This document shows positions 1 through 64,000 of a DNA stretch of 64,000 nt, in pieces. Within the stretch, counting starts at the first letter, position 1. Each line of letters opens with the position of its first letter. The DNA comes from Podospora anserina. Its lineage: Eukaryota. The stretch lies in assembly GCA_017654855.1 (NCBI GenBank), contig CM030337.1, forward strand, positions 248,001-312,000. The letters run 5' to 3'. The translations under genes were made by a program, and so were the position numbers. The notes beneath the pieces are model-generated. The model was not told the DNA's origin and ran no database searches. It was given only the letters and a program-made list of their open reading frames with translations.

Positions 1-2770
1 TTAAATTAGGTTCCGGTATATTAAATACTATACTATATTAAAACCTGTATTGATCTTTATCATAGTATAGGAGTCAAATAATCTATAATAAATAATTCTT
101 TTTCAGAAAAGAGCCGGAGCGCAATGTACAATTAAAATGGTGAAGTAAAACGTAAGTAACAAGGGACTAAATAACTTTCAACGGTAGTATTATAAATCTT
201 TAGCAAAGTTATACCAAAAAAAACTATTTTTATTACATAAAAATTCAACTGATATAATATTGTTTTTATTAAATATCCCAAAAGAATTATACTTCGCTAT
301 AAAACTAAATACTAACGTCTCAAATATTATACTATTTCGAAACCTACATTTATATTTAATACATCGTAGGAAATAAGTTAATTCACGTAGATTAAAAGTT
401 TCGTTACCTTTATGTTCGAAAGGTTAATTAATAATAATTACTAAATGAATCTTTGAAATTAAAATATTTCCTCACGTTTTGCTTTTCACGAAATTTATAT
501 TAAAAGTTTAATATATTTCAGTTTAAAATTAATAAATAAATAAAAAGTAGAGTTTGAAAAGGCTTACAAAGACTTCGAAAGTATCGGAAAATATACAACT
601 ATTGTTATATATATATTAAAGTTTTTAAATCAACGAGTTAATTAAGTTAAATATAGAATTTACGCCTCTACTTAAAATAAAAATAAAAGTATAATACTAA
701 TATAGTACGGGGTTAATAGGAGAAACTTTGATTGATTAATCAATAAGAATAAGTAAATAACCAAAAGAATTTATTATATACATATTTTATAACCCTAGAT
801 CTGTTTACTTTAAGCTTTGTAAAAAAAGTCCCTTATCTTTCAAGACTAACTATATAATCTATATAATTTAGAAATCATATTATCCTAGCTTTTAAAAGGT
901 TAATTATCAATAATTACCGCATAAGTGTCTACAATTAAAATATACTTTAATTTCCTACTTTTAACAAAATTTAAACTGATAGCTTTACAATATTTTAAGT
1001 TTATATTGGTAGGTAAATAGCAAATATAATTTGAAGAGATTTATAAAAACTTTGAACTTATTAACAAGTTTATTACTTTTATCATATAGCCTCAGAATCT
1101 TCATCAATAAAATAAATAATTAGGCGTGGAATTGATATCTCCGATTAAGGTAAAAGGAAAAGATTTAATAGTGACATAGTACAAAGTTAGCGGGAGGAAA
1201 TACAGTTAGTTAATTATTAAAAGTAGTAAAAGTATTTAGCAAAATTATCTTATAAATAAATGTCTTATAACCCCAAACATTTTCACTTTAACCCCTGTAA
1301 AGAAGTCTCCTACCCGTAGAGACTAAGTGTGACGAATCTCTATCCAGGACCTCTGGAAGAGATACTAGTCGAAGGCGCTTCTAGACAATCTAGTTCGGTG
1401 CAGCTAAACAGTGCACGATAATAGCTTGTCTCAATCACAATAGTGTGAACACTAACTAATGTGACTTGTATTGCATACTGCGGAACTATCTGCTACCCAT
1501 CTAGTTCCTCTGAATATATAGACTTGAGGACTATAGACTGTTGACTTACAGACATTCCTCGGTCCTCATCTTATTGGCTTAGCTTGGACCGTGGACCCTG
1601 AGCTCCGCCGTGGTCCCCGTTCTGAATTTCATTAGTCCGTCCTGGCTACTAAACCATGAGCCACGCTCACCTTCCTGGTCTAGTCCTCTTTGGCCCGCCA
1701 GTTCCCACCTTCTATCCAAAACCGCCACACCGAGCTAGCTACGTCTCAACGAGTAAAGATGGTTTGTAATATAGTATAGTATTTAATCTATTAAGGTTTA
1801 ATTTTATAATAAATAGTAAATTCTTTTGATATTTAATAAAAAGTAATGTTATATTAATAGTATGTTTTTTGAATATTAATATCTTTGGTTATTGTTTTGA
1901 TTAGGTTTTTTATATAATGAAAAAATTATTCTTTTCTATAATTCTTTTAGAGGTTAATACTTTTATTATTTAACGTACTTTTTTATTAAATATCATTTAA
2001 GAAATAAATTCAAAAAGAAAAAGTATCGGGGTATAATATCAAAAATAAAAAGAATACTTACTAGTAAACAATAATGTGAATATTAGTAATAAAGTATAAA
2101 TAAACAAAGTTTCATAAATATATGTATATAAAAACCAAAATACTGGGATATAATTATTGAAGGTTAAGTCCCATACCATAAGCCTAAAGGCCCTGTAATA
2201 GTAGAGCACTTTAGTTCTCACGGCGTAGCGGAAACTTGCGACACGGTACCTGTAGCTCATTTTTGAATGTGCGTAGGCTCCAGCGCTTTACAGCGCTGTG
2301 TGACGGAGTAATAATGGGTGAAACTCTGTATTTATAAGGCTAGCCTTTTGTAATACCACGGTAGTTGTCTGTGGTAGGTTTCGCACTCGACTCTACCATA
2401 TACACTCCGGGGGCTTTACAGGGCGTTGCACTCCCCAACACGCAGATGTGTCAAAGTTTGACCTAGAAGTCAAAGATTTGGCTGCGTTTTGCCAAAAACG
2501 GGCTCACGCCCATACAAAACAGGGCAAAATCAGCCACCGGCCTGCCGTAGATGCGGGTAGATGTGGGCCCACAAGGTCATTGTTTCCACAGGGTACTTAT
2601 AGGGCCTTTAGTAGCCTAAATCCAAAGTTTAGGCCATTTTAGGCCACTGTGGCGCCCTATGCAGAGCTTCGAAGTTGACTTCGTACTAAGTGGATCCTCA
2701 GGGGTGCCGGGTTGGTGTGTTGTGACCGTCTTCGCCGTATCCACCGGTTCCTTCAGAACTAAACGCCTTG
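1..2770 (-). other. Unidentified RIP-degenerate sequence with a GC-richer promoter-like 5' end (about 2200-2770)
   Basis: The minus strand shows TATAAATA near 2330 and CAAAA-ATG at 2260, then an ORF that decays into AT-rich sequence. It is interrupted by the solo LTR at 1328. Family not recognised. Confidence 0.35.
1328..1729 (-). mobile_element. Solo LTR (Gypsy family shared with E1-E3)
   Basis: TGTGACG...CCACA ends; R/U5 similar to the other LTRs. Flanks CTAAG/CCGAG fit a 5-bp TSD altered by transitions. Confidence 0.85.
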
Positions 2771-3174
2771 TGTGACGAACCCCTATCCAGAATCTCTGAA
2801 AGGGATACTGGTTGAAGGCACTTCTGAACAATCCTGGTTCGGTACAGCTAAACAGTGTACAACAATGGCTTGTCTCAATCACAATAGCTAAGATACCACG
2901 ATTGTGTATTGTATTGCATACTGCGGAACTGTCTATCTACACCAGCCAGTTCCTCCGTATATATAGACCAGTGGACCGTGGACCGTTGACTTACAGACGG
3001 TCCTCGGTCCACTCCTGATTGGCCGATACTGGACCGTGGACCGTGAGCTTCGCCGCGCTCCCCGGTCTCCATCTTATTGGTCCGTTTGCCCACCTGGACC
3101 GTGAGCCCCGCTCGATCGCGCGGTCCAGTCCTGATTGGTCCCTCGTGGCCCCACTGTCTTCCAGAACCGTGACA
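2771..3174 (-). mobile_element. Solo LTR without TSD
   Basis: TGTGACGAACCCC...CCGTGACA, homologous to the other LTRs. Flanks CCTTG/TAATA do not match. Confidence 0.85.
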
Positions 3175-6100
3175 TAATACCGGGACGTTATAGCGGTAAT
3201 AAAGGAAAGTTTAAATGATTGTTAATTTAACTTGATCTTTATTTTTATTATTATTTAGAAATATTTAATATCGAAGAGTTTAAAGTACTATTTGTGATTA
3301 TTTAATTAGGAAAAAATGTATTTATATAGTTCGAACTTATCATAAATAATTATTACGAGTTCTTAGTTACAAATCCTAAAAAGTTATTACTAGATATTTC
3401 CGGAGTTACGGTAAGTTTAAAATTAAGTTTAGAGAAGGATTTAAAAACTATGATAAAATAAAGTATACGTAGAAGAAATTCGTAGGTTTACGTTAAGTAC
3501 GCTTAGTAGCCGAATACGCGGCTATAATTAAAGTCGACAACTTACGTAACGGAATTAATATTAAAAAGTTAATATACCTTTTTTATGACAGCCTTGAAAA
3601 GAAAAGTAGTGAATAAGTTATATAAATAATTAAAACTTAATATTTTAGATAATTATATCGCTATAGTTATATAAATCGACGATAAATAATTTTAACGTTA
3701 GATAAAAAAGAAAGGTAATGAATAGAATTATTACGGTATAACCGTTTTAACAATAAATGTAAAAGGTAATATCTAAGTATTCATTATTCCGGTATTATTC
3801 GGTAGAACTTATAAAGGTCGATACCATAAAATATTAAAACTATAGAGCCGAAAAGTTCAGGTAAAGATAACTTGAAATATTTTAAATATACTCAAATAAA
3901 ATACTTGAAAAAAGACTATGAAGTCTTTAAGTAATTCAAAGAAAGAAAAGATTACTATAATAACTATACTAAAAAGTATAAGGATTATAAAAATCGTAAT
4001 TATTAATTACGGGGAAAAAAAGTAATAGATTTTGAAAAAAAACGTTTATTAGTCCGTATATAGGAAGAGTAATGGTTTTGGGAACTAAAGGAAGGTTTAA
4101 ACCAGTTTAAGGTGAGACATTAAAAAGTAAATATATAATTCCGGAAATTATAAGAATAATTAGTTTGAACGGTTATACAAATTACAAAATTTATTAATCT
4201 TATACTACACGAAAAACCTATAAAGTCAATTACGTTCAAGGAAAGGTTGTATGAATATAAAAATATATTATTATAGCGGACTTATAAAGTACAGAAGTTT
4301 ATATTTAAAAATCAAAAAGAGTTCTTAAAAAATGCTTGATATAAGACTTATATATAAGCTTAAGTAAATACCTTTATATATGTAGTATATACCTTTCTAA
4401 AAGGATACGGTATAGCTTTGCGTTGAATATCTAAAATATTAAAAGAATTCTTTAGTTTTAATATGTTATATGTAAGTATATAGAGTATTATTACAGTAAA
4501 ACGTTTTATAGTTTTTAACTGGTAAAATACACGGGTAGGAACGGAAACATTAAACCTGTTATTAAAACGATAATTAAATAGTATTGATTATAAGAGGAGT
4601 TTAACGATCATTCCCAATAGAAACTATAGGACCTAATTGAGTTAATGGGTAGTGTTTAGCTATATGAATTATGTTTAAATATATAAACTATATTGAAATA
4701 TCTCAATTATTATTTAAAATGTGTAATATACTAAAAACACGGTGTAATTGAAAAAATTAAATATACCTTAATGTATTATACGAATCTTAACTATTTGTTG
4801 TACTTACGGATAAAGTCATGAAGAATTATAATATATTAATTAAACCGGGGCTAGAATAACAGTTGAGAAGCAAAAATATAATCGGAAAAAAGTTTAATAT
4901 AATATATAAAACGGAAAGTAAAGAAATGTTTAACGGTAATACTTAGTCCAATTTATATTATAAGCTAGTTTAAAGTTTGATAATACTTAAAAAAATAAGT
5001 TACGGTCTTTTAGGGAAAGCGTTAACCTTTGAAATATTATAAATAATACCAAAGTAATAATAGAAAATAATAATTTTATATTGATTAGAAAAGTTGTTAC
5101 TATATAAGGAAAATATAAGAAAGATAAATAGTTTTAAATTATAATCTGCTAAAAAATTTCTTTGGCGATAATATTAGTAAATAATAATATAGAACCACAA
5201 TTAATTTTGCTTTAGTTCGTATATCAAATTAAAATATTATAAAGGAACAAGAAAAATAAGTTACTATAAAGAGAATATTTTTAATGTAAATTTCTTTGAA
5301 AATATTACCCTTGAATATTACGCTCAAAGTGAAAATGATTTTAATTATGTGCTATATCACAAGTTTTGGCTTTTTTTACAAAAAATGTAATTTTAAATCA
5401 TTATAATATAAGAATTATAATTTGGATATTGATTGAAAGGATAGTAATCACTTACGATGAAAAGAACCTTAAAAATATATGATTAATAATGAACGATTAA
5501 ATACATATAAAATAAAGTATAGGATAAATACCCTTTATAATACTACAGTAAAAAGTATAAAAAAAAGAAGAAAGCAGAAGCGGTACTAATAAAATACCGG
5601 AGATACTTAGCCTTTATAATTAAGTATTTAGAGGAACTACTAAAACGAGAATTAGAGAATTATAAAATTAAGTTAAAAGAAGGAATTAGATTATAGTTAT
5701 TTAAAGCTTATTATGTTAACTATAAATACAATGATGCATTACAGAAGTATTTTAGTAAAATGTTTTTTTTAAAAAAATTAAAGAATTTAGAGTACTGATT
5801 AGGTACCCCGTTTTTCCCGCACTGAAAAAAGACAGTAATTTACGATTATATATAAATTACCATTGGTTAAATAACGAAATATTAAATTTTAAATATTTAT
5901 TAGCAATAAGATTTAAATTACGGAGTTAACTAATAAAATTTCAATGGTTTATATCTTTAAATACAGTAGTCGGGTATATCTATATATAGATTAAAGAAAA
6001 AGTAAAGAAAAAATAGTGTTCGTATACTTTATAATTATTTTAAATATTTCGTAATATTATTTATCCTTATTAATATACTCACGAGATTTAAATCTCTTGT

Positions 6101-7146
6101 CAACTATACTATTTGAAAGTATTTCAATAAAATAGTAATATATTATTTCGAAGATGTTTTCATGTACTCATATACTTTAGAAAAGTATAAGCGTTGAGTA
6201 CAAAAAATAGGTGATATATTATATAAGACCGGACTTTTAGTAAGTTAAAAAAAACCAAGTTTTGTATAAAAAATTTATATACATAGCATATTTAATATTA
6301 TTAAGGTTTATATGAAGTTTGAAATGATTACGGTTGTTAAGAACTAATTTATACTGTAGTTATGAATATATATTAGGGAGTTTTTAAAATTTATTAATTT
6401 TCTGTACCGGACATACATACGTACTATATACTTATTTAATTGATTAATCTAAAAAAATATACAGTTCTAGTAGGGGTGAGGAAAAAAATAGGTATTCCAG
6501 GAGCTAAAAATAGCTATTGTAAAAAGACCTAGTATTTATATTATTAAACCCTGATCGACTGTTCAACGTCCAAATAAATATATTAAACTATATAATTAAA
6601 ACATAACTCAGTTAGAAAACAAGGACGTAAAGTTATATCCGGGAATGTCTTCTGCGGATGAAATTTGAGGAGGCTTACTAAATAGGTTATTTACTATTAT
6701 TGAAACGTTCGACTAATACAAGCTATATTTTAATAGTATTCATTATAAAATTTAGGTTTACAATGATTGTAATAATTTTTAATAGGTTATTATTATAAAG
6801 GTTTTTAATCCGCGGTAAAGTAAGCGATTGAAGTTTCTATTAAAATTTAATTTCTAAATTAATTAAAAATATGCATTGGAAAATATCAGGGTAAATATAT
6901 TCAACCGGAGAACCGAATATTATCACGATATACTGAACAATTATTACTATTATTTTGGAAAATAAGGGAGGATACTTTTAAGGTTTTACTTTATTTATAA
7001 ATAAACTATTACGTTATATATTATAAATAAATTACATTCAATCAATATTAAGGGAAGGTTAAAGGCGATATTACCAAATAATATAAATAATAAAAGTTGA
7101 AAGTATAAAATATTTCAAAAGATAGTTAGGGACGATTATAATATAG

Positions 7147-7541
7147 TGTCACGACTTGACACTTAGTAGGGCGCGGGGCGTACCACGGACCAATGACACT
7201 TGGTGGGGCACGGGGTGCACCACGGACCAATCAGACCAGGATCAATGGGATCGAGGATCGATCCAGGAGAGTCAACCCCAAAAGGGACAGTATCGATAGG
7301 ATCGATGGTCGAGTCTATCGATCCAGGAGAGTGCCAGGCTTGGCACTGGGTCTATATATACGGAGGAACTGGCTGGTATAAATACACAGTTCCGCAGTAT
7401 GCAATTACAGCTTGTATTTACGGTATCTTATGTTTATATTGAGACATCTTATTGTGCGCTATTTAGCCGCACCGAACTAATTATCAGAAGTAGCCTTTAA
7501 CCAGTGTCCCTTTTAAAGGTTCTATACAGGGGTTCGTCACA
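7147..7541 (+). repeat. E2 5' LTR
   Basis: TGTCACG...TTCGTCACA; direct repeat of 13545-13939. U3 holds a tandem duplication of about 37 bp and GATC-rich repeats. Confidence 0.95.
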
Positions 7542-10500
7542 CGTTACATACTCACTTTAACTCTATTACGGATAAGTTAAAGGTATTAAATTAACGCTAT
7601 AGCCGGAAACGTTAATACCTAGGCAGGAGCATCCACTTACCTTACTATCGACCAGCTTCTCGCTTAAATTTAAAAGCTTAAGGATAAGTTACGCCTTTCT
7701 TACGATACCCTTACGTAAGAAAACGCTATACTCTACCAGGAGATGAGTACCTTACGTAGGAAAGGAGAGTGTATTAAACTCGAGGTACCCGATCGCTATA
7801 AAAGTATAAAAGGAGAGCTAGGAGGATTCTTAATCCCACTTAAGCTTACTTTCGGTACTACCCTTCTCGTTTCCCGGACGAGGAATCTAAAGTTATATAT
7901 ACTACGTCCAGGCTTAAGGACATAGTACTTATATAGTTCGAACCGATCTTAAGAAATTACTTCGATAAGACGTATAACGAGAGGAAAGTTATTATTAAAA
8001 AGTGCTTTAAGTTATATAAAAGCTTTAAAAAGAAAATTAAAAAGGTATTTAAAGAATATAATAAGGGTAGGCGTACCTAGAAGCGATTAGTTAACTTTAA
8101 ATAGATTTAATTTACTACCGACTATACTATAATATTTAAAACAAATATATTCCGTAATATAATTAACGACGAAGGGTTAATATAGTTATTCTATAACGGG
8201 CTTAAGGAAAAAGTTAAGAACGAACTATATCGAATAAAGCGACCGGAGACTATCGATAAGTATATCGCGATAGCTGTCCGCATTAACGATCGGTAATACT
8301 AGCGCCGTAAGAAACGTAAGGGCACACGCGTATAAGCACCCTATTATCTTAACGATAAAAAGAAGAGACGACCGTACAGGACTTACGTCTCGGGGACCAC
8401 TTACGTAGGGCCTATAAAGATCGATACTATTTAATAATAGAGGCCGTAAAGCCGGAGCTAAAGTAGAGATAACCTTAAGTATTTTAACTATAATAAAGTA
8501 AGATACTTTAAAAAGGATTATAAAGTACCTAAGTAACTCGGATAGAAAAGGAAGATTATAATAATTATTATATTGAAAGGACCGAAAGTTATAGAGGTCG
8601 TAGTTCTCGGATTAATAAAGTAAAGTAGTAAAATAAATAATTAAATAAAAAAATTATTATCGGATATATATATAAGAAAATATTAAGTACGTAAGAGACG
8701 GAAAATAGGAGGAAGTTAAGCGGGTATAGTTAAAAGACTTTATATTATTAGATAACCCGGAGCAAGAGGACGCTTTTAAACGATATAACCGCCTAGGAAA
8801 CGACTCGCGGCTTTTCGCGGAGGCCGGTAATTTTAACGGATTACAAACAGTATTTTCGAAAATATCGGTATAAAGCAAAAGTATAGAATAACGACCCGAT
8901 ACTTATTAATAAAGTTATTACTCTATAGGAAAAAGGTAAGAAAGATAAATACCTTTAGATTATAGTATATTAAAAAAATATTTAAGTAATAATATTAGTA
9001 ATTAAAGGTATAGAAACGAATTTAATTTTATTATAGTTCGTATATTAAACTAAAATACTATAGAAAAAAAAAGGAATAAATCGTTATATAAAGATTATTT
9101 CCGATATAAAAGATTTATACAAAATATTAGCTTAAAATATTATAATCGAAGGAAAAATAACGTTAATTATATTTAATATTATAAATATAAAACTTTTAAA
9201 GGATATAATTTTAAGGTAACTATAGTATAAAGATTATAACCTAAATATTATTTAGAGGGACGGTAATTACTTATAACTAAAAGAATTTTAAAAATATTTA
9301 ATTAACGATAGGAGATTATGTGTATATGTAGAGTAGAGTGTAGGATAAGCACCCTCCACGGTACTACCGTAAGCAACCTAAAAAGTAATAATATACTTTA
9401 TCGATATAAATAGTAAAATCGAAAAAGTAAGGTTAACGACGTTTATAGAAATATCGGAGGTTAATAAATATATTTATTATAATAATATAAAGAAAAGTAA
9501 GAAAAAAATAGTACCGGTAGAATATTAAGGATACCTAACCTTTACGGCTAAGTATTTAGAGGGACTTTTAAAGCGAAGACCGTAGAACTATAAAATTATA
9601 GTTATTTAAGGTTTACTATATTAATAATAAGTAAAGTAAGGAATTACAAAAATACTTAAATAAAAATTTAAAGAGAAGAAATATTAAAGAACTTATATTA
9701 TTAGTAGGATATTCTGTATTTTTCGTACCGAAGAAAAATAATAATTTACGACTATATATAAATTATTATTAATTAAATAATAAAACGGTAAAAAATAATT
9801 ACCTGCTATTATAAATATCTAAGTAAAAAAGTTAATTAATAAAGGTATAATACTTTATATATTTAAATATATTTATCGGGTACGCCTATATATAGATTAA
9901 AGAAAGGGATAAATAAAAAATAATATTTCGTATACTTTATAGTTATTTTGAGTATTTCGTAATATTATTTAGGCTAACTAATACGCCCGTAACGTTCTAA
10001 TCTCTTCTTAACTATATAATCCGGAAGTACCTCGATAAAATAATAATATACTATCCTAACGATATTCTTATTTACTTATATACTTTAAAGAAGTATAAGC
10101 GATACGTATAAAAGATACTCGACGCGCTATACGGAGCCGGACTCTTAATAAATACAGAAAAGAGCAAGTTTTATATATAAAAGATAATATATTTAAAATA
10201 TTTAATATCGTTAAGTAAAGTTTATATAGAATTTAAAAAGATACGGTAATTAAAGACTAACCTATACCGTAATTATAAATATATATTAGAAAATTCTTAA
10301 GGTTTATAAATTTATATTAAATATTTAATTATAAATACGTAAGAATCGCGTAACTATTTAATTACTTAATTAAAAAAAACGTAAAATTCCGGTAGGAGTA
10401 AGAAGAAAAGTAAGCTTTTTAAAAATTAAAAAAGATTATTTTAAGGGACCCGGTACTTACCTTACTAAACCCTAGTCGATTATTTAAGGTCGAGGTAAAT

Positions 10501-12447
10501 ATATTAAACTATTAATCGATAAATAATTAAGATAGCGAAACGACGACGGAAAACTATATTTAATAACTTTCTTTTTAAAGAAGCTAAAAAGGGGTACGTT
10601 AAAACTACTTAATCTACGATAAAAAGCTATTTGTTATTATTGAAGCGTTCGAGGAGTAAAGGCTAGACTTTAATAGTATTAATTATAGATATAGGTCTAT
10701 ACGGATTATAAAAACTTACGATACTTTACTATTACGAAGGTCCTTAATATATAATAAATATAATAATAAAAAGAAATTTCGAAATTTAATATTTAAATTA
10801 ATTATAAAAAATGTTCGGAAAACGCTAGGGCAAACGTATTTAGCCGGCGAGCCGATTACTATATAAATATACCTAGGGAGTTATTATTATTACTTAAGGA
10901 GACGCTAGAAAATACTTTTAAGTATTTATTTTAACCGTAAATAAAATATTATATAGTATATCGTAAGTAAATTATTTTTAGTAAATATTAAGGAAAGTTA
11001 AGTAACGATATTACGGAATAATATTAATAAGAAGAATTAAAGTTCTAAAGTATTTTAAAAAAAATTAAGGAAGATTATAATTTAAAAATCGAGCGTACGT
11101 AAAGCTAAGTAATAGGACGTCACTAATAATAGAAATTTATAGGTTAAAGCTTGGAGGATATAGAGGTATTATAATAACTATAGAAAGAATTAAGTAATAC
11201 CTTAACTAGCCGAGGATTAAGGATAACGTTAAAGAAGCTATTTAATTATATTATATATACGAGAAGACGAAGGTTACGAAGTATAAACTTTATGGATTTT
11301 TAGAGTTTTTACTAATAGTAAAACGATTATAAAGTTTAATTATAATAAACTTTATTACTAAGTTATTAAAATTAAAAAATATAATAACCGGTATTAAATA
11401 TAATAATATATTAACGGTAGTCGATAGGCTTACTAAATAAGTATACTTTTTACTTTATAAAGAAATCTAATCGGTAAAGTAATTAGCGAATATAATACTA
11501 TAGTATATTATAATAATATATATATAATTGAAAAAAATTATTATAAACCGCGATACTAAATTGGTATCGAAGTTTTAAAGAACGTTAATAACGAAATTCG
11601 GGGTAATAAATAAAACGTTATTAACCTACTATCCTTAAATAAATAGTTAAACAGAACGGCTTAGTTAAATTATAAAATAATACTTACGGAATTATATTAA
11701 TTTCGAATAAAACGATTAGGTTAAACTATTATTTATAATATAATTAGTATATAATAAATTATTAATAGAAACGATTAGAGTTACGCCGTTTTTTATAAAT
11801 TTTAAATATAAAGTAGACCTACGGTAGGGATTTAACGTTAAGGTACCTAGGGCTGGGTTAAAATAAATAAACTATATATATTTTATAGTAAGCTTAAGTA
11901 AATACTAAAGTTTATAAGGGAAAGAATATAGAAATACTATAATACTAAAAGGCTCGAGGAACCTTACTTTAAAGCGGTAAATATAATATTCTTTTCTATA
12001 TATAATTTACATACTAAAAAACTTAGTAAAAAACTAAACTATAGGAAAGTAGGCCTATTTAAGGTTAAAAGAAAGATCTTAGAAACTGTATTCGAATTAG
12101 AGCTACTTAGTACGATACGTCTACGGTTATATATATTTTTACATCTCACTTTTAAAACCCATACTCCCGGTAAATAAAGTTAATATATAAATAGCGGCGG
12201 AGCACGAAAAAAAAATATAATATAGAAAAAATATTAAATTTACGGTTTAATAAAAATTAATTAAAGTATTTAGTTAGTTAGTTAGGATATCCGGCTATAG
12301 ATAATTCGTAGGAACTAAAAATAAATTTTAATTACCCGGATAAGTAAAAAGTATTTTACCGGTAATACTTAAACCGATTAAAGCCTAAATAAATAAAAGA
12401 TTAGTACCTAGGTTTACGGGTAGTACCTATAAATTTAAATACCTAAG

Positions 12448-12517
12448 AACCTTAGTAAGAATCGAACCTACGCCTTCGACGTAGTAGTCGACGTGCCACG
12501 CACTATACTACGAGGTT
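12448..12517 (-). ncRNA. tRNA-like cloverleaf, copy 1 (inside E2)
   Basis: Minus strand reads AACCTCG TA GTAT AGTGCGTG GCAC G TCGAC TACTAC GTCGA AGGC GTAGG TTCGATT CTTAC TAAGGTT. It has acceptor, D, anticodon and T arms and a B-box. Confidence 0.7.
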
Positions 12518-12657
12518 AGTAAATACAAGGGAATCTAGGCCCAACTAATACCATACGCCTCTACTATCGTAAAAAGAAGTCGAAAATATATTACCGGCGG
12601 GGTAATTAAAAAGATAGTATCTAAGTTCACACACTATATTTATAAACTTAGATATAG

Positions 12658-12727
12658 AACCTCGACGGGAATCGAACCTATGCCTCCGATATAGTAACCA
12701 ACGTACTATATACTACACTACGAGGTT
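12658..12727 (-). ncRNA. tRNA-like cloverleaf, copy 2 (inside E2)
   Basis: Minus strand reads AACCTCG TA GTGT AGTATATA GTAC G TTGGT TACTAT ATCGG AGGC ATAGG TTCGATT CCCGT CGAGGTT. Perfect 7-bp acceptor stem and GGTTCGATTCC B-box. Confidence 0.72.
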
Positions 12728-12778
12728 GGAAGGTGTGAAGGGACCTAAATATAGGTAATGCTACGTGTTTTAATTACC

Positions 12779-13438
12779 TTAGGAAATAAAAGGCGCGCTA
12801 TCGACGGTACCCTAGGAAATCAGAAAGGAAGGACCGGCCGTACTAAAGTCTAAAGGAAGGTCGGAAGGCTAATCGAAGCTTAAGGAAAGATCTAAGGAAA
12901 AAAAGTCGGAAGGAATAATAGCGAAAGACTCCGCCGCGGGATAGTTTTAAGGATCTAAAGAAGTAGGAGCGTCGCTAAATAACAAAGTAACCTATGCGGT
13001 TAGCGTAGCTTCTTTTTATTTAATACGCTCTAACTCTTTAATACTATCGAGGCCGCGAAAGACGGCCGTAGCTATTCGTTTAAACTATATTTATTTTTAT
13101 AAACGTAAGTGGTTAATTTTTTAATTTAGGGCCGCGCGCTAGGACTTAACCTTTACTATCTCTATCTCTAACTAGTCGTATTAGGAAATAACTTTGCGGA
13201 GTTGTTAGACGGATAACCTACGAGCGTCGTAAAGAGATTAGTTATACTGTATATAGGAAGCGTAACGTTTAAAAATGGAAGGAGAAATCTTAGGAAAAAC
13301 TACGTTTCTTATAAAAGGAATAAGTATGCTTTATAATAAAAGTAAACCGTAAAATAGAATAAGTAACTCGTTACGATCCCCTATTTTCGAATGTAAAGGT
13401 TTAATACCGGGTCGCGCCTTACTTACGCGGTTAAATAT
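12779..13438 (-). pseudogene. RIP-disrupted antisense accessory ORF of E2 (about 219 codons; Cys motif plus coiled coil)
   Basis: One frame of 660 nt whose stops are TAA/TAG, as RIP would produce. Reverting RIP gives roughly ...KRCASC..C...CD...RLRLQKQMWFERMA.AV.RGLDSVEELERVE.EE. Confidence 0.6.
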
Positions 13439-13544
13439 AATAAAGTATAAGGAATAGGGGAAAAAGGAAAGAACTTATAATTATTAATAGACGCAGGAAA
13501 GTAAGTTAGGCCCACGGGACTTCGGCCTAAAGAGGAGAGCGTCG

Positions 13545-13939
13545 TGTTACGACTTAATATTTAGTGGGGCGCGGGGCGTACTACGGACCAATGACACTTA
13601 GTAGGGCACGGGGTACACCACGGACTAATCAGAACAGGATTAATAGGATCGAGGATCGATCCAGAAGAGTCAACCCCAAAAGGGATAGTATCGATAGGAT
13701 CGATGGTCGAGTCTATCGATCCAGGAAAGTGCTAGGCTTAGCACTAGGTTTATATATACGGAGGAACTGGCTAGTATAGATAAACAGTTCCGCAGTATGC
13801 AATTACAGCTTATATTTACGGTATCTTGTGTTTATATTAAGATATTTTATTATGTGCTGTTTAGCCGCACCGAACTAATTGTCAGAAGTAGCCTTTAACT
13901 AATATCCCTTTCAGAGGTTCTGTATAGGGGTTCGTTATA
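13545..13939 (+). repeat. E2 3' LTR
   Basis: Direct repeat of 7147-7541, more heavily RIP-mutated. Confidence 0.95.
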
Positions 13940-14104
13940 TATAAGAACCGGGCTTACGTAAAGCTAGGTCCTAAAATAATATTAACGAAGGAAATTTAGG
14001 AATTAAAGTTCCAAGGGTATAAAAATATTATAAAAATAATAAAAAAAATTAAATAATATTTGAATTAGCTAAAAATTAAGGAAAATATTATAGAAGATAT
14101 TTAA

Positions 14105-14285
14105 TGATACGATACCGACGGCATGGATAAGAGAGATACTGAACGGTGTGTCCGAACTGATTGATTGATTTGAGATGCCGGAGTAAAACTACCTAACGAG
14201 AACGGGGTATTAATGAAGCTATGCAGTGTGCCCGACCAAGATTCCAGACAGTTTGTCTAGATTTCCTGTCTTTAATTATATAGTA
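14105..14285 (-). mobile_element. About 180-bp insert, probable LTR fragment of a different family
   Basis: GC-richer, TpG-retaining island inside the E1 integrase. The minus strand has a TATA-like start, AATCAATCAATC, and ends GTATCGTATCA. Boundaries are uncertain. Confidence 0.4.
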
Positions 14286-14287
14286 TA

Positions 14288-16148
14288 ACGTATATTATAA
14301 GCGAGTCGTATATAGAAGCGAGTCGTACAGTCTCCACCACCTTACAATAACTATCTTTAATTGCAACATAACAATACTAAAAACCAATTATAATTACATT
14401 AGAAATAGCGGAATTAGACGATTCTATAGCCTCCTGGCAAGTACGTGCATTATGGCCAGGCTTGCCGCATACACTGCAGTACCGAACCTTCGTACGACCC
14501 CCCCCTACACTACTACTATCTGGCTATACTTCTTCTGTTACCTCCCCACCCACGGCCTTCTAGTCCAGTAAATCATTAGCATTTTATATAGCAAGTGATC
14601 TTCCGAGCTATACGCGTATTCTTTTCGCTCTCCGGCGCTTACTTAGTACTTCGTTCGCTTTACGCAACGAAGATACCTTTAACTAAAGGAGAGCTACTTA
14701 ATATATTATAGCCATTATACTTTTAGTAAGCTAGTTTACTGTAGTTAATATTAAAGTCGGGGAGCTATTTTAATAGTTAGTAATGCGAGTCTTAATAAGC
14801 GTTAATTATAAGTTAGCTTCTCGGGAGTTTTATAGTATTTAAAATACCTAAAGTTATAAAATGCCGGGCCGTAAGGTCGGGGGTATTAACGTACGAAGCT
14901 TTATATTTAGCTTAGAAAACACTCTTTTTAGATCGTACGGCGTAAGGCTAGTACCTATAAAGCCACCCCGTATATTCTTCTCTATTATAGAAGCAAAAAA
15001 AGCTTCCCGGAAGGCACAAAGGAACTCGACCTTACTTACGTAATTAATATATACGTATATTAAGTCCTCGATCTAGCGACTGTACGCTTATCTTAGCGGC
15101 CCAAAGCAGCTAATATCGAGTGGTTGGAGGAAGTAAAAGGAATATAGAGATATATAGAGCGTAATAATATTATTTTACTAATAGTAACGCTCGAATCTGG
15201 TCGAGTAATAGCTTTCGTAGCCGTCGAGGATTAATAACCGGTATTTACCTTTTATACGGGACGTTATATAATAATTAAAGTACTTAATTTAACTTAGGCT
15301 TACCGCATTAGTAGTTTAGTTATTATCGGTAATTATAATACGCTAGTCGGCCGGGAGGTTACACTCGGTATATTAGTTAGCGAGGTAGTACTGCGCGGCT
15401 AAAATAATAAAAGAAAAGATAGCCTAGCTAAAAGTATTAACTTCCTAAATTATAATTATTTATTTACGGTTACTAAACTAAATTAGTTTTACTTTTTTAA
15501 GGCCGTCCGAGGTCGTAACTACCATACCCGCGAAAATAATACCTATTATAAACCTAGTCTCGTCGAAATTATAAATACCGTTATTTATAATACCGTACTT
15601 AGCCTTAATATTCCGTATAAGCGTAAACTATTTAGCTATAACTTTTAGATCCTCGCATTTGGCCCTCTAATAATTATATTTACGCGTAAAATACGTATAG
15701 AGCTGTAGCTAGCGTTTAACGAAGTTATATGCCTAGAGCTTACTAATAGGGGGTACGTCGCGTACGCGTAATAGTTAGTTAGCTATATCTTCTATACTAC
15801 GTAATCTTAGTAGAAAAGCTCGCGTATATAGCTTAATAATATATCGGAAATAGCTTCCTTTTCCGATTGAGTCAGCTTTTTCGAATTGGGTGTTATATCG
15901 CGTCGTGCAGGCCGGCCGGCACGTCGGTTTGAGAGAGTCATAGCTGGTACGTTGTAGAGCTTAGCTGCAGCTCGGAGGCTTAATTTTTCATTAATTCGAA
16001 GAGCCTCAAGGGCTAAGAGTATCCTGGCTTCCTTTGAAGTAGGAAGCATATTGGGTTGTGGAAAAAATTAATGTTAGGTGTAAGGAGGACGCGTCGTGGT
16101 GGAGACTGTACGACTCGCTTATATATACGACTCGCTTATAATATACGT
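14288..16148 (-). mobile_element. Fot1/Pot2-like pogo (Tc1-mariner superfamily) DNA transposon, 1861 bp
   Basis: TIRs of about 53 bp (ACGTATATTATAAGCGAGTCG...CTCCACCAC) at 14288-14340 and 16096-16148 with an internal AAGCGAGTCGTA repeat. TA TSD on both sides. Confidence 0.93.
14380..16049 (-). pseudogene. pogo transposase pseudogene (HTH_psq, CENP-B-type HTH, DDE)
   Basis: N-terminus MLPTSKEARILLALEALR...SLRAAAKLYNVP..TL is typical of fungal Fot1-type transposases. The interior is riddled with RIP stops; the 3' end is approximate. Confidence 0.85.
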
Positions 16149-17761
16149 TATATAAAAGAATCAAAGTTATAAAGTATAAGTTTTATAGATTTTTAAAGTT
16201 ATTATTAGAAGCCAAATAGTTATGCAATCTAACTATAGTGCACTTTATTATTAAATTATTAAAGTAAAGATAAAGTAACTAGTAATAATAATATTAATAA
16301 TATATTAAAAGCAATTATTTAACTTATTAAACAAGTATATTTTTATTTTATAAACAAACCTAAACGATAAAACAATTAGCAAATATAGTATTATAGTATA
16401 TTACGTTTATATATATATAGTCGGTTTATTTTAAACCGTACTATTGGATTTATATATAAGTTTTAAAAAGCGCTAATAAAAAAATTAGGGATAAAAGGTA
16501 AAACATTATTAGCTTACTACCTTTCAATAGACGGGCAATAGAACTATTTAATTAGACTATAAAATAGTATTTACGGAACTACATTAATTTCCAATAAATT
16601 AATTAACTGAAATAATCACCTATAATATAATTAACATATAATATATTATTAATGTAAATGATAAAAGTTATACCTTTCTTTGTAAACCATAAATATAACG
16701 TAAATCTACGTTAAGGACACAATATAAAGGTACGTAAGGCTGCAGTTAACGTAAATATGTAATATATACATTACGATAAAAAAAAATTTAAGCTTATATA
16801 AGAAAAAATATTTAAATATTATAATTTTAAAAAGCTTGAAGGACCTCGCTTTAAAAAAGGAGAGACAGTATTACTTTCTATAGGTAATTTATAAATTGAG
16901 AGCTCTAATAAAAGGCTAGACTATGGGAGAATAGAATTATTTAAGGTTAAAAAGAAAATATCGGAAATAATATACGAGCTAAAACTATTGAATATATAAT
17001 ATATTTACGGTTATATACCTTTTGGATTTTACTTTTAGAACCCGTACTATTAACGAGTAAAGCTAATACTAAAAAGTAGCGGAAGGCGAAGAAGAAAAAT
17101 ACCATATAGAAAATGCATTAAATTCACGGATCAACGAGAGTTAATTAAAATAGTAAGTTAATTAATGAGGCTATCCAGCTACGGATAACTTATAGAAACC
17201 TACTATATATTTCAACTACTTTAAAAAGTTAAAAAGGTTTTACCGGCGGTACTTTAATCGGCTAGAAAAAAACTACTAGTTACGCTAGAACCTAAAAAAA
17301 GTTAAAAGGCTAGTCGAAGCCTAGGGTAGGGTCAGAAAAGGAGAAGTCGGAAAGAGCCATACCGGAGGATTTCGCTAGGAGAGGGGCTTACAGGGGCGTT
17401 AGCCGAGCAGTAAACACTCGCTCCATTTCTTTAAGAAGCTAACGTTAATATACAGTAAGTAGTGGTTATATCGAGAAAAAGCGATATACGGAACGTAACC
17501 TTTTTTATAATAAGTATATTAAAGTATTATAAAACTATACTTTTCGAAAAAAAGTTTTAATCGCAGCGGCGTTCGACGCTTATATAAATATGTTTTTAGA
17601 TAAAGTTAAGTATCATAGCGCAAATTAAAAAAAGAAGTGATAGTAGAATATTAATTAGAAGAAGGTACGTTAGTTATTTCTGGGATTTAATTGGCGAGGC
17701 GTTAACCTAGGGAAGCGGTATTATATTATACTTAAACTAACGGGTAGGTTAATTAGTATAG

Positions 17762-18191
17762 TGTGATGAACCCTTATCTAGAACCTCTGGAAAGGATACT
17801 AGTTGAAGGCACTTCTGAATAATCCTGGTTCGGTACAGCTAATTAGTGTACAACAAATGGCTTGTCTCAATTACAATAGCTAAATACCAACGATTGTGAC
17901 TTGTAATTGCATACTGCGGAACTATTTATCTACACTAGCCAGTTCCTCCGTATATAGACCTAAGCCTCCAAGTACCTCCGTACCTGGATCTATCTATTTT
18001 TTTTATAGATCCCCTTGGATCTAACTTCCAAACTCTAGATCCTTGAATCTAGCTCTAAATCCCTAGATCCACGGATCTATCTTCCAATTCCTAGATCCCC
18101 TGGCCCGTGTTATTCCCTGCTCCATAGGCCCCACTTATCCGTCGCCCGTTCTCACTAGTCCGGGCGACCCCGCTTCTTCTGAACCGTGACA
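17762..18191 (-). mobile_element. Solo LTR inserted in the E1 3' LTR
   Basis: TGTGATGAACCC...CCGTGACA; TSD TATAG/TATAA. U3 has tandem repeats of about 27 bp containing TAGATCC..GGATCTA. Confidence 0.88.
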
Positions 18192-21100
18192 TATAAGCGG
18201 CGCTGGGCATACTTAGTTAATCGTTAAGTTAAATTAAAAATAATTAATTAGAAAGTAATTAAAGTTATTATAATATAAATAGAATTGTTATAATTACGGG
18301 CAGAATTAATTAGGGTATAATTAGAGTAATTAGGGCATAATTATAATAATTACTAGTAAGGTTAGTTGAAACGTAATTGTCACAGTTAAGCCAACAGGTA
18401 AGTTGAACGAATGCGGGGCATGGGAGGTGGCGGTCAATCGCTACGGGAACCAATAGGAAGTGGAGCGCCGGGGAGCGCCAGGAGCGCGGTGATCTAAGTG
18501 ATCTTAAGGTAACAGGAGTGATCCAGGATCACTCTTAGTATCGTGATCCACGGTAATCTACTAGTCTGTATATACGGAGGAACTGGCTAGTATAGATAAA
18601 TAGTTCCGTAGTATACAATTTAAGTCACAATCGTTGGTATCTAAACTATTATAGTTTAAATAAGCCATTTATTGTATACTATTTAAATATTCCGACTTAA
18701 GATTATTTAAAAGTACCTTTAACCAGTATCCCTTTAAAAATTCTGAATAGAGGTTCGTTATACGTTATATACTTACTTTAACTCTATTATAAATAAGTTG
18801 AAGGCGTCATTTTATTACTATAGCTGGACCTAAAAGCGTTTAAATAAAAGGTATCTCGCTTACCTTATGTAACGGAGGACTTTTTACTATAATTACTAAA
18901 TTTAATACTATAATTATAAAATAATTTATTAAACGCATTTAAGAGTTCGAGCACGAAGTTTACAGACTCGGCATTAAATTATTATTATAATGATTATACT
19001 TAAATCGATATTTAGGTTCTTAGTATCGGAGTACTGTAGAGGAGGAAGGTAAAGTTTAAAGAGTTTTTAATTTAATATAAAATCTATTTTCGTTACTATT
19101 GAAATTAATTTATGAACGAAACGCCAAAGGGAATTTTCGCGGTTATTCAGTTTAAAGATAGGGCTCCTATATCATTTAAACCTATCTTTAACGTTACCAT
19201 AAAGAGAAAAAGGAAAATAAGGAGAAAATTACGGCCTAATATTTTAAAAGCTATTATGTTTTCGAAACTAAATTTTTAAAAGAATTTAGGAAGTATAATA
19301 AAGCAAAGTACGTATAAAAGAGGCTTATCAATTTACGTTAAACGTATTTAATAACGGATTACGCGGTTCCATTTAAAATCAATAGCCTATATAATATTAC
19401 TAACGATAAGGAGTTAATATAGTTTTTATATAGCGGCTTTAAAAAAAAGTAAAAGACAAGTTATATAAGGAATTAAAGTTTAATACTATTAATAAGTATA
19501 CCGCTATAGTTATACAGATCGATAATCGGTAATTTCAATACTATATAAAGAAAAATATAATAGGGGTTATTATAGTAATAACCGTTCTAATAATATATAT
19601 AAACGGTAATATTTTAATATTAATTACTCCGGTACTATATACGTAAAACCGATAAAAGTCAATGTTATATAGTAACAGAGGCCGTAAAGCCGGGGCTAAA
19701 GTAAAGGTAACCTTAAGTATTTTAATTATAGTAAGGTAAGATACTTTAAAAAATATTATAAAATATTTAAACGATTTAATTAAAAGAAGGAGATTATAGT
19801 CATTATTATATCGAAGGGACCGAGGGTTACAGAGGTCGTAATTATTAAGTTTTAGGAAGGCGAAGTTTTAAGCTTTAAAGAAAACTTTGATTAATATACC
19901 GAATAAAAAACTGCAAAGATGTAAAAACTACAGAAAATAATAAAAAAGTTAAAAGTAAAATATAGAGAAAAATATGTTTAAATATAGAAACTATAAAATT
20001 AATTAATATCAATTACTATAAAAATTATTGTAGAGATTATTAAATATAATAACCTTATATAGTAAAAAAGACCTGACTAAGAAATAATATTCAAGAAAAT
20101 AATATTCAAAAAATAATACAGATAATATAAAATAATCTACGTATAATAAATATTAAAGATTTAAAAGTTAGATATAAAACCTAAAAAGAACATGAAGAAA
20201 ACAAGAAAGTCGTTGGTTTAGGATCGCGAAGTAATTAAAATGAACATTTTTATTTATATAATGTACAATTTATAAAGCAAATATAATATAATTTTATTTT
20301 AAATGACCGCAATATTAAAAAGTACTTTAGTTTAAATATATTATATATAAATGTACAATATATTATTAAAGTGAATTATTATATAGTTCTTAGCGTATAC
20401 GTAAAGTAAAGTAAGTAAGTAAGTTATAATTATGAAGACAATAATAATTAATTAAAAAAAAATTTAGAAAAATATAAACCATTATTTCCGGTGAAGAATT
20501 TAGGACCTATTTAAATTAAAAGATAGCTTTTAAATAATATAATTTACCTAAATAAATGAAGTATTACTTGAACTAAATAAAGGGAAGAGGTAATCAAGAT
20601 AGTATAATTCTATGGATAAAAGTAATACTTGCGTAATATTTTAGCCCAGACTACCTACTATATTTATAAAAGAAAGTTAAACCATATCATTAAATAAAGA
20701 GGTTAGGGAAACGATTAAGTAGCGGAAACACTATTAGATATAGGTATAATAGAATATCAGGAAAGTCAGAGACGGGAAGTACAAAGAAGTTAAACGGAAG
20801 TAATGAAAAAAAAAATTATATTATTAAGTAACCCGGAATAAAAGGATACTTTTAAATGATATAACCGCTAAAAAAATATTTTATGGCCCTTCGTGGAGGC
20901 CGGTAACCTCTAACGGATTACAAAAAGTATCGTTTAAAGTATCGGCGTAAGGCACAGGTATAAAATAATAACCCGATACTCGTTAGCGAGGTTACTATTA
21001 TATAAAGAGAAAGTAAAAAAATAAACGCTTTTAAATTATTATATATTAAAAGGATATTTAAATAGTAATATTAATAAATAAGAGTTATGGAAATAAACTT

Positions 21101-23598
21101 AATTTCGTTATAATTTACATATGAAGTTAGGATATTATAAAAGAAAAAAAAGAATACATTATGATATAAAGACTATTTCCGACGTAAAAGGTCTATAAAA
21201 ATATCACTTTCAAATATTATACTTAAAGGGAAAATAATTTTAAGTATATTTAATATCATAGATATAGAAGCTTGAAAATATAATTTTAAAGTAACTGTAG
21301 TATAGAGATTTTAATTTAAATATTGATTGGAAAGATAGTAATTACCTACGATTAAGGAAACCTTGAAAGTATTTAATTAACGATAGGAGATTAGAAATAC
21401 GTATAATGTAAAGTGTAGAATAAGTACCCTCTACGATATTACCGTAAAAGGCCTAAGAAGTAATAGTATACTTTATTAATATAGGCGGTAAATTTAAAGA
21501 AGTAAGGTTAACGACGTTGGTAAAAATCTCAGAGATTAATAAGTATACCTATTATAATGATATCAAAAAAGGCGAGAGAAAAGCGGTACCGGTAGAATAT
21601 TAAACATATTTAACATTTACGGCTATTTATTTTGAGGGACTTTTGAAGCAGGGACTATAGGACTAGGAGTTTAAGTTAAAAGAAAGAGCTAACTTACGGT
21701 TATTTAAAGTTTATTATACTAACGATAACCAAAGTAAGGATTTACGGAAGTATTTAAACGAGAGTCTTGAAAAAATTATATTAGCGAGTTTATATCGCTA
21801 ATAAATGCCCTGTTTTTTATACCGACAAAGAATAGTAATTTACAACTATATATAAATTACCGTCAGTTAAATAATGAAACGATAAAAATTAATTACCCAT
21901 TATAATTAATGTTTAAATTATAAAGTTAATTCATTAAGGCCTAATACTTTATATATGTAAATATACCTATTAAGTACGCTTATATAGATTAAAAAAAGAG
22001 ATAAATAGAAAATAGTATTTCGTAATACTGTTCGGGTTGATTAATGTACCCGCGACGTTTTAATATCTCGTTAATTCTACGATCCCGAAATATCTTAATA
22101 AAATAGTAATATATTATTTTAATACCGGTTTTATTTATTTCTATATTCCAGCAAAATCTAGCGATATATATAAAAAAGGATATAGGTAAGATATTTAATA
22201 TTATTAAGTAAGGTTCGGATAGAATTTAAGAAAATTACGCTAATTCGAAACTAATCTATACCGTAATTATAAAAATATATTAAGGAATTTTTAAGGTTCA
22301 TAAATTTTTATCGGATGTGTATTCGGGGGTATATAGGAATTACATAGTTATTTAACTATTTAATTAAAAAGAATATAGAGTTCCAGTGGGAGTAGGAAAA
22401 AAGTAAGCCTTTTAGGTGTTAAAGGAAACTATTTTGAAGGACTCGCTATTTAAATTATTAAACGTTAATTAACCGTTCGAAGTCGAAGCTAATATATTAG
22501 ATCATACGATCGGTAAATAGTGATATTAACGAAACAACGATAGAAAGCTATATCCGGTAACTTTCCTTTCGAAAAAATTAAAGAAAGTACGTTTTAATTA
22601 CTTAATTTACGATAAAAAACTATTTATTATTATTACAATATTTAAGAAATAAAAAGTATACTTTAATAATATTAATTATAAAATATAAGTCTATATAAAT
22701 TATAAAAATTTACGATACCCTACTACCATAAAGATCCTTACCGTACGATAAATACCATCCTTAATTGTTTTTTCGGAGTTTATTTTTAGATTAACTTTGG
22801 AAAAGATTCGGAAAACGTGAAGGTAAATATCTTTAACCGGCGAACCGATTATTATAAAAATATATTTAAGGAATTACTATTATTATTAAAAGAAACGCTA
22901 AAAGTATTTTTAATTATTTATTTTAACCGTTAATAGAATATTATATGGTATATTATGAGTAAGTTACTTTTAGTCAGTTTTTAAAGAAGTTAAATAATAA
23001 TATCATAAAGTAATATTAATAAAAGTAATTAGAACTGTAAGGTATTTAAAAGAATAGTTAGAGAAGACAATAGTGTAAAAGTCGAATATATATAAAGTTA
23101 GTTAATAAAATAATATTGATAATAGACATTTATACGTTAAAATTCGGAGGATACATAAGTATTATAAAAACTATAGAAAAGATTAAGTAGTACCTAATTA
23201 GTTAAAGATTAAAGATAACGTTAGGAAAATTATTTAGTTATACTATACGTACGAAAAAATAAAGGTTATACGGTATAAGCCTTATAGATTTTTAAAGTTA
23301 TTATTAATTTTAGAACGATTATAAAGTTTAATTACGATACACTTTATTTCAAAATATAAAAGTTAAAAAATATAATAGCCGGCGTTAAGTATATTAATAT
23401 ATTAACGGTAATCGATAAGTTTATTAAATCTAGTTTTTACCCTATAAAGGAACTTAGTCGGTAAAGTAATTAGCGGATATAGTACTGGAGTATATTATAG
23501 TAATATATACATAGTTAAAGGAGTTTATTACGGACCGTAATATTAAATTTATATTAAAGTTTTCAAAAGCGTTAATAATAAGGTTAAAGGTAATAAGT

Positions 23599-24230
23599 TG
23601 TTAGCTGGTAAGCCCTGATAGGCCTATAATATAGAACCTATACAGGGTTGCTGTAAAATACAGCAGTGCGCAAGCGGAAGCGGGAGGATACGACGGCAGT
23701 GCCGAAGGAAGGTAAAGCACTGTAATACAGTGAGGTATAAAGAATAAGAATTGCCTTTATTACCTTTGGCCTTGGCCTTTGGCCTTAGCCTTAAGCTTTT
23801 GCCCTTAAGGAAAGAAAGAGAACTATTCTACAGGAGAGAGGAGAGGTCTATATATAGGCCTTCGTAGGCCTACTGTGGGTCCTGTAGGCCCTGGAAGCCC
23901 CTATACCACTTTGGGGTATTTGGTGGGCTTAGGTGGGTCTAGTGTAGACTCACGGAAATCCATAGAACCTTCGGCAGCAGAGGTGCCCTGTAAATCACAC
24001 TATTGTGGCAACTTACTACGTAAGCCTGTAGCCACTTTGGAAGGTTCTAGTATTCATTGACTAAGCCTCAGGCCACAGTAGCCCTGTAAGCCTTCAAGGG
24101 TCCCTTGTAAAGAATATTCTAAAGGGATCCAAGCCGGGAAGTTCAATTACTGCTTATAGCAGTACTGCCCACTGTAATATCAATCTGTAGGGCAGTAAGT
24201 AGGGCACTTAGTAGTACCCACACATTAACA
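23599..24230 (-). mobile_element. 632-bp solo LTR of an unrelated family within the E3 integrase
   Basis: TGTTAG...TTAACA ends; minus-strand TATATA and AATAAA; short TTGGCC-like repeats. No TSD (TAAGT/GACAT). Confidence 0.8.
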
Positions 24231-24868
24231 GACATAAAGTAGACCTACGGCAAGGACTTAATATAGAGGTATTTAGGGCTAGAATTAAAGTATATAAATT
24301 ACATATACCTTATGATAAGTTTAAAAACAATTAAAGTTTATAAAGAAAAGGTTATGGAAATAACATAATGTTAAAAAGCTCGAAGGACCTCGCTTTAAAG
24401 GGAGGGATATGATATTTTCTTATAATATAATTTACGTATTAAGAACTTTAGTAAGAAACTAGGCTATAAAAGAGTGGGCATATTCAAAGTTAAAAGGAAA
24501 ATATTAAGGATAGCATTCGAATTAAAACTACTTAATATAATATATTTACGGTTATATACCTTTTATATTTTTATTTTAAAACCCGTATTATTAATAAATA
24601 AAGTTAATATATAAGAAGTAGCGAAGGATAAGGAAAGGGAGTACGATATAGAAAAAATTAGATTCACGGTTTAATAAAGATAAAATAAAATATTTAATTA
24701 GTTAATTAAAATACTTAGTTAATGATAATTTATTGAAATTAATGGTAAACCTTAATTACTTAAATAAATTAAAAGAATTTTACTAGTAATATTTAAACCA
24801 GCTAAGGTTAATATAAGTAAAAAACATACGTTAGGATTCTTAAAAAGTTAAAAATCCTAACGTATCAA

Positions 24869-24938
24869 TGTTTTAACGGAAATCAAACGCGTGTCTTTGA
24901 TATAGTAGCCGGTATAGTATATACTATATAATAAGGTT
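24869..24938 (-). ncRNA. Degenerate tRNA-like cloverleaf (inside E3)
   Basis: Aligns without gaps to the E2 copies (plus strand ACGGAAATCAAAC...GATATAGTAGCCGG...TATATACTA...AGGTT). Same position after the chromodomain. Confidence 0.55.
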
Positions 24939-26479
24939 AATAAATACCTCGGGATAGGTATATAATTAATTATTTTGGGAGAGAGGAGAATTTAAAAGAG
25001 TTAAAGGGGGAGGCGAAAAGAGAGGATTGGTTAAAGGAATAAATATTATTTAATATAGTATTTTAGTTAATCGAGTCGAAAGTACCCGAGGCTTACGCGG
25101 CCGTAATTTCCGACTTCCGACAATTAATTACTTCGAACTTATTTAGTAAAGTAAGGTTATGCTATATTATTTCGGTACTATATAACGAAAGGTAACGGTA
25201 TTAACGACGAAAACGTGTAAGGACTGTTAAAGTTTTTTAAGCCGCGCGCTAAGTCTCTTAGGCTTTATATTAAATACATTAGAAATGCTTTTCGGCGAAC
25301 TCCTCTTCGTAAGTTAATCGTTTGGTTTCGGTTATTATATAATTAATTTTATACATACGTTAGAAAGATAACAAGAAAAGAGTATAAAGTAAAAAATATA
25401 TATACCGAAACCTGAATATTTATATTACTGTAAATACGTTTACGGTAAATATAATTACTATAACGAAGAAAATATTTTATATACCAAGCTTTTCGAAAAG
25501 TGATAAGAATATAGTGTAGTTTTATACCCTAAGTAAAAAAGAATAGTTATAAGGGAGATATATCAGAAAGATTTTAGGTTAAAAGTTTTAGATATACTGT
25601 TAAAGATAATTAGGGTTTTAAGAAAAAAAGTAAAGAAAAGAAATTTATTAACGAAGATTAAGCGGAAAAGAGAATAGTAAGTATTTCAAGGACGTAATCG
25701 CCGAAGCGTCGATTTAAAAGAAGGGGCATTATATTATAATTAAATTAATAGGTAAGTTAAACAAATACGGGGTAGGAAGTGCCGGTTAATTACTACGAGA
25801 ATTAATAGAAAGTAGAGCGCCGGGAAGCGCTAGAAGCGCGGTAATCTAAATAATTCTAAAGTAATAAAAGTAATCTAGGATCACTCTTAATATCGTAATC
25901 CACGGTAGTCTACTAATCGATATATATGGAGAAACACACTAGTGTAGATAAATAGTTCCGCAATATATAATCTAAGTTATAATCGTTAGTATCTAAACTA
26001 TTATGGTTAAAAAAAGCTATTTATTGTATACTATTTAGCTGTACCGAACCAGGATTGTTTAGAAGTACCTTTAATTAGTATTCTTTTCAGATGTTCTGAA
26101 TAGGGGGTTCGTCACAGTAATTAGGGCGGGTTAGCTATAATCAGTCTAGAGCTTTGGAGTTTATATATATATAGGAACTAGATAGGTATGAGATAGTTCC
26201 GTGGTATATAATATAAGTTCTATTCGTTAGTATTTTCATTATTATAATTGAGACAAGCTATTATTGTACACTGTTTAGCTATACCAAACCAGGATTGTTT
26301 AGGAGCGCCTTCGACTAGTATCTCTTTATGAGGTTCTAGATAAGGGCTCGTTACAATACTCCAGTATTGAAGCTTTTTTAATATTATTTATTTAGAATTA
26401 TCTTGCTTTACCGTTAGTATATTAAAGCTGTCTTCAAATAGTAAGTAACGCTTTCACACCTTTTATTTTGCGTTAAGAT

Positions 26480-26560
26480 TTTAGTTTTCCGTTTGGTTTT
26501 TTGGGGTCTTTTTTTTGGTCTTTTTAGTTTTTTTTGGGGTTTTTTTTGGGGTTGGGGAGT
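26480..26560. repeat. Low-complexity T/G tracts at the AT/GC boundary
   Basis: Runs such as TTTTTTGGGG and TTTTTTTTGG. Confidence 0.8.
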
Positions 26561-27506
26561 TTCCCTCCCTTTTATAATCCATTAATCTATCTACTTTATT
26601 AGTATAAACCCTATAGTCTTTCTAGGGTATTCTTTTCCCTCTCAATGCTTTCCACTAATCATCTAACCTATACGCACGACCGGATCTACAGATCAATGCT
26701 ACGCAACAATGTAGATATGCTAAGCCGAGACCTTCCCGATATAGCTATGACAGCGAGCTGCAGGACATACGCAAGTCACATTATCAAAGCCCTGTTACAA
26801 TGTGTAGCAATAACCGAATCTCCTCTTGTTGTCAACTGTCCTAAAAGTATGCAGGCTTTTGCTAAGCTACCTAGTCCAGAACACCTCCCACCGGTTGATA
26901 AGCTTGACTCGCGGTAGCTTTCATGTACTATCAGCAAGGTGCACAGGTCCTTACTCATGCCAGCCTTCCTTGCAGATGGCTCCACTGTTGAACGAACGCT
27001 ATCTGCGCGATGACAGCAACATGTCGTGATACACAGGCACAGGAGGCAATGGCAACTACCTTGCATTGGTTACCCCAGTAGTGCCTCAGTTTGGCCATTC
27101 AAAACCTCTTGCCTCACACCCTCACAGCTATTGCACTGCCATTTCCAAACATCTCTGCTAAGAGTAGTAACAGACTTTTGGAAAGACGTACTGACATCCC
27201 GAAGGCCGAGATGACGATTCCGAATCCCACCTCTTCCCACAATGGCGAGATGAAAGAGACTCCTGTTCTTGCTTGTGTGCAGAGGTTACTTCTAGAAGAT
27301 ACGTACGGCATTGTACGAAAGGGCTAGTGGTCAAAGCACGAACTCTCCGTTCATCTGCACTGCCTTGGTGGGGGCAAGAGCACCCCAGATATATCTGTCA
27401 AACACCTACCTCCTGAGATGCCCCCCCCCCGGTTCTTACACACTTCCCACGAAGCATTGACATTCTTCTCCAACTTACTCAAAAGCTTGTTCATTTCTCA
27501 ACCATT

Positions 27507-29670
27507 ATGGAGTACATTGACTCTGTAAAGAATGCCTTGCGGACCGACTTTACTTGGAACCGGGTCGGCCACCTTGCAGCAAGAGGAGCTCGTGCCTTTC
27601 CCCAGGCCAGTGTTGAATATGTCCTGGACAAATTTCCCATCATCGGATGGTTACCTCGGTACAACTATCGATGGATCATCAACGACATCATTGCTGGCTT
27701 AACCATCGGGCTCATGTTGATTCCTCAAGGACTTTCCTACGCTAAGATCGCCACCATTCCTGTTCAGTATGGCCTCATGTCTAGCTGGGCTCCATCGGCC
27801 ATCTATGCCTTTATGGGAACCACAAAGGGTAAGTGAAACGGCTTACCATGTGGGGGTGATTTGGTTTCTGACCTCCGGCACTGTAGATCTCTCGACCGGT
27901 CCTACCTCCCTCATCAGTCTCCTCACGGCAGATATCATCGAGGCTCTTCACGGTGAGGAGTGGTCGCCGGTGGAGATCGCGTCGGCAGTTGCCATGATGA
28001 TGGGCATATATGGTATGGCAATTGGATTTCTCAAGCTTGGCTTCCTCTTGGAGTTCATCTCCCTTCCCGTCTTGAGCGGGTTCATATCAGCGGTCGCGAT
28101 CACGATCATTCTTAACCAGATGGACTCTCTTCTGGGCGAACCCAACGTCGGCGACGGCACTGCCACGCAAATTCGAGACATCTTCCAGCAGTTGCCCCAG
28201 GCCAACGGCTATGCATGTGCCATTGGATTCACGGGTATACTCCTCCTCACAGTGCTTGACCAGGCCGGCAAGAGATGGGGGGAAAAGAACAGAATCATCT
28301 GGTTCCTATCCATCACCCGGGCTTTCATTGCACTGGTCATTTTCACTGGCGTCGGATATGCTGTCAATCATTCTCGTGGAGCTTCCGAGAACTACCTGTT
28401 TGATGTTGCCAAGGTTCAAGCAGATGGACAAGAACCACCCAAGGTGCCCAGTGCCGCCCTGTTGTCCAAAGTTGCGTCCCGCAGCATCGCCGTCTTCGTC
28501 GGCTCCGCAGTGGAGCATACGGCGATTGCCCGCGCCTTCGCGGTTAGGAACAACTACGTCACAGACCAGAGCCAGGAGCTGACATACTACGGCGTCACCA
28601 ACGTCTTCAACTCTTTTTTCCACGCAATGGGTGTCGGTGGCGCCATGTCCCGAACGGCCGTCAACTCTGCCTGCAACGTCAAATCTCCCTTGTCAGGGTT
28701 CGTGACCACGGCTGTTGTGCTTGTGTCCATCTTCAAACTCGTTGGAACCCTCTATTGGATCCCCAAAGCAACCTTGGCCGCTATCATCATCACCGCAGTT
28801 TGGCCGCTGATGTCATCACCCAGAGTCTTCTACGGGTACTGGAAGACATCACTCGCCGACTTCATCTCTTCCATGATTGCATTTTGGGTGTCTCTGTTTG
28901 TTTCAACTGAGCTGGGCATTGCATCAGCTGTGGGGTTCAACATCGTATATGTCCTGCTCCGACAAGTTTTCGCAACTGTCCGGTCCCTGCCAGATGCCCA
29001 AAGCTCGACCAGCTCTGAACTTCCGCTTCCCCTTTCGGTTCCCCATGGCGATATCCCCTCGCATGTCAACCTGCCTCCGGATGTCCACGTTTTCGCCTTC
29101 ACTGACAGCCTCTTCTTCCCAAATGCGTACCACGCCAAACATGCCATCATCGACACGGTGAAGACAATGCATGCCCCAATCTTCAATGGCAGTTGTGGCC
29201 TGGAGCAGAAACGACAGTGGTCAGTGACCGGGGAGAAGAGAATTGCCAAGTTGAGGAGACAAGCGGGCATTACTGATGGCACACATTTGCCTCCGATCGG
29301 CTTGCTAGTCCTCGATTTCGGGCGAACCAACCATGTTGATGTCACTGCCTGTACGCACATGAAGGCCATGGTTAAAGAGGTTAGAATGTACGGCGGTGCT
29401 TCTGTGGAGGTGAGATTTGCCAACATGTCAGAATATGTCCGCCAACGCTTCGAAAGAGCTGGGTGGACGTTGGTGGACGGCTGGCCGGCCGGATCTGATG
29501 GAGGATCGCAAGATGGGAACAAGGTCACTCGAGTGTTTGACAGTCTTGTTGACGCAGTTTTGGCCCCTAGACAGCTGAGCACCAGACTTGGCACTTCGGG
29601 GAGTGAGAAGAGTAGTGGCAAGAGCGTCGGAGAGGGAAGAGAGAAAGTGAGCATGAGAGAACAAGTATGA
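27507..29670 (+). CDS. SulP/SLC26 sulfate (anion) permease with a C-terminal STAS-like region
   Basis: Exons 27507-27828 and 27887-29670 (GTAAGT...CTGAC...TAG intron). Motifs DIIAGLTIGLMLIPQGLSYAKIA, GFISAVA, GGAMSRTAVNS. Confidence 0.95.
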
Positions 29671-30360
29671 ACTGCACATAGGTGAGAGATTTGGTTGTTG
29701 TTTTCTGACTGATCAAACACTGGAATATGAGATGTTCAGTGTGATTAACCTGGTCTAGAGAACCAGTTACAGAAGCTTTCAGGAGTTGCGGTTATCACTG
29801 GGCGTTGCTGTTAGTAATTAAATTAGGAACAACTCTTGATCACAAAGCTACATGATATTCGGTATGAAAGGCTTCCGCCCAGGCTAAACCATGCTGTTTG
29901 CAATGTTGTGATGCTGATAAGCTGACCCATAGATATACTCCATTTCCAGGGCAATGGTTAGTTAGCAGTCGGCAACCGCTAAGTCGATTTGTTCAGTTAC
30001 AGATGCCACTACGTCGGTACGCCTGGGGTGAAAGTTGACTTTCACCAAAGTGCCTAGCCGAAATTGTGGGCTCTTTTGCGCGGCCAGAGAGGGCACTTTG
30101 TAGTGACCGACCCTGGTTATGTGGCTTTATGGGCAAGCTCGTTTCCGGTTTGCTGTGGTTTGGAATTGCAAGGCATGTACTAATACAGCGCCATTTTGAA
30201 GCATGTTCGTGACACTCGACCAAATGGTAGCCGTGTGAACCTGCCCCAGCAGCTACACGAGAGCTTGAGAAAGAGGAGCATGTCTCTCCCCTACCAGACG
30301 TTTCTCTCTCCGCCGGTAGTAAGTTTGCTTGTAGGAAGACCTTTATTGATAATTGATCTT

Positions 30361-32369
30361 TCAACTCGGAGTGGGGCTTTCCGTGGATGTCATGCTCTCC
30401 GGGGTCGGGGGTGCTTCCACCGGTCTGAGGGGAAGTCCTGGCCCAGCAAATGGATTCGGGTTGACTGGCAGGCCATCACGGCCAATAAGCATAGAGGGGA
30501 AGCGAAGCTCGACCTAAATGTGGCGCTTGTGGTCAGACCAGTACACTGCAAGACCCAAGACGGCAGCGTACTTACGTCGTTGACAATTTGAGCATATTTT
30601 AGCCCAATATTTTCTGTGATCACCTTTAATCTCCCCTTGGCCCACAACCGCTGTTCCTCGGTTGTGATGTCGTGGTTTTTGACACAGGTTAATGGCCACA
30701 GGACGAGAAAGGCAGGGAGCGCTTTAAGGGGACCTTCGTCACCACAAGCGAAGCCGGAAATACCTGAGCTTGTGTTCAAACCGTCTTTATGCTTCGTGTG
30801 CCAGCCGAAATGATAAGGCACCGAGGCTAGAATCTCTGAAATAGTCTCCTCGCATATACTTTTAGAGGTACGGTATCCCGGGGTCGTGCGATAGTCAATG
30901 GGAGAACAACAGTACGCCGTCAAGCGGATACTGAGCGCTGCCAACAGCAACCGAGAGACCCTTGAAATGTTCCAGGCACTAGCCGTGACAAAGTCGGGGT
31001 ATATGTCAACGCGGCCTGGAAACACATCCACTTTGGCGTAGTCTCCACCCTTGGACAGGCCGATGTCGTCCTCATAGACCAAGCACAAGGTCTGAAAGCA
31101 GAACTGTCTTGGAACTGAGGCTTGCCAGCTAATGATTTCGCGATCTAGGGCCTCTACTTTCTGGATGAGCCGGTAAATTTGCTCCAGGGACTGAGGGGAC
31201 CTGGCTTGCCCTACTAGCAAGTGGTTCGATTCTGTTCGGAGGTCTGTATATTTGAGTGCGAGATGCTGAGATGTGGCAAGCAGCGTGTTGTTTTCAACAC
31301 CACTTGACATCCACCAGTTTGTACCAAAGGGAATCGGCATGCCCGAGGACAATGTCCGTGACACCTAGTCCTCTGTTAGTTCCACGCTTTGGTGACTTGT
31401 CGATTCAATTGGGCTTTACCAGCTGGTGCCGAACTGCTGAGAACAGCAGGGCCCCTGTTTTTGTTCGGCAGATGTCATCGCGGCCTCGCGACTTAATGAT
31501 GTTGACGGCGCCATCGATATGCGAGCGCCACGCTAGCATGCGACTTTCTCTGTTGGCAGTGATACTCTACTCATGTTAGCATAGACCTATGTCTTCCCAA
31601 TAGTCTTGAGCCGTCCGGAGTCTACTAATGGCGTACCTCATATAAAGACAACAGCAGCACCGTAGCTAACGTGGCGTGGGCGGTGGCTTTGGTGGGGTGG
31701 CCGAGGGCTTTATAAGTCCCTCCGAGCGCAAGTGTATGGTCTTTGAGAGATAGCTGAGCAAGGTCAATACTGTCGGATCGGTTGTGGTGGCTGAGAAGTG
31801 CGAATGCGCAGGCGTTGAAGGCGTAGCGCAGGGAACTCTCGGCTGGTTCTGATTCAATGAGTGGAATAAGATACTCCATGAACCCGTGCGGGGTACTCTC
31901 AGTCAGGGGCACGAGGATAAAGTTGGAGGCAAAGTAGCACGATGCTCGCTGTGCAAGAGGTACTGTTAACACCGGGGATGGGCTCGCGCTATCCGAGCCC
32001 CATGACTGAGGTTCTTCCTGCACAAAGACAAGAGCGCGAGAGCTGTACTCGGCAGCGTCGGCGAGCGGTGGAGGCGGTGATGTGCTTTGTGCGTTGCGCA
32101 AACGATGAACGGTGGATTTGGTCTGGTCTCGGTGGACGATCTCGAACTCGGGCCGGTAACCACCACAATCTCTTCGGGACTTCTCACAGCGTTTGCAGGT
32201 AGGCTTTTCCTCGTCACACTGGAGATTGGGGGTTGCATCGGCAGTTGGTCAGCACTGGACTTGTGGCAGAGAAGTAGGTATATTCACGGTACCAAGATCC
32301 ATTATTTACCTTTATACGACGCTGTCGACATGTGCGGCACCCTCTCGAGGGTTTCCCGCCATAGACCAT
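30361..32369 (-). CDS. Zn(II)2Cys6 transcription factor with a fungal-specific TF domain
   Basis: Spliced MVYGGKPSRGCRTCRQRRIK|CDEEKPTCKRCEKSRRDCGGY. Introns at 32309-32219, 31636-31567, about 31420-31365 and about 30575-30515. WRSHIDGA motif; stop at 30361. Confidence 0.9.
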
Positions 32370-32966
32370 TTCGAATCCTATGCAAAGCCGACATGTAATG
32401 GGAAATAGAAAGTAACTGTGTCAAAATACCGATGGCTAAGTCCAAAAATATCATCCGAGACCAGACGAGATGCTGGGATTCCACGCCGGATTGGTAATGG
32501 TGGAACTTCTGCGGGGTTCTTCAGCGGCGAGCAAAACGAGGGGACGCTGCCAAGGGAATAGTTTCCCCTACCTCTTCGGTTGAAGTCCCACCAATCTCAG
32601 GCATGATCCCGACTGGCGCAGGCCGTCGGCAAGCCCAACCGAAATGTTTGACTGTCTGGTCTGAGGTTGCCAGGGGTTCTTTTTTTTTGGCCACATGCAA
32701 GAGGGGCCAGCCCCTTTCAAGTCAGCGTTACAATAGGATCACCACTGACAGTTACAAATCTCAGTCGACTGCATGCGCTGTTCAAAATATCAATTCCTCA
32801 ATTTTTGTTAGAATCGTGTCAACTAACCAGTTTGCCGCTGAGAATAAGGCCCTTACTTTCCAATTCTTCCTCGACACCATCCCCTTGTTCTCCTCCAGCT
32901 CCGCATTCCCGGGGTTTTCACACCTCTTAGACCAAGCACTTGCGATCCACGTTGATACTGCCGTGC

Positions 32967-33856
32967 CTACACAGCAACCACTGGAAGGATTCTCGTATCC
33001 ATAGCTCTGCGGTCAAATATTTTGAAGTCCAGCACATCTTTGAACTGGTCCCGAACTTTCTCCAGCTGTGTCTGGGCTTGTTGCATCCTCTCGGGTGACG
33101 ATTCCACCAGAGTCCGCACATTGAGCATCCAGTACGGGGCGTAGGGCTCTCGAGCCGAGAGATTCATGACTTTGTCAGAAGGCAAGGAGTCCTCAGCGAT
33201 CCAGGTCCGGATCAGGGCAAACTCAGTAAAGTAATCTCTCTGCCACCAGTGGTATGATTCTTCAAAAATGTTGGACACTCGCCTGCAGATATGAACAGTT
33301 AGTTAAAAGAAAACCGACAGGGTTGAAGGCTTGGACATGCGTAAACTTGTTGTCGGCCAGTATTTTTTCCAGTCCGAGATCAATGATTTCAACTGTTCTT
33401 CGCTGCGTCATGTAAGGAGGTAATCGTTGGCTGGGAGGATCGGGAAGCTCCGTCCACCGGAGAAGACGAGGTCTGTCAGCAGGAATGCTCACTGCTTCTC
33501 TGCTTGTGAAAGGTCATCGAGTTAGCAGTGCTTTGAGAGCATGTGCGTTCTTGAAAAAATACCCACCCCTTCTTGGCACCCTCGACTTCACTGTCAGTGA
33601 GGCGTGTGCGCACTTGGATGGTGCAGGGTTGCTTGGTTAGGATCTGATGCAGTTCGTTCCAGTGTGAAGCATTTGCGTGTCGCTCTTTCTGGAGTTCTTT
33701 GATAGTCGAGATGCCTTTCACTGCTGGGCTGGGCTCAAAGTGTTGAACACGCGTGAATTGATGTCGCTCATGCATCTCGGTAAAGCCGCCAAGTAGAGCC
33801 AGTATCTTCGGAACTTCATGTTCTTTGATGACAGACGAGAGGAGTAGCTCGTGCAT
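32967..33856 (-). CDS. MED18: Mediator complex subunit 18 (Srb5)
   Basis: Three exons. MHELLL...LGGF N-terminus, LRWTELPD and C-terminal FDRRAMDTRI resemble fungal Med18. Confidence 0.8.
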
Positions 33857-34506
33857 GATGATTTAGAGGTGAGGTCGTAGGCCACAGCTCGAACCGAGTA
33901 AGAGTGTTTGAGAATAAATTTGTCAGCCAACTCGATCAAAGGGTCCGTGAGGGTTTAGAAAATATTGCCGTCGGAGTTGGAATAAGGGTTTGTTTATAAA
34001 TAGGGCCTGCAGGTGAATATGAAGCAGGAAGGAAATCAGTGGACGCTACCGTAGCCAAGTAGCAAATTGTGGCTGGAGTGAGGAAGCTACCCCACATAAC
34101 CAGGCGTCTTGTGGTAACCCTAACCCTGGTCATTATTCTGGGTCTCTGCACCATTCCGACACCTCTCTGATCAGAGGAATGGGTCTTGGTCGATTCTCTA
34201 GACTAAAGAAAGCAGACCTTGAAAGAATGTACGTAGGTACTTTGGGAGCTTAACTGCTTACCCAAGCAATTGGTGCTGTCAATACCAACCCCCAGATTCA
34301 GGTGACCGATGGACGCCTTTGTTGACTGGAGGCTCTTGCATTCTCCCCACTTAAAATTCGTCCAGTACTCTCCTATTCACCACCAACCAACCCATTTCGG
34401 TCTGTGACGACTTTCCGAACACAACAATCTCAGGGATCCCTTTGACAACTAGAAGACGCGCTAGTATCTGATCTTGCCTCCTGTCCACAGACCTGAAACC
34501 ACTGCA

Positions 34507-34896
34507 ATGCCACCTTCGCAGCTCGCAGCCGTACCCATCGCAGCCAATGCTTTTGCAACCCTCTTTGTTGGCTTTGGAATCAATGCGATACTACGTCCCG
34601 AGCATGCACTCACTTTCTTCGAGTGGACCCTTCCCGCCAACATCGCCGACGTAGAGACAGTCAACAGCTTGACAGCCGTCTACGGAGTCCGCGACATCTT
34701 CATGGGCCTTGCTCTCTACTCAGCTGCCATCTGGGGCACTAAGAAATCTTTGGGCTGGACTTTGAGTGCGGCGAGCGCCGTCGCCTTTGCTGATGGCTGT
34801 ATTTGCTACACCCACAGGCAGGGACATGGAAATCATTGGGGATATGCACCGTTACTCACGATAGTTGGCACGCTGCTGAGTGGTCTATTTGACTGA
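34507..34896 (+). CDS. DUF4267-family small integral membrane protein
   Basis: GFGINAILRP..AL..F, YGVRDIFMGLA, A.AFADG and HWGYAP motifs; four hydrophobic segments. Confidence 0.85.
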   Translation: MPPSQLAAVPIAANAFATLFVGFGINAILRPEHALTFFEWTLPANIADVETVNSLTAVYGVRDIFMGLALYSAAIWGTKKSLGWTLSAASAVAFADGCICYTHRQGHGNHWGYAPLLTIVGTLLSGLFD

Positions 34897-34957
34897 GAGA
34901 GTTGCTCATAGTGCGTGGTGGATGATGGAGTGGCTGATCTGATATGTACCAAGTTCA

Positions 34958-36364
34958 TCAGCTGGTTGAGACACAGGCTCTTTGCCCCTTGACATATTGC
35001 CCCTGGACATAAACTTCAACAATATTCCTGTCATCCCCAGTCATGATGAACTTTTCAAACACCGTTTCCAGTGTGTCATCCTCTTCCACCATGGTCATGA
35101 TTCCTTGGTCGGCTCCTTTGGTGCCAATGATCAGTCCATCAAAATCCTTTCCGGCCTCGAAACTTCCAATCTTGTCTTCGAGGCAGCAGACTGCAGCTCC
35201 TCCGAGGGTTGCCAGGTAAAAGACCTCGGCAATGCTTAGTCCCTTGTCCTTACCTTCAGACATCACCTCTCTTGCGTTACTGGCGATCATAGCCTGCCGC
35301 ATAGCATCCAACATGCTACTGGAAAACCCGCCACCACTATCCGTGCCAAGCCCAACCTTGATCTTTTTATCCAAGAGCTCCCTTACTGGGGCTGCCATAA
35401 ACCCCCCTCCCACTGTCAAGTTTGCTATCGGGCAGTGCGCCACTCCACAGCCCAGCTTCTCAATTATTTCCAGTTCGTGCTCATCCATATAGCAGCAGTG
35501 CGCCAGTATCGTTCTCTTCCCTAGCAGCCCAAACTCCTGGTATAGATCTGCCTCGCTCCCACCAAACTGCGGGAACAGCCGCTGAGTCTCCTCCATCTCC
35601 TGCTTAGCCTCATTGAAGTGCGTTTGCACTGCCAGATCCTCGTTCTCGCTCCGAATGTCCCCCAGCCCTTTGAGTGTTTCTTCGTCACAAGAGATGGCAA
35701 ATCGAGGTGTGATGACATACTTTACCAACCTCCCTGCTGGATCTATGGCTCTGACATGTGATATGCACTCTCTGGTCTCCCTCAGCGAGTCCCCCGCACT
35801 TTTTTCCACGTAAAAGTCGGGCGAGTTGCGCGTCATGTTGCACTTTCCCACATAGGCCCTCTGCCTCTTTTGCAAGCAGATGTCAGCCAGTATCTTCGTC
35901 GCCTCAGCGTGTACAGAACCGAAGTAGCTCGCAGTGGTGATGCCTTGTCTCAAGAACCCCTCCACGCAGGCAGTGTAGATCTTGCGGGCATAGACCGGAT
36001 CGGAAAACTTGGCCTCGTTGGGAAAAGTGATCTTGGAGAGCCAGTCGAGGATGTGCATTCCCTGGCCTAGTCCTCGCTGAGCATACTGAGGGGCGTGGTT
36101 GTGGGTGTCGACAAAACCAGGTATGAGGAATTCGCCCGGGTTGAGGTGTGTGGTGTTGGTTCGGTCGAGGCAAAAAGGAAGGTGGTCGAGGGCTTGGTCT
36201 AGTTGTTCTGCCAGACCATCCGGCTCGAGCTTGACTAGTTTGTTGATCTTGCCTTGAGGATCAATAATCAGCAGGGCCAAGGGATTAATCTCGAGCTTCG
36301 AGACCGAGAGAGAATGGATGACGGGCCCGACAAAAGCTCTTGCATGTCCCAGCGTGGCGGCCAT
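34958..36364 (-). CDS. Guanine deaminase (amidohydrolase superfamily)
   Basis: Motifs PGFVDTHNHAPQY, TPRFAISC, QTHFNE, LAHC, GLGTDSGGG and GDDRNI; single 468-aa ORF. Confidence 0.95.
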   Translation of the reverse strand: MAATLGHARAFVGPVIHSLSVSKLEINPLALLIIDPQGKINKLVKLEPDGLAEQLDQALDHLPFCLDRTNTTHLNPGEFLIPGFVDTHNHAPQYAQRGLGQGMHILDWLSKITFPNEAKFSDPVYARKIYTACVEGFLRQGITTASYFGSVHAEATKILADICLQKRQRAYVGKCNMTRNSPDFYVEKSAGDSLRETRECISHVRAIDPAGRLVKYVITPRFAISCDEETLKGLGDIRSENEDLAVQTHFNEAKQEMEETQRLFPQFGGSEADLYQEFGLLGKRTILAHCCYMDEHELEIIEKLGCGVAHCPIANLTVGGGFMAAPVRELLDKKIKVGLGTDSGGGFSSSMLDAMRQAMIASNAREVMSEGKDKGLSIAEVFYLATLGGAAVCCLEDKIGSFEAGKDFDGLIIGTKGADQGIMTMVEEDDTLETVFEKFIMTGDDRNIVEVYVQGQYVKGQRACVSTS

Positions 36365-36679
36365 GTCGTCTGCAGCAACTTGATTCTGTCACCAACTGGA
36401 AAGCGGAGAGCATGAAGTGGTCAGGAGAGAATGGGCGGATGTGAGATACTTGATGAGACTGAGTCGTGTGGTGAAGCGGGGTAAGACACTCAAAATTGCA
36501 GGTTGCCTGACGTGGCAAGAGCAAGTGCCCACACGTTGTTGGGCACAAATTTGTTGTTCTCAGGAGACGTCACGGGCACCAAGCAGCGATCAGTAATAGT
36601 AGGTACGAAGTGATCTGCCCGTTAACCCACGGACTACCTGGGTATATACATACAGTTTCTATCCAATCTATATTCGCCA

Positions 36680-37924
36680 TTACACATAAATGTAGCACAA
36701 GGGCCCACCTCCAATTCCAATCGTACTCATCACATCGCGAATTTCCAACACCCCCGCTGCAGGCCCAACTACACCCAAGTCGAGCAAATCATCCAGTGTA
36801 CCGTTCCTCGAGGGCGGAAAGTTGTTAAGCGTGATGGTGCCCCCAATAGCATTCGTCCTGGTCTCGGGGTGGAGATTCTGCCAGATCCACCACACACGAT
36901 CGATCTGAGCATGATGCAGATAGAACGCCGGTTCACCGGGGCTGGCAAAGAGATCACCGCCCGGATCGCCGCCGATGGTGAAATGGCCTCCGGTGTGAAC
37001 CCCGTAGAAACCGGTGGCAAAGTCACCTTGCATGCGGTTCTGGAAAGACAAAATGTCAGTGTAGTTGCTGATGAGGTCGTAGCTCTCAAAGTCAGTCGTC
37101 CAGTTGGAGCTGACCCATGATGAGATATCACGGCGGAGGCAGCGCGGGTTGTAGGTAAACAGGGACGATGCGGGAACGACGCCAGGTGCCGCGAGGGTTG
37201 GTGCAATTGGACCGAGGTTCACTGACATGTTGGCAAAGGGACCAGTGGTAACGCAACCGCCGCCAGAGCCAGGTGGAATACAATTGAGTCCCGTGGGCAA
37301 GCCGTCGGTGCAATTGTGAGGGACGTACTCGCCGTTCCCGCCCATTGAGGTGGAGGACCCGTCAAAAACAGGCGAGTTGAGAGGGTTGTGGGCATACTTG
37401 CCCCAGTTCCAGTAGGGGTGGTAGCCGTTGTAATTGCATTCGCTTCGCAAGGCCTGCTCGAATGCATAGGTAAAATACCGGTGCCATGATAGGAAGTTCG
37501 CAGTGCCATGGATGGAAAAGGTTTGGTTGATGTGAACGGCCACGAAGTCATCAAAGCGTGTCTTGGCCCCCGGAACCTCAAGGGGATCAAGGAGGGACGG
37601 GTGTTCCATGAGACATCTGACTGCGTTGGTGTACGCTTGCCTGTTTGCCGCAGAAAGTGATCCCCTGGCTCTTGATATCAGTGACTGATCGCACTGCGGA
37701 TCGTAATGGGGTACCCACCATTCACGTCTAATAGCGACATTCTCTAAGGTACAGGTTGCGGTATCACGATTCTGGGCAGCGTGGAGGGTGAGCTTGCCGA
37801 GAGCTGCCGCAGCGAGGATATCTGTTTGAAGGGTCGGGCCGACCACGTAGCCTCCCGACGCCGCCGAAGTGCCGGCTACGGAGAGAATACTGGCCAGTCC
37901 AAAAGACTTCAATGTCGCGTGCAT
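36680..37924 (-). CDS. Secreted tyrosinase / di-copper oxidase
   Basis: Signal peptide MHATLKSFGLASILSVA; in-frame 54-nt intron at 37665-37718. CuA H..Q...IH....FLSWHR; CuB GVHTGGH...PAFYLHHAQIDRVW. Confidence 0.93.
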   Translation of the reverse strand: MHATLKSFGLASILSVAGTSAASGGYVVGPTLQTDILAAAALGKLTLHAAQNRDTATCTLENVAIRREWWVPHYDPQCDQSLISRARGSLSAANRQAYTNAVRCLMEHPSLLDPLEVPGAKTRFDDFVAVHINQTFSIHGTANFLSWHRYFTYAFEQALRSECNYNGYHPYWNWGKYAHNPLNSPVFDGSSTSMGGNGEYVPHNCTDGLPTGLNCIPPGSGGGCVTTGPFANMSVNLGPIAPTLAAPGVVPASSLFTYNPRCLRRDISSWVSSNWTTDFESYDLISNYTDILSFQNRMQGDFATGFYGVHTGGHFTIGGDPGGDLFASPGEPAFYLHHAQIDRVWWIWQNLHPETRTNAIGGTITLNNFPPSRNGTLDDLLDLGVVGPAAGVLEIRDVMSTIGIGGGPLCYIYV

Positions 37925-39221
37925 GATGAAGGCGGGCCAGTGAAGGACAGTGATGTGAGAGAGTTGGCACACGAAAAACTGACATTTCGGGAATGTTTTA
38001 TACCGGCAACCAAGACCCCGGGACTCCCAGGAACCATGGTTGACCATCAGTTGGAAGCCAATGAGGGTCCATGAGGGCAGAGCCTTGGTATCTATGGAGA
38101 CTTCAGTGGTACCGACAAGACTTAGCTGGCCAACCAGAGACTAGTTGACCATGTTTGACGATGGAGTCACGTATCCAAGCACGATAGACTGGCGAGTGTA
38201 CATTAGCTCATGCTGTTGGTTGTTGGTGGTGTAACTCGAGAAAAGTCTTCCATGCCATGTCCGAGTAAGCGGAGGAAGGCCATGAACTCACGAAGTTGCT
38301 TGAGGGTAAGCGTCTCGTTCGGGGTTGAGGATGGATGCAGGTGCGACTGCACTGCAACCTAACGGCAGGCAGCGTATTGAGCCTTGGGGCCTTTTGAAAG
38401 GCGGTGGTGTTGATAGTACCAGGAATATTTGTATGTGTTTCGGCCGAGAGCGGAAGAATAACCATGGCGCACTAGGGTGCAGTGGCTCGAGTTTTGTTTT
38501 ATTTGGATATGTGTCAACATGGTAATGGGTATAAGGTGTGTCTCGGCAGTTGAGGACATTTTCGTTCTCACCCGCCCAACCTTGGCATTGGCTGGGACAG
38601 GGTACCCGTAAATAGATGCATGATGCATGATGCTTGATTCCAGTAGCCACCTACCCGAATCCAGGTATTTTTGTGTCTGTCGGTGTGTCCGTGTGTCCGT
38701 GTGGTTGCGGGGCAGCTGTCACCCAAAGTGTACACAAAGCAACATGGAATTCTCTTGCTGTTTATTATCCAGCCAACTATACTGATGAAGTGCTTATGGC
38801 AAGTGCCGCCACCTTTTCTTTGACAACGAAAGCCCGGGCAAGAATAGAGATTTGTGTAGCTAAAAAGACCTGACGTAGTCGCAATTGCAGACGATAGTCT
38901 ACCAAGTAAGCCATAACGCCGGTAGTTTTCGAATTCCAGGCCTTCACATACCACAGTTACCTGCTAGAGATAGCGTAGGGCGGTCACGGCAGCCTGGTTG
39001 CCGTGATGGCACAACTTTCGCCGTCTTGCTCCTTCTTCCTGTAAACTTCTTTGTTTGACAAGTTTCATCTCGCACCCCGACAAATGTTTTGTCCAGCGAC
39101 TTTGTTAATTCATTCAACCCTTTTCCATTAGTTTTCAAATAGCAAACGTCGACTTCCGTACCTACACAAAACCCTACACTTTCCTCTTTGTTATGCTCCC
39201 TCACCTTGCGCAGAAAGACAC

Positions 39222-50242: not shown

Positions 50243-53200
50243 GGTGTAGCGGCCCAACCGTTGTTGTTGTTTTGGGGGGGGGAGGGACGATCTTTGTTGG
50301 CTGGTTTACGGTTGTCGGATCACCACATTTGGATTGGAGCAGGTTAATATTGTTGGTTGATAACGGAACGCATCTATAGCTTTGCATATCATGCGGCCAC
50401 CTGCAACCTCCTGGCTCTCCATCCAGACTGGAGCATCCAGGAGAGACGGCGAGTCTGAATTTGAATTGAGGAGCTTTCCTGAGCTGATCAGAACTTGGGA
50501 GATCGCACCCGTAACCGGAATGCCATTGGCGCGGTGATCATTGCCAATACATTGAGCACACTGCCGGGGAGCACAGATGTGGGGACGACAAGTGTCACGA
50601 AGTGGGCTGGCGAGCCAACCGCATACCACTTAATATCAGACTGTCGGTGACTCTAACAATTTTCTTTGGGGGCTTAAAGTCTAGCTTTTGTTTGCTGAGT
50701 CAGAAAGTCCACTGAGAAGGCTGGTGTGACCGAACATCAACCCAAGGACCCTGGCGGCTTGCGAAGAGGAAGGTGACTTGGAGGGATCAGCAAGTTCAAC
50801 AGACGCAGTTGCTGCAACACAGGCAACACCCTATAAACCGCCCGTCATATCTGGCGGAGACGCTAGTTCTGATGTCCCATGAGACATTTCGAAATTTGGC
50901 CCCCAAATCCAAGGTAGTCAGCGCGTCTTAGGACTGCCAATCTCCGTGTCTGTGTCCGAGTGGGACTTTGAGTCCGAGCTGGGTGTTACCCCAGGTTCTG
51001 AGGCTTGCCGTATGCCGTGACCGCAGCAAAATCAAACACCTTGATCACCACGCCGGCCGGCATTCTAAGAGTGGGCAATCAGACACTCAATGATGAGTAA
51101 TCCTAAGAATAAGAGTATATATCTCCTTCGCGGCCAAAGATCATGGCTTCCATCCCATCTTCAGGCATCCATTCGGCCTGCCTGGTGGAGATACACAGAT
51201 CAAACGACGATTGGCAGTCCTCCCCATCTTCATCTCAAACTGGCGGGCCATTCCTTGTGTTTTGTGAGCAGCACATGGTTATCGCAGCTGCGTTCAAGTA
51301 TAAGGCATGGATGTAGCGGAGTTGTGCAGTTGGGTTTCTCGGCCTCAAGCTGGTAAAGTTGGTTTGACATTGGGGGCGGTCCCTCGCGCCAAATCTGACG
51401 AATGAGAAGCATAGACAAGCCACCACCTACATGTATTTTTCCAGAAGGTTGTTTTCCTGGGGTTGTCGTGGCTGTGAAGGGGGCGTTGGTGGCGAGCCAG
51501 GATCAAACTATCCCGGGGAACTGGTACTTGGTATAATTCATGGTAAGCGGACCACCCCGGGGGCCGGCCAGGGAGGCCCAAATTGTCATTATCTGGTATA
51601 TGCTCCAGCACCACATCTAATTTCCCCGCAGTAGTACACACAAAATAAACACCCAATCTGGGCACATTTCTCATGGCACACGGGCTGTGAATGTTTCAGG
51701 AGCTTTGCAAAGGAGTTGTGGCTGCATTTACGACTTTAATCCGACCTCAGGTGCTAAACACTGCCCACTCGCAGACAAAGGTAAAACTGGACTATACTTT
51801 GACGGTCAAGTTTGTGAGACACAAAGTAAAAACGGGCCATCCTTCAACTTCCTATCCGGCATAATTGCCAGACATAGCTGTAGAGTCGGGTGGCTGGGCA
51901 AATGAATATTCGGGACAATGCCGTATACATGTTGATGAGAAGTTGGGTAATTTTGCCTGGGTCGGGCTACTCCGTCATCTCCCGGCAGTCCATAGGGCTG
52001 CATATCAGCTTACATACTTCGCCGTACCTTGGCCTCCATGGCACGGGCGTTATAAGGTAGCACCTTACATCATGTCTCCAGGATGGGGATGTGGGTCAGA
52101 TTGTTCCAGAACATTCCGGGGTTAACCGCGGCTTCTGCCTGAGTAGGTATCCATTGGCGTGGGCAGCAATCCTGGGAAGGCAGGAACTGTCAAAGGCCAC
52201 GGGGCCTCATGACTGATTCGTCATGGGGTATTCGTGGCGGTGAAATTCCTGGATCTTTCGGGGCTCGTCTATGTATGTCCATATCTGCCTTGGGGGCCAA
52301 AGGCATCTCACCTTCGGTCTCAGTAACGCATTATCTGATTGCCTCGTGTGGGACGACTACACTATGCAGTATAAAGTCTCCGGTTGTTACCAGGCATCGT
52401 GCATTCGTCACGGCGGTGGGGGAGCGAGATTGACTGGGTGCAATACAGCCAACAACTGGTGCGCCATTGGCTTCGCCCGGATGCATTGTGTCTGGACGCG
52501 ACTGTTGTTGTCCCAAAATAGCGAGGTATGTTGAGCCGAATAAATTACGAATAAGTTATGAATACCGCTCTTTCCCAACACTGCTTTTCAAGCTTGGAGG
52601 CCTATCATTGTTAAGAAGCCTTTGGGGCGACGCGACCATGGTGCGCAGCTGATTGTAGAAAGATAGGTACCAATACTTACTCTGTGCTGATGACGTGATA
52701 TTCCTAGACACACTACATGATAGGTTTTGAGATGCATTGTCAAGATGGCGTGCCAAACTGAGGCCCTCGCCATTGCTGCCTTGGTTCAATTAATGGTAAG
52801 CAAGGTATGCACCCAGAAGATAACGTGCCTACCCCTCAAAACTCGCCGATGGTATTTTCAGAAACATTCGACTCGCCCTGTGCGGATAACTTTGAGAGTA
52901 CTCCTTTTCATTCCGGAATGAGGCCAGCTGCGCAGCAAGTCGTCGTCACGGAATAGAATCGCACCAGATGGGTTCCACTGAAAAGCGTGATTACCTGTGA
53001 TACATGAACTTCAGAAAAGATACTGTACCACCATCAGAATGGTCAAGTGAGACATTGATCAATGGTATCACGTTTCTTCGTCTCTCGTTTGGTCGCACTG
53101 CCTGTGTTGTTTGTTTTGTTTTTTACAAGACGCTCTCGTCATACCCGTTGTTTGTTTACATTCAAGCCGTTCAAGTTGAAACTCCCAACCAGAGAACGAC

Positions 53201-53368
53201 CCATCTTCTCCATCCTGTCTCTGATATTTTCCAGTGACCTACACGGCACTGTCCTCACGAAAGCCACTTGCCGGTTTTGAGACCTGCCTACTAGGTTAGC
53301 CACTGAGTCCTTGTCATCATCACAGCAACTGATATGAGGTGATAGTCAATTTCCTGCAGCCAACGAAA

Positions 53369-53704
53369 ATGAAAAGCAACGATGTCGTCGCGATCATTAT
53401 TCTTGGATACGCCATAGCTGGATTCCTGGCGGGGCTGGGGGTTATGCGGCTTGTTCGTTTACGACACGGAAGAGATTCGTCATCGACCCTTTCCACCACA
53501 GAAGATGGATCAGCCGAATCAGCATGGAAGAATTCAGGTTCCGCTATAGAAAGTGAAAGCTCTCAATCATCCCAGCCCATAGCAATGCCAGTTCCGGGCC
53601 CGCTGCCTGGTCCACCTAATGGCTTTGGTGAAATCGGCTTTTCTGTCCCTCCCTTTCCATGGGTGGGATCAAGGCCGCCCTTCCCTGAATCCCCTCGACC
53701 CTAA
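53369..53704 (+). CDS. Small single-pass membrane protein with a Ser/Pro-rich tail
   Basis: N-terminal hydrophobic helix VVAIIILGYAIAGFLAGLGVM followed by basic RLVRLR. Confidence 0.5.
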   Translation: MKSNDVVAIIILGYAIAGFLAGLGVMRLVRLRHGRDSSSTLSTTEDGSAESAWKNSGSAIESESSQSSQPIAMPVPGPLPGPPNGFGEIGFSVPPFPWVGSRPPFPESPRP

Positions 53705-54255
53705 CTGGGCCTCCTTGACCCGTCAGTTTTTGGTTGTTGCCTCTCAGGAAAGAACCAAGAATCGACTACAGCTCGAGACAGCTATAATCGCTGACCTGGT
53801 TCTCGACAGGGAGACCATTCCTTATGTCTCGGGGGTGGTAATATAGTACGACCAAGCAGGGACAATAAAGGGAAGTTGCCAGATCAAGGATAACACGGGT
53901 GACAGCCATCTGGCTATCGCTGACAGACAAGGTGTGTACGAGTGGAAAACATTAAGGACCCAGGCGAGATAACCTGGAAATCAGCTCGAGCACAGTTTTG
54001 AAATATTGATAATTCACTTGGGGAACGTGCATAAAAAGTTGAACCGTGTTTTTGCAATGTGGGTAATGAATTGTACTTGTTCCACCACACCAAGCTATTA
54101 TCCTGAACCAATACCCCCCGCCAGGCTCTGAACTAACATTTTGCGTATCCAGACCATATGCATATATCTTCCAAATATCGGACTTGTGGCGTGTATGTGG
54201 CGTTACGAAAGGAGCCCCAAGGAAACCAGGGAGGCGTTGTCTTCAGCTTCCCAGG

Positions 54256-54477
54256 TTAGGAAAGCCGAGAGTTGACGGTCATATTGGGATAGGCCTTGTG
54301 GATCTTTTCGACCGGGTCGGTTTTTTCAGACGCGGCAGGCTTCGTCGATTTACTTGAGCCAGTCAGACGCCCAAAAAAAGTGTCTCTCTTTGACTCCTTG
54401 CTGGAGGCTTTGTCTTTGAGGATGGAGGTGTCAGACGTCACCGAGGCGAGGTCGGAATCCTTCAACGATGATGACAT
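54256..54477 (-). CDS. Small Ser/Lys-rich hypothetical protein (73 aa)
   Basis: GCC-ATG context, coding-like composition and an upstream TATA-like sequence near 54595. Confidence 0.6.
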   Translation of the reverse strand: MSSSLKDSDLASVTSDTSILKDKASSKESKRDTFFGRLTGSSKSTKPAASEKTDPVEKIHKAYPNMTVNSRLS

Positions 54478-56186
54478 GGCGATAGTCTTTGGTGTTTTTG
54501 GGTTGTAAGATCTTAGATACCTAGGTAGGGCAGGTAGATACAGAAATTATATGTCCATGCAAGTTGAACAGTCAACAGTGAACAGGTACTGGCTTTATAT
54601 CTTTGATGGTAGTCGTTTCTGGCCACAGGAGATCTGGTGCAACTTTAAATCATTACGTACGCTATACTGTTGACCCTGAGTATGCCTGTCAGGCAGCAAA
54701 TTACTTGCAGGAAAACTTAGAGATGCCTGGAGATCCCAACACCATGACTGTAGCTAAATCCCGTGATACAGTGACTCCTCGCCGTCATAAACCAAGCATA
54801 TCTGACCAATCGGAAGAATACGTTGGCTTGAATTAGGATGTCGCTATTTGGTCTTGTGTAGCAGACATCTGCAAGGTCATGCTTTTTGAAGAAAGCCTAG
54901 CTAAAGGCAACCCCGGCACTTGAATGCGGTGTGGAAGGTGGCATTGAGGCTAAATTGTGACACTTGAAGACTTCAGTCATGCATATCTCTGCCAAAACCT
55001 GTGCAGACGGGAGCAGTGGAGGGTTATGTGGGCTGCAGATTTGTAACAGGAACCTCACTCTTCCGGCCCGAGCCAACACCCCGTGATAGAAGATACCAGA
55101 CAAGAAAAGATAACCCCAATCATGAACCAGACCAGTGTGTACCGAGGGTAGAGACCTAGAACAACAACTCTGGAAAACAGTGTCTCAACATACCTACCTC
55201 ATTCGCTAAACACATCTCATCACTCCGGGTTGATTCATCTTGGGGTACCCAATGGCTTCTTGTGATGCCAACCTGATGGTGGAAGAGCCATGTTATTTCC
55301 CAGCTACTCCCTTCCTTTGTTTCGGGATACCTAAGAATATGGGTGCATCAAAGAGAGAGATGCTGGACTATAGCAACGAAATTTGAGTACGAGATTCTAA
55401 TCCCGGTCTCTATAATATCTCTCCTACCTATCTAGACGTATCCTTACACCTTCTCACTCAATAGGTGGTCGCAACACTAAGTAGACATTGTCGGTCTTCT
55501 GTGCTAGTTGCTTTTTATTCACTTTCATATGCGTACCTTGCCTATCTTGCCGTGCTTTCTATTCTGATTATACCGATTGTGAAAAAGCAATGTCAGCAGA
55601 ACTCAAAGCCAAACATGGGCCTCTGTTTATTACTCGTACCTAATACCCTGTTGCATCGATCAACGATAGCCGATAAGGCCCCGTGCCATACATCCCTACA
55701 TGCAATTGCACGAGTGATAAGAGTAGATCGTCCCATTACTTGTCTCCAGTCTGCATCTCCCTCGGGTGTTATATCTCCTTGACATACACCAACCTTGGCT
55801 CAGCCGTCCAGTACTCACGGGGTGGCACTCAAAATCAACACAAGCCAAGACTGGGTTTGCACTCTGTGGTGGCTGTGCTCGGGGTCCTTCCTTGTTTTGA
55901 GGAAGATGACATGCTGCATCATTGGAAGACAGCTTCCAACAGAATGCTGACACCGCCACTACAGAAGCATAGGCCAATCGGTGCACTTCGGTGACATGAA
56001 CCTTGTTATTCCCATTCCAAATACCTACCTTAGCTGCAAATCGGTATCAGTGGCACCATCGGATGTGGGCTGAGCCAGATGGTATTAGTCAGATCCTGCC
56101 CCCACAACTCTACTTCTGTAGACACTTCCCATGTTCAAGACGTCAGGAAGGTACCGCTCAGACTCATCTTTTGCTCTCAAACTATC

Positions 56187-57897
56187 ATGGAGCCAGAATA
56201 TAGAACACGACGGCCTCACAAAAAGTCACGAAATGGTTGTTTGCCATGTAAACAGCGTCGGAAAAAGGTAAGGAATTACCGCCATGCATTCACCATGCCA
56301 TCATTTGACATTTGGGGCCATACTAAAACATTAAATTCATCATCTGTTAGTGTGATGAGCGCAGGCCATGCTGCACCAGATGTGCTGACCGAGATCTGAA
56401 ATGCCGATATCAGTCGCGCCAACCGCAAAGGGAGGATTGGCTTCCAGTCTCCCCTGCGCTGTCCCGCTCACCGTCGGTTCTTTCCATCCATGGAACAGGC
56501 TCCTTGAACGCAGAGGAGCTCGAATTGCTCCGACACTACCTCACCCACACTTCCCGGGCAATACCTTACGACGACGACGACCTTTACGCTCTCCAGGAAG
56601 GATTTCCAAATCTTGCCTTTCGCTCTCGAGCTCTCATGAACTCGATTCTCGCATTGGCGGCGATATGCAAGTGTCACGACATCATATCACAGCCCACGGT
56701 AGACGAAAGGCACAGAGATGAGGCCCACGCATTGTTACTGATCGCAGAGGATCGGCATAGGGAGTCATTACGACGAACTCAAAATGATATCTCTAACCTC
56801 CATCGAGAATGTTACGATGCCACTCTCGCCAACGCGCCGTTGATGGTCTTGTACATTTTGGCAAATCACTCTGTTCGAATTCAGTGGGCGGGAACCATGC
56901 CTGATATCCCAACCGGCTTTGTTCCAACACAACTACAATGGGTATCCCTCATCCGCGCGGCCCACCTCGCTTACAATGGCATGCTGAATGACATTGACCA
57001 GCCGTGCGAGCCTTGCTCAGACACAAACTTTGGAGAAAGTATCCCTCCAGCCAGCCATCTTTACCAACTATCACCCGATCCTATAATCCGTGTTACTTCG
57101 CCCGAGGACGGCCCCATGAAGCCTACTAGGGACCTTTTCCTCCCCATCCTAGCGGCCACCTTCCAAGCCGCCATCAAAGGCTTACGGATGAGGGCCGAAG
57201 TCAAACGGGCTGAAATGCCAACCGATCCCGGCATCGCATTTTCTTTTGTGGCATTGCGGGCCTTCGAGGCCATTGCGGACGAAGTTCTCCACACCAACAC
57301 AAACGCCATCCACTCGAAGCTGTCACCATCAAGCAGCCATTCATCGCCCGCGCCGCCACCCCCTAGGAGCCGATTATCTTATGTCTCGCCCTGGCTGCGC
57401 AACTATATTGCTCGTGTCACCATGGCCACCCCAACGAGGCCCTTCAGACGCACAATCACCGCTTTTGTCAACAGGGTTCCAGCCGAGTATTTAACTCTAG
57501 TTCAGACGTCAGTGGAGCACCTTTCTGACTGCCGTGCGGTCGAAAGGGTAGTAGCTTCTGAGGGGCTTGCTGTCGACATTTTTGCACAGTGAGTACCAAA
57601 GCCTCTTGTTTTCTTTGTCCCTATGCTTCAAGTACTCCCGCTGGAGCGACCAAGATATCATTATACTAACGAATCTTTTCTCATAGTTGGCTGGTCTTGG
57701 TAATGCTGTTGGACGGGGTTTGGTGGATTGGCGGGATAGGGGCTTGGGAGCTAGGTAGAATTGTAACAATTATAGGTAACAAGGGGCTTGGGTCCTTACA
57801 GGAGAACAATACTTGGTGGCCGGCGAGCATGTATAGAATTTATGCTGAGTTGAAAAAACAGGTGGTCACGGAGGTTGGGACAGAGGGTCATATCTGA
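56187..57897 (+). CDS. Zn(II)2Cys6 transcription factor (Upc2/Ecm22-like N-terminus)
   Basis: Exons 56187-56267, 56351-57588 and 57687-57897. RRPHKKSRNGCLPCKQRRKK|CDERRPCCTRCADRDLKCRY, ELELLRHY and DIFAHWLVLVMLLDGVWWIG. Confidence 0.92.
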
Positions 57898-58644
57898 TTA
57901 TTTACAGTCGAAAGCAGGGGGAGTGAAAATTTTGCTACTGCCCTAACTTTTAATAGAATAATTCACGGTTCATAGATGGGTACAGACAACAAGATATGAT
58001 GGGTTGATTGATTTAAACTGCAAGTCCAAGTATTTAGGGTAAGCAAACTTTTTATCCTAGAGCCTAGTGATGTTGTTCAGGCCTGATAGACCTTGTGATC
58101 CCTATGGAGCCTGGTAAGAGGCCTGTGTATTTTCTCCACTATTCTATCTGGTGCTGTAGGGTATATGCTTGGTTCATCCAGGTCTATATATCTCTTGCGT
58201 GTTAGCTCGGTAGCACAAGATTTGACCTTCATGAACTTTTCTATCCACACTTAGCTACCTATGGGGGTAAGAGGCATTGATGGCTTTTGTTTTGAAAACG
58301 AAGGGTACTGATAACGGGGATTACTATTCATGTCCATGTTCTGCTTCGTGGGTTTGTTTGCGATAGGTGTATCCACATGGGTTTGTAAAGAGGCAAGATT
58401 GGTTTTCGATAAACTGTTATCTATTGGATTCTATCAAGTGTGCCAGGAGTTCTTGCATGAGAACGCTGGAAAAAAGCGTGCGAAGAAGCGAAGTGAAGTG
58501 TTGAGATCGAGTGAATGTGTGCTGGCGGGAAAGAGATCAGCCGTCAAAACAAAGGTGAGCTGTCAGTCTAATGCAAAACAAAAGAAATGTAGGACTAGGT
58601 CCAGATAAGATGTAGGTTCCCCCATAGCCCTCCTCAACCCAATC

Positions 58645-59476
58645 TTACTCGGTTTGAATTCCGCATTTCTTTTTGCAACCCTCTGCCTGCAAAAACAACC
58701 CAGTAGGAAGGGAAGCCCTGAGTTTGGCAGTCTCGTCGGTAGAGACATCACCAAATTGAGTCTCCAGCCACTCGTCATCTAGGGCAAAAGTCTGCGGCAA
58801 GATCAAACCAATCCCGGGGTCTTCGGACGGGAAAGCAGCGACGATGCTTGCATTGGTGCATTCGGGGTTCAGCTGTGTATGAAAGGCTCCACCAGGGAAC
58901 ACAGTCATCATGTTTGGGCCAAGGTCGGTGCGAATGACCCTCGGCTTGCCGTCTGCATCGACGACGCCGGCCTCAAGGACCGCTTCGGTGAGAACACGTC
59001 CTTCAATAACGGCGAACAATTCGGCGGAGCGAGGGTGAATGTGCAGAAAAGACATGCCGCAAGCTACGATAGAATGTCAGCGCCCGCTTCACATAAAGTA
59101 CGACAGAATTGCCGAGTTTGTGAACTTACGAGGAAGTATGCCGACAGCCAGACTACCCCCAGTGCCTACAAGAGCAGGGAATGTTTTGCGATCGGCAAAA
59201 CGCCCGGGGTTTTGACTAAAGTCGTAGACGTAGTCCTTGTCCTGAGGGAGGAGGGCAGCTCGGTCGACACCGCTGCATATGATACCATCAGTCATCTAGT
59301 CCGCACCTAATGCTAGAACAGCACTCTTTCAGCACTTACCTATCCGCGATTTGCAGCTGCGCCGTGATGCTCAATTGGGACGGTGACCGTTGAGCAAGGT
59401 TCGAAGGTGCCGCAATGCCTAACGACGCCATGGTTGAAATGCTGACAAGCATGCTGGCAATGGTAGGGGAGAACAT
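58645..59476 (-). CDS. Secreted spherulin-1/germin-like cupin
   Basis: Signal peptide; two introns (about 59339-59273 and about 59129-59064). YVYDF, TFPALVG and germin box PCGMSFLHIHPRSAE...HTQLNPEC. Confidence 0.92.
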
Positions 59477-60144
59477 CTTTGCAATTGTGTGATGGGATGA
59501 TGAAGATGTATGTGTCTTGGGTGGTATGGTGTTTGCTTTTTGAGATGGAGGGCGCGGTGTAGAGAGAATGCTGAGCTCATAAGGAGCGGACGAAGCTGGT
59601 TTAAATGCTTGGAGGAAAACATTTCTCCGCAGTTCTTTGACACCGCAATCCTTGCAAGATTTGAGATAATTCCAAATATCGAAAGTCTTGATAGTCAAAA
59701 ATGATTAGAGATAGCTTCTACATCGTCCCTGACGGGGCACTGCTCAAGGGCGTATTGGAAACCTATTTGGGGGTGGAGCTTCCTATTACGCTGACGCGAA
59801 TACGCTTCCACGTTCCTTAGTCAGTGCCCAGTCCCACGTATACGCCAGACGTACACCGACACCCTGTGGACAATACGAAAAAAAAATACATGGGGAACAC
59901 GCCCTCGAGATCAAGAGCGTATCTGCGTACCTATTGTGGCGTTGCTCACATCTCTACACCAAGTAGCCTCCAGGTCCGTATAGCGGGCAGCGCCGCACCA
60001 AATTGCATAATTGTCGAGTTTATGTGTTTGTCTGATCCAGTACAATTGACGACAGCAACCAAAGGTCTATGGGTAAACCCACAAAAACGGGCCGCCACCA
60101 AAACCTCAATGCTTACAACTGAGCCAGCATTGGTAAGCATCTTT

Positions 60145-61217
60145 TCAGCCATACTTGGACAGAAGTTTTCTCATAATGGACATAGCACCACCCCTATACC
60201 CTCCTCCAAACAAAGCAAAATGATTTAAATGGTGATACCTTGACAGGTCATGCTTAGCAAACATCACAAAGCAGGAAAGAGGTGAGCTACTCACAGTTCA
60301 TATAATGCCACTCGATCATCATACTCCTCTGCTGGCTCCGATTTAGGAACAAGTGAGTGGTATTCTTTCCAAAATCCTCCAGCACCAAAGCCCCCAAACA
60401 TCTTCATGATGCCCAGCTCGTACTCCGAGTGTGCGTAACAGGAAGACGGATCAAAAACAACCTCTTCAGACCCCTTTTGTGTGAAAATCCGACCTCGTCC
60501 ATGATTCCCACTCCACAGATCCCCGTGCACAACGACAGGAATTACATCCTTAAGATGCCCCTCTCCCAGGAGTCGTGGCACAACCTTGCTAGCTGTTTTC
60601 TCCACCACATCGGAAAGCTCTCTGTCCGCGCCGTTCTGCTTGATACACTCTTTGAGTATGGCCCGCAGACGGCAGTCTGCATAGAAATCGGCCCAGGTTT
60701 CCCGATAACTGTTATCCTGAAGTGTAGATCCGCAGCAGGTAGACACTGGAAACCCGAACATTGGTTTGGAATGCCCCTTTGGAATTGGGGCGGGGGTGGT
60801 ATGTAACGTTGCGAGTTTGGCGGCAAAGGAAAGGCCGGTTCCACCCGAAGCTGAGGACGCAAGATCAATGAAGTCTGTTACAAGGAAGTATTTTCCTCCT
60901 GCGCTGGCGCCACCGCCAAGTTGGGGGGACGAAGAGGAAGCAGAGGCCGAGTGGAGAGGACCGTGGGCATATGCCTTTGGACAAAACGAGGGAACGGCAT
61001 TGTGAATTGCATTCAACGAGGCAAATTCTCCGCGAAACATGACCTCGGCGTCAGGACCTGTGCCGGTTTTGACAAAGTACTGGAGCTCATTGCCCTCCTT
61101 GGTTGAGACGAGCTTGTATGTGGAAGAGAAGCCGGAGCCTCCATAGGAAAGCAGCTTGGTGGAAGTAGGTTCCAGCCCAAGAGCGGATAGAAGGGCTGGA
61201 TCGACACTGGATAGCAT
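60145..61217 (-). CDS. Fructosamine-3-kinase / ketosamine kinase family protein
   Basis: Motifs YFVK, MFRGEFASLNAI, FGFPVSTCCG, VHGDLWSGN, FDPSSCYAHSEYELGI. A final exon after the intron at about 60294-60240 encodes YHHLNHFALFGGGY. Confidence 0.95.
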
Positions 61218-62719
61218 CTTCGGCGGAGTATGATGAATTGGACAACGGGTTGGTGATGTTGTCGATAGACACAACGTATCGGTCTGGATGACGTCAGTGC
61301 TCTGCCAACCCCTCAGGCTCAACACAAGTCGTCACTGCTGGGTTTGAAGAACAACGAACTTGATCCAACAGATTGGGATGTCGCTATGGCCTCAGGCGCC
61401 ACACTTGTCTGTCAGGTCTGGCATGGAGATACCTTTCTGAGTTTACGGGCAGAAGGAACTCATGTCCGCAAAGGGCGGGGAACGATTTGACCTGAGGTAC
61501 CAAAGGACTGACCGTGCGCCAACGTGGGCCGACACTGTGAAATAAGTGTGCTTACTTTCATCCGGTTCGCCGCCCCTGAACAGGACTGCTCCTGCCCTGC
61601 CTTGCAGCGTTGCACGGCAGTTGTAACCTGTTGCCGGGCCAGTCTGACTGTCTGGGCTTCAAGTAAAGAACCTATACATTTCTTCCTGAAATGGTTCCCG
61701 TAATCCTCACTGTGGTCCACGTCCGGTTCGCAAATCCTGTAGGCATCCAGCAACAATAACAAGCAACCCACACCATAACCACCGATTCTGTGGCCGGTAG
61801 TTGCACTGTCGAAGAGGGTTCCCCAGAGAAGTAGCGCCAGGACGCCATTCCTTCTGAAAGACAGGGGGAACCGGAAGAAGATATTGCCCACGACAACTCC
61901 CTGACTGGCAAGTAACATGAGTTTTCTCTGACCTCCCCGAAAGAAGGCTCAATCTGACTACCCCACAATACAGGTCCGAAAATATACCCCAGCTTTTCAT
62001 ATGGCTCATTCTCAAAACAAGGGCGCGTTTTCCTGAGCCACCAACAGCAGCAGCTACTGTAAACTAGACGAGCGACAACGACGTCGGTGGTGTATCTTGC
62101 TTGAACTATCCCCAGGACAGGTTGCAAAACAGCCCAAGCTTAACATCACCTTTTAAGACGCCAGCTCCATTGCGGACTTGGGGTCAGCTAATAGTTGAGG
62201 AGCGGTGGAGTATCGATGTTATTTGTTACAGTCATTTTTGCTAGTTGCTTTGTGATGGGATGACTGATTACCTATTAGTGATTTTGGACGACTAGGCCAG
62301 ACTCTCAATTAGATCTTCTCTTCTCATTGTGGGGCATAATTTTCACCATGAAACTTCAAGCAGCTGACTGGCCACGATAAGAAATCTGGTTTATTCATTG
62401 GTACGTGCACAGTTGCTGTGCTGTGATGTATATACAGGTGAATTCGAGTTGGACTATTTTCCTTCACTAACACAGTGACCTCGATCACTTTCGAGCCGTC
62501 TCCAACCCCTCTAGCAAGATTCTATTGGTATTTGGGAGCAATATTTGCGCACTGGCGACTATCACTTCTGCTTTGACAAGGTACCGCAACAGAAACACGA
62601 TTTATTGCCTGTTGTTGACAACAGGTACCAATAACCGGCTCCAAATTGTTTGGTAAGTCCCGTTTCCAACTGTGTCAAACGAACCAACAGACCACTAACA
62701 ACTTGATTTTCACCTCTAG

Positions 62720-63920
62720 GCCACATTCTCGGCACAAGTTGGGAGTAGCTACCATAAGAGGACGACCGGGGGGTTGAGTGCCTTTGCCCTCTCCCGGGTG
62801 AGAATGCCAGGGGCCTCCTTGAGCCAATCTACAAGTGCCGGGATAATGATCGCCGGGCTGTTACTTGTGGCACTACCCCTCGCGATTGGCGATAACATGT
62901 GTGGCGAGGAAGCCCGAAGTCGAAAGAGGGATCTGTTTTTGCCTCTGTTGCTTACAACGGCTGCGCTTCTGTTGGTGGTGGGACGGACATTTGGCCGGTG
63001 GAAGCTAGGCAAAGGAACGCTCGAGGTCGATGATATTGTGATGATGATGTGTGGAGTGGGTTCAGTCCTGCATTTTCTTACATTCAACGCTTGGGGATCA
63101 ACACTGCTGACCATGGCTTCTTACGTAGCTGGCGTATTTGGTGATGTCAGCGACTAGTTACACCAGCAGTGCCTTGGTGTTTGGATGCGACTTGTGGCAT
63201 CTGAAGAGAGAGGACAGGATTCTGGGTCTCAAGGTACGCCTTCCCGAGTGAGCTTGAGGTTTCATGGGCCGGAATATGGTCATATACTCACGAGTGAGGT
63301 AGCTTCTATATGTGGTCGAGTCCTTTTAAATTGTAACGGTATCGCTGTCGAAGATTTCGATCCTTCTTTTCTTCCGCCGTACCTTCTCAAAACCGTGGTT
63401 CCAGACAGCGACACACGCGGTGTTGGGCTTGACCATTGTCGTCAACCTCGCTCTCCTCATAACACAAATAGTCCAATGTGTTCCTTTGAGCACCAACTGG
63501 GAAGTTGATACCCCACGAAATGGCCACCCGAACTGCATCAACTTACAGGTGTTTGTCGTTGTAGGCAGCGTGATAAACCTTCTGCAGGAATCGGTCCTGT
63601 TGGCGATGCCTATCCCTGCGATCTTGCGGTTGGCATTTCAGACCCGCCAACAGAAGGCAAACTCACTCATCATGTTTAGTCTTGGCATCTTTACGATTGT
63701 CTGCTCAGTTGTTCGTATCGTGTATGTCCTCAGAGTCGATGGAGCGGCAAACTTCAGCTGGGAGTACGTTGACGTCATTATCTGGACGAACATCGAAGCT
63801 AGCGTCACAGTGATGGTGCCTTGCTTGCCCGCAATGAGAGCGTTGATACTCGCTCGCAGGCGAGCAGCGAACAACCAGACAGGCAAGTGGTGGCGCCAAG
63901 TAAGAGACGCAAGATTCTGA
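62720..63920 (+). pseudogene. PTH11-like (CFEM/rhodopsin-domain) GPCR, probable pseudogene
   Basis: PTH11-type segments DD.VM, FGCDLW, KISILLFFRR.F, QC.P...W, LAMPIP, IFTIVCSVVRI and W..IEASV....PCLPA. In-frame TAA at 63327-63329 and an apparent frame change in the Cys-rich 5' part. The 5' boundary is uncertain. Confidence 0.75.
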
Positions 63921-64000
63921 CTGACAGAAATTTAGCCCTAGCTCTTGACGAACTCCAATCTCCAGCACAGTCCTGAAGCACCTGGCCAGCATTACGCCAA

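Follow-up and report, generated by a model that had tools for sequence, protein, structure and literature searches.

Two tRNA-like sequences, arranged in tandem and antisense near the 3' end of a retrotransposon of Podospora anserina, raise the question of whether the element has kept them for some function or has simply carried them along. The initial annotation of this window (the whole stretch of 64,000 nt analysed here, from contig CM030337.1) had suggested a maintained module, which implies a functional part of a once active element that was later destroyed by RIP at this locus. As an antisense Pol III unit of tRNA origin, or as a TFIIIC site, such a module would mark a chromatin boundary, supply antisense small RNA or provide an RNase P/Z processing signal. 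The question was approached by considering the fold of the tRNA-like copies, the element that contains them, the repeats around them, their paralogues elsewhere in the genome and the mutations that they have accumulated. Coordinates of all features are collected in Table 1.

Both sequences (copies A and B) are recognised as tRNA-like on the minus strand, with a start-to-start spacing of 210 from copy B to copy A, as originally reported. The Rfam model RF00005, whose gathering score is 29, matched both at or above that score (30.2 bits for copy B and 29.0 bits for copy A), with E-values of 0.028 (copy B) and 0.059 (copy A) in a search of the whole window and of 2.6e-4 and 5.6e-4, respectively, in a search of 601 nt. 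ARAGORN reported copy A only and placed its anticodon at an implausible position with an implausible isotype. The acceptor, D, anticodon and T arms that had been described are formed by standard or G-U pairs at 20 of 21 positions in copy A and at 19 of 21 in copy B, and the 6-nt anticodon loop is seen in both. Self-comparison of the window revealed a third copy (copy C; blastn, 12665-12727 against 24876-24938) that aligns column by column with A and B and has the same 6-nt loop; RF00005 gives no match to it even at E-values up to 10 in a search of 251 nt. The 27-kb AT-rich block was then scanned with a RIP-corrected consensus of the three copies as query, RIP-type transitions being scored leniently and shuffled windows serving as the null. 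Only the A/B pair (scores of 130/127) and copy C (99) exceeded the null maximum of 39 obtained from 1344 shuffled windows, and because just these three sites in the block beat the shuffled null, a chance origin of the folds is excluded.

The consensus also provides information on the ancestor of these copies. Since it keeps 20 of the 21 cloverleaf pairs and a 5-bp T stem made of G and C only, the ancestor was a good cloverleaf, and it displays a canonical T arm, an A-box-like D arm and both A-box-like and B-box motifs. Together with the RF00005 scores, this bears out the tRNA ancestry that had been put forward. Correction for RIP restores a near-perfect cloverleaf, yet the anticodon loop stays at 6 nt, and ARAGORN assigns no isotype to the consensus, so that the tRNA-Gly(GCC) ancestry suggested in the initial annotation is putative. 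Because the loop has 6 nt in all three copies, we agree with the previous view that none of them represents a decoding tRNA.

The identity of the host element is supported by several features. Copy 1 of the family, in which A and B reside, is delimited by two LTRs, and its flanks TATAG and TATAA represent a 5-bp target duplication. The order of RT, RNase H and integrase in pol, in combination with the similarity of the pol C-terminus (12192-12380) to the HP1 chromodomain 1kna_A (E 3.5e-4, with seven more HP1/CBX chains below 0.01), supports its designation as a chromovirus; the chromodomain match in copy 0, an older copy of the same family, is weaker (E 0.33). Pfam matches fall below the curated cut-offs, as expected for an element mutated by RIP. 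Copy 1 is nested inside copy 0. Reference bases 11080-11084 of the alignment find a match both before and after its insertion, as would be expected of a target duplication. The tRNA-like units lie 818 nt upstream of the 3' LTR and are opposite in orientation to pol and the LTRs; the LTRs themselves gave no RF00005 match at E-values up to 10. Thus, the two enclosing LTRs, the target duplication and the chromodomain confirm that the pair is carried inside a chromovirus. Two further observations concern the surrounding repeats: a 37-bp tandem repeat in two copies occupies the U3 part of the LTR (7157-7231), and a second insertion (14115-16137), possibly a DNA transposon or else some other repeat that has been rearranged, splits copy 0 and has inverted repeats near its ends (14270-14340/16096-16166, 91.5%).

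Table 1. Features of the chromovirus family and its tRNA-like units in the window
Feature	Position	Strand	Evidence and remarks
Copy 0, older copy of the same family, with copy 1 nested inside	5051-7146, 13940-14114, 16138-17414
Copy 1, host element, 6793 bp	7147-13939	+	Ty3/gypsy chromovirus
5' LTR of copy 1, 395 bp, TG...CA, TATAG before	7147-7541	+	90% identical to 13544-13935
pol remnants of copy 1, with RIP stops	9725-12380	+	Pfam with stops as X; HP1 chromodomain match
RT	9725-10183	+	Pfam RVT_1, E 4.5e-6
RNase H	10402-10662	+	Pfam RT_RNaseH_2, E 2.1e-4
Integrase SH3 (Tf2-type)	12007-12120	+	Pfam SH3_Tf2-1, E 4.3e-4 to 8e-3
Chromodomain	about 12204-12350	+	Pfam Chromo, E 0.084
Repeat X1, pol end (C-terminal chromodomain half, stop) and about 70 nt	12296-12446	+	z 11.1 against copy 0 (17164-17313)
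tRNA-like copy B, 71 nt, 6-nt anticodon loop, T loop GGTTCGATTC	12447-12517	-	RF00005 30.2 bits, model 1-71; 19/21 cloverleaf pairs
Repeat X2, between the tRNA-likes	12518-12656	+	12524-12655 against X1, z 5.0
tRNA-like copy A, 71 nt, 6-nt anticodon loop	12657-12727	-	RF00005 29.0 bits, model 1-71; ARAGORN; 20/21 pairs
Repeat X3, then Z	12728-12986	+	12750-12986 against copy 0 (17191-17414), z 18.6
Purine tract of copy 1, ahead of the 3' LTR	13529-13539
3' LTR of copy 1, 395 bp, TATAA after	13545-13939	+	terminal CA mutated to TA
3' part of copy 0	16138-17414	+	single X, no tRNA-like; 11245-12376 against 16138-17260
Copy 2, third copy of the family	about 18400-26110
Repeat X in copy 2, immediately preceding tRNA-like C	24690-24854	+	z 12.0 against copy 0 (17150-17308)
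tRNA-like copy C, heavily RIP-mutated	24868-24938	-	second element copy, same junction with X; 12/21 pairs

These results bear directly on another reading, namely that the folds are host tRNA genes, or a chance tRNA-like fold, beside transposon debris. Bit scores that barely reach the gathering threshold would fit such a reading. However, the units are enclosed by the LTR pair of a single element with its target duplication, and the same junction with element sequence appears again in another copy of the element as well as in contigs from paralogues. Moreover, the copies are homologous, the consensus cloverleaf (20 of 21 pairs) equalling that of A (20) and surpassing those of B (19) and C (12), and shuffled controls never came near the observed scores. 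We therefore regard this reading as refuted, with a negligible probability left to it.

The arrangement of the units within the element is informative with respect to their origin. The first tRNA-like begins about 70 nt 3' of the pol stop, within the 3' untranslated part, and the units alternate with a repeat of about 140 bp (X) that comprises the last 25 or so pol codons and about 70 nt beyond them. In copy 1 the order is X1, anti-tRNA B, X2, anti-tRNA A and X3, followed by the ordinary 3' UTR (Z), with a period of 210 bp; X1 adjoins the 3' end of tRNA-like B. In addition to the comparisons in Table 1, X2 resembles X3 (12521-12646, z 6.5) and copy 0 (z 3.7), and X1 resembles X3 (z 3.5). Because no more than 0-6 nt separate the starts and ends of the X copies from those of the tRNA-likes, the insert is a bare tRNA-sized piece, with neither gene flanks nor a SINE body or tail. 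Copy 0 is collinear both with X1 and with X3 plus Z, and no tRNA match was detected in it at E-values up to 10. A perfect 13-nt inverted repeat (24826-24838/24853-24865) adjoins tRNA-like C and explains why copy 2 has additional bases between its X and C. Another X repeat after tRNA-like C was not significant (z -0.1 to 0.4), and no further decayed units above the null were found downstream in copies 0 and 1. The number of units in the three family copies of the window is accordingly 0 (copy 0), 1 (copy 2) and 2 (copy 1). A purine run is located 21-33 nt downstream of the insert site (17334-17346 in copy 0 and about 12895-12906 in copy 1); as a speculation, plus-strand synthesis could be primed internally at this run, which might then have a bearing on the origin of the insert.

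Variation in unit number extends beyond the window. Runs of 7 studies under a single organism label contain the stretch, and contigs of two DNA runs from the same organism were aligned to the window at 80% likeness. Contigs 80-84% alike bridge X1, tRNA-like B and X2 (12229-12584, 12245-12662 and 12270-12572), and one in the same range bridges B, X2, A and X3 (12503-12838); at this level of likeness they are therefore paralogues. One contig joint leads from 12498 to 12717 and skips one period (one unit fewer), and another leads from 12676 back to 12502, by about one period (one unit more). In the DNA run labelled X1 (a run, as distinct from the repeat of that name), summed contig depth, which is no measure of copy number, is 494-915 over the module against 1655-12650 over 11000-12390; the same sum, read with the same restriction, reaches about 26000-28500 in the LTR bins at 13675-13995.

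Such data help to evaluate whether the units go back to an independent SINE of tRNA origin, or to a tRNA that a LINE had retro-copied, which was inserted antisense in a master chromovirus and then duplicated by unequal recombination. SINE heads often have an aberrant anticodon loop, and, like SINE2 elements, the units combine a tRNA-derived head, A/B-box-like motifs and a non-decoding anticodon region. Insertion of a SINE has also been proposed as the origin of the Helenus, Ajax and Cassandra elements, in the sections of PMC10886601 that deal with them. Unlike SINE2, however, the units here possess no tRNA-unrelated body, tail or target duplication of their own, X abutting them at both ends within 0-6 nt. 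Furthermore, genome contigs over the tRNA-likes continue into X on both sides, and the 27-kb repeat block has no extra copies outside the chromovirus context. Rather than exceeding that of their flanks, the depth over the tRNA-likes falls below it, which argues against a high-copy independent SINE at 80% likeness. Overall, a SINE or LINE-made origin appears quite improbable.

Contigs of other kinds touch on expression and on derivatives of the family. None of the runs recorded as containing the stretch is an RNA run. In two RNA-type runs, no contig covers 12070-13032, a result that speaks neither for nor against expression; small RNAs are not visible in contigs. RNA-type runs X21 and X22 contain contigs that resemble the 3' half of the LTR (13735-13935), have G/C where the window has A/T, and run on into unrelated sequence; less RIP-mutated relatives of the LTR seem to be transcribed somewhere in the organism. 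In the DNA runs X1 and X20 as well as in the RNA-type run X22, there are contigs in which an LTR end (13933) is connected, through 17-21 other letters, to sequence resembling the integrase C-terminus (11855/11915); they look like a member of the family that has lost internal sequence.

We then considered whether the units bear any mark of selection, which is what a maintained module would lead one to expect. The AT-rich block (1-26500) has a G+C content of 21-44% and the adjoining gene block one of 45-58%, with a sharp boundary at 26000-27000. TpA/ApT is 1.5 in the element versus 0.67 in the gene block, and (CpA+TpG)/(ApC+GpT) is 0.24 versus 1.3. Transitions make up 19 of 19 differences between copies A and B, 22 of 26 between A and C, and 29 of 33 between B and C. 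This pattern is like that of RIP in filamentous ascomycetes: differences between A and B are exclusively C-to-T or G-to-A, TpA is in excess, CpA and TpG are depleted, and an AT-rich block lies beside a gene block with 50-55% G+C. Two arguments for maintenance had been advanced in the initial annotation, that the units are better conserved than their flanks and that their stems show paired changes. As to the former, A and B are identical at 52 of 71 positions and X1 and X2 at 85 of 126 (Fisher p = 0.42), so the units do not stand out. As to the latter, we introduced the observed number of random C-to-T/G-to-A changes into the RIP-corrected consensus (20000 trials per copy), and simulated pairing reached the observed level in 5.5% (A), 23% (B) and 89% (C) of trials, three copies giving this comparison low power. 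Kept pairing is indeed expected, because a C-to-T change in a G-C pair yields G-U and a double change yields A-U, and RIP thus accounts for the paired changes without selection. Because neither pairing nor conservation is better than RIP and the flanks give, both arguments fall; there is no sign of selection on the structure or sequence of the tRNA-likes, three copies making these weak tests.

Other aspects of the maintained-module reading deserve consideration. In its favour are the near-perfect cloverleaf of the RIP-corrected ancestor with its canonical T arm and A-box-like D arm, the T runs that follow on the minus strand (downstream of copy C, T5 runs lie 14 and 24 nt away), and the fact that retrotransposition has carried the units into several genomic copies. 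A precedent is offered by Helenus LTR elements, which appear to rely on tRNA-derived Pol III promoters, as far as the relevant sections of PMC10886601 describe them. However, minus-strand T runs are expected anyway, because the sense strand is A-rich. In addition, one of the three family copies in the window has no unit, unit number is unstable, copy C no longer matches RF00005 at E-values up to 10, and the depth over the module (494-915) is below that over the neighbouring pol end (1655-12650), depth again being no copy number. Pairing and conservation show no excess. The cloverleaf is also wrongly oriented for RNase P/Z-type 3' processing of the sense transcript. Processing signals of the mascRNA type, in which a tRNA-like cloverleaf likewise forms part of a longer transcription unit, have the same orientation as their host transcript, whereas the cloverleaf here is on the strand opposite to the transcript of the element. 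Consequently, we consider a maintained functional module unlikely.

The explanation that we favour, and which is probably correct, is that the tRNA-likes go back to a single tRNA-derived sequence that became part of the 3' UTR of a chromovirus subfamily and was copied along at retrotransposition, as a captured passenger. In its favour are the recurrence of the junction between X and tRNA-like in a second element copy and the RIP mutation of all copies together with the rest of the element; as the sequence after C is not significantly like X (z -0.1 to 0.4), the first insertion may or may not have brought an X duplication with it. The observation behind the initial annotation is partly confirmed and its interpretation partly supported. 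Judging from the geometry alone, the reverse transcriptase could have copied a tRNA or tRNA-like RNA in the virus-like particle after a template switch. Copying may have taken place during plus-strand synthesis, which fits because the complement of the tRNA 3' end directly follows X on the sense strand. Plus-strand synthesis is the step that normally copies the 3' end of the primer. A switch onto a tRNA during minus-strand synthesis would yield a sense insert, and we rejected it on that reasoning. Later template switching between X repeats on co-packaged RNAs would have raised or lowered the number of units, the module being a neutral or nearly neutral passenger. At present it would be silent, mutated DNA in the AT-rich RIP block of this genome, doing nothing. 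Survival of the module through several rounds of retrotransposition despite flanking direct repeats that favour loss could hint at some benefit, and the A-box-like and B-box motifs and following T runs suggest that the ancestor may once have been transcribed by Pol III.

Published cases lend plausibility to both steps of captured-passenger formation. For Tnt1, the pertinent text of PMC2923131 describes template switching that alters repeat number, including repeat gain, and cites deletions in Ty1. In the Ty3/gypsy element cqgypsy_1 of Culex quinquefasciatus (Osvaldo lineage), two tRNA-sized copies, which are whole tRNA copies, are flanked on each side by directly duplicated element sequence, namely a 26-nt duplication of its LTR, according to the part of PMC3286476 on this element. 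In both that element and the one studied here, the flanked tRNA copies point to reverse-transcription errors involving tRNA. The two cases differ in many details: as that part of the paper presents them, the copies of cqgypsy_1 lie at the border of the 5' LTR and PBS, head to head, represent two different tRNAs with CCA and are perfectly folded, whereas those in the chromovirus lie in the 3' UTR, head to tail, represent one tRNA type with a defective anticodon loop, are separated by repeats of about 140 bp, have no demonstrable CCA and are RIP-mutated.

Attempts to trace the parent tRNA and a possible role in priming gave the following results. At the junctions between tRNA-like and X, no CCA remnant was demonstrable. 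A metagenome scan with a 31-letter degenerate motif for the tRNA 3' half retrieved 0 stretches, and one with a 22-letter motif for the T arm and acceptor retrieved at least 118. Among the matches listed, ARAGORN found no tRNA in 42 of 115 candidate windows and assigned 25 to Leu(taa), 26 to Glu, 12 to Arg and a few to others; no parent tRNA was present among these listed matches, the best 5'-half match scoring 37 of a possible 92. The leader that follows the 5' LTR (7542-7568 in copy 1 and 18763-18790 in copy 2) is conserved between copies 1 and 2, and its first letters are not TGG. Aligned with the tRNA-likes, it gave nothing better than gapped, RIP-tolerant local alignments of 16 nt (scored without a shuffle control), in keeping with the statement of the annotation that it is not complementary to their 3' ends, and the idea of a self-encoded primer was rejected. 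Self-priming of the Tf1 type was rejected as well, the match between leader and LTR being as weak (score 17).

The closest analogues described are Helenus, Cassandra and Ajax (TRIMp3), small LTR elements whose LTRs harbour tRNA- or 5S-derived sequences (PMC10886601, sections on these families). As characterised there, they share with the present module a small-RNA-derived sequence with box A/B-like motifs that an LTR retrotransposon has made its own and passes on as it spreads, usually not as a functional tRNA, and fungal examples exist. Differences are substantial: in those elements, again following these sections, the sequence resides in the LTR of non-autonomous elements of 311-1263 bp and is presumably the promoter of the element, whereas here it is internal to the 3' UTR, antisense and tandem with element sequence, the element measuring 6.8 kb and having pol, and some copies of the family lack it. 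A more specific version of the maintained-module reading is that a subfamily of an autonomous fungal chromovirus gained, in the 3' UTR, an antisense tRNA-derived Pol III unit (a TFIIIC/Pol III site) with a T-run terminator close by, and that this unit was kept over repeated rounds of retrotransposition because it benefits the element, possibly as a chromatin boundary, by antisense small RNA that tunes expression, or by marking copies as landing sites; we give this version little credence. Regarding novelty, the annotation had treated the arrangement as not known to be described for fungal chromoviruses. In CC-licensed PMC papers and bioRxiv, no account was found of a fungal chromovirus whose 3' UTR contains a tRNA-like module; paper supplements and Repbase may contain comparable cases. 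The statement calls for some qualification, as the LTR-borne sequences of Helenus and the tRNA copies of a mosquito Ty3/gypsy element are published.

These findings have several implications for fungal retrotransposons. The 3' UTR of an autonomous LTR retrotransposon can acquire a complete sequence of tRNA size, which the element then spreads; this would be a further way for tRNA-like pseudogenes to become numerous in fungal genomes, where they mislead the prediction of tRNA genes. The series of 0, 1 and 2 units between element repeats would represent a readable footprint of template switching in reverse transcription. For genomes affected by RIP in general, caution is advisable, as stems can acquire paired G:C to A:T changes in the absence of selection, and such changes are not to be taken as covariation. 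In the improbable event that the module is functional after all, Pol III elements would be linked to chromovirus biology, and if the antisense Pol III unit reading were true, the module would be the first known case of an internal and antisense equivalent to the tRNA promoters that Helenus carries in its LTRs.
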